Source: Chloroflexota bacterium (GTDB taxonomy: Bacteria > Chloroflexota > UBA5177). From it: a stretch of 64,000 nucleotides of DNA. Under the pieces are notes generated by a model. The model searched no databases, was not told where the DNA came from, and saw nothing but the letters and a program-made list of their open reading frames with translations. The position numbers and the translations under genes are program-made. Every line of letters starts with the position of its first letter. Positions within the stretch are counted from its first letter, which is position 1. Positions 1 through 64,000 of this stretch are shown piece after piece. The DNA lies in the NCBI GenBank assembly GCA_035295425.1, contig DATGJB010000147.1:778-64777 (forward strand), read 5' to 3'.

Positions 1-345
1 GACCGGAACCGTCTGTGTGGCGATGACGATTGGGTAGAGGGCGAGCTCCAGCGCACGCGAGTACCGGATGGCAATCGCCAGCGCCAGTCCCAGAACCAGC
101 GCCAGCAGGAATCCGGACAGCGCGATGCGCAGCGTCGGCAGGGTATTGTCCCAGAGAAGCTGATGCTGGTCGACCGCCGATTGCCAGATCTCGGCGGGAG
201 GCGGCAGCAGGTAGTCCGGCACGTGCCGCGCCACGGTCACGATCTGCCACACGCCGACCGCCCCGGCCAGCAGCGCCAGTGGCGGCAGTAGCCGGCCTGG
301 CCACCTCCCGCTCTTCCCCTGGCGCCGTGGCGGAGTTTCCGTCAT
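1..345 (-). CDS. ABC transporter permease, NitT/TauT/ThiX-like (runs off window start)
   Basis: ATG at 345 overlaps the ATPase stop (ATGA). Translation MTETPPRR...VWQIVTVARHVPDYLLPPPAEIW...YPIVIATQTVPV is typical of SsuC/ThiX permeases. Not in the ORF track. Confidence 0.85.
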   Translation of the reverse strand, partial: MTETPPRRQGKSGRWPGRLLPPLALLAGAVGVWQIVTVARHVPDYLLPPPAEIWQSAVDQHQLLWDNTLPTLRIALSGFLLALVLGLALAIAIRYSRALELALYPIVIATQTVPV

Positions 346-1217
346 CGCCGCCGTCCGTCCTGGCGCCGCAGCCGGGCGAGCAGCTCGCGCCGCAGCGCCG
401 CGAAGAGTGGGGTCGTGGTGACGTCGTCATAGGCGCGGGGCCGCGCCAGCGAAATTTCGATCTCCGCCGCGATTCGACCCGGGCGCGGCGACATCACATA
501 GACCCGATCGGCCAGGAAGATCGCCTCGTCGACGTCATGGGTAACGAGCACCACCGACTTCCGGAACGTGTCCCAGACTTCGAGGAGCCACTCCTGCATG
601 TCGGCGCGCGTCAGGGCATCGAGCGCGCCGAACGGCTCGTCGAGCAGCAGGGTATCGCGTCCCGACAGGAACGTCCGCAGGAGGGCGACGCGCTGCCGCA
701 TGCCGCCGGAAAGCGCCGCCGGACGGTACCGCTCGAACCCGGCGAGTCCGAAGCGGTCGAGCCAGGGCCGGACTTCCTCACGGGCGTGACGTCGCGTCAT
801 TCCCCGCAGCTCGAGCGGCAGCGCCGCGTTGTCGAGCACACTCTTCCATGGCAGGAGGAGATCCTTCTGCGGCATGTATCCGACCAGGCCAGGCCGTGCC
901 TCCACCTCTCGTCCGTGCACCAGGACGCTGCCACTCGCCGGCTCCAGCAGGCCCGCCACAATGTTGAAGAGCGTGCTCTTGCCACATCCGCTCGGCCCGA
1001 TGATGGCGACGAGCTCGCCGCTGCCGGCGCACAGGCTCACACCGTCAAGCACATCGAGCACGCCCTCGGCGGTGAAGAATCGGTGCGTCAGGTGGCGTGC
1101 TTCCAGCGCCGCCGGCGGTGCGGCCGGGTCAGGTGGACCGGCCGGGTACTTCGCTGCAGCCTGTGGAGACGCCGGCCGGGAGGGAGCAGGCGCTCCAGCC
1201 GGTCCATCACGCGTCAC
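342..1217 (-). CDS. ABC transporter ATP-binding protein, NitT/TauT/ThiZ-like
   Basis: Walker A GPSGCGKS, signature LSGGMRQR, Walker B LLLDEPF, THDVDEA. Confidence 0.92.
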   Translation of the reverse strand: MTRDGPAGAPAPSRPASPQAAAKYPAGPPDPAAPPAALEARHLTHRFFTAEGVLDVLDGVSLCAGSGELVAIIGPSGCGKSTLFNIVAGLLEPASGSVLVHGREVEARPGLVGYMPQKDLLLPWKSVLDNAALPLELRGMTRRHAREEVRPWLDRFGLAGFERYRPAALSGGMRQRVALLRTFLSGRDTLLLDEPFGALDALTRADMQEWLLEVWDTFRKSVVLVTHDVDEAIFLADRVYVMSPRPGRIAAEIEISLARPRAYDDVTTTPLFAALRRELLARLRRQDGRRR

Positions 1218-2292
1218 GGGCCGCCTCCTCCCGCATCGCCCGATGCAACGCCGGCCAGAACGGGTCCGAGCGGGGCGCGAGCAGCGGCTCCTCCCTTCCG
1301 TGCGCGGTTACCCGCACGCCCTGGGAGGCCGGCACGACCTCGCCGGCACACGAGGCCGCGATGCCGGCATCGCCCAGCCGCGCCACGACCTCGCCGGTCT
1401 TGCCAGGGCGGCAGGTAATCAGCAGCGTTCCTTCACTGCTGGTCGCGAACGGATCGATGTGCAGGTAGTCGCAAACTGCACGCACCTCGGGCCGCAGGAT
1501 AATCGCGTCGGCGTCGACCGCCAGGCCGACGCCGGCAGCCTCGGCAATCTCGCGCAAGCCGCCCCAGATACCGCGCTCGGTGGCGTCGTGCATGCCGGTC
1601 ACACCCGCCTCGCGCACTCCGACCGCCGCGGCAACGCGCGCGTCCTCGACCACCGTCATCTTCTCGAAGAGCGCATCGGCGGCCCGCGCTACCCCTTCCC
1701 CACATGACCTGGCGAGGAGGTTCGGGCACAGCGCGCCGATCATACCGGTCGTCTCAATCGCGGCTCCCTTGGTGACGATGATCGAATCGCCGGGAAGGGC
1801 CATGTCGGGCGTGACGTACGCGTCGTGCCGGCCCACGCACAGCATCGTCGCTCCGCCCAGCATCGGATAGTCGCAGCCCTCGTACCGCCCGGTGTGTCCG
1901 GTGACAACCGCGATACCCAGCGCAGCGCAGATTTCGGCGGTCGACTGCCAGAGCGCCGCGAGCTCGGCGTCGGTCATCGCCGGCGGCAGGTTGAGATCGA
2001 TCGCCAGATACACCGGCTCGAGGCCCGACGTCGCCGCGTCGGACGCCACGATGTGGACCGCGAACCAGGCGGCTCGCTCCCAGCCGAGCGCCGGCATCAC
2101 GAAGAACGGATCGGCCGTCACGGCCATGACCTGTCCACCGCCCAGGTCCACGATGCCCGTATCGATCCCCTGCCGCGGACCGACCAGTACGTCGTCTCGT
2201 CTGGCGCCCAGGTACGGCAGGATGATGCGCTCGAGACTTTCCCCCGCAATCTTCCCTGCGGCGAGACGTTCGATTTCAGTCCCGGCTGCCAT
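1207..2292 (-). CDS. AIR synthase-related (PurM/HypE/ThiL-like) protein
   Basis: GID, TADP, SDAATSG, VTGHT, MHDATERG and SSEGTLL motifs of the PurM-like fold. Start placed at ATG 2292 after a purine-rich GGGACAGGG; the longer ORF runs into the riboswitch. Confidence 0.85.
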   Translation of the reverse strand: MAAGTEIERLAAGKIAGESLERIILPYLGARRDDVLVGPRQGIDTGIVDLGGGQVMAVTADPFFVMPALGWERAAWFAVHIVASDAATSGLEPVYLAIDLNLPPAMTDAELAALWQSTAEICAALGIAVVTGHTGRYEGCDYPMLGGATMLCVGRHDAYVTPDMALPGDSIIVTKGAAIETTGMIGALCPNLLARSCGEGVARAADALFEKMTVVEDARVAAAVGVREAGVTGMHDATERGIWGGLREIAEAAGVGLAVDADAIILRPEVRAVCDYLHIDPFATSSEGTLLITCRPGKTGEVVARLGDAGIAASCAGEVVPASQGVRVTAHGREEPLLAPRSDPFWPALHRAMREEAARDA

Positions 2293-2349
2293 ACGTCCCT
2301 GTCCCATGTAGCTCGCGCTAGCGAGAGCGGGACCGAGAGGGCCGCCGTG

Positions 2350-2438
2350 CATTCCCTTCGCCGGCATTACCCGGATCAGGTTCAGAGGGTCTGCGGAGTG
2401 GAATCCGCACTCTCAGCGCTCGCGCGCTCCCCTAGCTG
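2350..2438 (-). promoter_or_regulatory. TPP (THI-box) riboswitch
   Basis: Reverse complement reads CTAGGGG...GCTGAGAG...GACCCTCTGAACCTGATCCGGGTAATGCCGGCGAAGGGAA, the canonical TPP aptamer core. Confidence 0.95.
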
Positions 2439-2602
2439 CTGCCTCAGCGTACCATAGACACGTTATGGCAACTCGTCTAGCATCCTGTTCTGCTGGAAGC
2501 CAACGTTGCCTGGACAACTTCCACGGCGCCGGCTTCGCGGCGGACGCAATCGCCCTCGCCGCCGTCCGTATACTCGGGCAATGAAGGCACTGCTGGCGCA
2601 CC

Positions 2603-3535
2603 GTGGCTGACGAATACGAGAACTACGACGCCATGATGGCCGAGGCGGAGCGCGCCGTTGCGCAGCATCCGGATGAGCCCGGGCCGGCACGCGCCGCGGA
2701 GCCGACCCCCGGCATCGAGCAGCGGTTCGACGAGATGGTCAAGCATCTCGAAGGGCTCCATTCGCAGCTTGACGAGCTCCATCATCACGTAGCCCAACTC
2801 GGCAAAGCAGACGCGCGCCAGCCGATATCGCCCGATGAGAAGGAGCTCAGCCCCAGGGACCGTCTCGAGGTACGTGCCGCCTGGGGTTACCCGGCCCCCG
2901 ACGAACCGCGGTTTGCGGCTCGACTCGCCGTGATCGTCGCCATTGCGCTGTACTTCGTTCTCCCCGATAAACTGGTGCTGCCCAACAGCCGCTGGATCCT
3001 GGTCGTGCTCGAGGCGCTCCTCCTGGCCACGCTGACCATCGCCACCTCGCGCCGCCAGCGGGAAGAAGCGAGGCCCTGGCAGCGGGTGGCTGCGCTCGCC
3101 CTCATCGCCGTCATCAACCTGGCGAACATCATCTCACTGGCTTTTCTCGTCGACCAGCTCGTCACCGGTCACAGCAAGGCGGGCGGTGAGACGCTCCTGC
3201 TGGCGGGCGTGGACATCTGGCTGACCAACGTGCTCGTCTTTGGGCTGTGGTACTGGGAGCTCGACCGTGGCGGCCCTGCCGCGCGCTGTCTGGGAACGCG
3301 GCGCGAGCCCGACTTCCTTTTTCCGCAGATGATGACCCCTGAGGCCACGCATGTGGCGTGGCACCCTCGCTTCCTCGACTATCTCTACGTGTCGCTGACC
3401 AACGCCTCGGCCTTCAGCCCTACAGACACAATGCCGCTGACGGAGTGGGCCAAGACGCTTTTCGGCATTCAATCGGTCACCTCGCTTCTCACCGTCGCCC
3501 TCGTCGCCGCCCGCGCCGTCAACATCCTCGGCTGA
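2603..3535 (+). CDS. DUF1345-like membrane protein
   Basis: Several TM segments; WELDRGGP, PDFLFPQM and FLDYLYVSLTNASAFSPTDTMPL motifs. Confidence 0.8.
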   Translation: MADEYENYDAMMAEAERAVAQHPDEPGPARAAEPTPGIEQRFDEMVKHLEGLHSQLDELHHHVAQLGKADARQPISPDEKELSPRDRLEVRAAWGYPAPDEPRFAARLAVIVAIALYFVLPDKLVLPNSRWILVVLEALLLATLTIATSRRQREEARPWQRVAALALIAVINLANIISLAFLVDQLVTGHSKAGGETLLLAGVDIWLTNVLVFGLWYWELDRGGPAARCLGTRREPDFLFPQMMTPEATHVAWHPRFLDYLYVSLTNASAFSPTDTMPLTEWAKTLFGIQSVTSLLTVALVAARAVNILG

Positions 3536-3645
3536 ACGCCGGCCACCTTCCCGCTGGAGCTTCCTGTGTCATCGCGACTGCGGACGCACACCGGGCCGCG
3601 ACAGGCGCCTCACCCAGACCACTCCGTCGCACGCTCCCCTCCCGA

Positions 3646-3896
3646 ACATGTAGCGGAGCGCTTCGTGCGCTCTCCACTCTCTCGCCGTGCATCAGCACGA
3701 GGGGTCCGTCGCACGGCCCCGACGTGCGTGGCTGCCCTGGACTGCGATAAACACCATGGGACCGTATTCATACCCTGCCGTTGTTTCCCCTGGTGGAAGC
3801 TCCTGGCAGAATAACAGCCACCGCGCTGAAGCGCTCTTCTACGTTCCGGCGGTGTGCTGCTGGCGGTACGCGGTCACCAACCGGTGCGCCTGCCGC
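3646..3896 (-). repeat. Copy A of a 251-bp inverted dispersed repeat (REP doublet plus nfi 3' end)
   Basis: Aligns by hand, without gaps, to 19289-19539 (+) with about 27 mismatches (~89% identity). Confidence 0.9.
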
Positions 3897-4540
3897 GTCG
3901 GCTCCGGCATGAACTGATCGTCCCGGCAGCAGGCAAGCACGATCTCGACCGCGATCGGCACACTGACCTTGTTGCCCGGCGAGACGAATAGCGGCGAATG
4001 GCCGGGACGCGTCCGGATCGCCGCGCCCACCACGTCGCCCCGATCGGTGAGCGGCGTCCACGCCCCAACCTCGTCCGCCAGCTCCTCATACCTGCCAACC
4101 AGGCGGCTCTTGGCGCAGCCGATGCTTGGAAGATTCAGTACGACGCCGAGATGCGCCGCCAGGCCCATCCGTCGGAAGTGCGCGATCCCCTGGCCGTCGA
4201 ACAGCACGACATCGGGCGCCGTCTCCACCTGCCGAAAGGCGTCGATCACCGCCGGCGCCTCGCGGAAGGTCAGGAGTCCGGGCACGTATGGAAACGTGAC
4301 CGAACACGAGCCGTAGCGTGTCTCGACAACCTCGAGCTCGGGAAAGCTGAGTACGACCGCGACCGCGTACGCGGTGGCCCCGGCGCCGGCGCGCGAGTAG
4401 GCATTGTCAACGCCGGCCACAAACGAGATGTCCGTTGTTCCGAGCGCGTCGGCCGGCTCTCGCCGGTCGCGAAGCTCATCCTGGATGCGACGCGCCTCAT
4501 CGGGCGTCACATCCCATGAATGCAAATCGGCAACATGCAT
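3839..4540 (-). CDS. nfi: Endonuclease V (deoxyinosine 3' endonuclease)
   Basis: AGVD, FPYVPGLLTFRE, DGQGIAH, IGCAKSRL and PEPTRQAH motifs. N-terminus MHVADLHSWDVTPDEARRIQ matches the usual EndoV start. Confidence 0.95.
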   Translation of the reverse strand: MHVADLHSWDVTPDEARRIQDELRDRREPADALGTTDISFVAGVDNAYSRAGAGATAYAVAVVLSFPELEVVETRYGSCSVTFPYVPGLLTFREAPAVIDAFRQVETAPDVVLFDGQGIAHFRRMGLAAHLGVVLNLPSIGCAKSRLVGRYEELADEVGAWTPLTDRGDVVGAAIRTRPGHSPLFVSPGNKVSVPIAVEIVLACCRDDQFMPEPTRQAHRLVTAYRQQHTAGT

Positions 4541-4617
4541 TGGCGCCCCCGGCGGGACTCGAACCCACGACTCTCCGCTTAGAAGGCGGATGCTCTGTCC
4601 TGCTGAGCTACGGGGGC
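4541..4617 (-). tRNA. tRNA-Arg(TCT), CCA encoded
   Basis: GCCCCCG acceptor stem, anticodon arm TCCGC-CTTCTAA-GCGGA, GGTTCGAGTCC T-arm, ends GCCA. TATAAT lies upstream at 4633-4638. Confidence 0.96.
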
Positions 4618-4677
4618 ACGCACGATCTGTCAATTATAGCGGCGTGCCGCCATCCCCGGTCAGGCCCCGATTTACTC

Positions 4678-5247
4678 CTATTCGCCGACGAGCCCGTCCA
4701 CCGACTCCCGGATGAGGTCGGCATGGCCGTTGTGCCGCGCGTACTCCTCGATCATGTGGCACACGATCCACCGCAAACTGGGAGCGCTGCCGTCGGGCCA
4801 GGTGCGCCGGGCCAGGCGGTCCAGCCCCCCATCCGCCAGCGCTTCCGCCACTGACGAGCGGGAGCGGCTCACGGCATCCTGCCAGAGCGCCATCAGACGC
4901 TCCGGGGAATCGTGGGCGGCAGAGTGCCAGTCCCAATCGGGGTCGGCATCCCAGTCCACCGCGTCCCACGGCGGTCGGTGCTCCCGCCCGTGGAGTGACC
5001 GCGAGAACCATCCTTCCTCAACGAGCGCCAGGTGCTTCATCATCCCACCCAACGTCATGGACGAGACACCGACCGTGGCCCGCAATCCGGCCGAGTCGAG
5101 TCCCGCGCACTTCCACGCGAACGTGGCACGCTGATACTCCAGAAAGCCGAGGAGGGTGGCGGCTTCGCCAGCCGCCAGAGGAGGCTCCGGACGGCCGTAC
5201 TCGTCCAGCCTGGGCTCGGACTGCGATTCGGATGACGTGTTTTCCAT
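4678..5247 (-). CDS. DinB/DUF664 family protein
   Basis: TLLGFLEYQR, TLGGMMKHLALVEEGWF and SLRWIVCHMIEEYARHNGHADLIRESVDG motifs. Confidence 0.9.
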   Translation of the reverse strand: MENTSSESQSEPRLDEYGRPEPPLAAGEAATLLGFLEYQRATFAWKCAGLDSAGLRATVGVSSMTLGGMMKHLALVEEGWFSRSLHGREHRPPWDAVDWDADPDWDWHSAAHDSPERLMALWQDAVSRSRSSVAEALADGGLDRLARRTWPDGSAPSLRWIVCHMIEEYARHNGHADLIRESVDGLVGE

Positions 5248-5407
5248 CACTCGTTGCGTACCTCCAGTGGTAATGCGAGTCGGGTAAAGCCGCGGCCGGC
5301 AGCTCACGCGACAGACCGATCAAGATAGCAAAGTAGCTCGGGCGGGTCGACGAGGTTGGTATTCTGAGACGGCAGTTGCGGACAATGTGATGAAAGGGAG
5401 GAGCGTC

Positions 5408-5908
5408 ATGGCCGGGCAGCAGAGAACAGGACTTCAGATCGGCGATGCGGCTCCTCCGTTCTCGTTGAAAGACGCCGACCGGAAGACAGTGAGCCTGCAG
5501 GACTTCGCCGGCAAGACCGTGGTACTCACCTTCTTCCCGGCCGCTTTCAGTGGCACCTGCACCTGCGAGCTGGGCATGTTCCGCGACTCCTGCTCGGAGC
5601 TAGCCGGCCTGAACGCGACCATACTTGGGATCAGCGTGGATCTTCCGTGGACCCTCCACCGCTTCCGCGTCGAGGAGAATCTCCCCTTTCGGCTTCTCAG
5701 CGATTTCGACCACACGACGATCGAGGCCTACGGCATCGTGGATGATAACTTCTCCGGCTACCACTCCGGAGTGGCGCAGCGCTCGGTCTTCATCGTCGAC
5801 CCGACAGGCAAGATCGCCTGGAGCTGGGTATCCACCGAGCAAGGGCAGCTCCCGGAAATCGCGGAAGTCTGCGCCGCCGTCGAGCAGCTCGCGCCGGTCA
5901 GGCCGTAG
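5408..5908 (+). CDS. Peroxiredoxin (AhpC/TSA, AhpE-like)
   Basis: FFPAAFSGTCTCE peroxidatic motif, LGISVD, LLSDF, RSVFIVD. GGAGGAG RBS. Confidence 0.9.
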   Translation: MAGQQRTGLQIGDAAPPFSLKDADRKTVSLQDFAGKTVVLTFFPAAFSGTCTCELGMFRDSCSELAGLNATILGISVDLPWTLHRFRVEENLPFRLLSDFDHTTIEAYGIVDDNFSGYHSGVAQRSVFIVDPTGKIAWSWVSTEQGQLPEIAEVCAAVEQLAPVRP

Positions 5909-7043
5909 CCTGCTCCAAGTCGGCCAGCAGGTCCCCGGGATCCTCGATTCCCACCGAGAGGCGGATCAGCCCGCCGGTAATGCCCGCTGCCTCGCGTGCC
6001 TCCGGCGGGAGTGAGGCGTGTGTCATGATGGCCGGGTGGTCGGCCAGTGACTCGACGCCCCCGAGGCTCTCCGCGGTCACGAAAAGCCTGGCCTTCTTCA
6101 GGAAGACCCGTGCCGCTGGCTCGCCGCCCTCGAGATCGATCGTCACGATCCCCCCGAAGCTGGCCATCTGACGCTTCGCCAGCTCGTGCTGGGGATGGCT
6201 GGCAAGACCCGGGTAGAGGACGCGCCGCAATCCCGGCCTGCTCTCCAGAAAGCGCGCCACCGCCAGCGCGTTTGAGGCGTGGCGTTCCATCCGCAGCGCC
6301 AGCGTCTTCACGCCCCGCAGCAGCAGCCAAGAATCGAACGGGCCCGGCACACCGCCGGAGGCATTCTGGTGGAATTTGAGCCGCTCGTGGAGATCGTCGC
6401 GCGAAGTGACCAGCGCGCCCATCACCAGATCGCTGTGTCCCCCCAGGTACTTGGTTGCGCTATGCACCACGACGTCGGCGCCGAGCGCAAGCGGTTGCTG
6501 GAGATACGGGGTGGCGAACGTGTTGTCGGCGACGACAATCACCTCTTGCCGGTGCGCGACCTCGGCCACCGCGGCAATGTCCACGATCTTCAGCAGCGGG
6601 TTGGTGGGTGTCTCGATCCACAGCATGCGCGTGTTCGGCCGCATGGCGCCGGCCACTCTCTCCGGGTCGGTGGTGTCGACGTAGCTGAACTCCAGGCCAT
6701 AGCGAGCCAGCACGCGACTGAACAGCCGGTAGGTGCCGCCGTACAGGTCGTCGCCGGCGACCACGTGGTCACCGGGGTCAAGCAGCTGCATGATCGTCGC
6801 CTCTGCCGCCATTCCAGAGGCAAACGCCAGACCGTGTTTCCCACCCTCGAGGGACGCGATCACCTCCTCCACGACGCGGCGGGTCGGATTGTCGGTGCGG
6901 GAATACTCATATCCCTTGTGGACGCCGACATCCTCCTGCGCGTAGGTCGACGTCTGATAGATCGGCGTCACGACCGCCCCCGTCGTCTCCTCCGGCTCCT
7001 GGGCCACGTGAATGGCGCGCGTGGTGAAACCCCACTCAGGCAT
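5898..7043 (-). CDS. Cystathionine gamma-synthase/lyase (MetB/MetC/MccB family, PLP)
   Basis: TRAIH, PIYQTSTY, YSRTDNPT, ETPTNP, DNTFATP, SATKYLGGHSD (PLP Lys) and AESLGGVESL motifs. Start overlaps the asd stop. Confidence 0.93.
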   Translation of the reverse strand: MPEWGFTTRAIHVAQEPEETTGAVVTPIYQTSTYAQEDVGVHKGYEYSRTDNPTRRVVEEVIASLEGGKHGLAFASGMAAEATIMQLLDPGDHVVAGDDLYGGTYRLFSRVLARYGLEFSYVDTTDPERVAGAMRPNTRMLWIETPTNPLLKIVDIAAVAEVAHRQEVIVVADNTFATPYLQQPLALGADVVVHSATKYLGGHSDLVMGALVTSRDDLHERLKFHQNASGGVPGPFDSWLLLRGVKTLALRMERHASNALAVARFLESRPGLRRVLYPGLASHPQHELAKRQMASFGGIVTIDLEGGEPAARVFLKKARLFVTAESLGGVESLADHPAIMTHASLPPEAREAAGITGGLIRLSVGIEDPGDLLADLEQATA

Positions 7044-8061
7044 AGCTGGCACGTCGCTCCTCTCGCCCGGCGGCAATGTGACATTCCGCGATCTGCACCG
7101 CGTTGGTTGCCGCACCCTTCCTGAGATTATCTGCCACGATCCAGAGTGCCAGACCCCGCTCGTCACCGTCCGGCTGGCGGATGCGCCCGACGAAGACCTC
7201 ATCCTGCCCCTCGGCGTGGATTGCCAGCGGATACAGGGCGCCCTCCGGCTGATCCACCACCACCACGCCGGACGCGCGTTCCAGCACCTCTCGCGCCCCC
7301 GCCACATCGACTCGCTCGCGGAATCGCGCGTACACCGCCTCGGAGTGACCCACCCGCACGGGCACCCGGACCGTGGTGGGAACCACCTGCAACGACGGGA
7401 GATTCATGATTTTGCGGGTCTCGCCGATCATTTTCCGCTCTTCCCCGCTCCAGCCGTCGGCGGCGAGGACGTCGATGTGGGGCAGCACATTCAGCGCGAT
7501 GGGATGTGGGTAGGGCGAGGCGTCATCACGCTCGCCGGTCGCGAGCTCGTGCTCGAGGGCGCGTATCCCCCTGGCTCCCGTTCCCGAGACCGACTGGTAC
7601 GTCGAGACGACCACGCTCTCCAGCCCGAACGCCTGGTGCAGTGGCTGCAGGGTAACCGCCATCTGAATCGTCGAGCAGTTGGGGTTGGCCACGATGCCCC
7701 GATAGCCGGCGAGGAGACGGGCGTTTACCTCGGGAACCACCAGCGGCACCGCAGGATCCATGCGGAATGCCGAGCTATTGTCCACCACCAGCGCGGCCCC
7801 GCGGGCCGCCGGCGGCGCGTGTTCGCGACTGACCGTGGCGCCGGCCGAGAAGAAGGCCAGATCGACGCCGCCGAAGGCGAATCCTTCGAGCGCCCGGACC
7901 TCGACCTCGTCACCTCCGAACGCCAGTCGCGTGCCCGCCGAGCGCCGGGAGGCGAGCGCCACCAGATCGTCGACCGGGAGCTGGCGCTCCTGCAGTACCT
8001 TCAGAATGGTTCGGCCCACCAGCCCGGTGGCTCCCACCACCGCTACGCGGTATCCGGCCAT
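7036..8061 (-). CDS. asd: Aspartate-semialdehyde dehydrogenase
   Basis: VVGATGLVG, DNSSAFRM, ANPNCST (catalytic Cys), STYQSVSGTG and ADNLRKGAATNAVQI motifs. Confidence 0.97.
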   Translation of the reverse strand: MAGYRVAVVGATGLVGRTILKVLQERQLPVDDLVALASRRSAGTRLAFGGDEVEVRALEGFAFGGVDLAFFSAGATVSREHAPPAARGAALVVDNSSAFRMDPAVPLVVPEVNARLLAGYRGIVANPNCSTIQMAVTLQPLHQAFGLESVVVSTYQSVSGTGARGIRALEHELATGERDDASPYPHPIALNVLPHIDVLAADGWSGEERKMIGETRKIMNLPSLQVVPTTVRVPVRVGHSEAVYARFRERVDVAGAREVLERASGVVVVDQPEGALYPLAIHAEGQDEVFVGRIRQPDGDERGLALWIVADNLRKGAATNAVQIAECHIAAGREERRASYA

Positions 8062-9281
8062 GCCGTGTCCTCCTGCAATCCAAAGGCACGGTGCAGGGCA
8101 CGCACCGCCTCTTCGGTTCGACCTCCCTCCACCACACAGGTGATGCGTATACCCGAGGTGGAGATCATGTCGATGTTGATCCCCAGCTCGCTCAGCGTGC
8201 CGAACATCGTCGACGCGTACTCCAGGCTCGACGACAGCCCGGTACCAACCACCGACAGCTTCGCCAGACCGGTCTTGGCCGTGACCTGCTGCGCGCCGAC
8301 CGCGGCACGAACCGTCTCCGCCGCCTCAAGTGCTCGCTCCACGTCGGCGTCGACTACCGTGAACGAGAGATCGGTTCGGCCGTGATGGCCGATATTCTGA
8401 ACGATGAGATCGGCCTGGATTCCGCGTGTTGCCAGGGCGGCGAAGACCGTGTGGGCGACCCCGGGCCGGTCCTCCAGGGCAACAAGCGTCACCTTGGCGA
8501 CACCAGTCTGGTGTGCGATTCCCGCTACCCGGTTGGCATACTCCATACTGCCTCCAATCCGCGTGCCCGGTTCGCTACTGAAGCTCGAGCGCACCTCGAG
8601 CGGCACCTTCCAGAGCTGCGCCAGCTCAACCGAACGCGGCATCATCACCTGGGCGCCGTACTGTGCCAACTCCAGCATCTCCTCATACGTGATGTCCGGC
8701 AGCATCCTCGCTTCCGGTACGACACGTGGATCGGCCGTGAAGATGCCGGCAACATCGGTGTAGATCTCGCAGCGCTCGGCCCTCAAGCCGGCGGCCAGGG
8801 CCACCGCGGTAGCATCCGAGCCGCCGCGGCCCAACGTCGTCACCTCCTGCCAGCCGGTGTCGGCGCCGATCCCCTGGAACCCGGTAACGATCACTACCCG
8901 GCCAGCCACCAGCTCGTGCTGTAATCGCTCCGCGTCGATGCCCCGGATGCGAGCCGTCGAGAAGCTGCTGTCGGTGCGAATGCCTGCCTGCCATCCCGCC
9001 AGCGAGATCGCGGCGCAGCCGCGGTCGTGCAGCGCCATCGCCAGCAGTGAGGCCGAGACCTGCTCGCCGGTCGCCAGCAGCATGTCGATCTCACGGCGAT
9101 CCGGTCGGGGCGACACCAGCCGCGCCAGCTCGATCAGGCGATCCGTGGTGTCGCCCATCGCCGACACCACCACGACCAGTGGCGAGCGGCCCGCCGCCTC
9201 CACCACGCGTTCCGCCACAGCCAGAATCCGTTCCGCATTCCTCAGCGAGCTGCCACCGTATTTCTGCACTAGCAGAGCCAT
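8043..9281 (-). CDS. lysC: Aspartate kinase (alpha2beta2 type, two ACT domains)
   Basis: VQKYGGSS, VVVSAMGDTTD, TTLGRGGSD, YTDVAGIFTADP; C-terminal ACT domains. Confidence 0.96.
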   Translation of the reverse strand: MALLVQKYGGSSLRNAERILAVAERVVEAAGRSPLVVVVSAMGDTTDRLIELARLVSPRPDRREIDMLLATGEQVSASLLAMALHDRGCAAISLAGWQAGIRTDSSFSTARIRGIDAERLQHELVAGRVVIVTGFQGIGADTGWQEVTTLGRGGSDATAVALAAGLRAERCEIYTDVAGIFTADPRVVPEARMLPDITYEEMLELAQYGAQVMMPRSVELAQLWKVPLEVRSSFSSEPGTRIGGSMEYANRVAGIAHQTGVAKVTLVALEDRPGVAHTVFAALATRGIQADLIVQNIGHHGRTDLSFTVVDADVERALEAAETVRAAVGAQQVTAKTGLAKLSVVGTGLSSSLEYASTMFGTLSELGINIDMISTSGIRITCVVEGGRTEEAVRALHRAFGLQEDTAWPDTA

Positions 9282-9300
9282 CTTCCCGTTCACCCGTCCC

Positions 9301-9490
9301 TGTAATCGCACCCAGACACGCACCCATGAGGGGTGCGATTACAGCCGTGGAACCGCACGTCGCCTGGATGCGCGCCCAGACACGCACCCATGAAGGGTGC
9401 GACTACAGGGGTGTCCATGGCTGTAGTCGCACCCTTTATGGGTGCGTGTCCGCCTCTACAGGCACATCCCCTCATGGGTGCGTGTCCGCG
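9301..9490. repeat. REP array, left flank of RAYT (unit GTA[G/A]TCGCACCCYTYATGGGTGCGTGTC)
   Basis: Copies at 9315-9342 (-), 9379-9406 (-) and 9423-9450 (+), plus a degenerate copy near 9463-9487. Each is GTAG/GTAA followed by the hairpin CGCACCC...GGGTGCG. Confidence 0.92.
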
Positions 9491-9592
9491 AATGGATCCA
9501 TTTCCGGTTATCAGGCACATATCCCTTCATCGGTACCCGTCCGCCACCCCCAGCGATGCATGTGCCCAGGCTACCAGGCTACACTACCGGCG

Positions 9593-10090
9593 ATGCCAGA
9601 CGATCTTCCTTACGGCCGTCCATCCCTGCGCCTCGAAACCTACGATTACACCCAGCCCGGTGCCTACTTCGTCACCATCTGCACCCTCGCGCGGGTCTGC
9701 CTCTTCGGCGACATTCGCGACGGCGTCATGCACCACAACGACGCCGGCAGGACGATTCAATCGCTCTGGGAGGCGCTACCGCAGCGATTCAGCCACATCA
9801 GCCTGGATGCCTTCGTCGTCATGCCGAACCATCTTCATGGCGTCGTGGTCATAACCGAGGGCAGGCCACATCAGGGGCTGGGCCAGATCATCGGCGCCTT
9901 CAAATCGCTGTCGACCAACGGCTACATCACCGGCGCGCGACAGCACGGCTGGCCGCGATTCGCCGGGCGTCTGTGGCAGGACAACTACTACGAACACATC
10001 GTGCGCAGCGATGCGTCGCTGGAACGCATTCGCACCTACATCGCCGGCAACCCACAGAACTGGGAGACGGATCCGGAGCGACTGGCGTAG
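9593..10090 (+). mobile_element. REP-associated tyrosine transposase (RAYT / TnpA-REP, HUH Y1 family)
   Basis: YDYTQPGAYFVTICT, FVVMPNHLHG (HUH), WQDNYYEHIVR and YIAGNP (catalytic Tyr). Flanked by REPs. TACACT lies 7 nt before the ATG. Confidence 0.93.
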
Positions 10091-10164
10091 ACAGCGGGCA
10101 GCAGAGGGGCGAGCGAGCGCACAAGCACGCATTCCCTGAAACGCCTCCACCGGCGGATGCGCCT

Positions 10165-10343
10165 TCATTCGCGGACACGCACCCATAAAGGGTGCGACTA
10201 CAGGGATGTCCACGGCTGTAATCGCACCCTTCATGGGTGCATGTCTGGGTGCGTGTCTGGGTGCGCGTCCAGGCGATGTGCGGTTCCACAGCTGTAGTCG
10301 CACCCTTCATGGGTGCGTGTCTGGGTGCGCGTCCAGGCGATGT
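10165..10343. repeat. REP array, right flank of RAYT (largely an inverted copy of the left flank)
   Basis: Copies at 10174-10201 (-), 10218-10245 (+) and 10294-10321 (+), with the same spacers as 9301-9490. Confidence 0.92.
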
Positions 10344-10418
10344 GGTGGTACGGTTTCGGCGGTGTGTTGTGGTCCGTTGCGGCGGCGGCACTCCGCGATC
10401 CGGATCACGGCGATGAGA

Positions 10419-11681
10419 CTACGCTACATCCGCTCCGCCGGCGACTTCGGTGCGCCGGCTCTCAGCCCTTTTGGGTATTTGGCCGTTCTCGCCCTGGTGG
10501 CCGGCCGGCTCGGGGAACCGGCGCGGCACGAGATAGGCCGCCGTGCCCAGCAGGACGAGCCCCATGACACCGAGCAGGATGTGGTAATCGACCACAGTGG
10601 AGAGGCCGGCGCCAAGTGCGATCGAGATCGTCTGTGGCACGGTTACCATCGTATCGGCGGCCGAGTACACGCGTCCCTGCAAATGCGGCGGACTGCGCCG
10701 CTGGATCGCGGTTCCAAACGCGACGAGGGCCCAGGGCAGGCCGGAGCCCGCGATCATACCGGCAACCACGACTACCGGCAGCGAGCTCACCATCAAGAGT
10801 AAGGAGCCGATACCGAAGAGCCCGAGCCCCAGGCCGAGCAGTCTGCCGTCCCCCACGCGCCGCAGGACCCGGGCCGCGGTCAGTCCGCCGGCGATCGCAC
10901 CGACTCCCTGCGCCGAGCTCAGCACTCCGAGGAACGCCGGCGGCCGATGGAGCCCCTGACTGATAACGGCAAAGATCACGGTTTCGGCGAAACCGACCAC
11001 CAGAAGCGCCACTCCTACCGCCAGCACGATCTCCCGCAACGCCTGGGTCTGGAAGATGTGGCGGACGCCGGCCGATACCTCATGCCGGAAGTGATGCTCG
11101 GAAGGATGGGGTTCCGGCTCGGATACCTGCAGGATGGCGAGACAGAGCGCCGAAACACCAAAACTCGCCGCGTCGATCACAGCCACGAAGCCTCCGCCAA
11201 ATGCCGCGAAGAGTGCGGCGCCGAGCAGCGGAGCAAGCAGCCGTAGCCCCTCTCGCCACGTTTGCAGGAAGGCATTCACCTCACCCAGCAGCTCTCCCGG
11301 CAGCATGACCGTGAGCAGAGCCGATTGTGCCGAGGAAAACACCGAACCGCTTGCGCCATACACCAGGGCCACCGCGTAGATCAGCCAGATCCGGTCCCGT
11401 CCGTGAACCAGCAGGAGGAGTAGAACCGCGGCCCCGATAACCATGTCCATGCCGATCATCAACGGTCGCCGTCGCATGCGGTCCACTGCCAGGCCGGCCA
11501 GCGGTGCGGCGAGCGAGGGAAGCGCGAGGAAGAAGAAGACGAGACCGGCCGCTCCGTTGCTCCCGGTCAGCGTCTTGACCCAGATGCCGAGTACCAGAAA
11601 CAGCGCGGTATCGCCGAAGAGGGAGAGCCCCTGTCCGACCAGGTAGATCCGGACATCACGGCGCGCGAGCAGCTGACGCAT
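10419..11681 (-). CDS. MFS transporter (macrolide-efflux/DHA3-like)
   Basis: About 12 hydrophobic segments, GQGLSLFGD, motif A AGLAVDRMRRR, LQGRVYSA. Confidence 0.88.
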   Translation of the reverse strand: MRQLLARRDVRIYLVGQGLSLFGDTALFLVLGIWVKTLTGSNGAAGLVFFFLALPSLAAPLAGLAVDRMRRRPLMIGMDMVIGAAVLLLLLVHGRDRIWLIYAVALVYGASGSVFSSAQSALLTVMLPGELLGEVNAFLQTWREGLRLLAPLLGAALFAAFGGGFVAVIDAASFGVSALCLAILQVSEPEPHPSEHHFRHEVSAGVRHIFQTQALREIVLAVGVALLVVGFAETVIFAVISQGLHRPPAFLGVLSSAQGVGAIAGGLTAARVLRRVGDGRLLGLGLGLFGIGSLLLMVSSLPVVVVAGMIAGSGLPWALVAFGTAIQRRSPPHLQGRVYSAADTMVTVPQTISIALGAGLSTVVDYHILLGVMGLVLLGTAAYLVPRRFPEPAGHQGENGQIPKRAESRRTEVAGGADVA

Positions 11682-11946
11682 TGCGTTCTCCCCTGTCTGG
11701 ATCCCCTTCCGGGTACCACCATGGAGTACTATGTTTTTACTTTATACACTATCACCTAATAAAAGTGAAATGAGACATACATATTGAATGACCTGCCGGC
11801 AACAACACCGTTGCGGGCAGAGCGGTGGCGCCTGCCGTTCAGGTGGGAGATGAGAGTCCTGCAGCAGCCGGAGATGGCCTGAGAGGATGCGTTATGACGC
11901 CGAGTCGCAGAGCGTCATGTCACGCCAGGCGCCACAATAGACCAGC

Positions 11947-12450
11947 ATGTCTTCCGATTCCGCTGACCGGCATCCGGTCACCGAGGCAATCCTCGATCTG
12001 CTGTCCCGGCACGGCTGCTGGTTCGAAACCTTCGAGCACGAACCGGTGCGGACCAGCGAGGAGGCCGCTCGCATGCGACCGGGCTACACTCTCCAGCAGG
12101 GCGCCAAAGCGCTCATCCTGAGGAGTCGCCGGTCGGGAGAGCACGCGAGATTTGTCATGATCGTCTTCCCGGCAGACCGAAAGCTCTCCAATCGAAAGGC
12201 GCGCGATCTGCTCGGCGGCGACCTCCGATTCGCCTCGACGGAAGAGGTGGCAGAGCTCACCGATGGAGTGCAACCAGGCGCAGTGCCGCCGTTCGGCCGC
12301 CTGTTCGGCCTGGAGCTCGTTGCCGATCGCTCCCTCTTCACACTGGACAGAATCGTCTTCAATGCCGGCGACCGCTGCTTCTCAATTGCCATGCGCTCCT
12401 CGGATTACGAGACGCTGGGCGACCCCGTGATTGCCGACGTAACCGAGTAG
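11947..12450 (+). CDS. YbaK/ProX aminoacyl-tRNA editing family protein
   Basis: HEPVRTSEEAA, GAKAL, LRFAS, TDGVQPGAVPPFG and FNAGDR motifs. Confidence 0.88.
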   Translation: MSSDSADRHPVTEAILDLLSRHGCWFETFEHEPVRTSEEAARMRPGYTLQQGAKALILRSRRSGEHARFVMIVFPADRKLSNRKARDLLGGDLRFASTEEVAELTDGVQPGAVPPFGRLFGLELVADRSLFTLDRIVFNAGDRCFSIAMRSSDYETLGDPVIADVTE

Positions 12451-12555
12451 CCGGGCCACGCGACACTCCGTCCGGAGCGCTCCCATGGATGGATTAGACT
12501 GTTCCGTCTGCGGTGACGCCGGGCATGATCCGGCATCTGGGCGAGGAAGGACCCT

Positions 12556-15162
12556 ATGGCAGCGCGTCAGAGTGACGACCGTGCCCTCGACGCGGCACTC
12601 CAGTTTGAAGGACGCACCGTACCGATCGCGGCGGGTGACACTGTCGCGTCGGCGCTCTATCGCGCCGGGGTGCGCGTATTCTCGCGCTCCTTCAAGTACC
12701 ACCGTCCCCGCGGACTGTATTGCCTGACCGGCGACTGCCCCAATTGCATGGTGAATGTGGATGGTGAGCCATGGGTCCGGTCGTGCGTCAGGGAAGCGTC
12801 GCCCGGACAGCGGGTCCGGCGGCAGGCCGGCTGGCCATCCGCGGACCGGGACGTGCTCGGTCTGGCGGATCGTATGCACCGGCTCATGCCGGTCGGCTTC
12901 TACTACAAGACGATGCTCCGTCCCCGCTGGGTCTGGCCGGCGGCGGAGCCCTGGATCCGGCGCTTTGCCGGGCAGGGCTCGATCCCCGAGACACGCCCGG
13001 AGCATCGGGAGGCGCGTAATCTGCACCCCGACCTCATGGTGGTCGGGGCGGGCATCGCTGGCCTTTCGGCGGCGCTGGCGGCAGCCGGGTCGGGTCGATC
13101 GGTCGTCATCTGCGACGAAGGACGGAGCGGCGAAACCCTTGCGCCGGGACCGGTCCGACGGCGGGTCGCGGCGCTCCTCTCCGAGGTCGCATCTTCACCC
13201 CTGATCACGCTCCTCGAGCGGACGCCGGCGATCGGCATTTACGAGGGACCACTCGTCGTGTTGAACGGCCATTCCTTTCTCCATCTCGTTCACCCCGAGG
13301 CGGTGGTGGTCGCCACCGGTGCGGTCGAGGAGCATGGCGTCTTCCCCGGGAACGATCTGCCCGGCGTCTGGCTGGGCCGCGGCGCAGCCCGACTGGCCGG
13401 TGTCCACAATCTTCTCCCCGGCCGGCGCATCGTGCTGGTCACGCAAACCACCGAGGCGGCGGATCACGCCGCGGCCCTGCGTACTGCCGGCGCGGACGTG
13501 CTGGTGGTCGACGGAGAGGTCGTCGCGGCGCGCGGACGGGAGTCGGTGCGGAGCGTGGTCGTCGATCGTGGCGCCTTCCGGGAGGAGATTCAATGCGATG
13601 CCCTGGTGCTCTCACTGGGGCTCGTTCCGCGCGATGCACTTGCCCTGCAGGCTGCCGGACTGCCGGTCGTCACAATCGGCGACGCGGCCTCGCCCGGGCT
13701 CGACTTCGGCCAGGTGGAGGAGCAGGGACGGCATGCCGGCATCGGCGCCGAGGTGGCCGCGGGAACGCAGATTGAGCTGCCTCGCGCAGCGCGGGGCGGG
13801 ATCGTCTGCCTCTGCGAGGACGTGGGCGTGGACGAGCTCGACCAGGCCTGGCGGGAGGGGTTCCGCTCCAGCGAGATTCTCAAGCGCTACACCACCGCTA
13901 CCATGGGGCCCTGCCAGGGCGCGATGTGCCACCGGCATCTCCGCGCGTTTGTCGCCTCCCGGCCCGACGCGACCGGTCCGGCTTCCGGACCTACAACCGC
14001 GCGCCCGCCCGTGCGGGGAATCACGCTCGAACAGGCCGCCGCGGGCGTGCGCGATGAGATTCATCAGCGAACCGCACTGCACAACCGCCATCTCGCGCTG
14101 GGCGCGATCATGGAGCCCTCCGGCGTCTGGCGGCGCCCAAGGCACTACGGCGACAAGCTCGCCGAGTACTGGGCGGTGCGGCGCGGCGTGAGCGTGATGG
14201 ATGTCGGCACACTCGGGAAGTTCCTGGTTGCCGGCCCCGACGCGACCGAATTTCTGGAGAGGCTCTATCCCTGCCGGGTCAGCAACCTGCGGCCAGGTCG
14301 CCTTCGCTATGCCTTGCTGCTGGGCGAACACGGATTCGTTATCGACGACGGCACCATCTGCGCCCTCGGCGAGGATCGCTGGTACCTCACATTCACGTCG
14401 GCCGGTGCGGCGACGGCCGAGGCGGTGCTGAAGGACTGGGCGGAGACCTGGAGTTGCGAGGTCCACATCGTCGACCTCACCGCGGCCTGGGGAGCGATCA
14501 ACCTGACCGGGCCCCACGCCCGCGAGCTCCTCCAGCGCCTCTGCGCCGACCCGCTCGACAATGAAACATTTCCCTATCTCCACCATCGCGAGATCACGGT
14601 GGGAGGCGTACCGTGCCGGGCGATCCGGCTCGGCTTTCTGGGGGAGCTTTCGTACGAGCTCCATCATGCGAGCAACCGAAGCGTCGAGCTGTGGGACGCA
14701 TTGCTCGCGGCCGGCCGCGACCTCGACATCCGGCCACACGGCCTGGACGCGCTACGCGTGCTGCGCCTCGAGAAGGGGCATATCATCGTCGGCCAGGACA
14801 CCGACTTCGACGCTACCCCCGGGAAGCTGCACATGAGCTGGGCGGTGCGGATGGAGAAGCCCTGGTTCGTGGGGAAACAGGGTATCGAGCGAGCCAACTC
14901 TCACGATCCACTGCGACAGCTCGTCGCCGTGTCGTTCCCCGGCCGGGCGCCGCGCGAGGGGGCGCCGCTACGGGCGGACGGGAAGCTGGTGGGCTACCTC
15001 ACGTCGTCGGCGTGGTCACCGGTGCTCGAACGTGGCGTCTCGCTCGGCTGGGTGAGCCGGGTCGACGGCGCCTTCCCCACGGAGCTCGAGAGTGACGGCA
15101 TCGCGGGACATGCCGTCGACCAGCCGTTCTACGATCCGCAGGGAGAACGCCTCCGTGCTTGA
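12556..15162 (+). CDS. soxA: Sarcosine oxidase alpha-like subunit (2Fe-2S + FAD/NAD + BFD-like + GcvT domains)
   Basis: SRSFKYHRPRG, VGAGIAG, KRYTTATMGPCQG, RTALH, DVGTLGK, GFLGELSYEL and LRLEKGH motifs. Confidence 0.85.
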   Translation: MAARQSDDRALDAALQFEGRTVPIAAGDTVASALYRAGVRVFSRSFKYHRPRGLYCLTGDCPNCMVNVDGEPWVRSCVREASPGQRVRRQAGWPSADRDVLGLADRMHRLMPVGFYYKTMLRPRWVWPAAEPWIRRFAGQGSIPETRPEHREARNLHPDLMVVGAGIAGLSAALAAAGSGRSVVICDEGRSGETLAPGPVRRRVAALLSEVASSPLITLLERTPAIGIYEGPLVVLNGHSFLHLVHPEAVVVATGAVEEHGVFPGNDLPGVWLGRGAARLAGVHNLLPGRRIVLVTQTTEAADHAAALRTAGADVLVVDGEVVAARGRESVRSVVVDRGAFREEIQCDALVLSLGLVPRDALALQAAGLPVVTIGDAASPGLDFGQVEEQGRHAGIGAEVAAGTQIELPRAARGGIVCLCEDVGVDELDQAWREGFRSSEILKRYTTATMGPCQGAMCHRHLRAFVASRPDATGPASGPTTARPPVRGITLEQAAAGVRDEIHQRTALHNRHLALGAIMEPSGVWRRPRHYGDKLAEYWAVRRGVSVMDVGTLGKFLVAGPDATEFLERLYPCRVSNLRPGRLRYALLLGEHGFVIDDGTICALGEDRWYLTFTSAGAATAEAVLKDWAETWSCEVHIVDLTAAWGAINLTGPHARELLQRLCADPLDNETFPYLHHREITVGGVPCRAIRLGFLGELSYELHHASNRSVELWDALLAAGRDLDIRPHGLDALRVLRLEKGHIIVGQDTDFDATPGKLHMSWAVRMEKPWFVGKQGIERANSHDPLRQLVAVSFPGRAPREGAPLRADGKLVGYLTSSAWSPVLERGVSLGWVSRVDGAFPTELESDGIAGHAVDQPFYDPQGERLRA

Positions 15163-15661
15163 GCTCAACCCGGTTCCCGCCGAGATCATCGGCTGCTTTG
15201 GCGGCCCCGAGGCGCTCGACCAGATTTCCGGGACAGCGGAGCTGAGCGTCCGGGTCGCGCCCGACGAGCTGCTGGTCCTGCTTCCAGAGGAAGCAGGCGC
15301 TCCCGGCAATAGAAGCCCCGAGCTGCAGGAGCAGCTCGATCAGCTCGATGGCGCCGGCCTCGCGCTCGACCTTTCCTCGGGATATGCCGCCTGGGCCCTG
15401 CGTGGCGAGGAGCGATTCGAGGCGTTTAGCCGCCTCTCGGCGATCAAGCTTCCCGCGCCTCCCGCCGCCGTTCAGGGTCTGGTGGCGCACGTCCCGGCGA
15501 AGGTCATCGTCCGCTCCGACGTCCTCATCGTCATGGTCTCTTCGGTGCTATCGCACCATATTCGGGAGCGGGTGTTGCGCGCCTGTGCCGACCTGCGGCC
15601 GGTTGAGGGTGGTGCCCTGCAGCCGGCCGGTGCTGGCGGGGGCGAAAGGGAGCCGGTGTGA
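15155..15661 (+). CDS. soxG: Sarcosine oxidase gamma-like subunit
   Basis: GTG overlaps the soxA stop. RVAPDELLV and DLSSGYAAWALRGE motifs. Located between soxA and soxB. Confidence 0.7.
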   Translation: MLELNPVPAEIIGCFGGPEALDQISGTAELSVRVAPDELLVLLPEEAGAPGNRSPELQEQLDQLDGAGLALDLSSGYAAWALRGEERFEAFSRLSAIKLPAPPAAVQGLVAHVPAKVIVRSDVLIVMVSSVLSHHIRERVLRACADLRPVEGGALQPAGAGGGEREPV

Positions 15662-16869
15662 GCGGACTGCTACGACATCGCACCTATCTCCGCGCCGTCG
15701 AACCGAAACCACGGTACGACGTGATCATCATCGGCGGCGGCGGTCACGGGTTGGCGACTGCCTACTACCTTGCTTCCCGCCACGGCGTGACCAACATTGC
15801 CGTTCTCGAGCGCAGCTACATTGGTGCCGGCGCCACCGGGCGTAACACCACCGTGGTCCGCGCGAACTACAAGATGCCCGAGTCGGTAGCTTTCTTCAAG
15901 CGGAGCTATGAGCTCTACGAAGGGCTCTCCGTCGAGCTCGACTACAACCTCCTCATGTCCCGCCGCGGGCTCTTCTGGCTGGCTCATTCCGAGAATGTGC
16001 TGCGTCTTCAGCGGGAGCGGGCGCTCTTGAATCAGGCATTCGGCGTCGACACCGTCTTCATCGGACCCGACGAGATACAGAAGCTCTGTCCGCAGATCGA
16101 CCTCGAAGCCGGAGGAAAGGGGAAACCCATCATCGGCGCTTCCTACCACCCGCCAGGCTCCGTGATCCGGCACGATGCGGTGGTGTGGGGCTATGCTGCG
16201 GCTGCCCAGCGCCTGGGCGTCCACGTCCACGAGGGCGTGAACGTAACAGGAATCACCCGCCAGAACGGCCGCGCCATCGGGGTGGAGACGACAGCCGGGC
16301 CGATCGCGGCCGGCACCATTGTCTCCGCGACCGCCGGGTACACCAGCGCGGTGGCGGCGCTCGCCGGGCTCCGCCTGCCGATCACCACCCATCCGCTGCA
16401 GGCATTTGTCACCGAGCCGTACGGGCCGATCCTGGATCGCATCGTCGCGTCGTCCGATCTGCTCGTCTATATCTCACAGACCTCGCGCGGCGAGATCCTG
16501 GTCGGCGCCGAGATCGAGCGCTACACCACCTATTCGACCCGCTCCACCTTTTCGTTTCTGGCCGAGTGCGCATCGCGTGCCATCGATCTGCTGCCCTTCA
16601 CGGCGAAGCTCAAGATCCTGCGCCAGTGGACCGGTCTGTGCGACATGAGCCCCGACTACTCGCCGCTGATGGGCCTGACGGAGGTCGATGGATTCGTGGT
16701 AACGGCGGGGTGGGGAACCTGGGGATTCAAGGCCATTCCCGCCAGTGGTATGGCCATGGCCGAGCTCGTCGCTACCGGGAAGGTCCCGGCGCTGATTGCC
16801 CCCTTCCGGATCGACCGGTTCCGCGACGACCGTGCCATACCCGACCGCAGCTCGGCAGGGACCCACTGA
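15658..16869 (+). CDS. soxB: Sarcosine oxidase beta subunit (FAD; covalent-FMN His present)
   Basis: IIGGGGHGLATAYYLA, GRNTTVVRANY, RHDAVVWGY and GWGTWGFKA motifs. Confidence 0.9.
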   Translation: MSGLLRHRTYLRAVEPKPRYDVIIIGGGGHGLATAYYLASRHGVTNIAVLERSYIGAGATGRNTTVVRANYKMPESVAFFKRSYELYEGLSVELDYNLLMSRRGLFWLAHSENVLRLQRERALLNQAFGVDTVFIGPDEIQKLCPQIDLEAGGKGKPIIGASYHPPGSVIRHDAVVWGYAAAAQRLGVHVHEGVNVTGITRQNGRAIGVETTAGPIAAGTIVSATAGYTSAVAALAGLRLPITTHPLQAFVTEPYGPILDRIVASSDLLVYISQTSRGEILVGAEIERYTTYSTRSTFSFLAECASRAIDLLPFTAKLKILRQWTGLCDMSPDYSPLMGLTEVDGFVVTAGWGTWGFKAIPASGMAMAELVATGKVPALIAPFRIDRFRDDRAIPDRSSAGTH

Positions 16870-17129
16870 TGGGATTCAAGATCGACTGCCCGCGCTGCGG
16901 CCCGCGCTCCTACCATGAGTTCTGGTTCGACGGTGAGGTGCGGCAGCGAGATCCCGACGGCACCGCCGAGGATGACTATCGCGCCACCTGGTTGCGTGCC
17001 AACGCCGCCGGCCCGCAACAGGAGCGCTGGTTTCACCATGCCGGCTGCCGGCGCTGGCTGACGATCGAACGTGACACCACCGACAACACCGTGAGGCCAG
17101 TGGACGGCACGGCGCATTACGGCGAGTGA
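16869..17129 (+). CDS. soxD: Sarcosine oxidase delta subunit (Zn-binding)
   Basis: MGFKIDCPRCGPR...ERWFHHAGCRRW...ERDT (Cys3His). ATG overlaps the soxB stop. Confidence 0.9.
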   Translation: MGFKIDCPRCGPRSYHEFWFDGEVRQRDPDGTAEDDYRATWLRANAAGPQQERWFHHAGCRRWLTIERDTTDNTVRPVDGTAHYGE

Positions 17130-17168
17130 TGCAGCACCGAACGCCCGATTGTGTCGAGGAGCATCTGC

Positions 17169-18278
17169 ATGGACCCGCTTCACGCCCGAAGTGACGTCGT
17201 CGGCAGCCTGCTACGGCCGGCAGAGCTGCTCGCGGCCCAGGAAGAATTTGCCCGCGGTGAGCTCACCGCTGCCGCCTTCAAGCAGGTCGAGGACCGCGCG
17301 GTCGATGCCGCGCTTCGGCTCCAGGAGGAGTGCGGCATCGACATCGTCACCGACGGCGAGATGCGCCGCCTCTCCTTTCAAAGCCAGCTGCCGGCCGCCG
17401 TCGAGGGCTTCAGCGAGTGGGACCTCGATGCCTTTCTCTGGGGTGAGTGGCACAGTGAGGAGATCGGTGATGCGCGGATCGAGCGGCCGCCAATCGCCGT
17501 CGTCGACAAGCTTCACCGCAAGCGATTTCTCTCCGCCGAGGAGTTTACGTACGCGCGTGGCCGCACCGATCGCATCCTGAAGGTCAATCTGCCCAGCCCC
17601 AGCCTCTTTGCGAACTTCTGGGACCCCGCACGCTCGACCGCCGCCTATCCCAGCCTGGAGTCATTTCTCGGGGACGTGGCCGAGATCCTTCGCGACGAGG
17701 TCGAGGAGCTGGCGCGGCTCGGTGCCACGCTCATCCAGATCGACGCGCCGCAGTACCCGCTCCTCATCGACCAGAGCTATCGCGACTTCTACGAGAGTCG
17801 CGGCTGGCCGGCTGATCGATGGGTCGAGCTGGGGATCGAGCTCGACAACCTGGTGATGAGCGGCCGGCCCGATGTGACGTTCTCTTTTCACCTCTGCCGC
17901 GGCAATCAGCTCAGTCGCTGGCTGGTGGAGGGTGGGTACGACTGGCTGGCGGATCGAATCTTCCCGAAGGTCGCAGCGCACCGGCTCATGCTGGAGTACG
18001 ACGACGAGCGCTCGGGCGGCTTCGAACCGCTGTCCCGGGTGCCGGCCGACAAGGTCGTGGTACTGGGGCTGGTCACGACCAAGACACCGCGCCGTGAGAC
18101 CGAAGCAGAGCTGGAAGGACGCATCCATGAGGCCGCTCGCTACTTCCCGCTCGAGCAACTGGCGCTCTCTCCACAATGTGGTTTCGCAACGTCGGTTCGC
18201 GGCAACGCGATTTCGGTCGAGGACGAGCGTGCCAAGCTCACCACCATCGCGCGCACCGCCGCCGCGGTGTGGCCGTAG
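17169..18278 (+). CDS. Cobalamin-independent methionine synthase II family (MetE catalytic half only, YxjH-like)
   Basis: DVVGSLLRP, TDGEMRR, QIDAP; Zn ligands HLCRGN, LEYDDERSG and SPQCGFA. Confidence 0.9.
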   Translation: MDPLHARSDVVGSLLRPAELLAAQEEFARGELTAAAFKQVEDRAVDAALRLQEECGIDIVTDGEMRRLSFQSQLPAAVEGFSEWDLDAFLWGEWHSEEIGDARIERPPIAVVDKLHRKRFLSAEEFTYARGRTDRILKVNLPSPSLFANFWDPARSTAAYPSLESFLGDVAEILRDEVEELARLGATLIQIDAPQYPLLIDQSYRDFYESRGWPADRWVELGIELDNLVMSGRPDVTFSFHLCRGNQLSRWLVEGGYDWLADRIFPKVAAHRLMLEYDDERSGGFEPLSRVPADKVVVLGLVTTKTPRRETEAELEGRIHEAARYFPLEQLALSPQCGFATSVRGNAISVEDERAKLTTIARTAAAVWP

Positions 18279-18302
18279 CCGGACCGCCAGCTGCACGATT
18301 TC

Positions 18303-18316
18303 AGAACAAATGTTCG
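18303..18316. promoter_or_regulatory. Putative LexA (Cheo) box AGAAC-AAAT-GTTCG
   Basis: Exact GAAC-N4-GTTC with an A/T-rich spacer, intergenic, about 110 bp upstream of the VOC gene. Confidence 0.6.
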
Positions 18317-18426
18317 ACATTTCCCTCTAGAAATCGTGGGCCAGAGCGGCTATCATCTCTCTGCTGCGGTCTCCTTTGTGCGTCTCAACTGGCCATCTAC
18401 GCTCGCCGTAGCAGAAAGAGGAACAC

Positions 18427-19194
18427 ATGCCCGAATACGCTCCCGGTGTCCCGATGTGGGTCGATGTCTCGAGCCCCGACCTGGCTCGCGCCAGCGCGTT
18501 CTACAGCAACCTCTTCGGCTGGGACGCGCAGGTTGCGCCCATGCCCGAAGCGGGCGGCTATACGATGTACTCCCGCGACGGCAAGGTGGTAGCTGGCGGC
18601 GGACCGACCTTCAGTCCGGATCAACCGGCTGCCTGGTCGACCTACGTGTGCACGTCGGATGCCGACGCCACGGCGCAGGCAGTCGCGGATGCCGGCGGTC
18701 AGGTCGTGATGGGGCCGATAGATGTCATGGGCCAGGGACGCATGGCCGTGTTCACCGATCCGACCGGCGCGTTCATCTCGGTCTGGCAGCCGCAGCTGCA
18801 CAATGGGGCCCAGCTCGTCAACGAAACCGGCTCCTTCTGCTGGAACGAGCTCTACACCCGCGACATGCCGGCCGCTCGCGCCTTCTATCAGAAGGTATTC
18901 GGCTGGGGCGCCGAGGAGCAGCCGTTCAACGGTGGCTCCTACACTACGTTCCAGGTCGACGGCCGGTCCATTGCCGGCGGCATGGACATGAGCACCATGC
19001 TCCCTGAATCCGTCCCGCCCCACTGGCTGGTGTACTTCACGGTCGACAACACCGCCGACACTGTTGCGAAAGCCACGGAGCTCGGTGGCAGCACGGTGTT
19101 TGGGCCGCACGACACGCCGATGGGCCCAATAGCTGGGATCCAGGACCCAACCGGCGCCGTCTTCGCGGTGATCCAAGCCGGACAGCCAGGCTAG
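18427..19194 (+). CDS. VOC family two-domain glyoxalase/bleomycin-resistance protein (CFP32-like)
   Basis: PGVPMWVD, FYSNLFGW, GRMAVFTDPTGA, WNELYTRD and HWLVYFTV motifs. GAGG RBS. Confidence 0.9.
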   Translation: MPEYAPGVPMWVDVSSPDLARASAFYSNLFGWDAQVAPMPEAGGYTMYSRDGKVVAGGGPTFSPDQPAAWSTYVCTSDADATAQAVADAGGQVVMGPIDVMGQGRMAVFTDPTGAFISVWQPQLHNGAQLVNETGSFCWNELYTRDMPAARAFYQKVFGWGAEEQPFNGGSYTTFQVDGRSIAGGMDMSTMLPESVPPHWLVYFTVDNTADTVAKATELGGSTVFGPHDTPMGPIAGIQDPTGAVFAVIQAGQPG

Positions 19195-19225
19195 CCGGCC
19201 ACCGGTTCAGTTCGCACGCAGACGC

Positions 19226-19268
19226 CTCGGAGGGCTCCGCCGATCGGCGGAGCCCTCCGAGTTTCCTC
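19226..19268 (+). terminator. Intrinsic terminator-like hairpin
   Basis: Perfect inverted repeat CTCGGAGGGCTCCGCCGA|TCGGCGGAGCCCTCCGAG followed by TTTCCT. Confidence 0.75.
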
Positions 19269-19288
19269 CTCGTGACCGAAGCGGGCCT

Positions 19289-19539
19289 GCGGCAGGCGCA
19301 CCGGTTGGTGACCGCGCACCGCCAGCAGAGCACCGCCGGAACGTAGAAGAGCGCTTCAGCGCGGTGGCTGTTGTTCAGCCAGGAGTTTCCACCAGGGGAA
19401 ACACCGGCGGGGCACGAACGCGGACCCATGGCGATTATTGCGGTGCTGGGCAACCCCGCACGTCGGGGCCCTGCGACGGACCCCTCGTGCTGATGCGCGG
19501 CGAGAGTGTGGGGCGCGCACGAGGCGCTCCGCTACATGT
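19289..19539 (+). repeat. Copy B of the 251-bp inverted repeat (orphan nfi 3' fragment plus REP doublet)
   Basis: Encodes RQAHRLVTAHRQQSTAGT*, compared with nfi RQAHRLVTAYRQQHTAGT*. About 89% identical to the reverse complement of 3646-3896. Confidence 0.9.
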
Positions 19540-19721
19540 AGGGGGGAGGGGTGGGGGAAGCGAAGGGCAGGTGGAAGTGCCCGGCGCCGGGAATGGGCGC
19601 ATACGCGAATGAGGATTGGACGAGTAGGAGGGAAGCGGCGGCGTGTACGATCAGCATCGCCTTCGCATAAAGTGAGACACGTACCGGCGGCGCGCCGGGA
19701 ACCCGCGGAGGCGAATGCGAG

Positions 19722-22214
19722 ATGGAGAGAAACACCAGGATTGTCATCATCGGGGCCGGCATCGTCGGCTGCAGCCTCGCCGAAGAGCTGACGTCGCTCG
19801 GCTGCGAGAACGTCCTAGTTCTGGATCAGGGTCCACTCTTCCGGCCCGGCGGCTCGACCTCGCACGCACCGGGCGGCGTGTTGCAGATGAACTTCTCGCG
19901 GACCATCACGCAGTTCGCCCAGTACACGGTGCGCCGCTACTGCGAGCTCGAGCTGGACGGCGAGCCGGTCTTCTACCAGGTAGGCAGTCTCGAGGTGGCG
20001 ACGACCGAGGAGCGCTGGGAGGACCTGAAGCGGCGCCACGGCGCTGCTACCTCCTGGGGTGTGCCGTCGGAGATGCTGAGTCCGGAGCAGTGTGAGGCGC
20101 GCATCCCGCTGCTCGACGGCAGTAAGATCCGTGGCGGGCTCTTCGTACCGACCGATGGTGCGGCGCGGCCATCCGCTGCCGCCGAGGCGCTGGCACGGCT
20201 GGCCGTGTCCCGGGGTGCCATCTTCCGCGGCGACACCGAGGTCACGGGCATCGAGGTCCGGCACGGACATGTAACCGGGGTCGACACAGCGGAGGCCTTC
20301 ATCCCGGCCGACGTCGTCGTCAGCTGCGCCGGAATCTGGGGCCCGAGGATCGGGCGCATGGTCGGCGTCAGCATCCCGCTGGTGCCGATGCAGCACCTCT
20401 TTGCCTGGACAACGCCTATCCCGGAGCTGGCCGGCGAGACGCGGGAATCGGCATTCCCGACCATGCGGCATCAGGGCCGCGACCTCTACTTCCGTCATCA
20501 GCGCGACCGCTACGGCGTCGGTACCTACGAGCACCGCCCGTTGCCGATCGCCGCCGACGACCTGCTGAGCCCCCAGGATGCAGAGGTCATGCCGTCGGTG
20601 CTGCCCTTCACGTCCGAGGATTTCGCGCCGTCCTGGGAGGTAACCGCCGAGCTACTGCCCGCGATCGGCCGTGCCGAGCTGGCCGATCCGTTCAATGGCG
20701 TCTTCTCCTTTACCACCGACGGCTTCCCTCTGCTCGGCGAGTCCCGGCAGGTGCGCGGCTTCTGGATGGCCGAGGCGGTCTGGATCACGCACGCCGCCGG
20801 CGTTGCCCGCTCGGTCGCGGAATGGATGGTGACGGGCCGCTCGCACATCGACCTCCGACAGTGTGACATTCAGCGCTTCGAGCCGTTCGCGCTCAGTTCG
20901 TCGTACGTAATGGAGCGAAGCTGTCAGGCCTATATCCAGGTCTACGACGTCATCCATCCGGTCGAATGTATGGACCAGCCGCGTCCGCTCCGCGTCAGTC
21001 CCTTCTACGCGCGCGAGCGAGAGCTTGGCGCGTTCTTCCTCGAGGCAGTCGGGTGGGAGCGTCCACAGTGGTACGAGAGCAACGCGTCGCTGGTCGACGG
21101 ACGTGCCATCCCGCCGCGAGATGAGTGGGCCGGCCGCTTCTGGTCGCCGATTGTCGGCGCCGAGCACCTGGCAACGCGCGAGCGTGTTGCCCTCTACGAC
21201 ATGCAGTCGCTAAGCAAGGTCGAGGTGACCGGACCCGGCGCGGTCGCCTTCCTGCAGCGCCTCACAACCGGCAACATGGACCGCTCGGTGGGCAGCGTCA
21301 CCTACACGCTGATGCTCGACGAAGCGGCCGGCATCAAGAGCGACATCACGGTTGCCCGTCTCGGCAAGGAGCGCTTCCAGATCGGCTGCAACGGACCGCG
21401 GGATGTCGACTACTTTGAGCGCAACCTGCCCGCCGAAGGGTCGGTGCAGATACGCAATCTCACCGGCGGCCTCTGCTGCGTCGGCGTCTGGGGACCGCGC
21501 GCCCGCGATCTAGTGCAGAGCCTGTCGGATGCCGACTTCTCTGAAACCGGCCATCCCTTCTTCCGCGCCAGAGACGTCTACATCCGGGAAGTGCCGGTTA
21601 CTGCAATGCGCCTCTCCTACGTGGGTGAGCTGGGCTGGGAGATCTACACCACTGCCGATCTGGGCCAGCGCCTGTGGGACCTGCTCTGGGAAGCCGGGCA
21701 ATCGCTCGGCGTCATCGCCGGCGGCCGCGGCGCCTACGACAGCCTGCGCCTGGAGAAGGGCTACCGCTTCTACGGCCGCGATATGTGGACCGAGCACGAT
21801 CCCTACGAGGCCGGTCTCGGATTCACGGTCAATCTGGAGAAAGGCGACTTCGTGGGACGCGACGCCCTGCTGCGCCGCCGAGAGGAAGGTCCGCGCCAGG
21901 TCCTCGTTCCGCTGACGCTGGACGATCAGGGGGACGTCGTTATGGGAACCGAGCCGGTCTACGCCGGCGACGAGCCGGTCGGCTTCGTGACGAGCGCCGC
22001 CTACGGCTACTCCATCGGGCGCGGCATCGCCTACGCCTGGCTGCCACCGGGCCATGCCGAGCCCGACACATCCCTCGCGATCGAGTACTTCGGCCGCCGC
22101 CTTCCGGCGACGGTACAGCGCGAGCCGCTCTTCGACCCACTAATGGAGCGAATGAGACAGCGACCCGTCCGAACCGATCAGGCACGTCCCAGTGCCCAGC
22201 TCATCTCCACCTAG
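19722..22214 (+). CDS. Dimethylglycine oxidase/dehydrogenase (FAD + GcvT folate domain)
   Basis: IIGAGIVG, GGSTSHAPG (covalent-FAD His as in Arthrobacter DMGO), SFTTDGFPLLGE, AEAVWITH, GWERPQW, SYVGELGWEIY and LRLEKGY motifs. Confidence 0.9.
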   Translation: MERNTRIVIIGAGIVGCSLAEELTSLGCENVLVLDQGPLFRPGGSTSHAPGGVLQMNFSRTITQFAQYTVRRYCELELDGEPVFYQVGSLEVATTEERWEDLKRRHGAATSWGVPSEMLSPEQCEARIPLLDGSKIRGGLFVPTDGAARPSAAAEALARLAVSRGAIFRGDTEVTGIEVRHGHVTGVDTAEAFIPADVVVSCAGIWGPRIGRMVGVSIPLVPMQHLFAWTTPIPELAGETRESAFPTMRHQGRDLYFRHQRDRYGVGTYEHRPLPIAADDLLSPQDAEVMPSVLPFTSEDFAPSWEVTAELLPAIGRAELADPFNGVFSFTTDGFPLLGESRQVRGFWMAEAVWITHAAGVARSVAEWMVTGRSHIDLRQCDIQRFEPFALSSSYVMERSCQAYIQVYDVIHPVECMDQPRPLRVSPFYARERELGAFFLEAVGWERPQWYESNASLVDGRAIPPRDEWAGRFWSPIVGAEHLATRERVALYDMQSLSKVEVTGPGAVAFLQRLTTGNMDRSVGSVTYTLMLDEAAGIKSDITVARLGKERFQIGCNGPRDVDYFERNLPAEGSVQIRNLTGGLCCVGVWGPRARDLVQSLSDADFSETGHPFFRARDVYIREVPVTAMRLSYVGELGWEIYTTADLGQRLWDLLWEAGQSLGVIAGGRGAYDSLRLEKGYRFYGRDMWTEHDPYEAGLGFTVNLEKGDFVGRDALLRRREEGPRQVLVPLTLDDQGDVVMGTEPVYAGDEPVGFVTSAAYGYSIGRGIAYAWLPPGHAEPDTSLAIEYFGRRLPATVQREPLFDPLMERMRQRPVRTDQARPSAQLIST

Positions 22215-22243
22215 CTGCCCCTTGACCCTCCACCGCCTCCGCC

Positions 22244-22265
22244 GTAGCGGAGGGCTTTAGCCCGG
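22244..22265 (+). repeat. Solo REP (GTAGCGGAGGGCTTTAGCCCGG)
   Basis: Same unit as the REP doublets at 28899-29155. Confidence 0.75.
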
Positions 22266-22374
22266 CCACCGCACGCCCGCAGCGCTTCCCGGTCCACACA
22301 ACGGTCTACCTGCCCACCGCAAAGGCACCCAAACCTGATAAGCTAAACCAGACTTAGTTCAACGGGATAGGACA

Positions 22375-22617
22375 ATGCGACAGGTCAACATCCACGAGGC
22401 GAAGACACATCTTTCGCGGCTCGTCGAGGACGCGGCGCGTGGTGACGAAATCATCATTGCCAGGGCCGGCAAACCGGTAGCACGGCTCGTGTCAATCGAC
22501 GACAACGCTACTCCGCGGTGCCCTGGTCTCCTGCGGGACAAGATCTGGATTGCGGATGACTTTGACGCTCCGCTCCCCGAGGAGATGTTGGGGTCCTTTC
22601 ACGGCGCCGCGGGGTGA
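22375..22617 (+). CDS. vapB: Type II antitoxin, Phd/YefM family
   Basis: MRQVNIHEAKTHLSRLVE...IIARAGKPVARLV...DDFDAPLP. Confidence 0.92.
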   Translation: MRQVNIHEAKTHLSRLVEDAARGDEIIIARAGKPVARLVSIDDNATPRCPGLLRDKIWIADDFDAPLPEEMLGSFHGAAG

Positions 22618-22994
22618 GGCTGCTGCTCGATACGCACATCCTCCTCTGGTGGCTGCGGGATGATCGCCTCCTTCCGGCTCGCGCCGGTGCTCTGGTCGCC
22701 GATCGACGCAATCAGGTATTCGTCAGCCCCATGAGCCTCTGGGAGATTGCAATCAAGGCTCAGCTTGGCAGGCTGGAGGCAAACGTCAACGAGGTGAGCG
22801 CCGCCGCGGTACAGAGTGGTCTGGACGAGCTGCCGTTCACGCTGGAGCACGCCGCCGCCGTGGCGGGGCTTCCGCGGCACCACAGCGACCCCTTCGACCG
22901 AGCCCTCGTGGCCCAGGCGCTGTCCGAGCCGCTAACCCTGCTGACGCACGATCAGACGCTCAGCGTGTATGGCCGGCACGTCATGCTTGTCTGA
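22614..22994 (+). CDS. vapC: Type II toxin, PIN domain
   Basis: LLLDTHILLW, SLWEIAIK and HSDPFDRALVAQA motifs. GTGA overlap with the antitoxin. Confidence 0.92.
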   Translation: MRLLLDTHILLWWLRDDRLLPARAGALVADRRNQVFVSPMSLWEIAIKAQLGRLEANVNEVSAAAVQSGLDELPFTLEHAAAVAGLPRHHSDPFDRALVAQALSEPLTLLTHDQTLSVYGRHVMLV

Positions 22995-23013
22995 TGTGGC
23001 AGCCACATCCGGA

Positions 23014-25074
23014 TCAGGCGGTCTTGTCCGTGCCCGTCTCGCGTAGCTGGAGCTCTTTGGCCAGCAACTCATCCGGCGGGATATGGCAGCGGTACTGGTT
23101 GCCGGCCGGGCCGCGACGCCAGGGCGGCTCCTGCTGCTTGCAGATATCGCCTAGGTAGAGCGGGCAGCGGGTGTGGAAGCGGCAGCCGCTCGGCGGGTCG
23201 CTCGGGCTCGGAAGCACGCCGCGCAGCTTCACGCGGGTGCGCGCGCCCTCTGATTCCAGCATCGGCATCGCCGATAGCAGCGACTCGGTATACGGATGGT
23301 GCGGAATGTCGAAGACCGCCTCGGCCGGTCCCACCTCCATCAGCCAGCCCAGGTACATAACGCCGATGTAGTCGGCGATGTAGCGCACCACTGCCAGATC
23401 GTGCGAGATGAAGACGTAGGAAACGCCGGTCTTCTGCAGATCCACCAGCAGGTTCAGGATCGCCGCCTGTACCGACACATCCAGTGCCGACACCGGTTCG
23501 TCGCATAGGACCAGCGACGGCGATCCGGCAAAGGCTCGGGCGATCGAGGCCCGCTGCTTCTGGCCGCCCGACAGAGCGGTTGGCCGCGCGTCGAGGTGTC
23601 GCCCTTCGAGCTTGACCGACGTTGCAAGCTGGTCGGCGCGTTGCTCCAGCTCAGCGCGGCTTCGAATCCCGGCCAGACGCCGTAGTGCCCGGAACAGGGA
23701 CGTGCGGATTGAGTAGCTCGGGTTCAGCGCGCTGTCCGGGTTCTGGAAGACCATCTGCAGCTTGCGTCTGAGATCAAGGCGGCGGCGCACCGCGACCGCG
23801 GGAAGCGGCGCCTGCTCGAATTGCACCGCCCCACCGGTAGGAGCGGTGAGGCCGACGATAACCTTGGCCAGCGAGCTCTTGCCGCTGCCTGACTCCCCCA
23901 CCAGACCGAAGACCTCGCCGCGCCGGACTTCCAGGGACACGCCCGCCACCGCCGCGACCGCGCTGCCGCCTGAATGGTACGTCTTGATCAGATCGTCGAT
24001 CTTGAGGAGCACCTCATCGCTGCGGGCGGGGAGCGGCTCCACAGCGGCCGCGCTGCTGGGCGGAATCCGGTCCACCTCCTCGAAGTAAAAGCAGCGGCTT
24101 GCCCGGGTGTCGGACACGGGGATCAGCGGCGGCTTCTCCTCACGGCAGCGCTCGCGCGCGATCGGGCAGCGGTCGGCGTAGTTGCAACCCGGAGGCTGGG
24201 AGCCAAGCGCGGGCAGCGAGCCCGGAATAGGATCCAGCCGCTGGGTGCGCTTATTCATGCCGAGCCTCGGCACGCAGCGCAGCAGGCCGAGGGTGTAGGG
24301 ATGGCGCGGGTCGAGGAACGCCTTGAGCGCCGGCCCTTCCTCGATCACCCGGCCGGCGTAGAGCACGCCGACACGTTCGCAGATGCGCGCAACGATGCCC
24401 AGATTGTGGCTGATGAACAGGATCGAGGTGTTGAATTGGGCGCGGAGCTGCTCCACCAGGTCGAGCACCTCGGCCTCGACCGTGGCGTCGAGACCCGTGG
24501 TGGGCTCGTCGAGCACCAGTAGCTCCGGGTCGGTCGCCAACGCCATCGCGAACATGATTCGCTGCTGCTGCCCGCCGGACAGCTCGTGGGGGTATCGCTG
24601 CAGTACGCCTCGCGGATTGGAGATCTGGACCTTCTCCAGCATTGCGGCCGAGGCGTCCCACGCCTCCTGTTTGTCCATGTGCCGGTGATAGCGGTAGACC
24701 TCCGCGATCTGGGAACCGATGCGCATTGACGGATTCAGCGCGCTTCCCGGGTCCTGATAGACCATCGCCATCCGATCGCCGCGCAGCGCCCGCAGCTCGG
24801 AATCGGAGAGGGTAAGAAGATCCTTGCCGGCGAACATGATCTTCCCGCTCTCCACAATGGCGTTCGACGGCAGATAGCGCATGAGCGCCATTGCCACGGT
24901 CGTCTTCCCGCAACCGGACTCGCCGACCAGACCGTACGCCTCGCCCGGCTTGATATACAGCGAGATATCGTCGATCACTTTCAGCGCCCGCCGCTTTCGG
25001 CGGTAGCGGATGGTCAGACCCGAGATGTCGACGGCGTGGGTGGACGCTGCGGCAGTCGTTTCGGCAACGCTCAT
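23014..25074 (-). CDS. Peptide/nickel-type ABC ATP-binding protein (fused DppD-DppF)
   Basis: Two NBDs (GESGCGKT and GESGSGKS, LSGGQ), HPYT and Cys-rich C-terminal oligopeptide-ATPase motifs. ATG 25074 overlaps the permease stop. Confidence 0.93.
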   Translation of the reverse strand: MSVAETTAAASTHAVDISGLTIRYRRKRRALKVIDDISLYIKPGEAYGLVGESGCGKTTVAMALMRYLPSNAIVESGKIMFAGKDLLTLSDSELRALRGDRMAMVYQDPGSALNPSMRIGSQIAEVYRYHRHMDKQEAWDASAAMLEKVQISNPRGVLQRYPHELSGGQQQRIMFAMALATDPELLVLDEPTTGLDATVEAEVLDLVEQLRAQFNTSILFISHNLGIVARICERVGVLYAGRVIEEGPALKAFLDPRHPYTLGLLRCVPRLGMNKRTQRLDPIPGSLPALGSQPPGCNYADRCPIARERCREEKPPLIPVSDTRASRCFYFEEVDRIPPSSAAAVEPLPARSDEVLLKIDDLIKTYHSGGSAVAAVAGVSLEVRRGEVFGLVGESGSGKSSLAKVIVGLTAPTGGAVQFEQAPLPAVAVRRRLDLRRKLQMVFQNPDSALNPSYSIRTSLFRALRRLAGIRSRAELEQRADQLATSVKLEGRHLDARPTALSGGQKQRASIARAFAGSPSLVLCDEPVSALDVSVQAAILNLLVDLQKTGVSYVFISHDLAVVRYIADYIGVMYLGWLMEVGPAEAVFDIPHHPYTESLLSAMPMLESEGARTRVKLRGVLPSPSDPPSGCRFHTRCPLYLGDICKQQEPPWRRGPAGNQYRCHIPPDELLAKELQLRETGTDKTA

Positions 25075-25985
25075 GACTCCAGCACCTCCTTGAGGCCGTC
25101 CGCCACGAAGTTGATCGCGATCACCAGGGAAGCGAGGGCCAGGGCCGGAAAGAGCACCGTCCAGGGTGCGATCTGCAGGACGGTACGCTCCTGGGCGATG
25201 GTCAGGCCCCAATCCGGTGAGGGAGGCTGGATTCCGAAGCCGAGGAACGACAGTGTGGCGACGGTGAAGATGGCATAGGCAAGACGAACCGTCGCCTCCA
25301 CCACGATCGGACCTGTGATGTTCGGCAGGATCTCGCGCGCCATGATGAACGGTCCGCGCGCGCCCAGCAGCTTGGCCGCGGCCACGTACTCCCGCTCCCG
25401 CTCCACCAGGACCGCGGCACGGACCGTCCGCGCCACGATCGGCGAGAAGATGATGCCGATGACCAGTACCACGTTGAGCGTGCTGGAACCGAAGACGGTC
25501 AGGACGAGGATGGCGATGATGATCCCAGGGAACGAGAGAAGCGCGTCGACCGCCCGCATCAGCACGTCGTCGACGATCCCGCGATAGTAGCCGGCGATCA
25601 GCCCAACCGCGATCCCTCCGATCAGGCCGAGCAACGTCGCCTCGACCGATATCGTCAGCACCGAGCTTGCCCCCGCCAGGACGCGAGAAAAGACATCGCG
25701 CCCCAGATCATCAGTGCCGAACCAGTGGGCGCCGGATGGTGCGCTGAGCGAAGTGGAGAACGCCTGCGGGTCTTGCGGGACGTAGAGCTGCCAGAAGATC
25801 GCGTCAAAGACCCAGTACAGCAGAACCACCGCGCCGACCACGAAAACCGGCGAGCGCAGCAGGCCGGCGCCGACCTCACGCAGCCGCGCCCGCCGCCCCA
25901 CGGTCGTTGAAGTGACGATTGGGCCAAGCGGCGCGTCGGGTGAGGGAATGGGCTCGAGGGCAGGCGGCTGGCCGACGGCTTCCAT
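25071..25985 (-). CDS. ABC permease, DppC-like
   Basis: HWFGTDDLGRDVFSR, EYVAAAKLLG and LSFLGFGIQPPSPDWG motifs. Confidence 0.93.
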   Translation of the reverse strand: MEAVGQPPALEPIPSPDAPLGPIVTSTTVGRRARLREVGAGLLRSPVFVVGAVVLLYWVFDAIFWQLYVPQDPQAFSTSLSAPSGAHWFGTDDLGRDVFSRVLAGASSVLTISVEATLLGLIGGIAVGLIAGYYRGIVDDVLMRAVDALLSFPGIIIAILVLTVFGSSTLNVVLVIGIIFSPIVARTVRAAVLVEREREYVAAAKLLGARGPFIMAREILPNITGPIVVEATVRLAYAIFTVATLSFLGFGIQPPSPDWGLTIAQERTVLQIAPWTVLFPALALASLVIAINFVADGLKEVLES

Positions 25986-26926
25986 CAGTCGCTCAACCTC
26001 ACCCGAGGATTCAACACGGCGTAGAGGACGTCGGCGCTGAGGTTGGCCACCATGTAGATGATCGCGATGAGCAGCACAGTCGCCTCGAGCATCGGCACAT
26101 CGTGTCCCTGGGCGGAGTCGAAAACCAGCTTGCCGATCCCCGGGTAGCTGAAGAGCGTCTCGATCACGACCAGGCCACCTACCAGGTAGCCGGCCTGGAC
26201 GAAGACGACGGTGATCGTCGGCAGTAAGGAGTTCCGCAGAACATGCCGAAAGATGACGACCCGACGCGGTAACCCCTTGAGCACCGCCGTGCGCACGTAG
26301 TTCGAGTCAAGCGTCGATATCGTGCCGGCCCGCGCCATGCGCGCGATATAGCCAAACAACACAAACATCAGTGGTATGGACGGCAGCAGCAGCTGATGGA
26401 TGATATCCGCCGGATTCCAGGATGGGACGTTGGCGGAAGCCGGTAGCCACTTGAGGGCAACCGCGAAGATGACCAGCAGGACAACGCCGGACACGAACTC
26501 CGGCAAGGCGATCAGCGACAGCCCCATGACCGTGATCAGCCGGTCGAGCACCTTTCCGTGCGACAGGGCGGCGACGACTCCCAGCCCGATCGAGATCGGC
26601 ACGATCAAGATGAATGCGAACCCGGCGAGAATCAGCGAATTTACCAGGCGCGTCAGTGCCATCGCCCGGACCGGCGTATTGAGCAGATACGATTGCCCCC
26701 AGTCGCCACGCACAAACGCCGTCGCCCATTTCCAGTAGCGGACGGGCAGTGGCTGGTCCACACCAAGCTGATGATCGACGCGCGCCACCGCATCAGGGGA
26801 GGCGTATGGGCCAAGGATGATCCTACCCACATCACCGTGCAGCTGCGAGACAGCGAACACCGCCATGGAGACGAGAATCAGGGTGACGAGGGCGAGTGCC
26901 AGTCGCTTGAGAATGAACCGCCCCAT
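25985..26926 (-). CDS. ABC permease, DppB-like
   Basis: GDWGQS, YVRTAVLKGL, RHVLRNSLLP and VIETLFSYPGIG motifs. Confidence 0.93.
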   Translation of the reverse strand: MGRFILKRLALALVTLILVSMAVFAVSQLHGDVGRIILGPYASPDAVARVDHQLGVDQPLPVRYWKWATAFVRGDWGQSYLLNTPVRAMALTRLVNSLILAGFAFILIVPISIGLGVVAALSHGKVLDRLITVMGLSLIALPEFVSGVVLLVIFAVALKWLPASANVPSWNPADIIHQLLLPSIPLMFVLFGYIARMARAGTISTLDSNYVRTAVLKGLPRRVVIFRHVLRNSLLPTITVVFVQAGYLVGGLVVIETLFSYPGIGKLVFDSAQGHDVPMLEATVLLIAIIYMVANLSADVLYAVLNPRVRLSD

Positions 26927-27120
26927 CGAGTGCCTCTCCGCCCGTCTAGCAGTCTATCTCAGCCGGCGCGAGCATGCGCCCCGCGGTCATCAGGGACGGT
27001 AACACTGTCTGTCCCCGCGGTATGCAGTTCTCCCGCCGCCTTCCGCCTGCACACTGAACCATGTCTATGAAGTGTAGGTGTCGGTAGCCGCTCTGTCAAA
27101 ACAACGTCCGGCGTCGACGA

Positions 27121-28716
27121 TCAAGGCCAGGAGCCGGCGGCCAGGAACCGGGAGACCCGCTCGATATCCGGACCGAGTGGTCGATCCCGCACCACCGGCT
27201 CGATCATGTCTTCGATCGCCCCGGCATACGGCTCGAGGCCCGGTGCTACCGGCGTTGCTCCCAGCCACCACGCCTGGCGGCAGATGAGAAGGACGCAGGC
27301 GATGACATCGCGAAGCAGCGCCTCCGCCCGGCGGAGCTTCTCGGCGGACTCGAATGTGAACGTCATTGCGTCCTCCTGCCCCAGCGAGGTATCGGCCAGC
27401 CCGATCGAGGCCGGGGTTGCGAGCCGCCTCAGCTGGTTCAATATCCCGACGATCCGCTTCTGAACCACCACCAGGCCGGCGTTGAGTCCCGGCGCCGCAG
27501 CGAGCTGGTCCGGCAACCCCGTGAAGCGTGAATCGAGCAGGCGGTGCGCGTGCTGTCCGGCCAGCTCCGCCGCCTGCGCCAACGCGATACAGAGATAGTC
27601 CAGGTCGCTCGCGAGGTCCACGGCGTGGAACCCGCCGTGGGAGACAAACTGCCCGTCAACGAAGGCCGGCGAGTCGGTCACCGCGACCAGTCCCCGCCGC
27701 AGGTCTTCCTCCAGCCGGTCGGTGACCCGGGCAAGGTGCGCCAGCACCTGGGGGATTACGCGAAGCGAGACCGGTGCCTGAACCAGGGATGGCTCCCGAT
27801 TCCCGGCCCCCGCGGGTTCGTGCCCTCGGGGCGTCCCCTGTGGGTTCCTTCCCGGCCGTGCCCGTGCTTCGGATCGCGACCGGTCCTGATCCGCCCCCCC
27901 GAGAAGCTCGGCCAGACGGTCCAGCACCTCCGCCATGATGGGGTCGTTCGCCAGCCGCGCTACCACCGGCTGATACGGGCTCAGTGGCGCCCGCAATGCA
28001 TCGATCGCGCATGCTGCGCAGACCAGGAGCTGTTGGTACAGCACTCGAGCGGCGCGCCGCCGCGCGGCTCCAAGGGCCACCGCCGCCGGCGCCCCGGCGA
28101 GCAACGCGATGCCCTCCTTTGCGCCAGGACGGTACGGCGCCACTCCTCGCGCCGCGAGCGCGCCGGTCGCATCCTGCGTGGCACCGGATCTGCCATCACC
28201 GGCGGCCAGGACATCCCCACTACCGATGAAAGGCCCGAAGGCGTGGGCGAGAGGGATGATCTCTCCGGCACAGCCAACTGCCGTACTCGGAATCGCTGGG
28301 ATGAACCCGTCGTTCAGGCGATCCGCCAGGAAGCTGCACAGCTCGGGCGACCCACCCGCCGCCCCGTCGAGGAAGCCGGCGAGCCGGACCACCAGCACGG
28401 CCCGCGCCTCGGCGGGTTCCAGATAGGGTGGACCTCCCACTGCTCGTCCGCGCAGCAGGTTTGCCTGGTGCACCTCCTGCTCGTCGGCACTGAGCGAGAC
28501 TCCCGCCAGATACCCCATTCCGGTCGTCACGCCGTACACCTCGCGGCCGTCGGCGAGAGCCGCGAGCATATCCTTCCGCGTCGCCGCGACATGGCCGAGG
28601 AGCTCGGGCGCAAGCCTGACCTGCCACCCGTCCCAGGCGATCGCCTCCAGCGCCGCCAGGGTGAGATCGGCCGCCGAATGCAGCCTGATCGTGCCGCTCA
28701 TATCATTCTGTTCCAT
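27121..28716 (-). CDS. HAL/PAL-superfamily ammonia-lyase-like protein lacking the MIO tripeptide
   Basis: VYGVTTGMG, PLAH, AKEGIAL, SLRVIPQV, GGFH and GQED match the HAL fold. Ala-Ser-Gly is replaced by Cys-Ala-Gly. Confidence 0.85.
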   Translation of the reverse strand: MEQNDMSGTIRLHSAADLTLAALEAIAWDGWQVRLAPELLGHVAATRKDMLAALADGREVYGVTTGMGYLAGVSLSADEQEVHQANLLRGRAVGGPPYLEPAEARAVLVVRLAGFLDGAAGGSPELCSFLADRLNDGFIPAIPSTAVGCAGEIIPLAHAFGPFIGSGDVLAAGDGRSGATQDATGALAARGVAPYRPGAKEGIALLAGAPAAVALGAARRRAARVLYQQLLVCAACAIDALRAPLSPYQPVVARLANDPIMAEVLDRLAELLGGADQDRSRSEARARPGRNPQGTPRGHEPAGAGNREPSLVQAPVSLRVIPQVLAHLARVTDRLEEDLRRGLVAVTDSPAFVDGQFVSHGGFHAVDLASDLDYLCIALAQAAELAGQHAHRLLDSRFTGLPDQLAAAPGLNAGLVVVQKRIVGILNQLRRLATPASIGLADTSLGQEDAMTFTFESAEKLRRAEALLRDVIACVLLICRQAWWLGATPVAPGLEPYAGAIEDMIEPVVRDRPLGPDIERVSRFLAAGSWP

Positions 28717-28898
28717 GCATCTTCACCAGCCCGCACTTCCACACCCCGTATCACCACACCCAGTACCTCCAGACCCCGTACCTCCGCGCCCCGTCCCTAC
28801 CACACCCTGTACTGCCGCGCCCCGCACCTCCACGCCCGCACCCCCGCGTCCTGCACCCCCATGCTCCTCACCCCCCGCGCCCCGTGCTTCCACACCCC

Positions 28899-29155
28899 GT
28901 AGCGGAGGGCTTCAGCCCGGGTACCACCCGCAGAAAGCGTCCCGAGAAACGCCGCCCTACCAGGTCGAAATGGAGACACTCTTGCCATGCGAGGCCCGGG
29001 CTAAAGCCCTCCACTACGCCTTCCCTTCCACGCCCCGTAGCAGAGGGCTTCAGCCCGGTCTCGGCCTGCAGAAAGCGTCCCGAGAAACGCCGCACCGTCA
29101 CGAGGAAATGGGGACAGTTTTGCCATGCCGGGCCCGGGCTAAAGCCCTCCACTAC
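28899..29155. repeat. Two tandem REP doublets (REPIN/BIME-like), 138-bp period
   Basis: GTAGC[G/A]GAGGGCTTCAGCCCGG at 28899 and 29037. Inverted partners CCCGGGCTAAAGCCCTCCACTAC end at 29017 and 29155. Shared spacer GCAGAAAGCGTCCCGAGAAACGCCGC. Confidence 0.92.
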
Positions 29156-29328
29156 GGCGTCACGTCCGTCGGCGCGTCCATCAGGGAGTACGTCGTCGCA
29201 TTCATCGGCGGATCCGTCGGCGCGCCTGTCGCCGAGCCCATCGCCACTTCCATAGGGAAGTCCATCATGGACGCCCATCGCCGCGTCCATCGTGGAGTCG
29301 TCACGGTGCGGATCATGGTGGGAACCGC

Positions 29329-30327
29329 TCACTCGCGGTAGGCCAGCGCGGTACCGATGTCCATCGCCTCAGCACGCTTCCAGATGAGATGCGCCACCGC
29401 GATATCCGTCGTCGCCAGCCCGCGGTGCCAAAACAGGATCCGTTCTTCCGCCGATTCCCTACCCGGGCGCTTCCCGGCGACGATCTCGCCCAGCTCGGCA
29501 TGAAGATTCTCCCTGGTGAGCAGCCCCTCGTCGACATGCCGGCGCAACGCGCCAAAGGGCCCGACCGTCGCCTGGCCCCAGTCGTCGACCACGACCTTGT
29601 CCATGATCGAGGTCAGCGACAGCTCCACCGCGCTCACCGTGCCGTAGGGGACCACGAGCGTTCCGGGCCCCACCCAGTCGGTGCGAAGCAGCACTTCGGG
29701 TTTCGTCAGACGCGTGGCCTCGACCACGATGTCGGCGCCGGCGAGCGCTTCCTCTGGCGACGCCGCGACTTGTACCGGCTTCCCCAGCTCCCGGCTCAGC
29801 CGCCGCGCGAACTCCTCACGCGACTGGGGTCGGGCGCTGGTGACGCGGATCTCGCGAAAGTCGAAAAGGTCGTCCAGCATGGTGACGTTCCACCATGCGC
29901 TGCCCCGGGAGCCGATATGCCCCAACACGGCACTGTCCGGCCGGGCAAGATAGCGGGCTCCGAGGGCGGTCATCGCCCCGGTGCGCGCCGCCGTGATGAG
30001 CGTCCCATCGACGATCGCCAGCGGTGCGCCGGTCTCCGGACTGTACAGTGTGACGAGTGCCAGCTCACTCGGCAGGCCGTGTCGATAATTCTCGACGAAG
30101 TCGCCCACGACCTTCACCCCGCTCACACCGAGTGGCGCGACGTGCCCACGCAGCACGTTGAAGTGCCCGCCACTTGCCGGCGGGACCAGGTGCACGCGTG
30201 GCTCCAGGACCACCTGGCCATTCCCCTGGGCACGAACGGCCGCTTCAACCGCGCCGAGAATGTCTCTGCGCGTCAATTGAAGCTGCTCGATATCAGCGGC
30301 AGACACAAATCGCGTCGTGAGCTTCAT
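29329..30327 (-). CDS. Ornithine cyclodeaminase/mu-crystallin family protein
   Basis: GVKVVGDF, ITAARTGA, HAELGEIVAGKRPGRES and HRGLATTDIA motifs. Confidence 0.9.
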   Translation of the reverse strand: MKLTTRFVSAADIEQLQLTRRDILGAVEAAVRAQGNGQVVLEPRVHLVPPASGGHFNVLRGHVAPLGVSGVKVVGDFVENYRHGLPSELALVTLYSPETGAPLAIVDGTLITAARTGAMTALGARYLARPDSAVLGHIGSRGSAWWNVTMLDDLFDFREIRVTSARPQSREEFARRLSRELGKPVQVAASPEEALAGADIVVEATRLTKPEVLLRTDWVGPGTLVVPYGTVSAVELSLTSIMDKVVVDDWGQATVGPFGALRRHVDEGLLTRENLHAELGEIVAGKRPGRESAEERILFWHRGLATTDIAVAHLIWKRAEAMDIGTALAYRE

Positions 30328-30360
30328 CTCATCTTCCGGTCAGGTGGCACCATGCGGCCA

Positions 30361-30389
30361 TTGTCGCTCACACAACCCGCGACTATAAT
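30361..30389 (+). promoter_or_regulatory. Sigma70-type promoter TTGTCG-17-TATAAT for the SBP operon
   Basis: -35 at 30361-30366, -10 at 30384-30389, 17-nt spacer. Confidence 0.6.
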
Positions 30390-30580
30390 GGCGGCATCGT
30401 TTCCGGCCCGCTCTGCCGGCGACGAGCGTCCGCGAAGCTGGCTTCTTCGAGGAGGTGCTGACCGCCGGAAACCGGTTGTGACGTTTCTTCGCTGGCATCC
30501 GTTCTGGATAGGTGTACAGAGGAGATGTTCGTGGACGCATCCATGCCCCAGACTCGGAGGAGAGTCGAGGAGGAGAAGCA

Positions 30581-32242
30581 ATGGTAAGGGACGAGTACGA
30601 GCTCGTGGAAGATGTGCTGAATGGCGTGATGAGCCGCCGTCAGCTGATCACGAGACTCATGGCGGCAGGTGTCGCCCTGCCGACGATCGTGGGTATCCTG
30701 ACCGAGACCGGTCTCGGCGGTGAGGCCGAGGCGGCGCAGCTCGCGGCCCCTGCGCTGGCGCCGAAGCGTGGCGGAACGCTGAAGATCGGGTATCTGGTGC
30801 CCGCCGCCGACGTCGATCCGGTGACCATGTTCAATGAGGGGGCGATCCTGACGGCGCAGCTCTCGATGGAGTACCTGTGCTATCCGCGCCCCGACTACTC
30901 GCTGGCGAAGAAGCTCGCCGTTTCGTGGCACGCGCCCAAGCCGGATACCTGGATCTTCAACCTCCGCAAGGGTGTCAAGTGGCACAACGGCAAGCCCTTC
31001 ACCGCGGACGATGTCGTGTACACCTTCAATCTGCTGACCGACCCCGCTACCAACTCGGCGGCGCTCTCGGCCTTCAAGGGCATACTCTCCAAGGGCCACA
31101 CGCGAAAGATCGACGCGCACACCGTGCAGTTCCATCTCGATCGTGGGTACTCGGGTTTCCCCTACCTGGTATCGGCCCTCACCTACAACTCGGCAATCCT
31201 GCCGAAAGGGTATAAAGTCGGCCAGTTCATCAAGGGCGGCATCGGGACCGGTCCATTCATCCTGACCGGGTACACGCCCAAGGTCGGCGCCACCTACAAG
31301 AAGAACCCCCACTACTGGGCGAAGGGCCTGCCCTATCTCAACGGGGTCCACATCAAGTACTACGGAGCCGACCAGGCGACCGTGCTCGGATTGCAGGCGG
31401 GCGAGGTCGATATCTTCCCCAACGCCACCTACCAGGGGGGCCAGGCACTGTTCTCCGACTCGAATCTCCGGATTCTCCGGAACCCGGGCAGCGCCTACCG
31501 CGAGTTCCACATGCGGGTCGATAAGTCGCCCTTCACCGACAAGCGGGTGCGGCAGGCGGTCGCTTATAGTCTCGATCGCCCTGCCCTGGTCAAGAGCCTG
31601 CTGAACGGCCTGGGCCAGGTCGGCAACGACCACGGCTTCGCTCCGGTGTTCGGGCCGCTCTCGGCGGGTGCGAAGAAGGTTCCCCAGCGCAAGCAGGACA
31701 TCGCCAAGGCGAAACAGCTGCTGGCGGCAGCCGGCCATCCGAATGGCATCGATGTCACCCTGACGTTCGAGAACTACCTCGAGATTCCGCAGTACGCCGT
31801 CATCATCAAAGAGCAGTGCAAAGCTGCCGGCATCAACGTTACCCTCAACGGCGAGGATCAGAACACCTACTACGGCTCGGGCGACAACCAGCCCTGGCTG
31901 TTGGTGCCGATGGGAATCGTGGACTGGGCGCCGCGCGGTACACCCAGCCAGCTGATCACACCGGCCTACCTCAGTAGCTCGATTCCGCCACCGTTCTCCG
32001 GCTGGAATTCGGCCCACTGGTCCAACAAGACCTTCGACCGTCTCATCGCCAACTCGGACAAAGAGATCAACAAGACCAAGTACAACGCGGACGTCTACCA
32101 GGCGGCGAAGATCATGAACGACGAGGTCCCGGCGGTCATCGCTTACTGGATCAACGACCTGCACGCGCTCAAGAAGACAGTTCACGGCGTGCCGAACGGT
32201 CCCGGGCCGTATCCGGACTTCTCGGCTACCTGGATCGGCTAA
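30581..32242 (+). CDS. ABC substrate-binding protein, family 5 (DppA-like), Tat signal
   Basis: SRRQLI twin-arginine-like signal, LRKGVKWHNGKPFTADDVVYT, IGTGPF, PFTDKRVRQA. AGGAGG RBS. Confidence 0.92.
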   Translation: MVRDEYELVEDVLNGVMSRRQLITRLMAAGVALPTIVGILTETGLGGEAEAAQLAAPALAPKRGGTLKIGYLVPAADVDPVTMFNEGAILTAQLSMEYLCYPRPDYSLAKKLAVSWHAPKPDTWIFNLRKGVKWHNGKPFTADDVVYTFNLLTDPATNSAALSAFKGILSKGHTRKIDAHTVQFHLDRGYSGFPYLVSALTYNSAILPKGYKVGQFIKGGIGTGPFILTGYTPKVGATYKKNPHYWAKGLPYLNGVHIKYYGADQATVLGLQAGEVDIFPNATYQGGQALFSDSNLRILRNPGSAYREFHMRVDKSPFTDKRVRQAVAYSLDRPALVKSLLNGLGQVGNDHGFAPVFGPLSAGAKKVPQRKQDIAKAKQLLAAAGHPNGIDVTLTFENYLEIPQYAVIIKEQCKAAGINVTLNGEDQNTYYGSGDNQPWLLVPMGIVDWAPRGTPSQLITPAYLSSSIPPPFSGWNSAHWSNKTFDRLIANSDKEINKTKYNADVYQAAKIMNDEVPAVIAYWINDLHALKKTVHGVPNGPGPYPDFSATWIG

Positions 32243-32251
32243 CCTCCGAGG

Positions 32252-33361
32252 TTGAAGATCACGGCAATTCGAGCTCGGCGCCTGTGCGCCGAGCTCGATC
32301 CGCCTTTTCATGCTGCCTGGGACCCGGTACCGCGGCGGCGCGTCGCCGCCACGCTCGTCTGCGTCGAAACCGACGAGGGCATCACCGGCGTCGGCTCGGG
32401 CGACACCATGGACGGCTTCGAGCCGTTCGCCGAGTTGTTCATCGGCCAGGATCCGCTGGCCATCGCCCGCCACGTCCGCACGTTGGAGACGATCAGCTTC
32501 CACGCCGGCCGCTACTGGCCGCTGGAAGCGGCGCTCTGGGACATTATCGGCCAGGTATGCGGGCAGCCGGTGTCCGTACTGTTCGGCGGCGCCGCCGAAC
32601 GCATCCCCGCCTACGCCTCCTGTGGCGAGCTGAAAGGGCCTGAGGAGCGCGCGGAGTCGGCCCTGGCACTCCGCGAGGAGGGGTTTCGGGCCTTGAAGAT
32701 CCGCGTCCAGCCGGGACTGGCTCCAGCCGGCGTGGCTGCCGTGGCGGCGGTACGGGCGGCGGTGGGCGACAGCATGGACATTCTGGTCGACCTCAATCAG
32801 GCCTGGCGGATGGCAGGCGACCTCTCGCCGGCACTCGACGCCGCCGGGGCCCGCCGCGCCGCTGCAGAGCTGACCGAGCTTGGAGTGCTGTGGCTCGAGG
32901 AGCCGCTCCCGCTGACCGACCGGCGAGGCATCCGGGATCTTCGTCAGGTCACCGGTATGCGCATCGCCGGCGGGGAGATGACCCGCACTCTCGACGAGCT
33001 ACTCGACTACCTGGCCGACGATCTGCTCGACGTCTACCAGCCCGACGTGGTCCTCGCCGCCGGCATGTCGCGGGTCCGGCTGGTTGCCGAGACCGCTCTG
33101 GCGCGTAACCGCTGGTTCAGTCCCCATACCTGGACGAACGGTCTGGGACTGCTCGCGAACCTCCACGTCGCGACTGGGGTCGGAGGTGGCCCGTATCTGG
33201 AGTTTCCGTACGATCCGCCCGGCTGGACGGTCGAGCGTCGGGACTTCTTTCTCGCCGAGCCGATCCGAGTCGGACCGGATGGGTGTGTAGCCGTCCCTTC
33301 CCGACCCGGATTGGGCGCACTTCTCGACGGTCCGACGCTCGACCGGCTGGAGGTTACATGA
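32252..33361 (+). CDS. Mandelate racemase/muconate-lactonizing (enolase superfamily) enzyme
   Basis: AALWDIIG; KxR in place of KxK; metal ligands VD/EEP/GGE; QPD...PH His-Asp dyad; PSRPGLG. Confidence 0.9.
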   Translation: MKITAIRARRLCAELDPPFHAAWDPVPRRRVAATLVCVETDEGITGVGSGDTMDGFEPFAELFIGQDPLAIARHVRTLETISFHAGRYWPLEAALWDIIGQVCGQPVSVLFGGAAERIPAYASCGELKGPEERAESALALREEGFRALKIRVQPGLAPAGVAAVAAVRAAVGDSMDILVDLNQAWRMAGDLSPALDAAGARRAAAELTELGVLWLEEPLPLTDRRGIRDLRQVTGMRIAGGEMTRTLDELLDYLADDLLDVYQPDVVLAAGMSRVRLVAETALARNRWFSPHTWTNGLGLLANLHVATGVGGGPYLEFPYDPPGWTVERRDFFLAEPIRVGPDGCVAVPSRPGLGALLDGPTLDRLEVT

Positions 33362-34524
33362 GCCCACTGACGGACCAACGATTCACCATCGGTGTGGAGG
33401 GGCGCGCCCTTTTCGGGGCCGGCTCAATCGCCGAGCTCCCGTCCTTGCTCCCTCCCATCTCCGGCAACCGGGTGTTGCTGGTGACCGACGGCGGAGTGGT
33501 TGCTGCAGGCATCGCCGGCGAGGTCATCGCACTGCTCGAGGCGCATGGTTTCGAAACCCCGCTGTTCGATGGGGTGCATCCGAATCCCTCCACCGCGACG
33601 CTGGAACGGGGCGCGGCGGCGGCGCGCTGGCTCGCGCCGAGTGCTGTCATCGCCCTGGGAGGCGGAAGCGTGCTCGACGCCGCCAAGGGTATCGCGCTGC
33701 TTGCCACCAACGACGTGTCGCCGCCTGAGATCGACTACCGCATCGAGCCGGCAGCACCCGGCCTACCAGTTATCGCCATCCCCACCACGGCAGGCACGGG
33801 TTCGGAAACCAACGGTTTCGGCGTGTTCGAAGATCCGGAGGCCCATCGGAAGTTTTACGCCGGCCACGCCAGCGTTGTTCCGGCACGCATCATCCTCGAT
33901 CCGGTGCTCACTCTCGGGCTGCCGCCGCCTGCTACCGCCAGTACCGGGATCGACGTCCTGGCACATGCCCTCGAATCACTCTCCTCGCGCCGGTCAAACC
34001 CATACGCGCAGGGCCTGAACCTCCAGGTGGTGCGCATGGTCCTGCGGTACCTTCCGGAAGCCGTGCGCGACGGCGCCGATCTCGAAGCACGCGCCCAGAT
34101 GCTGCTCGCCGCCCACATGGCCGGGCTTGCCTTCGCCACCACCGGCCTCGGCCTGGCACACGCTACCGCCCACGCCCTCAGCGCGCACTCCGGTACCGCC
34201 CACGGGGTCGGTCTCGGCATCCTGCTCCCGCATGTCCTCGCCTTCAACCTGGGCGTTTGCCGCGACGCCTATGAAGCTGTTGCCGCCACGGTCGCCGCGA
34301 CCGGTCTGCCGCTCACCTCGACGAGCGAGCCGCATGCCGCCGTCGAAGCGGCCCATGCGCTGGTGCGCGCGGTCGGCGCGCCGCTGGCGCTCGCCGAGGT
34401 GGGAGTCGCCTCGGCGTCGATCGACCTGGTCGTCGCCGATGCCCTGGCCGACGAGGTCATCCTCAACACACCCCGCCTACCGACCAGCGACGAGCTACGC
34501 GCGTTGCTCGAAGCGGCGTTCTGA
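33358..34524 (+). CDS. Iron-containing (type III) alcohol dehydrogenase
   Basis: LGGGSVLDAAK, IPTTAGTGSE, DVLAHALES, HATAH and HG metal-binding motifs. Confidence 0.92.
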   Translation: MSPLTDQRFTIGVEGRALFGAGSIAELPSLLPPISGNRVLLVTDGGVVAAGIAGEVIALLEAHGFETPLFDGVHPNPSTATLERGAAAARWLAPSAVIALGGGSVLDAAKGIALLATNDVSPPEIDYRIEPAAPGLPVIAIPTTAGTGSETNGFGVFEDPEAHRKFYAGHASVVPARIILDPVLTLGLPPPATASTGIDVLAHALESLSSRRSNPYAQGLNLQVVRMVLRYLPEAVRDGADLEARAQMLLAAHMAGLAFATTGLGLAHATAHALSAHSGTAHGVGLGILLPHVLAFNLGVCRDAYEAVAATVAATGLPLTSTSEPHAAVEAAHALVRAVGAPLALAEVGVASASIDLVVADALADEVILNTPRLPTSDELRALLEAAF

Positions 34525-34568
34525 GGACCGGACAAGCTGCGACCGCGCCGGTAAGAGGGTCGGTACGG

Positions 34569-35624
34569 CTACAACTTCGCCGCCAGCTCCTGAATTTCCG
34601 GCTTCAGTGTCGGGTCGGTGCCCATATAGGCGTGTTTGGACATGTCCGCCGAGTACTTGCTGGCCTCGGGTGTCCGGCCCAGCGCCTCCGCCATGGCGCG
34701 GATGTGGTGCGGCCCCGCACCGCAGCAAACACCAAGGTAGCGGACATCCATGGCATACGCCTCACGCGTGAAGTCCGCAATCTCGTGACGATTGCAGGTG
34801 AACGGGTCGAGGTCGGTGGGAAACGGCCGGTCCTCGGGCAGGCCGTGGTAGTCCGGATCGCGCAGCGACTGGAAGGTCGGCTCGGCGTCGGTGGTGCGAT
34901 ACGGCACGGGAAGCGCTGCGACGTAGCCGCTGACGGCTTCGCGCACCCGCCGCAGAACGGGCAGCATCGTGCGGGGACCGCGGGCGCAATTCAGGCCCAC
35001 GACATCGGCGCCATGCGCTTCGAGCATGCGGCAGGCATCCTCCGGCGAGTAGCCGTCCGGCGTCGTTTCGTAGCGGTGGGCCGCCATGGTGACAACGGCG
35101 GGTAATCCGGTTTCCTTGATCACTTCGAGAGCGATACGCGCCTCCTCGGCAAACGAGAAGGTTTCCGCCACGATAAAGTCCACGCCTGCCTCGGCCGCCC
35201 AGCGAGCCTGCTCCTCGAACATGGAACGTACTACCCGCGCCGACTCTTCGTCGCCGACATACACGTTCGTGTTGGAGAGGTCGCCTGCCAGCAGAGTATC
35301 GGTTTCGTCCGCAACCTTTCGGGCAATCTGTAGAGCTTGCCGGTTGAGCGGCTCCAGCTGTTCCTCTTTCCCGATGATTCGAAGTTTCTCGCGGTGCCCA
35401 TAGTAGGTGAAAGCCTCGACGACGTCGGAGCCGGCGCGGACGAACTCGCGGTGCAGCTGCTCGATGACCTCGGGATGCTCGAGCACAACCTCAGGCACAA
35501 AGGCGCCCGCCTGTAGATAGCCACGGCGCTCACACTCGAAGAGGTACCCTTCGGCGCAGACGACCGGTCCCTGCGCGAGGCGCTCGAGCAGGCCGGGCCT
35601 GGATTGACTGGCGGCTTCAACCAT
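34569..35624 (-). CDS. Homocysteine S-methyltransferase, betaine-homocysteine methyltransferase-like
   Basis: GLLERL...ERRGYLQAGAFVPEVVLEHPE...QLHREFVRAGSDV closely parallels BHMT. Zn ligands GLNC and GVCCG. Confidence 0.88.
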   Translation of the reverse strand: MVEAASQSRPGLLERLAQGPVVCAEGYLFECERRGYLQAGAFVPEVVLEHPEVIEQLHREFVRAGSDVVEAFTYYGHREKLRIIGKEEQLEPLNRQALQIARKVADETDTLLAGDLSNTNVYVGDEESARVVRSMFEEQARWAAEAGVDFIVAETFSFAEEARIALEVIKETGLPAVVTMAAHRYETTPDGYSPEDACRMLEAHGADVVGLNCARGPRTMLPVLRRVREAVSGYVAALPVPYRTTDAEPTFQSLRDPDYHGLPEDRPFPTDLDPFTCNRHEIADFTREAYAMDVRYLGVCCGAGPHHIRAMAEALGRTPEASKYSADMSKHAYMGTDPTLKPEIQELAAKL

Positions 35625-35835
35625 TCTGCTTCTCCATCAACTAGCCTTGGATCATCATCGGGATGCGGCGCCCGGAGCTCTCCCTTCCTGACGGCGAGCG
35701 GACAGTACCCACGATGCGGGTGGAGCGGGGAGAGTTGGCGCCGTCGGACTGCCCCGGTCAGACCAGCTCGGGACAGCTCGCGGTGCAACCGTTCTTGAGA
35801 ATAGCAGGAGCGGCAGGACTAAGCCGGCGGAAGGC

Positions 35836-35863
35836 AAAAAAGGGGCGCCGTTCCCGGCGCCCC
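35836..35863 (-). terminator. Intrinsic terminator
   Basis: GGGGCGCCG-GGAA-CGGCGCCCC-TTTTTT on the minus strand, after the small membrane-protein gene. Confidence 0.85.
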
Positions 35864-35884
35864 CATCCCGTTCGTCGTGGATCG

Positions 35885-36046
35885 TTACCTGAACAGGCCT
35901 CCAGTGACGAAGGCCAGGACCGCGACCACGATGGCGACGATCAGGATAATCCAGATCAAGCTCGCGGCCAGGTGAAACACGCCACCAAGGCCCAGGAGCC
36001 ACGCAATGATGAGAATGACGACGAGGATCCAAAGCAGACTAGCCAT
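35885..36046 (-). CDS. Small membrane protein (lmo0937/DUF5670-like), 53 aa
   Basis: MASLLWILVVILIIAWLLG, two TM segments, GGGAGG RBS, followed by a terminator. Confidence 0.8.
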   Translation of the reverse strand: MASLLWILVVILIIAWLLGLGGVFHLAASLIWIILIVAIVVAVLAFVTGGLFR

Positions 36047-36202
36047 CTGTAAACCTCCCGTATCAACCAGGCGCCTCACACCTGGTACCACTGCTATTCA
36101 AGGCAAGTTCTATGCCAGTGAAGATGTCAGAAGCGACTGCATCTGGAGCCGGCAGCGGGCCGTCGACGGGCCGCCACGGTAAGATGGATCACGGAGATAC
36201 GA

Positions 36203-36691
36203 ATGGACTCACGCGAATTCGACGAGCTACTGGACGCGGCGAAACAGGTCAGCCGGATACTCCGCACCGTCTTCGCCGACATCACCGGCGAGGACATCAG
36301 CCTGGACTCGGCGCTCCGCAACTATCCACTTGTGACACTCGGTGCGGCGGCCGGGCTTGGAGCGGTCGCCGGATGGTGGGTTGGCCACAAACGCCGACCG
36401 GCGCTCCCTCCGCCACCCCGGCCGGCGTCTCATCCGCTCGACTATCTCGAGCAGATGCTCCCCGAAGGCATGAGCAAGCTGCTCCGGTCAATGCCGGACG
36501 CGGTGACGGAAGAGGCGGGCGCGGCCGCGAAGAACTGGGTCGACAGCGTTCTCGAGCCGATGGTCAAGCAACGCCTCGACAACGTTGCGGAGAGCGTGGC
36601 GACGAGCAAGTGGGGATCACTGCTGAGACAGGCCATGGAGAGAATGGACCCCGGCGGTGATATCCAGCTCGACGATCCGCAGCAACAGTAG
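36203..36691 (+). CDS. Hypothetical protein (one TM segment)
   Basis: GGAG RBS, protein-like composition, YPLVTLGAAAGLGAVAGWW. Confidence 0.7.
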   Translation: MDSREFDELLDAAKQVSRILRTVFADITGEDISLDSALRNYPLVTLGAAAGLGAVAGWWVGHKRRPALPPPPRPASHPLDYLEQMLPEGMSKLLRSMPDAVTEEAGAAAKNWVDSVLEPMVKQRLDNVAESVATSKWGSLLRQAMERMDPGGDIQLDDPQQQ

Positions 36692-36756
36692 GCGCGGCCG
36701 CCGGCTCAAGCCTGCAGGTGCCGGACCCCGTCCGGTGGCGCAGCCCTCCCCCGGTA

Positions 36757-37281
36757 CTACCGGAAGCGCCAGCTGCCGATGATCTGGGCGTACACCCGAG
36801 GAAAGCTGCCCAGGCTGTGCAACGGCGGTTGGTGGTTGTCGAGGAGCGTAACCTCGTAGATGTGGGAGCGCCAGCCGGCAACATAGACGCCGAGTGACAG
36901 CCCCACCCCTCCTTCGGTCGGTGGAGTAGCGACTCCCGCCATCGAAGCCCTGCCTCCCAACAAGCTTGGCTCCCAGCGAACACGGGCGAACATTCCCTCC
37001 CCGAGGCGTCGCTCGAAGGCAAGAAAGCGTCGGACGGTGTCGGCGGCGCTCCTGCCCGGCCGCACGTTCAGAATCGAGATGGTCACAGCGTACGACGTGC
37101 CTTGCTGCTGGATCGATACCTGCCTCACTCCTACCTGGCTGGTGCTCGTCACTCGCCAGCCGGCGGGATAGTGCACCGTAAAGCCCAGCGACTGGCTGGA
37201 CAGCGTCCGCCAGCCGGAGGCGAAGCTTATCGCCGGAGTGAGTGACACAGCGAGCGCCAGGGCAAGTGCGATGCGACGCAT
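36757..37281 (-). CDS. Secreted hypothetical protein (possible PsbP-like fold)
   Basis: Signal peptide MRRIALALALAV, GFTVHYPAGW, C-terminal QIIGSWRF. GGGAGG RBS. Confidence 0.7.
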   Translation of the reverse strand: MRRIALALALAVSLTPAISFASGWRTLSSQSLGFTVHYPAGWRVTSTSQVGVRQVSIQQQGTSYAVTISILNVRPGRSAADTVRRFLAFERRLGEGMFARVRWEPSLLGGRASMAGVATPPTEGGVGLSLGVYVAGWRSHIYEVTLLDNHQPPLHSLGSFPRVYAQIIGSWRFR

Positions 37282-37472
37282 GGCAGGACGCCTCCCTTCA
37301 GTACATGGAAAGCAGATACGCGGGGCCCGCGTCGTCCACTGGCCCTGGCGACACGCATCGACGAACGAATTCATCGCTCCACTCCCGCGAACATTTTATG
37401 TCACTTTTGTGTCCGCTGTCACTGACGATTGAGGAAATTGGGGTGGATTTGTCGCCAAATCGTTTCAAAACC

Positions 37473-37501
37473 TTGACAAGTTAGGGGTTTCATCAGATAA
37501 T
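37473..37501 (+). promoter_or_regulatory. Near-consensus sigma70 promoter TTGACA-17-GATAAT
   Basis: TTGACA at 37473-37478, 17-nt spacer, GATAAT at 37496-37501. Confidence 0.75.
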
Positions 37502-37715
37502 CGAGCCAATCTGGCAGCGAGTTCGCCTTGAAGGGTGAGCTCGCTGCCGCCCTTCCCCACCTTTTTCTCCCGGCACCCGCCGCCGATTGGCGTTCCGTTT
37601 ACGTCTCCGGGAGAGGTTTCAGACCCGCCATGGTTGTTCACCTGCGGGCGGCCCCTCGGCGCTAGCTGCACCGGACGGAGGGCGGTGCCATCGGATCGCT
37701 CAGTATAGTGAGATT

Positions 37716-38288
37716 GTGTACTCCGACACCTCGCTGGGCAGGTACTTCGACGCGCTCTACCAGATTACCCTGCGGCTCAGTAGCAGTCTCGATCTGGACA
37801 ATGTCCTCACCTACCTGACGGAAGAGACGGCTCAGGCGGTCGTCGCCCGTGCCGCATCGGTGAGGCTGCTCAACTCGACCGGGGAGCGGCTCGAGATGCG
37901 AGCCGTCTACGGACTGAGCGCGGCCTACCTCAATAAGGGACCGGTTGAGCTGGCTCGCAGCCCGGTGGATCGAGATATCCTGGCCGGGACGCCCTCGCAG
38001 CTGGAAGATGTCACCACCGATGCCAGCTTCCAGTACCCGGAGGAAGCGGCGCGCGAGGGTATCGTCTCCGTGGCCAGCGTGCCGCTCATTGCCCGGGGCA
38101 GCCCAATCGGCGTGCTCCGCGTCTACAGCGCCGAGCGCCGCCGGTTCTCCGATTCCGATATGCGCTTCCTGGTCGCGGTGGCCGATCTCGCCGCACTCTG
38201 CATCGAGAATGCCCGCCTGTACGAAGGGGCGCGCCAGAACTACGAGGAAACGATGAATATCCTGTGGGGCGCCGAGCCGGGAGGCTAG
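37716..38288 (+). CDS. Stand-alone GAF domain protein
   Basis: LSSSLDLDNVL, SVASVPLIARGSPIGVLRVY and AALCIENARLYE motifs. GTG lies 6 nt after TATAGT. Confidence 0.85.
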   Translation: MYSDTSLGRYFDALYQITLRLSSSLDLDNVLTYLTEETAQAVVARAASVRLLNSTGERLEMRAVYGLSAAYLNKGPVELARSPVDRDILAGTPSQLEDVTTDASFQYPEEAAREGIVSVASVPLIARGSPIGVLRVYSAERRRFSDSDMRFLVAVADLAALCIENARLYEGARQNYEETMNILWGAEPGG

Positions 38289-38290
38289 CC

Positions 38291-39664
38291 GTGGCGGACG
38301 ATCCCATCGCATACGCGGCGAGCAATCGCGAGCGTTTTCTCGGGGAGCTCACCAAGCTGCTCCGCATCCCGAGCATCAGTACCCTGTCGGCGCACCGGCC
38401 GGACATGGAACGGGCGGCGGGGTGGCTTCGCGAGAAGCTGACGTCGATCGGCGTGACGGCCGAGATCATCGGCGGGAACGGTCACCCGCTGGTCTACGGT
38501 GAATGGCTGGGCGCGCCGGGGGCACCGACCATCCTGGCGTACGGCCATTACGATGTGCAGCCGGTTGATCCGATCGAGCTATGGCACTCTCCACCGTTCG
38601 AGCCGGCGGCGCGTGACGGCAGCATCTACGCGCGGGGCGCCTCCGATGACAAGGGACAGCTCATGACGCTGATCCTGGCGGCGGAGAGCATCATGCGGTC
38701 ACGCGGCTCTCTGCCCGTAAACATCAAATTCCTCATCGAGGGCGAGGAGGAGGCCGGCGGCGCGGTGGTAACTGCGTACGTCTCCAGCCACGCTGAACGG
38801 CTCCAGGCCGACGCTGCCCAGGTCGCTGACACCGCGATGTTCGCGCCCGGTATCCCCACGCTGGAGACAGGTCTGCGCGGCAACGTCTATACCGAGATCT
38901 ATGCTCGCGGAGCCGCCCACGACCTCCATTCCGGTTTGTACGGCGGCGTGGCGCCGAACCCGCTCAACGCCCTGGCCCACGTAATCGCGGGCCTCAAGGA
39001 TCTCAACGGACACATCACGATTCCTGGCCTCTACGATGACGTCCGGATGCCTGATTCCGCGGTGCTCGATTCCTGGCGGCAGCTCCCCTACGATCCGGCA
39101 ATGACGGAAGCTGAGATGGGTGTGACGCACCTGACCGGCGAGCAAGGTTTCACACCACTCGAGCGAATGTGGGCCCGGCCCACCCTCGACGTGCATGGCA
39201 TACAGGGCGGCTTTACCGGCGAGGGGGCCAAGACCGTGATTCCGGCCGAGGCCAGTGCGAAGATCAGCATGCGGCTGGTCCCGGAGCAGCGCTGGGAGCG
39301 CATATTCGAGCTTTATCGGGAGCGCGTCTTGCAGCTCGCACCGCCCGGCATCGAGCTCGAGGTCCGTCTCATCCACGGCGGCAACGCCGTGGTGGTGCCG
39401 GCCGAGAGCCGGTTTGTCAGCGCCGCTCAGACGGCCCTGGAACGGACCTTCGGCCGCCCGGCCGTCCTGACCCGCTCCGGCGGCTCCATTCCAATCGTCG
39501 GCACGCTGAAGGAGGCGGTCGGCCTGGAAAGCGTCCTGATGGGATGGGGCCTGCCCGACGACAACCTTCACGCCCCCAACGAGAAGCTCTCCCTCGACAA
39601 CTTCTACCGAGGGATCGACGCCACCATCCGCTTCTGGCAGATCGTCGGCGGCCTGGCCGAGTAG
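38291..39664 (+). CDS. M20 family dipeptidase (ArgE/DapE/CNDP-like)
   Basis: YGHYDVQP, ARGASDDKG, EGEEEAG, DLHSG, GGSIP and HAPNEK motifs. Confidence 0.93.
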   Translation: MADDPIAYAASNRERFLGELTKLLRIPSISTLSAHRPDMERAAGWLREKLTSIGVTAEIIGGNGHPLVYGEWLGAPGAPTILAYGHYDVQPVDPIELWHSPPFEPAARDGSIYARGASDDKGQLMTLILAAESIMRSRGSLPVNIKFLIEGEEEAGGAVVTAYVSSHAERLQADAAQVADTAMFAPGIPTLETGLRGNVYTEIYARGAAHDLHSGLYGGVAPNPLNALAHVIAGLKDLNGHITIPGLYDDVRMPDSAVLDSWRQLPYDPAMTEAEMGVTHLTGEQGFTPLERMWARPTLDVHGIQGGFTGEGAKTVIPAEASAKISMRLVPEQRWERIFELYRERVLQLAPPGIELEVRLIHGGNAVVVPAESRFVSAAQTALERTFGRPAVLTRSGGSIPIVGTLKEAVGLESVLMGWGLPDDNLHAPNEKLSLDNFYRGIDATIRFWQIVGGLAE

Positions 39665-39727
39665 CGCGACCATGACCCGACACCGGTCCGTCTCGCCGGT
39701 GCCCGGCCCCAGGGCCGGAGTCGCGGT

Positions 39728-40957
39728 TCAGAAGCCCCTTGGGCACCAAGGGGCGGGGATGCACTGAAATATGCCGTCAGCGCGGCGTACTGCGCCGGGA
39801 CTGCGCTCGAACACCCGCCCCGCTCGCGCCAGATCGGTAAATCGAGTGCCGCCGAGGTAGGCAGCACCGAGGTCGGCGGCCTCCATAGTCAGGTCAGGCG
39901 CCACGCTCGAGCGCGCGCATGTCGCGCCGTCGGCTCCGCCCTCCAGCCGGTACGTCCCGCTGTTCTCCGGACAGAACCGGTCGTGCACCTCGAGCGTCAG
40001 CGAGCCTTCGGCGGCATAGCGGCGCGCCGACAAAGCAGCAGGTATGTCGATCACGCGGGTCCAGAGTGAGTCGCCAAAATGCTTGACCCGCAGCCGCCGG
40101 GGATCGGCCAGCATCCAGCGGATCGGGTCGTCGTTCGGCATGTCGTGCGCTTCGACCTTCGTCACCAGGTCGACGCTCAGCACATACTTCCAGAGAGCGG
40201 TGCGTGCCGCGTCGTTCAGCGCAATGAGCCCGACGAGCTGCAGACTGTTTTCCGCGAAGCCGCCCGTCCAGTTTTCCTTGATGCGGTATGCGGCGTAGCC
40301 GTCCACCTCGCCGGATTGGGCCCGGTACACCACATAGAATCGTTTGCTTGCGCCATGTGCCCAGCGTGCCGGATCGCGCAAATAATAGTCCCACTCCGCG
40401 CGGCTCCGGGTGAGGAAGCCCGGCTGCTCGGCTCCGGCGCGGTCCCACACCTCCGGCAGGATCGAGCTTGCCTCTTCCCGATCGATGAACTCAACCACAC
40501 CGTCGAACGGTGGGTGGTGGGCGAACCTGGCGTGGTGGGTGCCAATCTCGTAATCGGTGTGCATGGTGGACACGCCGAAGCCGAAGCGGCCGTAGATGAC
40601 GCTCTCCGAGGCATACAGCAGGCCCACCGGCTCACCTCGCTCCCGCATGTCGGCCAGCTGCCGGCGCATGATCGCCGTCAGGATGCCGCGCCGGCGGTGG
40701 GTCGGCAGGACACTGATCCAGCTGACGCCACCAGCCGGGATCCTGGTAGCGCCGGGGAGCGTGAGCTCGAAGCTGTAGAGCACCCCTGTGCCGACGATCC
40801 GCGATCCATCGAACGCGGCTAGCGTGCGGTCGAGGTCGATGAGCGGGCGCTCCTCCTCGATTTCCTCGTCCTTACCCGGATCACCAAAGCCGGTACCGGT
40901 GGCATGGCCAAAGGCAAGGAACTCATCGGCCACAATTGGACGCAGCTCAAAGCTCAT
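39728..40957 (-). CDS. GNAT acetyltransferase, Eis-like with C-terminal SCP2
   Basis: VLPTHRRRGIL, LYASESVIYGRFGFG, ALSARRY and DLGAAYLGG motifs. Confidence 0.9.
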   Translation of the reverse strand: MSFELRPIVADEFLAFGHATGTGFGDPGKDEEIEEERPLIDLDRTLAAFDGSRIVGTGVLYSFELTLPGATRIPAGGVSWISVLPTHRRRGILTAIMRRQLADMRERGEPVGLLYASESVIYGRFGFGVSTMHTDYEIGTHHARFAHHPPFDGVVEFIDREEASSILPEVWDRAGAEQPGFLTRSRAEWDYYLRDPARWAHGASKRFYVVYRAQSGEVDGYAAYRIKENWTGGFAENSLQLVGLIALNDAARTALWKYVLSVDLVTKVEAHDMPNDDPIRWMLADPRRLRVKHFGDSLWTRVIDIPAALSARRYAAEGSLTLEVHDRFCPENSGTYRLEGGADGATCARSSVAPDLTMEAADLGAAYLGGTRFTDLARAGRVFERSPGAVRRADGIFQCIPAPWCPRGF

Positions 40958-41030
40958 GCGCCGGCTTCTCCATTCTCTCGGTTTATGGCACCGCCTGCCT
41001 GCCTTTCGCGGCGGGCAGCGGGCAGGACGG

Positions 41031-41600
41031 TCAGGCGTCGCGTACCGGTTGCGGACGCCTCTCGGCCCGGAGGCGCCAGATCACGAAGACCACGGCTGCG
41101 ACCAGTAGACCGGCGGAAGCGGCCTGCAGGAGCGGGGAGCCGTGAATCAGGCCAATTGTAGAAAGCATGGTGGCGCCGCCGAAGTAGCCCAGCAGCAGCA
41201 ACGTACCTGACCACAGCAGCGCCGCCGGAACCAGACCGGCGAGAAACCGCGGGTACGGCATGCGTGCGCTGGCGGCTGCAAACACGGTGGCGTTCCGCAG
41301 GCCAGGCACCAGACGGGCAGCGCCCACTCCCCACATGCCATGCCGCCGAATCAGGCGAATGACCCGCCGCGGCATGACCCGGCCGGACGCCCGATGGCGC
41401 TTGATAGCAACAAAGAGGATCGACGCGCCGGTGACCATGGCGAGCGACGCCACCATCCAGGACAGGAGGAGGACCGATCCGCCCCTGGCTGCGCCCAGCC
41501 CGGCCGCGACCAGGGAGACATCGCCAGGCAGAAGGAAGACTCCTGCCTCCTCCAGCGTCAAGAGCGCGCCGAGCCCCAGGTAGAAGAGCAGACCGACCAC
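41031..41600 (-). CDS. DedA/VTT family membrane protein
   Basis: LEEAGVFLLPGD, RRHG...ARLVPGLR and RMPYPRF motifs. Confidence 0.85.
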   Translation of the reverse strand: MVGLLFYLGLGALLTLEEAGVFLLPGDVSLVAAGLGAARGGSVLLLSWMVASLAMVTGASILFVAIKRHRASGRVMPRRVIRLIRRHGMWGVGAARLVPGLRNATVFAAASARMPYPRFLAGLVPAALLWSGTLLLLGYFGGATMLSTIGLIHGSPLLQAASAGLLVAAVVFVIWRLRAERRPQPVRDA

Positions 41601-41602
41601 GA

Positions 41603-42217
41603 CTATCCCTGGATGTCGACCGGCGGCTGCTTGGTTATGCGCCAGACATGCACGATGCGCTGTGCGACGGTGTAGTACGTCGACAGGCAGAGCACAGCCA
41701 GGATCACGGTCAGCGCCGTCTCGCGAGTGGCCTGCGCCAGGATAAGGCCAACGGCCAGCATCACGATCCGTTCCGGGCGCGCCATGATGCCGACCTCACA
41801 GTCCAGCCGCAACACCTCGGCGCGGGCCCGCGCGTACGAGATCATCACCGAGCCAAGCACGACGGCGTAAATCAACCCCACCTGCACGTCGTCACTTCTG
41901 GCAAGCGCGTGCCAGAGCAGGCCGAGACCCACACTCGCCTCGGCCAACCGATCGAGCGTGGCATCGAGAAAATCGCCGAACTGCGAAGACGCATTCTTGA
42001 CGCGCGCCAGTGCGCCGTCTGCCATGTCGAAAATTCCGGCGAACAGCAGCAACACACCCGATGCGAACAGGTAGCCGCCCGCAATGACCAGCGCGCACAC
42101 CACGTTCAGTAGCAGGCCGACCACGGTCAGCATGTTGGGCGAGACACGGCTGCCGGCAACCGGTCGGATCAGGCGCATGGAAATGCGCCGTACCCTGGCC
42201 TCTATTGGCCCGAACAT
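41603..42217 (-). CDS. CDP-alcohol phosphatidyltransferase (PIP-synthase/PgsA-like)
   Basis: SPNMLT, signature DMADGALAR...GDFLDATLD, ISYARARAE and GIMARPER (PIP-synthase-type motifs). Confidence 0.9.
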   Translation of the reverse strand: MFGPIEARVRRISMRLIRPVAGSRVSPNMLTVVGLLLNVVCALVIAGGYLFASGVLLLFAGIFDMADGALARVKNASSQFGDFLDATLDRLAEASVGLGLLWHALARSDDVQVGLIYAVVLGSVMISYARARAEVLRLDCEVGIMARPERIVMLAVGLILAQATRETALTVILAVLCLSTYYTVAQRIVHVWRITKQPPVDIQG

Positions 42218-42328
42218 CTTCTCAACTCGTTTCCCCGCTACACACCAAGGCTGTAGCGCTGCCTATTATGCCTCATCCGGCCGCCCGAGTCGACCGACCA
42301 ACGGCGATCGTACGATGCGACGAAAGCC

Positions 42329-43156
42329 CTATGTTTGGGCGGGCGCGAGCGAGCGCCTCCACGGAATCGACAGCGTTCCACGGGAGACCTCGTAGGCCGC
42401 CGAGGCCAGAAACGCCAGGGCCACCAGGGGGACGCTCGCCATCGCGTCGAGCAGGTAGTGGTTCCCGGTGACCACGACCGCCAGGAGCATCAATGCCGGG
42501 TAGAAGGCGAGGAGCTTCGGCAGGAGGCGCCGGGAAAGCACGACCACCGCGCCGGCCGCAATGAGCGCCCATGCCATGTGGATGCTCGGCATCGCCGAAA
42601 ACTCGTTGTATCCCAGCTGCGTTCCCACGATCTTCCCGCCGCTCAGAATGCCGTAGAGGGTATCCGTGAAGTGGAATGGATGGTGATCGAACAGCAGATT
42701 GGTCGTCATGCGGGGTGGGGCGACGGGGAAGGTCTCGTAGATCAAGAGCGCCAGCGCGTTGGTCAGGATGACGGTGTTTCGAACCAGCCGGAAGTGCTCG
42801 CGACGGTAGAAATACACCCAGATCGCGACGCCCAGCGTCACGAAGATGTGGCCGAACACGTACATGCCGTTCATCAGGTGTGCCATATCCAGGTAGCTCA
42901 CCGTGAATGTCAAGATCCGGTGCGTGTGCAGGAAGAAGGTTTGCCAGGCAGGCTCGATCCAGAATCCGTGCGCCGCCTCGAAGGCGACGACGCGTCGCGC
43001 ATTGTCGATACCCTGCACGGTACCGCGCTGAGAAAAGATTCCCCGGCCTAGATCGTCGCCGACTTCAATCGAAACCGCGATGAGTACCTGAATCAGGAAT
43101 GCCATCCACTCGGCCACGACGTTGTTCCGCCGAATAGCGGCTTCCGCTGTAGACAT
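42329..43156 (-). CDS. PAP2 superfamily, AUR1/inositol-phosphorylceramide-synthase-like
   Basis: FPVAPPR, AMPSIHMAWA and VTGNHYLLDA catalytic motifs. Confidence 0.85.
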   Translation of the reverse strand: MSTAEAAIRRNNVVAEWMAFLIQVLIAVSIEVGDDLGRGIFSQRGTVQGIDNARRVVAFEAAHGFWIEPAWQTFFLHTHRILTFTVSYLDMAHLMNGMYVFGHIFVTLGVAIWVYFYRREHFRLVRNTVILTNALALLIYETFPVAPPRMTTNLLFDHHPFHFTDTLYGILSGGKIVGTQLGYNEFSAMPSIHMAWALIAAGAVVVLSRRLLPKLLAFYPALMLLAVVVTGNHYLLDAMASVPLVALAFLASAAYEVSRGTLSIPWRRSLAPAQT

Positions 43157-44219
43157 CCTCTCTTCTCTTCTCCCCGGCCTCTCCCGCCGGCGCCACCAGT
43201 CTCTCGAGCTCCGGCCGGCGGGGCTCTCCCTGCGCTTCCGCCGACCGGTAGATCGCCTCTACCGTCGCTACCAGCGTGCCTGCCTCTGCAAAGTTCCGAT
43301 CCGCTTCCGACCGATCGACGTCGAGCACGTTCATACGGATCAGCTCGCGAAACCAATCCGGATGATATGACGACTCCGTGAGCCGTCCACTGAACGGCAT
43401 CTCACGGTCACTTTCGCCATTATGCACCACAATTCGGCCGTCGTAAATGGCGATTCGTCCGGTCGTCCCGACGACCTCCCCACTGTTGGCGCGGCCCCGT
43501 CCCGTCCACGCCAGCTCGATGCGCGCTTCAGCCGAAGGGAAGTCCAGCTCGACCGTCGCTTCGTCCTCGACCGGCAAGTGTCGGGCGTCGGCGGTTCTGG
43601 TCGTCGCCTTCACCTCGTGCGGCGCCCCTCCCAGCCAGCCCATGACGAGATAGAGCTGGTGCCAGCCATGATCCAGGATGATCCCGCCGCCGGCATGGAC
43701 AAGATCGGTGCGCCAACCGGGAAGCCAGGCCTGATTTCCCCGCGCCGCCTGCGGCCGCTCCGTCCGCAGGACGATACGCTGGACCCGTCCAATCGTCCCG
43801 CCGTCGATGATCGCGCACACGTGCTTGTACAGATCCGAGTGGATCCAGTTGTTGACGCTGACGATCCGGCTCCCGGCTGCCTCGCGTGCAGCGGCCACCC
43901 GACGATACTCGTCGCTACCCAGGACGAACGGCTTCTCACAGACGATCGTGGGCAGCCCGCGCCGGCAGGCGGCAACCATGAGCTCGGCGTGAGCCGCCGG
44001 AGGCGTGCAGATATCGATGCCGTCGATGCCGGCGTGTGCAATCATCTCCTCCGGCGAGCTATAGAGCTGCGCAGCGAAAAGCAGCTGGCCGGCGCGCGCC
44101 AGGCGCTCGGGCGAGATGTCGGCCACCGCCACCACCTCGATCTCAGGAAACGATTGAAGTGCCGGCAGGTGCCCGTGTTCGGCTATGCTCCCGAATCCGG
44201 CCAGGCCGATCCGATGCAT
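43065..44219 (-). CDS. Gfo/Idh/MocA family oxidoreductase
   Basis: GLAGFGSIA, ICTPP..H, VCEKP and GGGIILDHGWH motifs. Confidence 0.9.
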   Translation of the reverse strand: MHRIGLAGFGSIAEHGHLPALQSFPEIEVVAVADISPERLARAGQLLFAAQLYSSPEEMIAHAGIDGIDICTPPAAHAELMVAACRRGLPTIVCEKPFVLGSDEYRRVAAAREAAGSRIVSVNNWIHSDLYKHVCAIIDGGTIGRVQRIVLRTERPQAARGNQAWLPGWRTDLVHAGGGIILDHGWHQLYLVMGWLGGAPHEVKATTRTADARHLPVEDEATVELDFPSAEARIELAWTGRGRANSGEVVGTTGRIAIYDGRIVVHNGESDREMPFSGRLTESSYHPDWFRELIRMNVLDVDRSEADRNFAEAGTLVATVEAIYRSAEAQGEPRRPELERLVAPAGEAGEKRREDVYSGSRYSAEQRRGRVDGIPDSGTHRGFD

Positions 44220-44223
44220 GCGA

Positions 44224-45555
44224 TCAGTGGTGGGCGGCGGCCAGCCCAATCTCAGCGCCGGCCAGCGTCTCTTCGAGGATCTCGCAACCGGCGTCCGCCA
44301 GCTCGTGGCTGAGAGTGAGCGGCGGATTGATGCGTAGCGCCGAGCCGGAAGGCATCACCAGCAATCCCTTCCCGAGCAATGTAAGGAACAGCTCGCGCAT
44401 CTGCTCGCGCTCCAACGGCTGCCGGCTCTCGTTCGCCAGCTCGATGCCGATCAACAGCCCCTTACCACGCACGTCGACGACCAGCGGTGACCGCTCGACC
44501 AGCCGCTTGAGGCGCCGCACCATATGCCCGCCGACCTCCAGCGCGTTCTCGCCCAGCTGCTCGTCGCGCAACACCTCCACCGCGGCCAGCGCTGCCGCGC
44601 ACGCCAGCGCGTTGCCGCCGTAGCTGGACGAGTTGCCGCTCGGCTTCGCCCACGGCTCCGCCCGCGCGATCTGCTCACGGACCGCAACGGCACTGATCGG
44701 GAAGCCGTTCCCGAAGCCTTTCCCCATCACCAGAATATCCGGGACGGCGTCCTCATGCATGAAGGCGAAGGGCGGCCCGGTCCGGTACATACCGGTGATC
44801 ATCTCGTCGCAGATGAACAATGCGCCCACTTCATGAGCTACCTCGCGTACCGCCCGCAAAAACCCCGCCGGCGGGACAACGTTGCCGCCCCGTCCCTGCA
44901 CCGGTTCAACGATCACCGCCGCAATGTCGCGGTTTGTCCCGTGGAGGATCATTTCCCGCAGGAATGTGATCGAGCGATTGAGACAGTCGCCATCGCCGAA
45001 GGGGTTGTGCCTCGGGTCGGCATACGGGACGGACACCACGCCCGGCGTCGGCAATCCGTATCCAACCTGCTCGCCCTCCGACAGCGGCCGCGTCCCATCC
45101 GTCTTGCCGTGATACCCACCCCAGAAGCCGACGACCATCGACTTTCCGGTGGCACAGCGTGCCAGTCGGAGCGCCGCCTCCACCGCCTCGGCGCCGCCAC
45201 TGTAGAACTGCATCCGGCTGAGTTCGGGCGGCAGGAGGGCATGCATCGCCTCGAGCAGGCGCACTCGTGGCTCCGAGGTGAAGCCGCCGGCTGCCAGCTT
45301 GCCCACCTGCTCCGACACCGCCGCCACGTGTCGCGGGTGCGCGTGTCCGATGCTCGCGACGGCGATGCCCGCCATAAAGTCGAGGATGGTGTTGCCGTCC
45401 ACGTCGTACAGAGCGCAGTCACGGCCGCCGGCGAAACAAACGCGAGCCCACTGCGTGACGCTCTGCAAGCCGGGCGCGATCAGCTCTCGCTCGCGCTCGT
45501 AGATCTCCAGGGATCTGGGGCCTGGAATCGGAGTGACGACGTTCGGGATAGCCAT
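44224..45555 (-). CDS. Class III aminotransferase (PLP)
   Basis: DVDGN, SGGAEAVE, YHGKT, EPVQGRGG, DEMITGMYRTG, MGKGFGNG and VRGKGLLIG motifs. Confidence 0.92.
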   Translation of the reverse strand: MAIPNVVTPIPGPRSLEIYERERELIAPGLQSVTQWARVCFAGGRDCALYDVDGNTILDFMAGIAVASIGHAHPRHVAAVSEQVGKLAAGGFTSEPRVRLLEAMHALLPPELSRMQFYSGGAEAVEAALRLARCATGKSMVVGFWGGYHGKTDGTRPLSEGEQVGYGLPTPGVVSVPYADPRHNPFGDGDCLNRSITFLREMILHGTNRDIAAVIVEPVQGRGGNVVPPAGFLRAVREVAHEVGALFICDEMITGMYRTGPPFAFMHEDAVPDILVMGKGFGNGFPISAVAVREQIARAEPWAKPSGNSSSYGGNALACAAALAAVEVLRDEQLGENALEVGGHMVRRLKRLVERSPLVVDVRGKGLLIGIELANESRQPLEREQMRELFLTLLGKGLLVMPSGSALRINPPLTLSHELADAGCEILEETLAGAEIGLAAAHH

Positions 45556-45709
45556 ACGATGCTCCGGAAGAGGTGGTAGTGGGACCCGGGCGTCGTGGAA
45601 TGCGCAATCGGAGGGACAGGGAAGGCGCAGGTCAGGCTGGTCCCGCTGGCGACACGCCATCAAGCCCGGACATCACAGAGCTTATCAGGTTTCCAGGCCC
45701 CGGACGGTC

Positions 45710-46426
45710 CTAGCGAACCGCCGCCTTCTTCTCCTGCTCCTTGAGCTTGTACCCGACCCCCCAGACCGTTTCGATGAAGCGCGGATTGGAGGAATCGTCG
45801 TTGAGCTTCGAGCGCAGACGCCGGACGTGCACGTCAATCGTGCCGCTATCGCCGTAGAAGTCGTAGCCCCAGACATCCTGGAGAAGTCTCTCCCGCGTGA
45901 ACACCACACCGGGCCGGCGTGCCAGCTCGACCAGCAGATCATACTCCTTGGCCCGCAGCGTGATGACGTCACCATTGAGCCGGACTTCCCGCTTTGCCGG
46001 GTCTATCGTCAGCTCCCCGAAGTCGAGTACCTCGTCGCCCGCCTCGGGCGCCGGGGCCGCCTTGACACGGCGCAGAATGGCCTTTACCCGCGCCACCAGC
46101 TCGCGCGGCACAAACGGCTTCGTAACGTAATCGTCGGCTCCGATCTCCAGCCCCACGATCTTGTCCTCATCGCCCTCGCGTGCCGTCAGCATGATGATCG
46201 GCACATCACTCGTCCGCCGGATCTCCCGACAGACTTCCCAGCCGTCGATGTCCGGCAGCATGATGTCCAGGACCACCAGGGCGGTGGTCCCCCGCGCGAC
46301 CAGATCGAGTGCCTCCGCGCCGGTTCGGGCGCTCTTGGTTTGAAACCCCTCGCGTTCGAGGTACATCGAAATGAGGCGGACGATTCCCGGCTCGTCGTCG
46401 ACGATCAGGATTTCCCCCTTGGTCAC
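45710..46426 (-). CDS. OmpR/PhoB family response regulator
   Basis: LIVDDE, LDIMLP, GADDYVTKPF and IETVWGVGY motifs. AAAGGGAG RBS before the GTG. Confidence 0.94.
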   Translation of the reverse strand: MTKGEILIVDDEPGIVRLISMYLEREGFQTKSARTGAEALDLVARGTTALVVLDIMLPDIDGWEVCREIRRTSDVPIIMLTAREGDEDKIVGLEIGADDYVTKPFVPRELVARVKAILRRVKAAPAPEAGDEVLDFGELTIDPAKREVRLNGDVITLRAKEYDLLVELARRPGVVFTRERLLQDVWGYDFYGDSGTIDVHVRRLRSKLNDDSSNPRFIETVWGVGYKLKEQEKKAAVR

Positions 46427-46608
46427 GTCGCTCCCTTTCACTTGACTGGCGACTCTACCGACTTACGAGCATTCTAGCGATGCCCGGCAGTACGGTATAG
46501 ATCGCTACGGGCTGCTGCGGGCATTTGTAACGGAAAGTTAAGCTCGCGGTAGCGTCTACCCGGTGACAACAGCAGAATCCCGCTTTACACTAAGGGCAGG
46601 TAAAGACT

Positions 46609-47274
46609 GTGAGACCATCCATTCCTATTGTTACTCAATCGTGGCGTCGACGAGCGGCGGCGCTGCTGATCGCGTCTGGCCTGGCGCTCTCCGGCATCCT
46701 GCCGGCCGCGGCACAACAGAACGGCACGCAGCCGACCACTGGCGTCTACCCTGCGCGTACCGATCCGTTCGGCGAGATCGTATCGCTGGACGGACCACCC
46801 GCTTCTCCTACCGGCCTCACGCTGCAGCTCGGCACGCTGACCTTCCCGGTCCGCATCTCACCCCGAGCGACCATAACTGCCAAGAGTGCGGAGGCCGAGG
46901 TCGAAGGATTGCTGCCCGGGGACTATGCGGTCATCCACGATCATCGCATCAGGGGCCAGTGGGTAGCCTTCCATATCGCGTACGACGTCGTCCCCATGCC
47001 CCCGCTCCGCGTGCTGACCGGCAGCGTGCTGCGTCTCACGCCGAACGGGCGTGTACTCTACCTCAAGCCGGACACCGGTCGAGGTGTCCTGCCGGTACAC
47101 CTCCTGCAACAGACCCGCTTCCTGCAGGATGGAAAGCCGGTGCTTCAACTGCCGGTGGTGTTCACTCGGGGCGAGTCGCTCGAGATCGTGGCGAGAAGGA
47201 CTCTCGGGTTCTGGTACGCGTTTGACGTCAACATCAAATCGCTACTCGAGAACCGACAGACGCAGGATCGCTAG
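46609..47274 (+). CDS. Secreted hypothetical protein with two OB-like repeats (DUF5666-like)
   Basis: Signal peptide ending AAA; two internal beta-rich repeats ending W-x-A-F. Confidence 0.6.
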   Translation: MRPSIPIVTQSWRRRAAALLIASGLALSGILPAAAQQNGTQPTTGVYPARTDPFGEIVSLDGPPASPTGLTLQLGTLTFPVRISPRATITAKSAEAEVEGLLPGDYAVIHDHRIRGQWVAFHIAYDVVPMPPLRVLTGSVLRLTPNGRVLYLKPDTGRGVLPVHLLQQTRFLQDGKPVLQLPVVFTRGESLEIVARRTLGFWYAFDVNIKSLLENRQTQDR

Positions 47275-47516
47275 CTCGCGACCTGGTTCCCGTCACGAAG
47301 CTGCCCGTTCAGAACGCGCCACTTCAAGAAGTGCAGACGCTCCCACTCCACGAGGCTGAAGGTCGGGTCGCCGGTGAGGCGAAACTCACGGCTGCATGGC
47401 TGCGAGCAAAACGGTCCAACCCGGCCGTTCTCCACAACCCGCCAGTACCAATTCTCGCTTGCGTTGTCGATGGGCTCGCCATGTTCAGAGCCGCACCGTA
47501 GGCACTTATAGTCCAT
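47271..47516 (-). CDS. Small Cys-rich (CxxC...FCSxxC) metal-binding protein, 81 aa
   Basis: MDYKCLRCGS...GPFCSQPCSREF, a TRASH/FCS-like motif. AGGGG RBS and TATACT upstream. Confidence 0.65.
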   Translation of the reverse strand: MDYKCLRCGSEHGEPIDNASENWYWRVVENGRVGPFCSQPCSREFRLTGDPTFSLVEWERLHFLKWRVLNGQLRDGNQVAS

Positions 47517-47644
47517 ATCCCCTGCCTGTCGGATGTCGTGCTGGCGATAGTATAAGGGCTGCCGGCCACAAGTCAAGGCGCAAATTAACAGTTGACGAGC
47601 GACGTGTCTATGGTACACTTCCGGTAGCAGGAGCAGGGGTGGGC

Positions 47645-48190
47645 ATGCAGGATGGAGAAACCCTCGAGGTTCGTGCCCTGAAGTCCGACGGTACGGTGTA
47701 CCGCTGGTGGCGTACAACCCTCGAGTCGTGGGATCGGGACGGCGTCGTGACGGTAAACCGCGCTGGCGATCCCGTGCACGGCCCCGGCGGGGGCTGGGCG
47801 ATGAAGCATGCCACCCGGTCCTACTATTGGTTTTCCAGGCCGTACAATCTGGCCGAGGTGTACCAGCCGAGCGGGCGCCTGAAGCAGATCTACATCCATA
47901 TCGCCAGCCCGGCCCGCCTGACAAGCGGTGTCCTCAGCTACACGGACCACGAGCTGGATGTCGTCAAGCGCCCGGGCCAGGCCCTGCTGGTGCGTGACGA
48001 GGACGAGTTTGAGGACGCCTGCGCCCTGTACGGCTATTCCCCCGAGTTCCAGTGCTCGTGCCGCGAGGCGGTCGACGAGGCGGCCCGGGTCGCCACCCGC
48101 TGGCGCTGCGCCGGCCCGCCCCGCACGCGCCGTCCCCGCCCTCGACGCCAGAGTACCCGCCGCGCCACTTGTATCCGCCGCGAAGCCTGA
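47645..48190 (+). CDS. DUF402 (FomD-like) domain protein
   Basis: KSDGTVYRWW, YWFSRPYNL, YIHIASP, TDHELDV and DEDEF motifs. Confidence 0.85.
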   Translation: MQDGETLEVRALKSDGTVYRWWRTTLESWDRDGVVTVNRAGDPVHGPGGGWAMKHATRSYYWFSRPYNLAEVYQPSGRLKQIYIHIASPARLTSGVLSYTDHELDVVKRPGQALLVRDEDEFEDACALYGYSPEFQCSCREAVDEAARVATRWRCAGPPRTRRPRPRRQSTRRATCIRREA

Positions 48191-48251
48191 CCCCTGCTCG
48201 CCCCTGCCGGCCGGACGGGGAAACCACGGCCCGTGGTGGCTGCGTTGCCCC

Positions 48252-49157
48252 TTACCGTTCGTCGCGCTCGGTCCGCACCTCCACGCCCGCCACCGACTCG
48301 AGCACGCGCAACACCGACGTGTAGTCGTCTCGGCCGTAGCCGGCAGCCTGCGCCTCCCCGTACAGCTGCCGCACCAGTGCGGTGACGAACAACGGCGAGC
48401 GGCTCTCCTCTCCCAGCTGGAGCGCCAGGCCCAGATCCTTCACCAGAAGATCGGTCATAAATCCCGGCCGGAAGCTGCCGCTGAACGCCCGCAGCGGAAA
48501 CTGGTTGGCAAGCTGCCAGCTGGCACCGGTGCTCGCGCCGACGACCTGCGTCATGGTCGCCAGGTCGGCGCCCGCCTTGACTCCGAGAACCATCGCCTCG
48601 GCGATGGACGCGGCAATCGCTCCGACCAGGCAGTTATTGACCAGCTTGATGACCTCTCCCGCCCCGGAGGGACCGACGTGGAAGATGTTCTTCCCCATCG
48701 CCTCGAGCACCGGCCGGACCTGGCGATAGGCGCTCTCCTCTCCCCCCACCATGATCGTCAGGCTACCGGCCTGTGCACCCTGCGTCCCACCGCTGACCGG
48801 CGCATCCAGAAACTGGATGCCCTGTTCCAAGCAGCGCGCCGCCATTACCCGGCTGACCGTGGGAGCGATGGTGCTCATGTCGGCGATCACCAGTCCCGCC
48901 CGACCGCCCGCCAGCAGTCCATCCGGGCCGGTCACCAGCCCTTCCACGTCGGCCGAGCTTGTCACCATCAGCACCACGACGTCGCTCTCCCGTGCCATCT
49001 CGGCCGGCGACGACGCGACAGTCGCGCCTTCCGCGACGATCGGCTGCACACTCTCCGGCCGCCGCGCCCACACCACCAGCGGGAAGCCCGCCTTTCTCAC
49101 GTTGCGGGCCATGGGGAGCCCCATGGCCCCCAGCCCGATGAAGCCGACTCGCAGCAT
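48252..49157 (-). CDS. NAD(P)-dependent beta-hydroxyacid dehydrogenase (MmsB/GarR family)
   Basis: GFIGLGAMG, DMSTI, LDAPVSGG and KLVNN motifs. AAGGAGGTG RBS. Confidence 0.93.
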   Translation of the reverse strand: MLRVGFIGLGAMGLPMARNVRKAGFPLVVWARRPESVQPIVAEGATVASSPAEMARESDVVVLMVTSSADVEGLVTGPDGLLAGGRAGLVIADMSTIAPTVSRVMAARCLEQGIQFLDAPVSGGTQGAQAGSLTIMVGGEESAYRQVRPVLEAMGKNIFHVGPSGAGEVIKLVNNCLVGAIAASIAEAMVLGVKAGADLATMTQVVGASTGASWQLANQFPLRAFSGSFRPGFMTDLLVKDLGLALQLGEESRSPLFVTALVRQLYGEAQAAGYGRDDYTSVLRVLESVAGVEVRTERDER

Positions 49158-49256
49158 CGTCACCTCCTTATGGTTGCCCGATAGTTGCCCGCACCCGCGC
49201 CGACAGCCCGAGCATACGCCTTCCGCCACGTTGGTAAACTTTGGCGGAACATACCC

Positions 49257-50708
49257 ATGCTATCCAGCTTTCGTAGCCGCCTGGTCCTCTCGAACCTGAT
49301 CATCACGTTCGTCGGTCTGATGATCGTCGGTCTGGTCTTCACCGGCGTGCTGACGCAGCGCAACGAGAACATCCGCCGCACCGATCTGGCCGCCGATGCC
49401 AGTCTGGTGGCAAGCCAGATCGAACAGCTCTATCGACTCCGGGCTGGCACCCAGGAGCTGAGCGCCGTCGTGAATAATGCCAGCCGCATCTGGCGCGTTA
49501 GAGTCATCCTGCTAACCGCCTCCGGCCAGCCGATCAATCCGCAGGAGTATTCGACCGGAACCTGGATCAAGCCGAATCAGGAAGCGCTGCGCAACGCGGA
49601 AAGCGCGCGGCAGGAGCTGAGCAACGGCCGCGTCCTATTCCAGAGCCCGATCCGAGGCACGGTCCATCCGAACGGCGGGGCGGTCCTGCTGGCCGCGAAC
49701 GTTTCGTCGGTTCGTCCCAGTGTGACCTCGCTGAGCAGCGTCATCCTGATCGTTCTCGGCATGCTCTTCGCCGTCTGGCTGGCGCTCGGTCTTTATTTCA
49801 CCGTGTCCATCTCACAGCCGCTCCTGCGGATCATTGCAGCTACCGAACGCATGGCGCGTGGGGACTACAGCGCCCGGGTCACCGCTAAAGGAGACGGCGA
49901 GATCGCTCGCCTGGGAACGAGCTTCAACGCCATGGCCCAGCAGGTCGGGCAGAGCGCTCAGGTGCTGAAGGACTTCGTCGCCAACGTCTCGCACGACCTG
50001 CGCACCCCGTTGACGATGATCGCCGGATTCTCGCAGGCACTCCTCGACGGTACCGCGAAGCAGACCGAGATCCAGTCGTCGGCGCAGATCATTCACGAGG
50101 AGGCCGCGAAAATGCAGCGCATGGTCGAGGACCTTCTGCAGCTCACGCGGCTGGAATCGGGACTGCAGAAGTTCACACGCGAGCCGGTCGACGTCCGGCT
50201 CTTCGTGCAGAGCCTCGTCGAACGTTTGAACCGGGCGCGCCAGGACACGGCCGCGGCGACGATCGCTAACGACGTGCCGGCAGCGCTGCCCTTTATCGAG
50301 GTCGATCGCAGCTACCTGGAGCGTGCCCTGCGCAACCTGCTCGACAACGCGTTGCAGTACACCCCCACCACCGGCCGCGTGACGGTGGGAGCGACGGCGA
50401 TCGGCAGAGGGTGGGTTGAGATCAGCGTGGCCGACACCGGGGCCGGCATCCCGGCGGCCGATCTACCCCGAATCTTCGAGCGCTTCTATCGCACCTCGCC
50501 CAGCCGCGAGCGCGCCCAGGGACACTCCGGCCTCGGCCTGGCAATTGCCCAGGAGATCGTCGAGGCCCACGGCGGCCACATCACGGTAGAGAGCATCGAG
50601 GGCCGCGGCACCACCTTCCGCTTCACCGTCCCGCAGGTCCGTCGGGACGACCTGGCGCGGAAGCCGGCGGTTTCGCGCGAGCCGCTTCGCCAGCCGGCGG
50701 CGCAATGA
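49257..50708 (+). CDS. HAMP-domain sensor histidine kinase
   Basis: Two TM segments, HAMP, H-box VSHDLRTPL, NLLDNA, DTGAGI, FERFYR, GLGLAI. Confidence 0.93.
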   Translation: MLSSFRSRLVLSNLIITFVGLMIVGLVFTGVLTQRNENIRRTDLAADASLVASQIEQLYRLRAGTQELSAVVNNASRIWRVRVILLTASGQPINPQEYSTGTWIKPNQEALRNAESARQELSNGRVLFQSPIRGTVHPNGGAVLLAANVSSVRPSVTSLSSVILIVLGMLFAVWLALGLYFTVSISQPLLRIIAATERMARGDYSARVTAKGDGEIARLGTSFNAMAQQVGQSAQVLKDFVANVSHDLRTPLTMIAGFSQALLDGTAKQTEIQSSAQIIHEEAAKMQRMVEDLLQLTRLESGLQKFTREPVDVRLFVQSLVERLNRARQDTAAATIANDVPAALPFIEVDRSYLERALRNLLDNALQYTPTTGRVTVGATAIGRGWVEISVADTGAGIPAADLPRIFERFYRTSPSRERAQGHSGLGLAIAQEIVEAHGGHITVESIEGRGTTFRFTVPQVRRDDLARKPAVSREPLRQPAAQ

Positions 50709-51511
50709 GCTTCGACCGCGTCGCCGACATCTACGACACCACGCGGGCGATGCCGGAGGACGTGGTCGAGCGGATCGCGGACCGCATCGTGGCTGCCACC
50801 GCCGCAACCGCCGACACACGCTTCCTGGAGCTGGGGATCGGTACCGGCCGGATCGCCCTGCCCCTCATACGGCGCGGCTTCTCGTACACCGGGGTCGACA
50901 TCTCGGAGCGGATGACTGCCCGCCTGCTCCAGAAAATTCAGGCGACAGGGAAGACGGTCGAGCTGGTACACGCAGATATCACGGATCTGCCGTTTGACGA
51001 TGGTAGCTTCGACGTCGTGGTTGTCGTGCACGTGCTGCACCTGGTTCCGGAGTGGCGGCGGGTGCTGGACGAGGTCCGGCGCGTGCTCGCTCCGTCAGGG
51101 CTCTTCGTGTTGGGGAGCGAGAAGGGGGCGCAGGGCGAGCGAGAGAGCGCTGGATCCGCCATTCGGCGCCACTGGCAGCAGCTCGTCACCGAGCTGGGCG
51201 CGACGCTCCGGCCCGACTACGGCACCTGGGCGAACGTCGAGCGAGCGCTCGTCGACATGGGATGCCGGATGGCGGTCTACCGCCCGGCCCGCTGGAACGA
51301 GGAGCTGCGGCCGATCGACCTGCTGGAGGAGCAGCGCAATCGCACCTTCTCGATGAGCTGGACCGTCCCCGACGACGTCTTGCTGGCTGCCCACACCCGG
51401 ATGGTCGAGTGGGTACGCGAAACTTACGGCGACCCCGGGAAGGTGCTAACCGACGTCGAGGAGTTCATGCTGCTCGTCAGCCGGTTCCCGGACGGCGCGG
51501 CGGCGGGGTGA
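50705..51511 (+). CDS. Class I SAM-dependent methyltransferase
   Basis: FDRVADIYD, LELGIGTGR and LPFDDGSFDVV motifs. ATGA overlap with the kinase. Confidence 0.9.
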   Translation: MSFDRVADIYDTTRAMPEDVVERIADRIVAATAATADTRFLELGIGTGRIALPLIRRGFSYTGVDISERMTARLLQKIQATGKTVELVHADITDLPFDDGSFDVVVVVHVLHLVPEWRRVLDEVRRVLAPSGLFVLGSEKGAQGERESAGSAIRRHWQQLVTELGATLRPDYGTWANVERALVDMGCRMAVYRPARWNEELRPIDLLEEQRNRTFSMSWTVPDDVLLAAHTRMVEWVRETYGDPGKVLTDVEEFMLLVSRFPDGAAAG

Positions 51512-51518
51512 GTGCCGG

Positions 51519-51547
51519 TTGTCTCAATCGGTGCTGCTTCCTATACT
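51519..51547 (+). promoter_or_regulatory. Sigma70 promoter of the tRNA-Leu pair (TTGTCT-17-TATACT)
   Basis: -35 at 51519-51524, -10 at 51542-51547. Confidence 0.65.
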
Positions 51548-51601
51548 TGTGTGTACCGCACCAGAGACTCGCCCCGGGTTTTGACGGGCACGGCTCGACG
51601 A

Positions 51602-51688
51602 GCCGAGATGGCGGAATCGGTAGACGCGCCGGTCTCAAAAACCGGTGGCCGCGAGGCCGTGAGGGTTCGAGTCCCTCTCTCGGTACCA
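51602..51688 (+). tRNA. tRNA-Leu(CAA)
   Basis: Anticodon arm CCGGT-CTCAAAA-ACCGG, long variable arm, GGTTCGAGTCC, ends ACCA. Confidence 0.96.
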
Positions 51689-51706
51689 CAACTGAAGACG
51701 GTGCAT

Positions 51707-51793
51707 GCGGTCGTGGCGGAATCGGCAGACGCGCATGGTTCAGGACCATGTGGGGTAACACCCGTGGAGGTTCAAGTCCTCTCGACCGCACCA
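51707..51793 (+). tRNA. tRNA-Leu(CAG)
   Basis: Anticodon arm CATGG-TTCAGGA-CCATG, long variable arm, GGTTCAAGTCC, ends ACCA. Confidence 0.96.
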
Positions 51794-51858
51794 GATCTTG
51801 AATCCCGCGGGCAGTAGTACTTGCTGCTCGCGGTTTCCATTTTCCAGGGTAGATGTCT

Positions 51859-52365
51859 CTACCGCCGCAGCCCGGACGCGATGGCAGCCAGGCCGAAGGC
51901 AATACCATCCTCGACAATGGCAACGGCAAGCGGTGGAAACCGTCTGGCCGCGCCGACCCGAACATCGTGGCCGAGCTTCGCGCCGGCGAGAGCCGCGCTG
52001 CTCGCGACCAGCATCGCCGGCAAGGCGGGCCGGCGTGCGCCGCGGGCCAGCACTGCCCCTGCCGAAGCCGCTACCACAGCGCGAATCGTGAGCCAGGGGA
52101 TCTCCAGACGGGATCCGGTAGCGGGAAGCTTGTCGACGATGAGCTCGAATGCGACTGCGCCGCCTGCCAGGGTTCGCACCTTCAGTCGCCTCAGCTGTAC
52201 AGGCAGGCCCGGTACTCCGCTGATGATCAGCACCCCCGCCACCGAGAAGGAACGCAGCCCGGTGGCCACGCCGGCCAGCGCCGCACGGCCCAGGTAGCCG
52301 TTCGCATTCCCATGTGGGCTCCCGCCCGAGCCTCCACCCGCCGCCGGATTCGTGCCGCCCGTCAT
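51859..52365 (-). CDS. Membrane protein (DUF4126-like)
   Basis: GVATGLRS, ELIVDKLP and AIVEDGIA motifs. GGAG RBS. Confidence 0.7.
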   Translation of the reverse strand: MTGGTNPAAGGGSGGSPHGNANGYLGRAALAGVATGLRSFSVAGVLIISGVPGLPVQLRRLKVRTLAGGAVAFELIVDKLPATGSRLEIPWLTIRAVVAASAGAVLARGARRPALPAMLVASSAALAGAKLGHDVRVGAARRFPPLAVAIVEDGIAFGLAAIASGLRR

Positions 52366-52432
52366 TCGCTCCTTCCACCTCCGGCCCGGGGCCGCGCGCG
52401 TTCGAGATACAGCCCGGCGGTGTCGACTGCGG

Positions 52433-53215
52433 TCATCTGTGGGCCAGCCTCAGGCTCTCCCAACCCGCATCAGCAGTCCAGGCGCCGTCCACGACAAGCG
52501 TTTGACCATTGACGAACCCGCTCTGCCCGGGATCAGCCAGAAAGGCGACGGCCCGGGCAATGTCCTCCGGCGCGGCGAATCGGCCCATCGGCACGCGATT
52601 GGTGATGTCGGCGTCCGTGTACCCGCTGCGCGCCTGGTCCCGTACGTCCATCTCCGTCTTCACCCAGCCGGGACAGACGGCGTTGACCCGCACACCGCAT
52701 CCGCCCCACTCCACAGCCAGGGTTCGAGTCATCCCGATCAAGCCATGCTTGGAGACGTTGTACGCCAGCCGGTCGGCAATGCCGAACAGCCCGGCGATCG
52801 ATGCGACATTGACGATGCTGCCTTGCCTCCGGTCGAGCATGCCGCGGCCCGCCTCTCGGCACAGCAGGAATGGCCCGGTAAGATTAACGTCAAGCACGTG
52901 CTGCCAGTCCTCCAGGGTGGTCTCCTCAGCCGGGCGCTGGAAGCTCACGCCCGCGTTGTTCACGAGCACGTCGATCCGCCCGCACTCGGCGAGGACGCGA
53001 GCCACCATGGAAACAGCGGCTCCCTCGTCCGACACATCGCCGGCGAGCGTGAAACCGGCGGCGCCGTTCTCCTCGAGCAGCCGGAGCGTGTCGTGCGCGG
53101 GCGCGAGATCGTTGAGACCGACGGTATACCCGCGCCGGCCCAATTCCAGGGCAATGCTCCTCCCGATGCCCTGCGCAGCGCCCGTGACGAGGGCAACGAT
53201 CGTATCGTTGGCCAC
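52433..53215 (-). CDS. SDR family oxidoreductase
   Basis: TGAAQGIG, NNAG, YNVSK, VNAVCPG and VDG motifs. Start uncertain (GTG 6 nt after TACCAT). Confidence 0.9.
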   Translation of the reverse strand: MANDTIVALVTGAAQGIGRSIALELGRRGYTVGLNDLAPAHDTLRLLEENGAAGFTLAGDVSDEGAAVSMVARVLAECGRIDVLVNNAGVSFQRPAEETTLEDWQHVLDVNLTGPFLLCREAGRGMLDRRQGSIVNVASIAGLFGIADRLAYNVSKHGLIGMTRTLAVEWGGCGVRVNAVCPGWVKTEMDVRDQARSGYTDADITNRVPMGRFAAPEDIARAVAFLADPGQSGFVNGQTLVVDGAWTADAGWESLRLAHR

Positions 53216-53304
53216 AGCCTCATGGTACGACAGGCAGGAAATCACAGGGGTGCGGCTCCGCTCCTTCCCCGATCCTCAGCACCGCGAGCGGTTCTCGTTC
53301 GAGC

Positions 53305-54141
53305 CTATGGGCGCTCGGCAGCTGCCACGCGGTAGCGGGCGGCCGGCAGGCCGCTGCCGGAGGAGCGGTCACGGATCATCCCCTCGACCTCGGCGAGGCG
53401 GTCCAGAAGGCCCGGATCGTCGAGGGTGGGCACGCACACGACCTCTCCCAACTCCAGACCGGCCAGCGAGCAGGCGACCTGATCCTCGGCCGACATCACC
53501 ACCTCATCCGGGATGCCCCAGTCCTGGAAGCTGATGCCGTGGCGATCCAGAATCTCAGAGGTGACGAATCCCGGGCACAGCGCCTGAACCCGCACGCCCC
53601 GCGGCCCGGCCAGCCGGTGGAGCGCGCGGGTAAAGGTATTGACGTACGCCTTGGTCGCCGCGTACGTCACCATCACCGGCGCGGGGTAGGTCACGAACAC
53701 GCCGTCTGACGAGACGTTGATGATTGTGCCCTTGCCGCGTGCCATCATGCCGGGCAGCACCGCGTGCGTGAGGCGGGTCAGCGCCAGCACGTGGACCCGG
53801 ATCATCTCCTCGACGGCGGCAACGTCGAGCTCGTCGAACGGTGCCAGGTGGGTGAAACCGGCATTATTGACCAGAACATCGACCGGACGATCGCGCGCCA
53901 GGAGATCTTCCAGGCGGTGGAGATCGCCGTCCCGCGACAGATCGGCGATGACGACCTCGACCTCGGTGCCGTATCGCGTGCGCAGGTCGGCGGCGAGCGA
54001 CTCGAGCTGCTCGCGCCGGCGGCCGTGGGCGACGACGTGGCAGCCGTCGCGGGCCAGACGGCGCGCGAACGCTTCCCCGATGCCGGAGGTCGCGCCGGTG
54101 ACGACCGCCCGCCGGGCTCCGCCACCTCCGACCTGAGCCAT
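53305..54141 (-). CDS. SDR family oxidoreductase (DltE-like)
   Basis: TGATSGIG, NNAG, YAATK and ALCPG motifs. GAGGAG RBS. Confidence 0.9.
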   Translation of the reverse strand: MAQVGGGGARRAVVTGATSGIGEAFARRLARDGCHVVAHGRRREQLESLAADLRTRYGTEVEVVIADLSRDGDLHRLEDLLARDRPVDVLVNNAGFTHLAPFDELDVAAVEEMIRVHVLALTRLTHAVLPGMMARGKGTIINVSSDGVFVTYPAPVMVTYAATKAYVNTFTRALHRLAGPRGVRVQALCPGFVTSEILDRHGISFQDWGIPDEVVMSAEDQVACSLAGLELGEVVCVPTLDDPGLLDRLAEVEGMIRDRSSGSGLPAARYRVAAAERP

Positions 54142-54360
54142 CGTCTCCTCGTTTCGGTCTGGGGTTCCGTCCCGGCCTGAGCTCGGGCACCTCCTATATA
54201 TCACAGTGCCGGCAAGGGCTTGCTGCCAATCAGGATGGGTTCAGCCGCCACCGCTGTGCTCGACGCGTCACGAAGGAGCGGCACGGCGCACCGGCAAAGT
54301 TCTCATTCGCCGGGCGGATCAAGACAATCGTCCGCTCCATTGCGCTGGCGGTGTGGTCGC

Positions 54361-54783
54361 TCACTCTCTCTGCGGTGACGATCTCTGTGACGCCGGCTCG
54401 GGCGACGTCCCGCGAATAGCGGCCAGGAGGTGCTCGGGCGAGCCGCCCTTCTCGACGAAGCCGGCCGCGCCCAGCGCCAGTGCCGCTTCCCTTACGCTGC
54501 TCTGCCAGCAGGTGGCGATACACGGCCGCCGGTGGGCAGCCAGCAGCTGAACCGTCGCCAGGCCGTCAGGCAGCGTGGGGAGCATCAGGTCGAGCAAGAC
54601 GACAGAGGGATGGAGGGCCGCGGCGCGCCGTACCGCGCCGGTGTCGGAATCCGATTCGCCGATGACCACGATATCCGGCTGGGTCTCCAGCAGAGCCCGC
54701 AGGCCCCGCCGCACCCGCGGATCGCGATCGACGATCAGAACGCGAAGCGTCTTGTTCGATACCGGGTCACTACCGTCCATCAC
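54361..54783 (-). CDS. Stand-alone receiver-domain protein
   Basis: LRVLIVDRD, VVLLDLMLP and GAAGFVEK motifs; no output domain. Confidence 0.75.
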   Translation of the reverse strand: MMDGSDPVSNKTLRVLIVDRDPRVRRGLRALLETQPDIVVIGESDSDTGAVRRAAALHPSVVLLDLMLPTLPDGLATVQLLAAHRRPCIATCWQSSVREAALALGAAGFVEKGGSPEHLLAAIRGTSPEPASQRSSPQRE

Positions 54784-55033
54784 CCGGTCTCAGACGATCC
54801 GGCCGTGGATGGGATGGGCGTGCGAGCCGTGAGGTGCGTGAGCTCGAGTCGAGCGTTGTGTGGGCTGCATCTGTAGCTCCGGGGAGTGATCTCTCACCCC
54901 AATTAGGCCACGGCGGGACCCGCGCTCGCCTCGGATACCTGTCACAGCGCGCAGCAAGACATTGCGCCGCTTGCGTCCGGCGGAATGACGTACGATCCGG
55001 CGAGCGGCGAGTGAGGACCCCGGCGCTCGGGAA

Positions 55034-55723
55034 TCACAGAGTGCCGGGCTCGGGCGGGGTGGGTACCAATCCTTCGCGGATGGCATAGAGGGCGGCCTGG
55101 GTGCGGGAAGCCAATCCAAGCTTCCCCAGAATGCTGCTGACATGCGTGCGCACGGTGCGCTCGCTGATCCGCAGCTGCCGTGCGATCTCTTTGTTGGCCT
55201 TACCCGCGGCGACCTGGCCCAGCACCTCGCGCTCTCGCTCGGTCAGCGGCTCGATCGGTTCTTCACGCTTCGGCGCCCGCAAGGACTCGGCAAGCCGCCG
55301 GGCCACCGCCGGATCGAGGTGCATCTCGCCGTGGTACGCGGCGCGGATGGCGGCTGCTACTTCGCTTGCCGCGGCATCCTTGAGGAGGTAGCCGGTAGCG
55401 CCAGCCTGGAGCGCGCCGTGGATCTTGTCCTCTTCGATGAAGCTGGTGAGCGCGACCACCTCGATCTCGGGCCAGCGCTCCTTGATGGCTGCCGTGGCGG
55501 CGATGCCATCCAGCTCCGGCATCAGCAGATCCATCAGGACCACGTCCGGAGGCATCCCCTCCCCGTGCAACCGATCGATGGTTTCCAGTGCTTCGCGGCC
55601 GTTGGCGGCCTGGTCGAGCATCGCGATATCGTCCAGCATCTCGAGATAGGCCTCGATGCCACGCCGCACCACCGCGTGGTCGTCCACCAGCAGGACCTGG
55701 ATCGGCGTCTCCTCCGCGGTCAT
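55034..55723 (-). CDS. NarL/LuxR family response regulator
   Basis: LLVDDHAVVR, MDLLMP, GYLLK, LTEREREVL and HVSSILGKL motifs. Confidence 0.94.
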   Translation of the reverse strand: MTAEETPIQVLLVDDHAVVRRGIEAYLEMLDDIAMLDQAANGREALETIDRLHGEGMPPDVVLMDLLMPELDGIAATAAIKERWPEIEVVALTSFIEEDKIHGALQAGATGYLLKDAAASEVAAAIRAAYHGEMHLDPAVARRLAESLRAPKREEPIEPLTEREREVLGQVAAGKANKEIARQLRISERTVRTHVSSILGKLGLASRTQAALYAIREGLVPTPPEPGTL

Positions 55724-57780
55724 GTCTGCCAGGCGAACGACTTCTCCGCCTCGGCGGCCAGACTCGCCGCCTCGGTGGCACAGTGGGTAACCATACGCAC
55801 GACCGTGCCGGCTCCGAACGTGCTCCGGATGTCGAGACTACCGCCGATCTGACCCATGCGATCGGTCATGGTCCGGAGTCCCAGGTGCCCCGCCGGGACC
55901 CTCGCCGGATCGAAGCCCACGCCGTCGTCCTCGATCTCCAGGACAAACGTATGGTCCTGTTGCTCCAGCCGCACGACGACTCGGCTACCCCGAGCATGCT
56001 TGACGACGTTGTGGAGCGCTTCCTGGGCGCAGCGATAGAGGTGCTCCTCGATGACAGGGTCCAGCTGGATCCGGCATTCGGGCGCGCTCACCTCGACCGT
56101 GATGCCCTCGCGCGCACTCACCGCCGCCGTGTGCTTCCGGAGCGCCGCCACCAATCCTTCTTCCTGAAGGGCACCCGGCCGGAGCTCGAAGATCAGGGCG
56201 CGCATCTCAGCAAGCGCACCTTCGCTCAGTTCGCTCAGCTGACGCAAATTGCGGGCCACCGGACCATCGCGACCGAATTGCTCGTGGCCGTTGCCGGCCT
56301 GCTGCCGGTCCAGTGCCATCCGCGCCGCCTCGGCGTGCATGGTCATCGAAAACAGCGCCTGGGTCACCGAGTCGTGCAGCTCGCGGGCGAGCCGAGCGCG
56401 CTCCTCGAGCGCCGCGGCTTCCTGCGCCTGCGCATAGAGCTTGGCGTTTTCCATCGCCACGGCAGCCTGGCTGGCGAGCGCCATCGCCATATTCGCCTGC
56501 TCCTGCGTATAGAAGCTCGGCTCGTCGGTTGCCAGGCTGAGCAATCCCAGGGTCTTCCCCTTCTGCATGAGGGGAATACCCATCCAGGACCGAACGTAGC
56601 GCCAGATGCCATCCATGAGCGGTCCGGCGGCCTCGCGGAAGGTCCGGGCCAGCGGATCGTCACTCCGCACGTCGCCGATCATCACGGGCCGGCCGGCCAG
56701 CGCCGGTTCCCAGATCGGCCCGATGCGCTCCAGCGAGAACCGTAGCCCCACGACCTCCTCGCGGCGGTTGGGACCTCGATACTCGACGATGACCAGATCG
56801 TCTCCGCTCGCTTTCAGCAGACTGCCGTCGCGATAATCGACCACGTCCTTGAGCTGATCGAGGATCAGGGCCAGCAACGGCCCGATCTGAAGCGTGGAAC
56901 CGACCTGGCGTGAAACCTCGAGCAAGGTCGAGAGCTCGCGTGTCCGCTCCACCACCCGCTGCTCGAGCAACTCTTGCGTCTTGACCAGCTCGGTGACGTC
57001 TCGCACCAGCGCGAGGGCGTGCAGCTTGCCTCGATACAGGAACGTCGTGCCCCGAATGTCCGCCGGGAAGGAGCTGCCGTCCTTGCGGACGTTGACGACG
57101 CGGATTCGGACCGAGCCGTCGCGCCTGATGGCTTCCACATAGCCAGGGAGCTCGTCATGATAATCGGGGTGGACAAAGGCGGTGCGATGCAGGCCGATGA
57201 ACTCCTCACGCGTGTAGCCGTGCATCGTGCAGGCGGCCGGATTGGCCTCGGCGATCAGTCCTTCGCTATCGGTGATGATGATGCCGTCGCTCGTGGCCTC
57301 GAAGATGCCACGATACTGCTCGTCGCGCTCGCGAAGGCGCTTCTCGGCGCGCTTCCGCTCGGTAATGTCGCGGGCAACGACGATGACGCCCCGCGCCCGT
57401 CCCTCAGCATCCGGGATGAGAGCCGAGCTCATCTCGGCCGGGAAGGTGCTACCGTCGCTCCGCGTCAGCAAATACTCTCTGTCCCGCACGCACCGGTCGC
57501 GGATGACGCATCTCCCATCCTCCTTGGCGCGCTCTCGCTCGCCGGGAGGCATTCGCTCGTAGATCTTCAGACCCACCATGTCCGCCGCGGAAGCGTAGGC
57601 AAACAGCTCGGCGGCCCGATTGTTGGCCATGAGGATGTTGCCGTCGAGATCGACGAGCAGGATCGCGTCCGGTGAAGTATTGACCAGCGCGCGATAGAGC
57701 GCTTCACTCTCGCGCAGCCGCTCCTCGGTTTCGTTCTGCTGCTCGGCCGGTACGTAACTGCAGGTTGGGACCGTCTTCAC
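55720..57780 (-). CDS. PAS-PAS-GAF sensor histidine kinase (HisKA_3)
   Basis: Two PAS/PAC domains (DITERK), GAF, ERARLARELHDSV, QEALHNVVKHA, DDGVGFD. Confidence 0.92.
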   Translation of the reverse strand: MKTVPTCSYVPAEQQNETEERLRESEALYRALVNTSPDAILLVDLDGNILMANNRAAELFAYASAADMVGLKIYERMPPGERERAKEDGRCVIRDRCVRDREYLLTRSDGSTFPAEMSSALIPDAEGRARGVIVVARDITERKRAEKRLRERDEQYRGIFEATSDGIIITDSEGLIAEANPAACTMHGYTREEFIGLHRTAFVHPDYHDELPGYVEAIRRDGSVRIRVVNVRKDGSSFPADIRGTTFLYRGKLHALALVRDVTELVKTQELLEQRVVERTRELSTLLEVSRQVGSTLQIGPLLALILDQLKDVVDYRDGSLLKASGDDLVIVEYRGPNRREEVVGLRFSLERIGPIWEPALAGRPVMIGDVRSDDPLARTFREAAGPLMDGIWRYVRSWMGIPLMQKGKTLGLLSLATDEPSFYTQEQANMAMALASQAAVAMENAKLYAQAQEAAALEERARLARELHDSVTQALFSMTMHAEAARMALDRQQAGNGHEQFGRDGPVARNLRQLSELSEGALAEMRALIFELRPGALQEEGLVAALRKHTAAVSAREGITVEVSAPECRIQLDPVIEEHLYRCAQEALHNVVKHARGSRVVVRLEQQDHTFVLEIEDDGVGFDPARVPAGHLGLRTMTDRMGQIGGSLDIRSTFGAGTVVRMVTHCATEAASLAAEAEKSFAWQT

Positions 57781-57918
57781 GTGGCAATTCTAGTCACAAC
57801 GTGGGCCGGTTTCGCCTCGGACATTTGTCGCAGACCGCCGTTGCACAGAGGACCGATGGCGAGGCCGATCCGTGGACCCTACGGTGAATGGAGAAGCCTG
57901 CTGAAAGGAGACTCCAGC

Positions 57919-59601
57919 TTGCAGAACGCCCAACCTCAAGCCACCCCACTGGTCGTCGCGCCGCGCATCCAGGCAAACCTCTGGATCGTGCTACTTGTGC
58001 TGACCCTCGGCTACTTCATGATTCTGATCGACACCACGATCGTCAACGTCGCGCTGCCGACGATGGAAAGCGGTCTGCACGCCGGCTTCGATCAGGTTCT
58101 CTGGGTTGTCAACGCCTACATCCTGGTCTATGCCGTGCTGCTCATTACCGCCGGCCGTCTCGGCGACATCTTCGGTCCCAGGCGCCTCTTCCTGCTGGGG
58201 CTCGCGCTCTTCACCCTGGCCTCGGCTGCCTGCGGCCTCGCGCAGAACGCCGATCAGCTCATCCTCTTCCGCACCATCCAGGGGATCGGCGCCGCGGTGC
58301 TGACTCCGCAGACGCTCGCAATCCTGCCGAACATCTTCCCGCCGGAGCGGCGAGGGGCCGCTTTCGGCATCCTGAGCTCCGTGGCGGGGCTCGCCGTCGT
58401 CGTCGGTCCGACGGTGGGCGGCTGGCTCGTCACGGACTTTGACTGGCAGTCGATCTTCTTCCTTAACGTTCCCATCGGCATCGTGACGGCGCTCGCCGCC
58501 TTCCTGCTCATGCCGGAGATTCGCACGAACCGCTCGCCTGCCCTCGATCTTCCGGGGGTGGCGCTGGCATCTGCCGGGCTCTTCACGCTCATCTACTCCC
58601 TCGTCGAGAGCCAGCGCTACGCCTGGGGCCCGATCAATAGCTTTGGCGCCTTCTCGCTCGGCTCAACCCGCTGGAGCGTCTTGAGTGTGTACAGCCTTCT
58701 GGCGTACTCCGCGGCCTTCCTCGCCCTCTTCGTGTGGTGGGAGACCCGGGCCCGCCAGCCGCTCCTTCCGCTCTCACTGTTCCGCGATCGGAACTTTTCG
58801 GTTGCCAATCTGATCTTCAGCGTCGTCGGTTTTCCCTTTGCGATGTTCATCGTCCTGAGCGTCTTCCTGCAGTCGGTGCTGGGATTCAGCGCCATCCACA
58901 CCGGGCTCACGTTGATCCCAACCTCGCTCAGCATCATGCTGGTTGGCCCGATCGCCGGACGACTTTCCGACCGGGTCAACGGTAAGTACGTTCTTCTGGG
59001 CGGCTTGTTCGTCGCAACGGTTGGGATCGTGCTCACGGCAGATGCGCTGTCTCTATCGGACTCGACGTGGGGGCTGGTCCTGCCGCTGGCGATCACCGGC
59101 ATCGGAATGGGCTTTGTGTTCGCGCCAATGACAACCCTGGCAATGCGCGACGTGCAGCCGGCACTTGCCGGCGCCGCTTCTGGATTGCTGTTTACCGATC
59201 GACAGGTCGGCCAGGCCCTGGGATCGGCGGTAATCGGCTCCGTCCTGGCGAACCGGGTCGCGAGTGAACTACCGGCGCGGGCCGCCCAGCTCGCCTACCA
59301 GTTACCGCCGGCTGCCCGCGGCGCGTTTGTCGCCCGGTTCCAGCGGGCGAGCCACGGGGCTCAGAACTTTGGCGCTCGTCAGTCCGGTGTGGCTGATCCG
59401 CCGCACTCGGCCGCCCAGCACCTGGCCGCGCTCTCGCACGAGGTGTTCGCCCAGGCCTTCCTCAACGCTGCCCGCCCGTCGCTTGTGATCTGTTCCGGCA
59501 TCCTGCTGCTGGCGACCGGCTTCGCTCTCGGACTTCGCGGCGGCCGCAGCGCCGAAGCAGCCAGACATGTCGCCCTCGCTGCCGAGGGAGAAGCCGCCTA
59601 G
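57919..59601 (+). CDS. DHA2 (EmrB/QacA) MFS efflux transporter
   Basis: DTTIVNVALP, GRLGDIFG and FFLNVPIG motifs. TTG start after AAAGGAG. Confidence 0.9.
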   Translation: MQNAQPQATPLVVAPRIQANLWIVLLVLTLGYFMILIDTTIVNVALPTMESGLHAGFDQVLWVVNAYILVYAVLLITAGRLGDIFGPRRLFLLGLALFTLASAACGLAQNADQLILFRTIQGIGAAVLTPQTLAILPNIFPPERRGAAFGILSSVAGLAVVVGPTVGGWLVTDFDWQSIFFLNVPIGIVTALAAFLLMPEIRTNRSPALDLPGVALASAGLFTLIYSLVESQRYAWGPINSFGAFSLGSTRWSVLSVYSLLAYSAAFLALFVWWETRARQPLLPLSLFRDRNFSVANLIFSVVGFPFAMFIVLSVFLQSVLGFSAIHTGLTLIPTSLSIMLVGPIAGRLSDRVNGKYVLLGGLFVATVGIVLTADALSLSDSTWGLVLPLAITGIGMGFVFAPMTTLAMRDVQPALAGAASGLLFTDRQVGQALGSAVIGSVLANRVASELPARAAQLAYQLPPAARGAFVARFQRASHGAQNFGARQSGVADPPHSAAQHLAALSHEVFAQAFLNAARPSLVICSGILLLATGFALGLRGGRSAEAARHVALAAEGEAA

Positions 59602-59725
59602 CCCCTTGTTCTCACCAGGGATCTGCCGTACGGCGCGTCCGGGTACCCGCTGGGGGGTCAGTGGCACGCCGCCCGCGGGGCAGTTCCTTCTCACCCATCG
59701 CCAGCTCGTAAGGAAGTACCAAACC

Positions 59726-60103
59726 ATGCAGACGATAATATCCTTCGCGGTGCGTCGCCGGACTGCCCCGTGGCTCGGATTCGCCTGGCAGGTGACAGCC
59801 GTCGCTGCCCTTGAGCTGGGGGACGACATCTTCCGCGGCAACATCGACCCGCCAAATGCCGCAGAGGCGATCCAGCACGCCCGGGCGGTCGTGAGCTTCG
59901 AGCAGGCGCACGGCCTGTTCCTCGAGCCCGCGATCCAGGTCTCGAAACGGTCTACGCCATTTGTCGGAGGGAGAGTCGCCCCTCTGTCCGATGTGGCGGG
60001 TAGCCGCCGGCCGGTAGGGTCAAGGTACAGGCAATGTAGGAGGTTACGTGAAAGTGGCTCAAGCGAATTCGGTAGCTGCGCCCATCTCGACGCACTCATC
60101 TGA
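59726..60103 (+). pseudogene. Truncated AUR1/PAP2-like paralog (N-terminal ~70 aa only)
   Basis: ELGDDIFRG...HARAVVSFEQAHGLFLEPAIQ matches EVGDDLGRG...NARRVVAFEAAHGFWIEPAWQ in 42329-43156. Similarity stops near 59940 and no catalytic motifs follow. Confidence 0.7.
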
Positions 60104-61562
60104 CGGCGTGAACAAAGCCGCCGCGCTGGTGCTGGTGTGTCTGGCGCAGATCATGGTTATCATCGACATCTCGATCGTCAACGTGGCGCTTCCTTCCATC
60201 AAGAACGCGCTGCACTTCTCCGAGCAGGATCTGCAGTGGATCGTGAACGCCTACACACTGGTGTTTGCCGGATTCTTGCTCCTGGGCGGGCGCGCGGCCG
60301 ACCTGCTGGGCCGCCGGGCCGTGCTCATCGGCGGCCTCCTGCTCTTCACCGCCGCCTCGCTGGTCTGCGGTTTGGCGATGTCGTCCGGCGCGCTCATCGT
60401 CTCCCGCGCGATTCAGGGTCTGGGGGGAGCGATCATTGCCCCGGCTTCGCTCTCCATTCTCACCGTCACCTTTCCTGAGGGTGCGGAGCGCAATCGCGCG
60501 CTCGCCGTCTGGGGCGCCGTGGCCGGTGGCGGAAGCGCAATCGGCGTCATCCTCGGTGGGCTGCTCACGCAGGGGCCGGGCTGGCGCTGGGTGTTCTTCG
60601 TCAACGTGCCGGTCGGCATTCTGACCGCTATCCTCACTCGGCGGCTGATCGCCGAGAGCCGGGACGCCGATCGCACCCGCTCCTATGACGTGGCGGGCGC
60701 AATTTCGGTGACGGCGGGGTTGGTCCTGCTGGTCTATGCCCTGGTGAATACCACCACCTATGGCTGGACCTCGGCGCGCACCATCGGTGAGCTGATCGGC
60801 GCGACCGCTCTGCTCCTCATGTTCGTCGTCATCGAGGCCCGCTTCGCCGCCCACCCGCTCGTGCCGCTGCGGATATTCCGCTCGCGCACTCTCTCCGGCG
60901 CGAACGCGGTGGCACTCTTGCTCGGCCTCTCGATCTTCGCGGTCTTCTTCTTCCTGACCCTCTACATGCAGCAGGTGCTCGGATTCTCGCCGCTGCGCAC
61001 CGGCATCGCCTACCTGCCGATCACAATGGGCTTCATCGTCGTGGCGGCGGTCCTCTCCCCACTGGTCAATCGCATTGGCGTGAAATGGGTCCTGGCGCTC
61101 GGCATGACGATTACCGCGGCCGCCTTCCTGCTACTGGCCCGGCTTCCCGACCATGGCAGCTACGCCACCGACATTCTGCCGGCGTTCATCGTCCTGCCGC
61201 TCGGCGCCGGCCTGGCGTTTCTCTCGGTCACCAACGCTGCGACAGCCGGAGTCGAATCGCAGGATGCTGGACTGGCTTCCGCTCTCCTCAACACCTCACA
61301 ACAGGTGGGTGGCGCACTGGGTCTCGCAATTCTCTCGACCATTGCCGCCACGCAGACCAATAGCGTGCTGGCTGCCAGCCCTCGCGCCGGCCTGGCGCAC
61401 GCACTCGTCCAGGGCTTCCACCAGGCGTTCGAGGTCGGCGTGGTCTTCGCGGTCGCCGGCGCGCTCCTGGCGCTGCTGACGGTAGCGCGCGGCATCGGCC
61501 GGACTGACACAGTGGCCGAGCTGGACACCGAGGCGGCGTTCGAGCCCGCCGCGGCGAGCTAA
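60048..61562 (+). CDS. DHA2 (EmrB/QacA) MFS efflux transporter
   Basis: DISIVNVALPSI, GGRAADLLGRR, WRWVFFVNVP and QQVGGALG motifs. AGGAGG RBS. Confidence 0.92.
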   Translation: MKVAQANSVAAPISTHSSDGVNKAAALVLVCLAQIMVIIDISIVNVALPSIKNALHFSEQDLQWIVNAYTLVFAGFLLLGGRAADLLGRRAVLIGGLLLFTAASLVCGLAMSSGALIVSRAIQGLGGAIIAPASLSILTVTFPEGAERNRALAVWGAVAGGGSAIGVILGGLLTQGPGWRWVFFVNVPVGILTAILTRRLIAESRDADRTRSYDVAGAISVTAGLVLLVYALVNTTTYGWTSARTIGELIGATALLLMFVVIEARFAAHPLVPLRIFRSRTLSGANAVALLLGLSIFAVFFFLTLYMQQVLGFSPLRTGIAYLPITMGFIVVAAVLSPLVNRIGVKWVLALGMTITAAAFLLLARLPDHGSYATDILPAFIVLPLGAGLAFLSVTNAATAGVESQDAGLASALLNTSQQVGGALGLAILSTIAATQTNSVLAASPRAGLAHALVQGFHQAFEVGVVFAVAGALLALLTVARGIGRTDTVAELDTEAAFEPAAAS

Positions 61563-61626
61563 GAACAGGCCGGAGCCGGCCCGATCCAGAGTCCCGCCGG
61601 CGACGAACCAGCGCACTCCTCCACAC

Positions 61627-61660
61627 GTCCCGGGCTCCGTATTGATGCGGAGCCCGGGAC
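61627..61660 (+). terminator. GC-rich hairpin (terminator-like)
   Basis: GTCCCGGGCTCCG...CGGAGCCCGGGAC downstream of the MFS gene; no U-tract. Confidence 0.5.
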
Positions 61661-61777
61661 GCTCCTGCCACTGAGATGAAGGGCTGCATCCATCTCGCCG
61701 GCGAGATCGTCAACCGTGAGATCAGCCATATAATGGGCCCGCTTCTACCTGACTACCCATCGGAGCCGAGGACGGAT

Positions 61778-62656
61778 ATGGCTACTGCAAGCGCGTCCGC
61801 CGGACTGGATTCTGCCGCGTTGGTCGACGCCATCTATCGGGACGGGTTCGTCGGCATCCCCGATCTGTTCCCGGTCGAGTGGGCTGACCGGCTCGACGAG
61901 GACTTGAAACGCGAGCTGGTCGCCGCACTCTCCCACGAGGGAGGCGCGGCTCCCCGCGGCTGGAACCGGTTCTACTTCGAGCCGTATCCGGAGCGCGTGC
62001 GGGGCTTTCTCGAGCTCGTCACCCACCCGGTCATCACGGAGCTGAGCGTACGGCTATTCGGTGAGGAGTACCAGATCGTCGAGCTGGGCTGCGACGTCCC
62101 GCTTCCCGGCGCGGTCAATCAGCCCTGGCATCGTGACTTCCCGATTCCCGATGAGACTCGCCAGGGAAGAATCAGCTCCGTCTGCCTCAACGTCTGCAGC
62201 GTCGACGTGACACCCGAGATGGGGCCGTTTCAGGTCGTGCCGGGCACCCATTTCGACCCGGGAGAGGACTTCGACAGCGGCATGTTCCCGCCGGAGTCAC
62301 GCTACGCCGAGTACGAGAGCCGGATGCAGTCCAGGTTTCCCCGCCGCGGCTCGGTCTCGGTGCGCAGTGGGCTCGGCATCCACCGGGGATCCCGGTCCTC
62401 CACCCGGGGATGCCTGCGACCCGTCGCAATCGTCGGCATCGTCTCCCCGGAGTGTGGAGCGGTTACTGAACGCCGCGCTCACCCCGAAGACCCACACGTG
62501 CCGCGCCTGCGCGTTTCCCGCGAGTTTCTCGATGGCCTGGACGCCGAGATACGGCGGCACCTCAGCTATGAGATCGTGGCCGACACCACGGTCGGCCTGC
62601 CGCCCCACTTCACGCACCACACCTTCGAGGGCCTGAAGATGGCCGAGATGGGGTAG
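61778..62656 (+). CDS. Phytanoyl-CoA dioxygenase (PhyH) family Fe(II)/2OG enzyme
   Basis: QPWHRDF (HxD), GPFQVVPGTH, IHRG (distal His) and a downstream Arg. Confidence 0.85.
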   Translation: MATASASAGLDSAALVDAIYRDGFVGIPDLFPVEWADRLDEDLKRELVAALSHEGGAAPRGWNRFYFEPYPERVRGFLELVTHPVITELSVRLFGEEYQIVELGCDVPLPGAVNQPWHRDFPIPDETRQGRISSVCLNVCSVDVTPEMGPFQVVPGTHFDPGEDFDSGMFPPESRYAEYESRMQSRFPRRGSVSVRSGLGIHRGSRSSTRGCLRPVAIVGIVSPECGAVTERRAHPEDPHVPRLRVSREFLDGLDAEIRRHLSYEIVADTTVGLPPHFTHHTFEGLKMAEMG

Positions 62657-62890
62657 CGCCCCACACTCGCTCCATCCTGCCGGCTGCCGGCCCTCGCAGG
62701 CTCCTCTCACTCCGCCACACGTGCCCTGCCGCCCGCGAAGCCTGACCCAAGGTCGCTGACATGCTGCTCCGGCGAGCGGTCATGGCGAGCGCCTACAATG
62801 CAGGCGCCCCGACCTGGCCGGCACGCCTTTGACAGGCGGCACACGGCAGCGGCCGGAAGCGCTCACCGCGACCGAGGAGACGGAGGAGAA

Positions 62891-64000
62891 ATGACACGTC
62901 GCAGCCTTTCGGGCAGGGTCGCAGCATCCTGTCTCACCCTCGCCCTTGCCCTGACGGGCCTTGTGGCCGGCGGCGGACTTCCCGCCCTGCCGGCTGGAGC
63001 CGACACGACGACCGAGATCATCGTGCACTACTTCCGGCCGGCTGCCGACTACAACGGCTGGAACGTCTGGCTGTGGCCGAACAAACCGGCCAGCGCCGCC
63101 GGCGCCGAGTACGACTTCACCGGCTCGGATGCATTCGGCAAGGTCGTCGACGCCCACCTGCCGGGCGCCGACACCGAAGTCGGCATTATCGTCCGGCTCA
63201 ACAACTGGGACGCCAAGGACGTGGCCCAGGATCGATTCGTCGAGGCGAGCAACGGCCGGGCCGAAGTGTGGCTCATCCAGGGCGATCCGACGATCTATAC
63301 CTCGCTGAGTGCGGCCCAGGGCGGCCTCAAGCCGCGCTTCGAGTCGGCATTTCTCGACGGCAACAACGTCATCTACGCCAGCTACCGGACGTTCACCACG
63401 CCGCTGCAGCTGACCGGTGGCTCGAGCGGCTTCACCGTCACCGACACGACGACCAATCAGACGGTTCCCGTGACGTCCGCCGAGTACGTGGACCAGAACG
63501 GCAGCAAGGTCATCAAGCTCACCCTGGCTGCGGCCCCGAACGTCAGCCATTCGCTGAGCGTCGGGCTCGGACCCGCCAGTATGGCCGTTACACCGCGCAT
63601 GGTGCTCAATAGTTCTCAGTACAACTACTCCGGCAACGACCTCGGAGCGACCTGGACGGCGCCGGCTACCACCTTCCGGCTGTGGGCGCCAACCGCGTCG
63701 AGTATCCAGCTCAACATCTTCAAGAACGACAACGGCGATCTCTACAAAGCCATTGCCATGAAACGCAGCGTTCACGGAACCTGGGTAGCGACGGTCAAGC
63801 ACAACCTCAACGGCTTTGACTACAACTACGGCGTGAACCACCAGGGAACGATCGGCATCGCCGTCGATCCCTACGCCCGCAACATCTCTCCCAATGGGAA
63901 GTACGGGAAGATTGTCGACCTCGCTGCGACGAACCCCACCGGGTGGAAGAGCGACCACTTCGTCACGCTCAAACACCCTGAGGACGCCGTGATCTACGAG
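62891..64000 (+). CDS. pulA: Secreted type I pullulanase (CBM41-CBM48-GH13), runs off window end
   Basis: GGAGGAG RBS, signal peptide, IVHYFRP..DYNGWNVWLW (CBM41), DLGATW...FRLWAPTA, DPYAR, DAVIYE. Frame is open to the window end and not in the ORF track. Confidence 0.9.
   Translation, partial: MTRRSLSGRVAASCLTLALALTGLVAGGGLPALPAGADTTTEIIVHYFRPAADYNGWNVWLWPNKPASAAGAEYDFTGSDAFGKVVDAHLPGADTEVGIIVRLNNWDAKDVAQDRFVEASNGRAEVWLIQGDPTIYTSLSAAQGGLKPRFESAFLDGNNVIYASYRTFTTPLQLTGGSSGFTVTDTTTNQTVPVTSAEYVDQNGSKVIKLTLAAAPNVSHSLSVGLGPASMAVTPRMVLNSSQYNYSGNDLGATWTAPATTFRLWAPTASSIQLNIFKNDNGDLYKAIAMKRSVHGTWVATVKHNLNGFDYNYGVNHQGTIGIAVDPYARNISPNGKYGKIVDLAATNPTGWKSDHFVTLKHPEDAVIYE

Follow-up and report, generated by a model that had tools for sequence, protein, structure and literature searches.

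A two-module gene island in a Chloroflexota bacterium with a MIO-less lyase and a plausible role in the catabolism of betaine-type compounds

Among described systems, those nearest to the locus analysed here include the trimethylammonia-lyases, compared below through T. denticola ergothionase (PDB 6s7j), S. woodyi Swoo_3913 and S. oneidensis SO_3057 and SO_3299. Absence of MIO characterises these enzymes, and they are the sole characterised MIO-less family members named in the passages drawn on from two preprints (bioRxiv 10.64898/2026.04.22.720169; 10.1101/2025.08.13.670108). Other points of comparison are the Ert genes of ergothioneine utilisation and the glycine-betaine route, with BHMT, dimethylglycine dehydrogenase and sarcosine oxidase and with choline oxidation by GbsB/GbsA. 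In the Hpb pathway for proline and hydroxyproline betaine (Zhao 2013; Kumar 2014), an HpbD epimerase reportedly acts together with demethylases. Epimerases of the HpbD type fall in the MLE subgroup and have Lys on strands 2 and 6.

The stretch of DNA analysed (the window; 64,000 nucleotides from a Chloroflexota bacterium) carries a divergent locus of nine genes, all present with the coordinates, order and orientation given in a preliminary description, whose family assignments hold in Pfam. The locus and the genes before it are as follows.

12556-15162, plus strand: SoxA-like gene, in the 12556..16869 set (GCV_T, Fer2_4 and SO_alpha_A3 domains)
within 12556..16869, plus strand: unassigned ORF between the SoxA-like and SoxB-like genes
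15658-16869, plus strand: SoxB-like gene (soxB model, 442.5 bits; cut-off 529)
17151..18278, plus strand: MetE-C-terminal-like methyltransferase (Meth_synt_2; PRK06520, 227 bits, below its cut-off of 313)
19722..22214, plus strand: DMGDH/sarcosine-dehydrogenase-like flavoprotein (DAO, FAO_M and GCV_T)
23014..25212, minus strand: fused DppD/DppF-type ABC ATPase (two ABC_tran and two oligo_HPY domains in Pfam; NF008453, 540 bits)
25071..25985, minus strand: DppC-type permease (BPD_transp_1, 94 bits)
25985..26926, minus strand: DppB-type permease (BPD_transp_1 and BPD_transp_1_N; orthologues at other loci)
27121..28716, minus strand: HAL-family lyase without MIO triad, module B (Lyase_aromatic PF00221, 307 bits)
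28887..29162, no strand: two tandem copies of a 138-nt palindromic repeat, within the spacer of 612 nt that separates OCD and lyase
29329..30327, minus strand: OCD/mu-crystallin family enzyme, module B (OCD_Mu_crystall PF02423, 205 bits)
30328..30581, no strand: divergent intergenic region common to both arms
30512..32242, plus strand: family-5 SBP, module A (SBP_bac_5, 261 bits)
32252..33361, plus strand: MR-subgroup enolase-superfamily enzyme, module A signature (MR_MLE_C, 161 bits, and MR_MLE_N)
33283..34524, plus strand: iron-type (group III) alcohol dehydrogenase (Fe-ADH and ADH_Fe_C)
34569..35624, minus strand: BHMT-like homocysteine S-methyltransferase (S-methyl_trans PF02574, 161 bits)

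The SoxA-like, SoxB-like, MetE-like and DMGDH-like genes lie directly upstream of the locus, at 12556-22214. The intergenic region holds a single sigma-70-like site at 30361-30389(+) and gave no match in Rfam; two further contigs of the genome hold matches to the 138-nt repeat, but these are weak or partial. Some starts are probably later than the ORFs suggest: that of DppD/F near 25060, because its ORF overlaps DppC by 142 nt, and that of the Fe-ADH near 33400; the SBP likely starts at the ATG at 30582.

Module A comprises the family-5 SBP, DppB/C/DF, the MR-subgroup enzyme, alcohol and aldehyde dehydrogenases (the ALDH in relatives) and the BHMT-like methyltransferase, and module B the OCD-family (cyclodeaminase-like) gene and the lyase. 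In the window lineage module B has the divergent promoter region on one side and dppB on the other, giving the order OCD-lyase-dppBCDF. Lyase, OCD, MR, Fe-ADH and SBP genes occur together as a block in only three close relatives (L001, L012, L040); elsewhere they form two independent modules, which in G028 are 137 kb apart. The preliminary description had envisaged an N-methylated or betaine-type compound, an idea that the comparative data support and refine. None of the nine genes reaches an NCBIfam equivalog cut-off, and a literature search found no description of the lyase clade or of the gene combination. On balance, and with modest confidence, we read the composite island as serving to import and degrade quaternary-ammonium (betaine-type) compounds through two modules that are separable elsewhere.

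The lyase had been called MIO-less, and indeed the A142-S143-G144 of P. putida HAL is replaced in it by C149-A150-G151, with further changes at N195 (to A) and Y280 (to V); it retains Y61, Q313, R319, F363 and E448, exchanges H83, V386 and T387 for R91, K420 and R421, and scores 258.5 bits with the hutH model (cut-off 539). The triad Ser is absent from the window lyase and from 38 of the 49 full-length members (window included) that make up the family set; the other 11, most of the hutU-linked ones among them, still have Ser at the centre of the triad (ASG, SSG or TSG), unlike the trimethylammonia-lyases, and might form MIO. Y61 and F363 each persist in 46/49 members, and Q313, R319 and E448 in 48/49 each. 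Such erosion of MIO with retention of other catalytic residues is consistent with a substrate whose leaving group departs easily, and by analogy the enzyme is predicted to be a trimethylamine-eliminating lyase for an alpha-N-trimethyl amino acid.

Like ergothionase and the histidine-betaine lyases, as portrayed in the preprint passages, the window lyase combines the PF00221 fold with lack of the Ala-Ser-Gly triad. As in the trimethylammonia-lyases, the catalytic Tyr, the carboxylate-binding Gln and Arg and the ring-nitrogen-binding Glu are retained, the last at the HAL E414 position, where tyrosine aminomutase has Gln. HAL His83 binds imidazole in HAL and in characterised betaine lyases; its position is occupied by Arg in 49/49 members, which argues against a plain histidine-type pocket. 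The window enzyme also differs from the trimethylammonia-lyases compared in being cytoplasmic and in a change of N313 to Ser. K420 lies 28 residues before the Glu equivalent to HAL E414, and we infer that it aligns with Lys384 of ergothionase from the same spacing of S. woodyi Asn439, which a bioRxiv preprint, in the passage drawn on, equates with that thiolate-binding Lys. The clade is separate from ergothionase; the family profile scores true HALs at 219-261 bits but ergothionase (6s7j) at 164 bits; hence naming it a trimethylamine lyase after the ergothionase clade is an analogy.

An OpuA-type betaine ABC importer adjoins the lyase in 14/49 full-length family loci, its ATPase exceeding the proV cut-off (341 vs 326.6 bits) and its binding protein being closest to ProX and EgtUC; Dpp/SBP5 genes occur at 15 lyase loci spread over four subclades. 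Genes for methyl handling (BHMT-like, MttB-like, DMGDH-like, Sox-like, PurU and Fae) recur near both modules. Together with the MIO-less trimethylammonia-lyase relatives, as known from the preprint passages, these importers and methyl genes fit the betaine-type substrate proposed earlier. Canonical hutU/hutH are present in 8 lyase loci (hutU at 894-918 bits, well over its cut-off of 375), which come from related metagenome bins and could be few independent events; the window genome encodes its own HutH, HutU and HutI. A likeness to the Ert system is seen in relatives, with hydantoinase-like genes adjoining the lyase at 4 loci (L005, L009, L014, L037) and carbamoylase-like genes at two of these (L009, L037), scoring below threshold as ErtD (185-202 bits) and ErtE (369 bits). 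In contrast, the window carries neither kind of gene, and all neighbouring urocanases score in NCBIfam as ordinary hutU rather than thiourocanate hydratase.

The OCD gene is an obligate partner of the lyase in the sampled genomes of the phylum, both being confined to the same 8 of 301 and adjacent in 8/8; across the lyase family an OCD homologue was found at 38 of 67 loci. No such pairing is mentioned for known trimethylammonia-lyases in the preprint passages. The best solved relatives, an archaeal AlaDH (156 bits) and then a Pyr2C reductase (149 bits), point to a predicted NAD(P)-dependent imino-acid reductase or amino-acid dehydrogenase. No chemistry is known to join a trimethylamine lyase to an OCD-family enzyme, and their association, the tightest in the data, counts in this respect against the reading preferred below.

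In module A, the His-Asp dyad (QPDVV/SPHTW) supports assignment of the enolase-superfamily enzyme to the MR subgroup; its best solved matches score ~105 bits. The D/E/E ligands and the PD and PHTW motifs are invariant in 13/13 orthologues, all of which have K-x-R instead of K-x-K as the strand-2 motif. The enzyme more probably carries out a dehydratase- or lyase-like reaction with one base than a racemisation with two. The likeness first drawn to enolase-superfamily betaine racemases fails here, HpbD-type enzymes being of the MLE subgroup, and the dyad and absence of a second Lys rule out an HpbD-type betaine epimerase. What the locus shares with the Hpb pathway is the clustering of an enolase-superfamily enzyme with a betaine importer and N-demethylating enzymes; it differs in the catalytic residues (His-Asp dyad and K-x-R against two Lys bases), in demethylases of other families and in a Dpp-type importer. 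Without the lyase, module A is found at L075-L078 and L080, with MR, SBP5-Dpp, Fae, Zn-ADH, ALDH, DMGDH-like and Sox-like genes; two lyase-free loci have MttB-family methyltransferases (~650 bits), and one has an OpuA-type importer in place of Dpp.

The importer itself counts in part against betaines. The twin-arginine motif MSRRQLITRLMAAGVALPTIVG (SRRQLI) agrees with the proposed Tat export of the SBP, and orthologues of the SBP (32-72% identity) and of DppC (51-70%) adjoin MR and/or lyase genes in other genomes. The best solved SBP relatives are binders of peptides, glutathione and agropinic acid, however, and the usual cargo of family-5/Dpp systems is peptides, opines or metal chelates rather than betaines.

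The window and its relatives carry BHMT-, DMGDH-, SoxA- and SoxB-like genes, an Fe-ADH and, in relatives, ALDH, as in the glycine-betaine route, but none of these scores at an equivalog cut-off, and that route needs neither the family-5/Dpp importer nor the MR-subgroup enzyme to which the set is tied. The BHMT-like call is backed by its best solved relatives, mammalian BHMT1 (205-211 bits, full length), and by retained zinc-binding Cys motifs (NC, CC). The gene neighbours MR in the window and at L001, L005, L014, L040 and L079, a conservation that makes the suggested methyl feed to methionine plausible; an MttB-type methyltransferase takes its place in other genomes. The 12556..16869 genes are a predicted N-methyl oxidase set flanking the locus, and a DMGDH-like copy (65-69% identical) flanks module A in L040 and L079. 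The Fe-ADH scores 214.6 bits with the GbsB model (cut-off 550) and is present in L001, L012, L040, L075 and L079; in 10 relatives a class-III Zn-ADH plus Fae replaces it, so it may handle C1 or aldehyde by-products instead of the main substrate.

In the mechanism we propose, the ABC system would import an amino-acid betaine, and the lyase, judged from its retained catalytic residues and characterised MIO-less relatives, would take the beta-proton via Tyr61 and expel trimethylamine without MIO, leaving an alpha,beta-unsaturated acid. The preferred substrate, proposed tentatively, is a histidine-derived betaine, hercynine or ergothioneine, yielding urocanate or thiourocanate, and the genome's HutU and HutI could degrade the urocanate. 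The BHMT-like enzyme would pass a betaine methyl to homocysteine, the DMGDH-like and Sox-like flavoenzymes would strip remaining N-methyls to folate or formaldehyde, and ADH (ALDH in relatives) may oxidise C1 by-products or intermediates that are alcohols or aldehydes. For the OCD-family enzyme, the likeliest step in the same route would be reduction of an alpha-imino acid or oxidation of an amino acid.

An unlikely alternative is a proline- or hydroxyproline-betaine pathway built from non-homologous parts, in which the MR enzyme epimerises or dehydrates, BHMT-, DMGDH- and Sox-like enzymes demethylate, a DAO-type oxidase forms a cyclic imino acid, OCD as delta1-pyrroline-2-carboxylate reductase yields L-proline, the relatives' ALDH oxidises the semialdehyde and the lyase is a side branch. 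It matches the logic of the Hpb pathway, the Pyr2C reductase as OCD's second-best solved relative, the ProX-like OpuA-type binding proteins nearby and the joint recurrence of MR, methyltransferase, DMGDH-like, Sox-like and ALDH genes. Yet the OCD gene accompanies the lyase and not the MR/demethylase module, the K-x-R enzyme lacks a second base and falls outside the HpbD (MLE) family, neither a DapA-like deaminase nor proline dehydrogenase was seen in the loci, and the best-conserved partner, the lyase, is left with no role.

More improbable still is opine- or metallophore-type catabolism, with Dpp/Nik-like import of a histidine-containing opine or peptide-like conjugate, OCD as opine dehydrogenase, the lyase removing a substituted amine from the histidine moiety and the relatives' amidohydrolases opening amide bonds. 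Without MIO, secondary amines leave poorly, the surroundings are dominated by methyl and C1 genes, 14 loci combine the lyase-OCD pair with OpuA-type importers of quaternary amines, and an OpuA-type importer and MttB-type methyltransferases are likewise found with the MR module; these outweigh, in our view, sub-threshold matches of transporter parts to models for the uptake of nickel and staphylopine, the agropinic-acid binder AgaA and glutathione binder YliB among solved SBP relatives, SbnB-type dehydrogenases among Atlas neighbours of OCD, and amidohydrolases in Dpp contexts. Similarly low is the probability of chance neighbours in separate operons (a peptide transporter, a histidine-lyase paralogue, sugar-acid/alcohol metabolism and methionine synthesis). 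The restriction of the full block to close relatives, the separation of modules A and B, as in G028, and the lack of equivalog scores would suit this, but the lyase is juxtaposed with SBP5-Dpp in four subclades (37-57% lyase identity), L008 and the window share the OCD-lyase-importer order although their transporters come from unrelated families, and MR, BHMT-like or MttB-like, DMGDH-like and Sox-like genes recur together.

One further point counts against the preferred reading, catabolism of betaine-type compounds by two separable modules: release of trimethylamine by the lyase would leave the BHMT, DMGDH and Sox genes to act on a different betaine.

The preliminary description had placed nine genes in two divergent arms, and all were recovered in that order and on those strands by ORF mapping with Pfam and NCBIfam scans.

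Genes of the locus in the window
23014–25212, minus strand, fused DppD/F ATPase
25071–25985, minus strand, DppC
25985–26926, minus strand, DppB
27121–28716, minus strand, HAL-family lyase
29329–30327, minus strand, OCD/mu-crystallin protein
30512–32242, plus strand, family-5 binding protein (SBP)
32252–33361, plus strand, MR_MLE enzyme
33283–34524, plus strand, iron alcohol dehydrogenase (Fe-ADH)
34569–35624, minus strand and convergent to the plus arm, PF02574 methyltransferase

None of the nine passed a curated NCBIfam equivalog cut-off. SoxA-like, SoxB-like, MetE-like and DMGDH-like genes lie upstream, and no riboswitch or other known RNA was found in window 9000–40000. A PIN-domain toxin gene (22614–22994) separates the DMGDH-like gene from the Dpp operon, and in an unrelated genome another PIN gene is found amid the same set of demethylase genes (L077:4431–4844). 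Upstream of the Sox-like genes is a YbaK/ProX-type aminoacyl-tRNA editing-domain protein (11947–12450); in Amycolatopsis acididurans such a domain is encoded immediately upstream of the lyase and overlaps it (L034:9189–10001). The genes 3′ of the locus (36112–45663) look unrelated to it: a GAF protein, an Eis-like GNAT, phospholipid-synthesis genes, a GFO/IDH/MocA oxidoreductase, a class-III aminotransferase and an M20 dipeptidase (PRK08201, 525 bits, over its cut-off).

The proposal of the preliminary description, import and catabolism of a betaine-type compound with salvage of methyl groups, is right in kind, but the reading needs correcting in three respects: two mobile modules are fused in the locus, the analogy drawn for the MR enzyme fails at the level of family, and the Fe-ADH is exchangeable. 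The modules, both uncharacterised, are the OCD–lyase pair and an MR module comprising the MR enzyme, SBP, Dpp transporter, ADH/ALDH and methyltransferase. Orthologues of the MR enzyme at 68% identity or more were found in four sampled genomes with the lyase, and also in four where the same queries found neither lyase nor OCD. Its surroundings were read from these last four genomes and two more distant cases (L080, L081).

Surroundings of the MR gene in the four genomes without a lyase match
L075: IclR; SBP5-DppBCDF-ZnADH-Fae-MR-FeADH
L076: MttB-like ... ALDH-MR, facing an OpuA-type importer
L077: SoxB-like, SoxA-like, DMGDH-like, MR; SBP5-DppBCDF
L078: like L077, plus an MttB-family methyltransferase and ALDH immediately beside MR

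In another genome of the phylum (G028), DMGDH-like, HMT and FeADH-MR-SBP / DppBCDF genes lie 137 kb away from the OCD–lyase pair (L022), which is near an IS110-type transposase. Since the MR module thus occurs apart from the pair, the divergent SBP/DppB arrangement is ancestral to the MR module; in the window's lineage, as in L001, L012 and L040, it is the OCD–lyase pair that separates dppB from the divergent promoter region. The company of BHMT- and MttB-like methyltransferases, two kinds of N-demethylating flavoenzyme, PurU, Fae and class-III ADH marks the MR module as a quaternary-amine demethylation system, and the OpuA-type importer of L076 points the same way. The MttB-family proteins beside ALDH-MR (PF06253, ~650 bits; L076:4381–5976 and L078:6861–8426), from genomes in which the lyase went undetected, score 312–326 bits with the trimethylamine methyltransferase model, under its cut-off of 525.

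The MR enzyme has the His-Asp dyad of the MR subgroup (Asp on strand 6, QPDVV; His on strand 7, SPHTW) and the D/E/E metal ligands. Its strand-2 motif is K-x-R, not K-x-K, in 13/13 orthologues, and hence the second base is missing. It had been compared with betaine racemases of the enolase superfamily. The family of HpbD (4R-hydroxyproline betaine 2-epimerase) is assigned to the MLE subgroup, with a catalytic Lys at the end of each of strands 2 and 6; the window enzyme has Asp rather than Lys at the strand-6 position, and His on strand 7, so that an HpbD-type epimerase was rejected and the comparison breaks down at the level of family.

For the methyltransferase, the BHMT-like assignment held: mammalian BHMT1 is its best solved relative (205–211 bits over residues 5–345, its whole length), compared with 81 bits for the MetH homocysteine domain, and the zinc-binding cysteines of BHMT have their counterparts in its VGLNC and GVCCG motifs. 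It missed the curated bacterial BHMT cut-off (PRK07534, 102.8 bits versus 338). The Fe-ADH had been likened to the choline-oxidising GbsB, an identity rejected at 214.6 bits against a cut-off of 550 (NF053866); a lactaldehyde reductase model scores above the GbsB model, and the enzyme is an exchangeable accessory of the locus. The SBP bears a twin-arginine motif and scores under the curated cut-offs of both DppA (91.5 bits versus 1005) and Opp5A/NikA (127.5 versus 600). In the close relatives L001 (3573–5084), L012 and L040 the MR gene is separated from that of the Fe-ADH by an ALDH gene (PuuC-like, 647 bits; BADH, 520 bits); in the window no such gene intervenes (33361–33283), and its genome carries ALDH paralogues at other places. 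A second DMGDH-like/GCV_T/ALDH/Fe-ADH set with a hydantoinase-like gene, on contig C57 of the same genome (~5100–17600 and 71200–72560; its Fe-ADH 33% identical to that of the window), may be a separate choline/betaine locus.

The lyase of the other module is MIO-less, as the preliminary description had it, with Cys-Ala-Gly (149–151) at the MIO-forming Ala142-Ser143-Gly144 of Pseudomonas putida HAL. Relative to that enzyme Asn195 is Ala and Tyr280 is Val, and Tyr53, Gln277, Arg283, Phe329 and Glu414 are all kept. HutH identity was rejected: the triad is gone, and TIGR01225 (cut-off 539.15) gives the lyase 258.5 bits; the real HutH of this genome, on contig C37, reaches 696.5. Among 8000 candidates, 1445 proteins matched the lyase at E ≤ 0.001, ordinary lyase-family relatives included; the best 120 of these were 51–65% identical to the query. 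Many relatives come from metagenome-assembled Chloroflexota, Actinomycetota and Dormibacterota, and their source labels read only 'aromatic amino acid lyase' or 'histidine ammonia-lyase'. Over 49 full-length members, the window included, the central Ser of the triad is lost in 38 and kept in 11 (ASG 3, SSG 4, TSG 4). HAL His83 is Arg in 49/49, Tyr280 is Val in 46/49 and Asn313 is Ser in 47/49, with Lys420 and Glu448 each present in 48/49. In these alignments the MIO triad is decaying and the remaining catalytic apparatus is conserved, a pattern expected where the leaving group can do without electrophilic activation.

MIO-independent trimethylammonia-lyases are described in a preprint as having no MIO triad but retaining the catalytic Tyr and the carboxylate-binding Gln and Arg, with the imidazole nitrogens bound by one His and one Glu and with Lys384, a thiolate binder, separating ergothionases from histidine-betaine lyases (10.1101/2025.08.13.670108); a second preprint deals with these enzymes in Shewanella (10.64898/2026.04.22.720169). 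The window lyase shares with them the loss of the triad and the retention of Tyr61, Gln313 and Arg319, but differs in that the imidazole-binding His is Arg throughout the family, the Glu (Glu448) being kept. Lys420 lies 28 residues before the Glu, the spacing of Asn439–Glu467 in Swoo_3913, and by this spacing it may occupy the position of Lys384; the ergothionase 6s7j was outside the top five solved matches for the window lyase, the family profile and two lyases of a second type. The family is not part of the ergothionase/trimethylammonia-lyase clade: its profile scores true HALs (219–261 bits) above 6s7j (164 bits). No NCBIfam ergothionase model turned up for any of five lyases scanned, an uninformative absence.

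The lyases of the second type, also cofactor-less, are encoded near the same clusters (L040:16998–18494, minus strand; L012 near 16907; L023:15832–17307, plus strand); their triad is cut to Ala-Ser or Val-Ser with Gly deleted, His83 is kept, and they score 184 bits with ergothionase and 198–203 with HAL. PurU adjoins the one in L040. The window lyase has a ~35-residue Arg/Pro/Gly-rich insertion (~277–311) right before Gln313 that is absent in 15/15 aligned relatives. In a close relative with the window's cluster type (G082:C4:472985–474443) the lyase matches as two pieces in different frames (435 and 228 aa), which reflects either a frameshift in the gene or a fault in the assembly.

The lyase is regularly accompanied by its OCD partner. 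A one-genome-per-species scan gave 67 lyase loci, and tblastn found an OCD homologue (59–77% identical), mostly adjoining the lyase, in 38; the others include many short contigs. In 301 genomes drawn evenly from the window's phylum, lyase orthologues (44–64% identity) occur in eight, the window's own counted, other matches being HutH-like (33–37%); OCD orthologues (63–77%) occur in exactly the same eight and are adjacent to the lyase in 8/8, these genomes belonging to two families and hence representing few independent events. Between phyla the OCD protein is better conserved (73–77%) than the lyase (52–58%). Its best solved relatives are an archaeal alanine dehydrogenase and Δ1-pyrroline-2-carboxylate reductase; archaeal AlaDH is also its top model (208 bits versus a cut-off of 409), and ornithine cyclodeaminase proper was rejected, with cyclodeaminase models at 84–152 bits, all under cut-off. 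Look-ups of the OCD and MR proteins in the atlas returned generic names only. The OCD query also matched 14 longer proteins, four with lyase domains; these apparent fusions were rejected because the two inspected (P0132, P0133) hold Arg-rich out-of-frame stretches typical of frameshifted read-through. In the window the OCD–lyase spacer (28717–29328) is 612 nt, compared with 0–90 nt in relatives, and contains two tandem 138-nt units (83% identity) with 24–28-nt inverted arms, besides short periodic repeats of 15 and 24 nt; weak or partial matches to the 138-nt unit occur on contigs C72 and C184 of the same genome.

Neighbours of the pair were read from an annotated tree of the 49 lyases (Pfam, NCBIfam), where the picking of neighbouring ORFs was heuristic and missed some genes. 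An OpuA-type betaine importer is beside the lyase at 14 loci in several actinobacterial orders, as in L008 (OCD, lyase, opuAA, opuAB, opuAB, opuAC on one strand); its ATPase is over the proV cut-off, and its binding protein is closest to Archaeoglobus fulgidus ProX, then to the ergothioneine-binding EgtUC at 93 bits. The family-5 SBP and DppBCDF context was found at 15 loci in four separate lyase subclades. The same OCD–lyase–importer order with transporters from two unrelated families is an argument for the imported compound being the substrate of the pair.

Hercynine or ergothioneine as the imported compound, to which we assign a probability somewhat short of even, would fit a lyase that descends from HAL and keeps Glu414 (Gln in tyrosine aminomutase). 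Canonical hutU/hutH genes adjoin it at eight loci, and the window's genome carries a complete Hut set. Ring-opening amidohydrolases are near the lyase in several lineages: within the SBP5-Dpp contexts there are hydantoinase-like genes in L005, L009, L014 and L037 and carbamoylase-like genes in L009 and L037, and a Xaa-Pro-dipeptidase-like amidohydrolase comes straight after the lyase at nine Solirubrobacterales loci. The conserved Lys420, together with CDO-like (eight SBP5-Dpp-context loci), rhodanese and TauE neighbours, hints at ergothioneine. Against a histidine-derived betaine stand the universal His83 to Arg replacement, the OCD partner that it leaves unexplained, and the hydratases beside the lyase, which are ordinary: the three urocanases tested and that of L016 score as hutU and under the thiourocanate-hydratase cut-off. 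The remaining probability goes to other α-N-trimethyl amino acids, for example one with an anionic side chain suiting Arg91, Lys420 and Arg421. No chemistry convincingly tying the OCD enzyme to a trimethylamine lyase was found.

A more novel reading, to which we give a probability below even, is that the OCD protein and MIO-less lyase form an undescribed two-enzyme route for an amino-acid betaine, with MIO lost independently of the ergothionase clade and with the Arg91/Lys420/Arg421 pocket suggesting a substrate other than hercynine, and that the K-x-R MR enzyme catalyses a betaine-specific reaction new to the enolase superfamily, working with BHMT-/MttB-type demethylation. Within the literature in reach, which left out most subscription journals, searches for ergothionase, trimethylammonia-lyase and hercynine lyases gave only the two Shewanella preprints and reviews, and those for an OCD and HAL betaine gene cluster only unrelated work.

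Soils and crusts are rich in amino-acid betaines, among them ergothioneine, hercynine, stachydrine and lipid head-group betaines. Their breakdown, by routes described chiefly in Proteobacteria, spirochaetes and gut anaerobes, sets free trimethylamine and methyl groups. If the more novel reading is true, the OCD–lyase and MR reactions would together make up a route of betaine catabolism different from the glycine-betaine, Hpb and Ert pathways. Two tractable targets for enzyme discovery emerge from the locus: a lyase clade, as yet uncharacterised, that is widespread among Chloroflexota, Actinomycetota and Dormibacterota and has an obligate OCD-family partner, and an enzyme of the MR subgroup linked with betaine demethylation. 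From both, better annotation would follow for genes now called 'histidine ammonia-lyase', 'ornithine cyclodeaminase' and 'mandelate racemase'.

Follow-up and report, generated by a model that had tools for sequence, protein, structure and literature searches.

A conserved MIO-less clade of the histidase fold and its OCD-family partner in Chloroflexota: a candidate lyase for anionic betaines

The HALL Locus

The window, by which is meant the whole analyzed stretch of 64,000 nucleotides from a Chloroflexota bacterium (contig DATGJB010000147.1), contains a gene, HALL (P0001), for a HAL-fold protein (Table 1). Its reading frame begins with ATG and encodes 531 residues with zero internal stops, and its GC content per codon position (0.77/0.52/0.80) is of the coding type and similar to that of a neighboring gene. 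HALL matches PF00221 with an E-value of 2.1e-91 (307.4 bits). The AF2 model (pLDDT 83.4, pTM 0.86) superimposes on HAL and TAM structures with Foldseek TM scores of 0.82-0.89, the top match being HAL 7tqr (0.82/0.89). No NCBIfam model for HAL, TAL, PAL, or an aminomutase reaches its cut-off for HALL, with scores of 258.5 against 539.15 for hutH, 173.3 against 501 for tyrosine 2,3-aminomutase, and 76.1 against 519.15 for PAL. The same search with an ergothionase-clade protein (P0252) as the query also returns only HAL, TAL, PAL, and aminomutase models and none named ergothionase; the absence of such a match for HALL is therefore uninformative. The genome additionally encodes a canonical hutH (656.6 bits) and hutU (956 bits), and HALL is therefore an extra paralog.

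The gene immediately upstream and co-directional with HALL belongs to the OCD/mu-crystallin family. Beyond it lie genes for a Dpp/Opp-type solute-binding protein, an enolase-superfamily protein with homologs of 45-73% identity in related loci, an iron-containing alcohol dehydrogenase whose true start is probably downstream of the open reading frame start, and a betaine-homocysteine S-methyltransferase (BHMT)-like protein with homologs in four related loci (L001, L005, L014, L039). Downstream of HALL are Dpp-type permease and ATPase genes, and the HALL-DppB-DppC-ATPase order is repeated in L012 and L039. A dimethylglycine/sarcosine-dehydrogenase-like (DMGDH-like) gene and SoxA/SoxB-like genes (12556-16869) are part of a methyl-group oxidation neighborhood. 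The window's own cluster has no sulfur genes, and the genome (92% complete) has no CDO_I, EgtD, PhnD-like, or YeiH homolog and lacks FMO-like and DUF1989 genes through which trimethylamine could be used.

Table 1. Positions of HALL, its diagnostic codons, and neighboring features in the window
Feature	Position	Strand	Evidence
Dimethylglycine/sarcosine-dehydrogenase-like gene (DAO + FAO_M + GCV_T)	19722-22214	+	profile matches
Dpp-type ABC permeases (25985-26926, 25071-25985) and fused double ATPase (23014-25212)	23014-26926	-	
HALL (P0001), HAL-fold lyase gene, 531 aa, MIO-less clade member	27121-28716	-	PF00221
Lys420-Arg421 codons; Lys420 in the ergothionase Lys384 column, Tyr in HAL	27454-27459	-	MAFFT alignments
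30-residue in-frame insertion (residues 281-310) of HALL	27787-27876	-	homolog alignment
Cys149-Ala150-Gly151 codons, replacing the MIO-forming Ala-Ser-Gly	28264-28272	-	translation, homolog alignments
Arg91 codon, replacing HAL His83 (imidazole N-tau binder)	28444-28446	-	aligned to HAL "SH"
Repeat-filled spacer, OCD gene to HALL, 612 bp	28717-29328	.	repeat analysis
OCD/mu-crystallin-family gene (P0005, 332 aa), conserved partner of HALL	29329-30327	-	PF02423, 204.7 bits
Dpp/Opp-type solute-binding protein (SBP_bac_5)	30512-32242	+	260.7 bits
Enolase-superfamily (MR_MLE) gene	32252-33361	+	profile match
Iron-containing alcohol dehydrogenase gene	33283-34524	+	profile matches
Betaine-homocysteine S-methyltransferase-like gene	34569-35624	-	PF02574; PDB BHMT 1umy 2.4e-61, full length

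Active Site Residues and Comparison with Known Lyases

The HALL translation bears out the motif reading of an earlier note on this DNA, which had also taken the frame to be intact. Cys-Ala-Gly stands where MIO enzymes have Ala-Ser-Gly (VGCAGEI, residues 147-153), accompanied by the substitutions LLRGR (87-91), ALLAG (204-208), QAPVSLR (313-319), and DSP (348-350), and the loop Tyr of VYGVTTG (60-66), the Arg of SLR, and QED (447-449) are kept. In P. putida HAL numbering, the residues around MIO and the amine are Asn195, Tyr280, and Asn313; their equivalents in HALL are Ala207, Val316, and Ser349. HALL has the PF00221 fold of the MIO-dependent lyases but differs from them in the triad, in these three positions, and in falling below the equivalog cut-offs. 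HAL itself (P. putida 1b8f/1gkm; T. acidophilum 7tqr) is the best match (4.9e-46, TM up to 0.89) and shares the equivalents of Tyr53, Gln277, Arg283, Phe329 (HALL Phe363), and Glu414, whereas the MIO triad and His83, Asn195, Tyr280, and Asn313 are all changed and the hutH cut-off is not reached.

To our knowledge, only a handful of MIO-less histidase-fold lyases exist, namely ergothionase and two Shewanella betaine lyases; the full-text literature search found none beyond these and no report of the HALL clade or of an OCD-linked HAL-like lyase. Lys420 of HALL falls in the same alignment column as the "QKT" Lys of ergothionase-clade proteins. In chain 6s7j_A this Lys has index 383, the published number minus one, and the loop Tyr has index 53, presumably Tyr54 of the literature.

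As described in two preprints, trimethylammonia-lyases lack Ala-Ser-Gly, require a trimethylammonium group, and use a set of Tyr, Gln, Arg, Asn, His, and Glu residues, with Lys384 in ergothionase (10.1101/2025.08.13.670108; 10.64898/2026.04.22.720169). In the former, Gln and Arg hold the carboxylate, to which Asn (HAL Asn313) also binds, Glu and His (HAL His83) contact the imidazole N-pi and N-tau, respectively, and Lys384 is an ergothionase-specific thiolate binder (10.1101/2025.08.13.670108). HALL has the core of this set, with no Ala-Ser-Gly and with Tyr61, Gln313, Arg319, and Glu448 present. The His and the Asn are replaced by Arg91 and Ser349, and both replacements are fixed across the clade.

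Ergothionase (T. denticola, PDB 6s7j; Burkholderia ErtA) shares with HALL (i) a HAL fold without MIO, with a Foldseek TM of 0.83/0.89 to the HALL model, (ii) the loop Tyr, (iii) the carboxylate-binding Gln and Arg, (iv) the Glu of the ED motif, (v) a Lys at the Lys384 position, and (vi) an aliphatic residue for Tyr280 together with the absence of Asn195. The two nonetheless fall in separate clades (SH-aLRT 99-100), and their sequences match only at 8.4e-23 over residues 17-229, the N-terminal half. His83 and Asn313 have become Arg and Ser in HALL, the HALL triad loop does not share the one-residue deletion of ergothionase, and the partner is an OCD-family gene instead of a thiourocanate hydratase. 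The Shewanella enzymes Swoo_3913 and SO_3299, described in the two preprints as histidine betaine and N-pi-methyl-histidine-betaine trimethylammonia-lyases (10.1101/2025.08.13.670108; 10.64898/2026.04.22.720169), resemble HALL as MIO-less PF00221 proteins with the Tyr/Gln/Arg/Glu core and need a trimethylammonium leaving group. According to the same preprints, they carry His117, Asn339, and an Asn for Lys384, where HALL has Arg91, Ser349, and Lys420, and they reside in the periplasm and couple to flavocytochrome reductases, in contrast to the OCD-family gene and importer that accompany HALL.

A Conserved Clade with Its Own Signature

The family set comprises HALL and its 119 best homologs (n = 120), the nearest of which is just 65% identical. 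The triad drifts within this set (CAG 53, SAG 34, SSG 12, ASG 9, GAG 7, TAG 2, AAG 2, GSG 1), with Ala at the middle position in 98 members and Ser in the remaining 22 (ASG, SSG, GSG). Arg91, Lys420, and GQED are invariant in 120/120, and Tyr61, Arg91, Gln313, Arg319, Lys420, and Glu448 are fixed in the clade despite the triad drift. The position equivalent to Asn195 is Ala in 114 members and Asn in 6. Every clade member has [GA]R at the Ser-His position of HAL, and most have QAPV, DSP, and H/Q-K. Of the 126 columns with at least 95% conservation among the 119 homologs, HALL retains all 126, compared with fractions of 0.94-1.0 (median 0.98) for the other members.

The branch that sets off the HALL side receives SH-aLRT values of 100 (20 of 109 rows) and 99 (14 of 50 rows). 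The HALL and ergothionase-like clades are separate, each with 99-100, in these unrooted trees, whose deep nodes have no resolution. With sequences clustered at 50% identity, at least 20 full-length representatives fall in the HALL clade, which spans Chloroflexota, Actinomycetota, and Dormibacterota.

The earlier proposal of an HAL-fold, MIO-independent protein gains support from the clade-wide conservation and from the well-supported clade. CAG is not fixed in this clade (53/120). The note's own counter-scenario, ASG-bearing close homologs around a decaying copy, did not materialize: the 22 xSG members are nested in the clade and share its non-MIO residues. MIO formation may occur in those members. 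As judged from sequence, HALL is a conserved, selected gene of an MIO-independent HAL-fold clade, with no decay. The names given to clade members in their source annotations, "histidine ammonia-lyase" or "aromatic amino acid lyase", are contradicted by the residues that the clade carries. The HALL clade is a separate MIO-less group, marked by a fixed set of active-site motifs of its own ([GA]R, QAPV, DSP, H/Q-K).

The OCD-Family Partner

An OCD homolog is found in 34 of 56 related loci. It lies directly upstream and co-directional in 25 of these, adjacent and convergent in 4, across an OpuA operon in 4, and at +6.7 kb in 1. The best PDB matches of P0005 are an archaeal alanine dehydrogenase (1.5e-44) and a Pyr2C reductase (1.7e-42).

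P0005 is also 60-64% identical to OCD genes that flank ergothionase-clade lyases in other phyla. This pairing occurs in R. leguminosarum, R. johnstonii 3841, Martelella, Polaromonas, Burkholderia, and Streptomyces chartreusis, and [GA]R plus Lys is present in 3 of the 4 aligned OCD-flanked ergothionase-clade lyases. An apparent OCD-lyase fusion in S. chartreusis (an 884-aa open frame) is an artifact, the match coordinates placing the two genes in different frames. The proteobacterial clusters resemble the HALL loci in this OCD gene, as does that of Streptomyces, and in an OpuAC-type binding protein that is 38-42% identical to those of HALL loci; they differ in that the lyase, in Streptomyces as well, belongs to the ergothionase clade and in that they also encode a YeiH-type exporter and a protein resembling PhnD/SsuA, neither of which is present in the HALL loci or genome. 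A conserved module of lyase and OCD-family protein thus crosses phyla and lyase clades and supplies a concrete pathway context for a branch of the OCD/mu-crystallin family without an assigned role.

Yan, Huang and Zhang reportedly described an ergothioneine sulfonate catabolic pathway in ACS Catal in 2022, and an ergothioneine dioxygenase/desulfinase was reportedly described in Angew Chem in 2024. The OCD-linked clusters of Proteobacteria and Streptomyces are possibly the pathway published in 2022, and the 2022 work may overlap the finding made here. PMC13405746 and PMC9967237 cite the 2022 pathway (Yan, Huang and Zhang, ACS Catal 2022), and PMC10903977 has no content on catabolism.

Betaine, C1, Histidine, and Sulfur Genes in Related Loci

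Among 64 neighborhoods, OpuAC-type proteins occur in 13, Dpp-type (SBP_bac_5) proteins in 16, formaldehyde-dehydrogenase-like proteins in 11, and Fae and BHMT-like proteins in 5 each. A true hutU (904 bits) adjoins HALL in 8 loci, and in L021 hutF and an amidase gene lie between HALL and a second lyase. Ergothionase-clade paralogs are present in L012, L039, L020, L021, and L031, CDO-type thiol dioxygenases in L020 and L031, and a rhodanese in L020. Upstream of the OCD-HALL pair, L008 has a gene for a TauE sulfite exporter and, like L023, a sulfatase-family gene; a TauE counterpart in L023 and a sulfatase counterpart in L011 were recognized by ORF clustering and position alone. Each of the hut, sulfur, and second-lyase neighbors appears in few lineages and could reflect lineage synteny. 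A choline-O-sulfate reading of the loci with sulfatase, OpuAC, and TauE was rejected, as the sulfatases score 81-101 bits against a choline-sulfatase cut-off of 433.

Proposed Function and Alternatives

We infer the lyase chemistry, the leaving group, the substrate class, and the role of the partner from the residues and gene linkage described above. HALL is probably an MIO-independent lyase acting on an alkylated amine. By homology, the loop Tyr61 would take the beta-proton and Gln313 and Arg319 would hold the substrate carboxylate, and the amine, a trimethyl- or otherwise alkylated ammonium, would need no help to depart, being a good leaving group from the start. Where histidase has residues that attend to MIO and to the free amino group, HALL has small hydrophobic ones (Ala150, Ala207, Ala314, Val316). 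The predicted side-chain pocket keeps histidase Glu448, has Arg91 for the imidazole-binding His, and has Lys420 in the place of ergothionase Lys384; on this basis, the expected substrate is the betaine of an amino acid whose side chain is negatively charged. The explanation as a whole, an MIO-less C-N lyase for an anionic betaine with the OCD protein in the same pathway, is moderately probable.

An N-methylated or betaine substrate, as the earlier note had proposed, is what the OpuAC-type, BHMT-like, DMGDH/sarcosine-oxidase-like, and formaldehyde-handling genes point to, and the anionic side chain that it suspected fits the fixed Arg91 and Lys420. Its preference for a non-histidine side chain fares less well. 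The counterpart of the HAL imidazole binder Glu414 is kept, Lys420 corresponds to Lys384, and related loci contain hut genes, a thiol dioxygenase, and ergothionase-like paralogs; an acidic-substituted betaine derived from histidine is therefore at least as likely. Assignment to a histidine-derived anionic betaine is tentative, falling just on the doubtful side of an even balance. Within this class, the gene neighborhoods favor above all a histidine betaine with a sulfur substituent at C2, the most plausible ones being ergothioneine and its sulfinate and sulfonate; that the substrate is specifically oxidized ergothioneine is rather doubtful. The predicted products would be trimethylamine and a substituted urocanate. 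The flanking ABC transporter would take up the substrate, and the OCD partner would act in the same short pathway, probably in a step that uses NAD(P)H and acts on the product that carries the ring. Counting against this explanation, HALL departs from the known imidazole-type lyases at two defining residues, Arg91 and Ser349, and the closest solved relatives of the OCD partner say little about its substrate. HALL also lies outside the ergothionase clade and matches HAL better than ergothionase, the window's cluster has no sulfur genes, the genome lacks the genes for trimethylamine use looked for, and a repeat-filled spacer stands between HALL and the OCD gene. The ergothioneine reading also leaves the enolase-superfamily, iron-containing alcohol dehydrogenase, hydantoinase-like, and Xaa-Pro-dipeptidase-like neighbors unexplained.

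An unlikely but substantial alternative retains the MIO-independent elimination of a methylated amine for a betaine that is not derived from histidine, such as a Glu/Asp betaine, an aromatic betaine bearing a sulfate or phenolate, or some other acidic betaine, whose second acidic group Arg91 and Lys420 would hold. The change of His83 to Arg in 120/120 members and of Asn313 to Ser favors it, as do the window neighbors, which are generic betaine/C1, enolase-superfamily, and iron-containing alcohol dehydrogenase genes with no hut or sulfur gene. The Rhizobium lyase operon starts with CoA-transferase, SDR, and MaoC hydratase genes, a set that could process an enoate such as glutaconate in the manner of beta-oxidation, and Polaromonas has a TctC-type carboxylate binding protein. 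However, retention of the imidazole N-pi binder Glu448 and of the ergothionase-type Lys argues for a histidine-derived substrate, hutU, hutH, hutF, HutC-type regulators, thiol dioxygenase, and ergothionase-clade paralogs recur near the module, and the OCD partner is left without a role. A proline betaine/hydroxyproline reading, with the enolase as betaine epimerase and the OCD protein as Pyr2C reductase, is retained only within this alternative: the best solved relatives of the MR_MLE protein are acid-sugar-dehydratase-like, and Arg91/Lys420 and the hut and sulfur neighbors go unexplained.

It is very unlikely that HALL cleaves an N-substituted amino acid of the opine type or some other secondary or tertiary amine, with the OCD partner oxidizing the amino-acid leaving group. 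The alanine dehydrogenase (1.5e-44) and Pyr2C reductase relatives of the partner would agree with such a role, and SBP_bac_5 proteins include opine and agrocinopine binders. By the established chemistry of the family, however, a protonated secondary amine leaves no better than ammonia without MIO, OpuAC-type betaine binders are found in 13 neighborhoods as well as in the Rhizobium and Martelella clusters, and methyl-group and formaldehyde genes recur.

That this copy is decaying or catalytically dead, disabled by its 30-residue insertion and separated from its partner through a repeat insertion, is barely credible. The insertion lies between the GGAD and QAPVS motifs and is found in HALL alone, being missing from the 29 homologs displayed in the alignment; a second copy of its DNA was not found in the genome. 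The spacer to the OCD gene includes a tandem pair of 138-nt units (28887-29162) that each have inverted arms, and no promoter-like or terminator-like site was found in it; its length compares with OCD-to-HALL distances of 0-518 bp in the 25 related loci with OCD upstream. Yet the insertion is in frame, is modeled with low confidence (pLDDT about 50), and falls in a region where the tyrosine aminomutase alignment spans most of the inserted residues with a gap of only 7, and the intact frame, the 126/126 conserved columns, and the codon-position GC all speak for a working gene. Least credible of all is that HALL is a conventional, MIO-using ammonia-lyase or aminomutase whose triad is atypical: the PF00221 fold, Phe363, and the few ASG or SSG relatives would allow it, but HALL has Ala and no Ser at the residue required to dehydrate, the Asn195, Tyr280, Asn313, and His83 equivalents are replaced clade-wide, every NCBIfam cut-off is missed, and a canonical hutH is present elsewhere in the genome.

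Implications

A more specific extension of the anionic-betaine explanation, which is decidedly unlikely, is that HALL and its OCD partner constitute an undescribed two-enzyme salvage route for oxidized ergothioneine in soil Chloroflexota, Actinomycetota, and Dormibacterota, paralleled in Proteobacteria and Streptomyces by ergothionase-clade lyases with the same partner. The lyase would strip trimethylamine from ergothioneine sulfinate or sulfonate, the imine-reductase-like partner would deliver a hydride to ring C2 with expulsion of sulfite, and the resulting plain urocanate would enter the hut pathway. If true, this route would add a reaction type not yet described in the OCD/mu-crystallin family and give anionic histidine betaines a second active site of independent shape. 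Should ergothioneine or one of its oxidation products be the substrate, the module would bear on the recycling by soil communities of a major microbial antioxidant and on a source of trimethylamine and sulfite.

The HALL Gene and Its Fold

HALL, the HAL-fold lyase of the window, matches PF00221 over nearly the full model length (Pfam; E 2.1e-91, 307.4 bits) and its scores against the curated NCBIfam models of HAL, TAL, PAL, and aminomutases all stay below cut-off (hutH, 258.5 vs 539.15). An AlphaFold2 model from 28 family sequences (mean pLDDT 83.4, pTM 0.86) superposes on the T. acidophilum histidase 7tqr with TM 0.82/0.89 and on the T. denticola ergothionase 6s7j with TMt 0.89 (rank 18). Because the genome already has a canonical hutH (656.6 bits) and hutU (956 bits), HALL is an additional paralogue. 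Each motif that the earlier note had read in an intact ORF was found again in the translation (table). The 30-residue insertion is modeled with low confidence, is present in none of the 29 homologues displayed, and has no second DNA copy anywhere in the genome; tyrosine aminomutase covers most of this stretch in pairwise alignment, with a gap of just 7 residues.

Features of the window and of HALL-related loci (L numbers); x/64, number of neighbourhoods with the gene
Feature	Location or occurrence	Strand	Remarks
SoxA-like gene	12556-15162
SoxB-like DAO	15658-16869
MetE-like methyltransferase	17151-18278
Glyoxalase-fold gene	18427-19194
DMGDH-like gene	19722-22214
Phd/YefM antitoxin, PIN-domain toxin	22375-22617, 22614-22994		between DMGDH-like and ABC ATPase genes
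HALL ORF	27121-28716	-	531 aa, ATG start, intact
VYGVTTG	HALL residues 60-66		translation
LLRGR	HALL residues 87-91		translation
VGCAGEI, triad Cys149-Ala150-Gly151	28264-28272	-	translation
ALLAG	HALL residues 204-208		translation
In-frame insertion	27787-27876	-	HALL residues 281-310; 30 residues, Arg/Pro/Gly-rich; single oddity of HALL
QAPVSLR	HALL residues 313-319		translation
DSP	HALL residues 348-350		translation
QED	HALL residues 447-449		translation
OCD-HALL spacer, repeat-built	28717-29328		two tandem 138-nt units, 28887-29024 and 29025-29162, 83% alike
OCD/mu-crystallin-family gene	29329-30327	-	PF02423; upstream of HALL, same strand
BHMT-like gene, mammalian-type	34569-35624		PDB BHMT match 2.4e-61
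Dpp/Opp-type binding protein	16/64
OpuAC-type betaine binding protein	13/64
Enolase-superfamily gene	12/64
Formaldehyde-dehydrogenase-like Zn-ADH	11/64
True urocanate hydratase	8/64		904 bits vs 375
Formaldehyde-activating enzyme	5/64
BHMT-like methyltransferase	5/64
Hydantoinase-like amidohydrolase	4/64
Second MIO-less PF00221 paralogue	L012:16880-18400, L039:16998-18494, L020:6729-8207, L021:15832-17307, L031:7771-9642		ergothionase clade; near HALL
CDO-type thiol dioxygenase	L020:8825-9876, L031:7137-7790		between or beside two lyases; Euzebyales and Sciscionella bins
ThyX (Thy1) gene with intein	L013:12528-13802		interrupted by splicing domain; adjoins OCD; Actinomycetes bin
Pyridox_ox_2 (PNPOx-like flavoprotein)	L044:11487-12158, L060:10600-11274		directly after OCD-HALL (Pfam)
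Same-sized ORF at Pyridox_ox_2 position	L051:11442-12116		after OCD-HALL; matched by size and position alone

A Separate MIO-Less Clade

Scanned exhaustively with HMMER, 1.84 billion cluster representatives yielded 5322 relatives at E <=0.001 and 307 at E <=1e-30. In a tree of the full-length rows among the best 150 (109 rows; 8 seemingly frameshifted or partial rows were dropped), 20 rows that share x-A/S-G, [GA]R, and H/Q-K, and in most cases QAPV and DSP, group on one side of a branch (SH-aLRT 100). A second MIO-less clade (5 rows, SH-aLRT 100) lacks one residue of the triad loop and for the most part shows QDPL and QKT motifs; the best solved relative of one of its proteins, P0252, is ergothionase 6s7j (4.7e-85). 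A 50-row tree under a site-heterogeneous model supports the HALL and ergothionase-like clades at 99 each but does not resolve the order of its deep branches, so MIO may have been lost once or twice. By these comparisons, HALL belongs to a separate, sizeable MIO-less lyase clade with its own signature.

A homologue search of 5.8 billion proteins gave 120 relatives among the matches listed (51-65% identity), nearly all from Chloroflexota, Actinomycetota, and Dormibacterota metagenome bins and carrying no source name beyond "histidine ammonia-lyase" or "aromatic amino acid lyase". Across HALL and the other 119 (n = 120), the triad reads CAG in 53, SAG in 34, SSG in 12, ASG in 9, GAG in 7, TAG and AAG in 2 each, and GSG in 1; Arg91, Lys420, and the GQED motif are invariant (120/120 each), and the equivalent of Asn195 (P. 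putida HAL numbering) is Ala in 114/120 and Asn in 6/120. The tree places the ASG and SSG members within the xAG ones. Their Ser reflects small-residue drift rather than a retained cofactor signature; even so, MIO may form in the 22 x-Ser-Gly members of the 120. HALL retains all 126 columns conserved at >=95% in the other 119 (0.94-1.0 in other members by the same measure), and its GC by codon position (0.77/0.52/0.80) matches that of the neighbour gene; it is not a decaying copy.

The Active Site

Aligned with histidase, HALL keeps catalytic-loop Tyr61, the carboxylate-binding Gln313 and Arg319, Phe363, and Glu448 of QED, while the residues around the MIO and free amino group are now small and mostly hydrophobic (Ala150, Ala207, Ala314, Val316, and Ser349). 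According to two preprints, both on Shewanella enzymes, all characterized MIO-deficient lyases require a trimethylammonium leaving group; the carboxylate is bound by Gln, Arg, and Asn, the two imidazole nitrogens by His and Glu, and the thiolate by ergothionase Lys384, which is Asn in histidine betaine lyase (10.1101/2025.08.13.670108; 10.64898/2026.04.22.720169). Where the imidazole betaine lyases have His and Asn, HALL has instead Arg91 and Ser349. Five separate MAFFT runs put Lys420 opposite the ergothionase "QKT" Lys, a position at which histidases have Tyr. In chain 6s7j_A this Lys has index 383, one below the published Lys384, and the loop Tyr has index 53, likewise one below Tyr54 of the literature. 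Arg421 provides a third positive charge in the window's HALL subclade. Given Arg91 and Lys420 in the alignment, the HALL pocket looks like that of ergothionase, only more cationic.

The OCD Partner

The best solved relatives of the window OCD protein are an archaeal alanine dehydrogenase (1.5e-44) and a pyrroline-2-carboxylate reductase (1.7e-42), and it reaches no NCBIfam cut-off. Among 63 related loci, 56 have a tblastn match over at least half of HALL, and 34 of the 56 contain an OCD homologue: directly upstream and co-directional in 25 (gaps 0-518 bp), adjacent and convergent in 4, across an OpuA-type transporter operon in 4, and at +6.7 kb in 1. In 7 of the 22 loci without one, the upstream sequence is shorter than 1.2 kb. 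Both major HALL subclades include OCD-linked members, and the partner is more conserved across loci than the lyase (59-76% vs 34-57% identity).

Each unit of the OCD-HALL spacer has 24-28-nt inverted arms, 15-nt and 24-nt periodic repeat runs flank the units, and pieces recur elsewhere in the genome, on contigs C72, C184, C149, C63, and C102. The spacer resembles an inserted mobile or REP-like element, small and palindromic, between two genes that normally abut.

A tblastn search of 72,556 plasmid records matched the window OCD protein in 85 at E <=1e-60, 65 of them at 60-80% identity. The gene order in R. leguminosarum, R. johnstonii 3841, and Martelella is hutC, lyase, glycine-betaine-type binding protein, OCD, PhnD/SsuA-like protein, two permeases, and ATPase; in Polaromonas JS666 it is YeiH-type transporter, lyase, TctC-type binding protein, OCD, and PhnD-like protein; and in Burkholderia PAMC 26561 and Streptomyces chartreusis the OCD gene is followed directly by the lyase. 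The OCD proteins of these modules are 60-64% identical to that of the window, and the linked proteobacterial and Streptomyces lyases place in the ergothionase clade (50-row tree). Since the same partner stands beside lyases of both MIO-less clades, the lyase-plus-OCD module is older or more mobile than either. Three of four aligned OCD-linked ergothionase-clade lyases have Arg at the His83 position (P. putida HAL numbering) together with the Lys, the Polaromonas lyase keeping His; an Arg-plus-Lys signature goes with the module in both clades.

Operons with an ergothionase-clade lyase, betaine/TctC binding protein, OCD, and PhnD/SsuA-like genes occur at L069 (R. johnstonii 3841 pRL12 809023-828000), L066, L068, and L072, and those of Rhizobium additionally carry genes for a CoA-transferase, an SDR, a MaoC protein, and a YeiH-type exporter. 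The "hutH" label on the proteobacterial lyases looks wrong because they have no Ala-Ser-Gly.

Genomic Neighbourhoods

ORFs of the 63 loci and the window were clustered (64 neighbourhoods; crude ORF calling) and cluster representatives annotated (table). The best solved relatives of the OpuAC-type protein are the osmoprotectant binder ProX and engineered sensors derived from a quaternary-amine binding protein, with the ergothioneine binder EgtUC next (8.5e-30). In Rubrobacteraceae loci, HALL is directly followed by the OpuA transporter genes (ATPase, permeases, and binding protein), and just upstream of OCD-HALL lie a TauE/SafE sulfite exporter (L008, scanned) and a sulfatase-family protein (L008 and L023, scanned); ORF clustering and position place counterparts in L023 for the exporter and in L011 for the sulfatase. 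Choline sulfatase identity was ruled out for the latter (81-101 bits vs 433).

Like the exporter and sulfatase, the paralogue, CDO-type, rhodanese, hutF, and amidase genes that follow are confined to particular lineages. The second, ergothionase-clade paralogue found in five loci has the triad-loop deletion and no Lys384 equivalent and retains the His of the His83 position (as Ser-His, Ala-His, or Asn-His); it is plausibly a histidine betaine lyase. The window has no such paralogue. The CDO-type genes are candidates for a putative ergothioneine dioxygenase; L020 also has a rhodanese, and L021 has hutF and an M20 amidase. The window's own cluster comprises Dpp-type transporter, enolase-superfamily, Fe-ADH, and BHMT-like genes, with the DMGDH-like, SoxA/SoxB-like, and MetE-like genes lying at a greater distance, and the genes at 12556-22214 and 34569-35624 form a methyl-group oxidation neighbourhood as expected for catabolism of glycine betaine to glycine.

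Proposed Function and Substrate

The HAL fold, an invariant catalytic core, the absence of every MIO-associated residue, and the betaine/C1 neighbours favor MIO-independent elimination of a methylated amine, which is probably the best account of HALL. Comparative evidence supports the core of the earlier proposal, an uncharacterized MIO-independent lyase acting on a betaine with an acidic side chain. The accompanying suggestion that this side chain is not histidine finds no support: Glu is kept, the Lys is of the ergothionase type, and hut genes and HutC regulators recur.

The retained Glu, ergothionase-type Lys, and added Arg suggest an imidazole ring with an acidic C2 group as part of the substrate, and a histidine-derived anionic betaine is a tentative assignment with slightly less than even chances. 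Hut genes, thiol dioxygenase, sulfite/sulfate exporters, HutC regulators, and ergothionase-clade paralogues turn up repeatedly, in three lineages not related to one another, and together with these pocket residues they point to ergothioneine or its sulfinate/sulfonate; oxidized ergothioneine specifically is a candidate, though less likely than not. Actinobacteria reportedly oxidize ergothioneine via a CDO-like dioxygenase, with a desulfinase removing SO2 (Angew Chem 2024), and an ergothioneine sulfonate pathway from Agrobacterium radiobacter is said to have been reconstituted (ACS Catal 2022). It would be chemically reasonable for the OCD partner to deliver an NAD(P)H-dependent hydride to ring carbon C2, expelling sulfite and leaving urocanate, a step that would account for the hut linkage and HutC regulators.

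Several observations stand against the reading given here. Two residues that define the known imidazole betaine lyases are missing from HALL, which lies outside their clade and is closer in sequence to histidase than to ergothionase. Its own cluster in the window has no sulfur gene, and the genome (92% complete) shows no CDO_I, EgtD, PhnD-like, YeiH, FMO-like, or DUF1989 gene. The reading does not explain the enolase-superfamily, Fe-ADH, hydantoinase-like, or dipeptidase-like neighbours. Synteny within lineages may account for the hut and sulfur neighbours. The Rhizobium lyase operon opens with CoA-transferase, SDR, and MaoC genes, which would be in keeping with beta-oxidation-like processing of some other enoate. 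The HALL clade leads to a cross-phylum lyase-plus-OCD module with chemistry worth testing.
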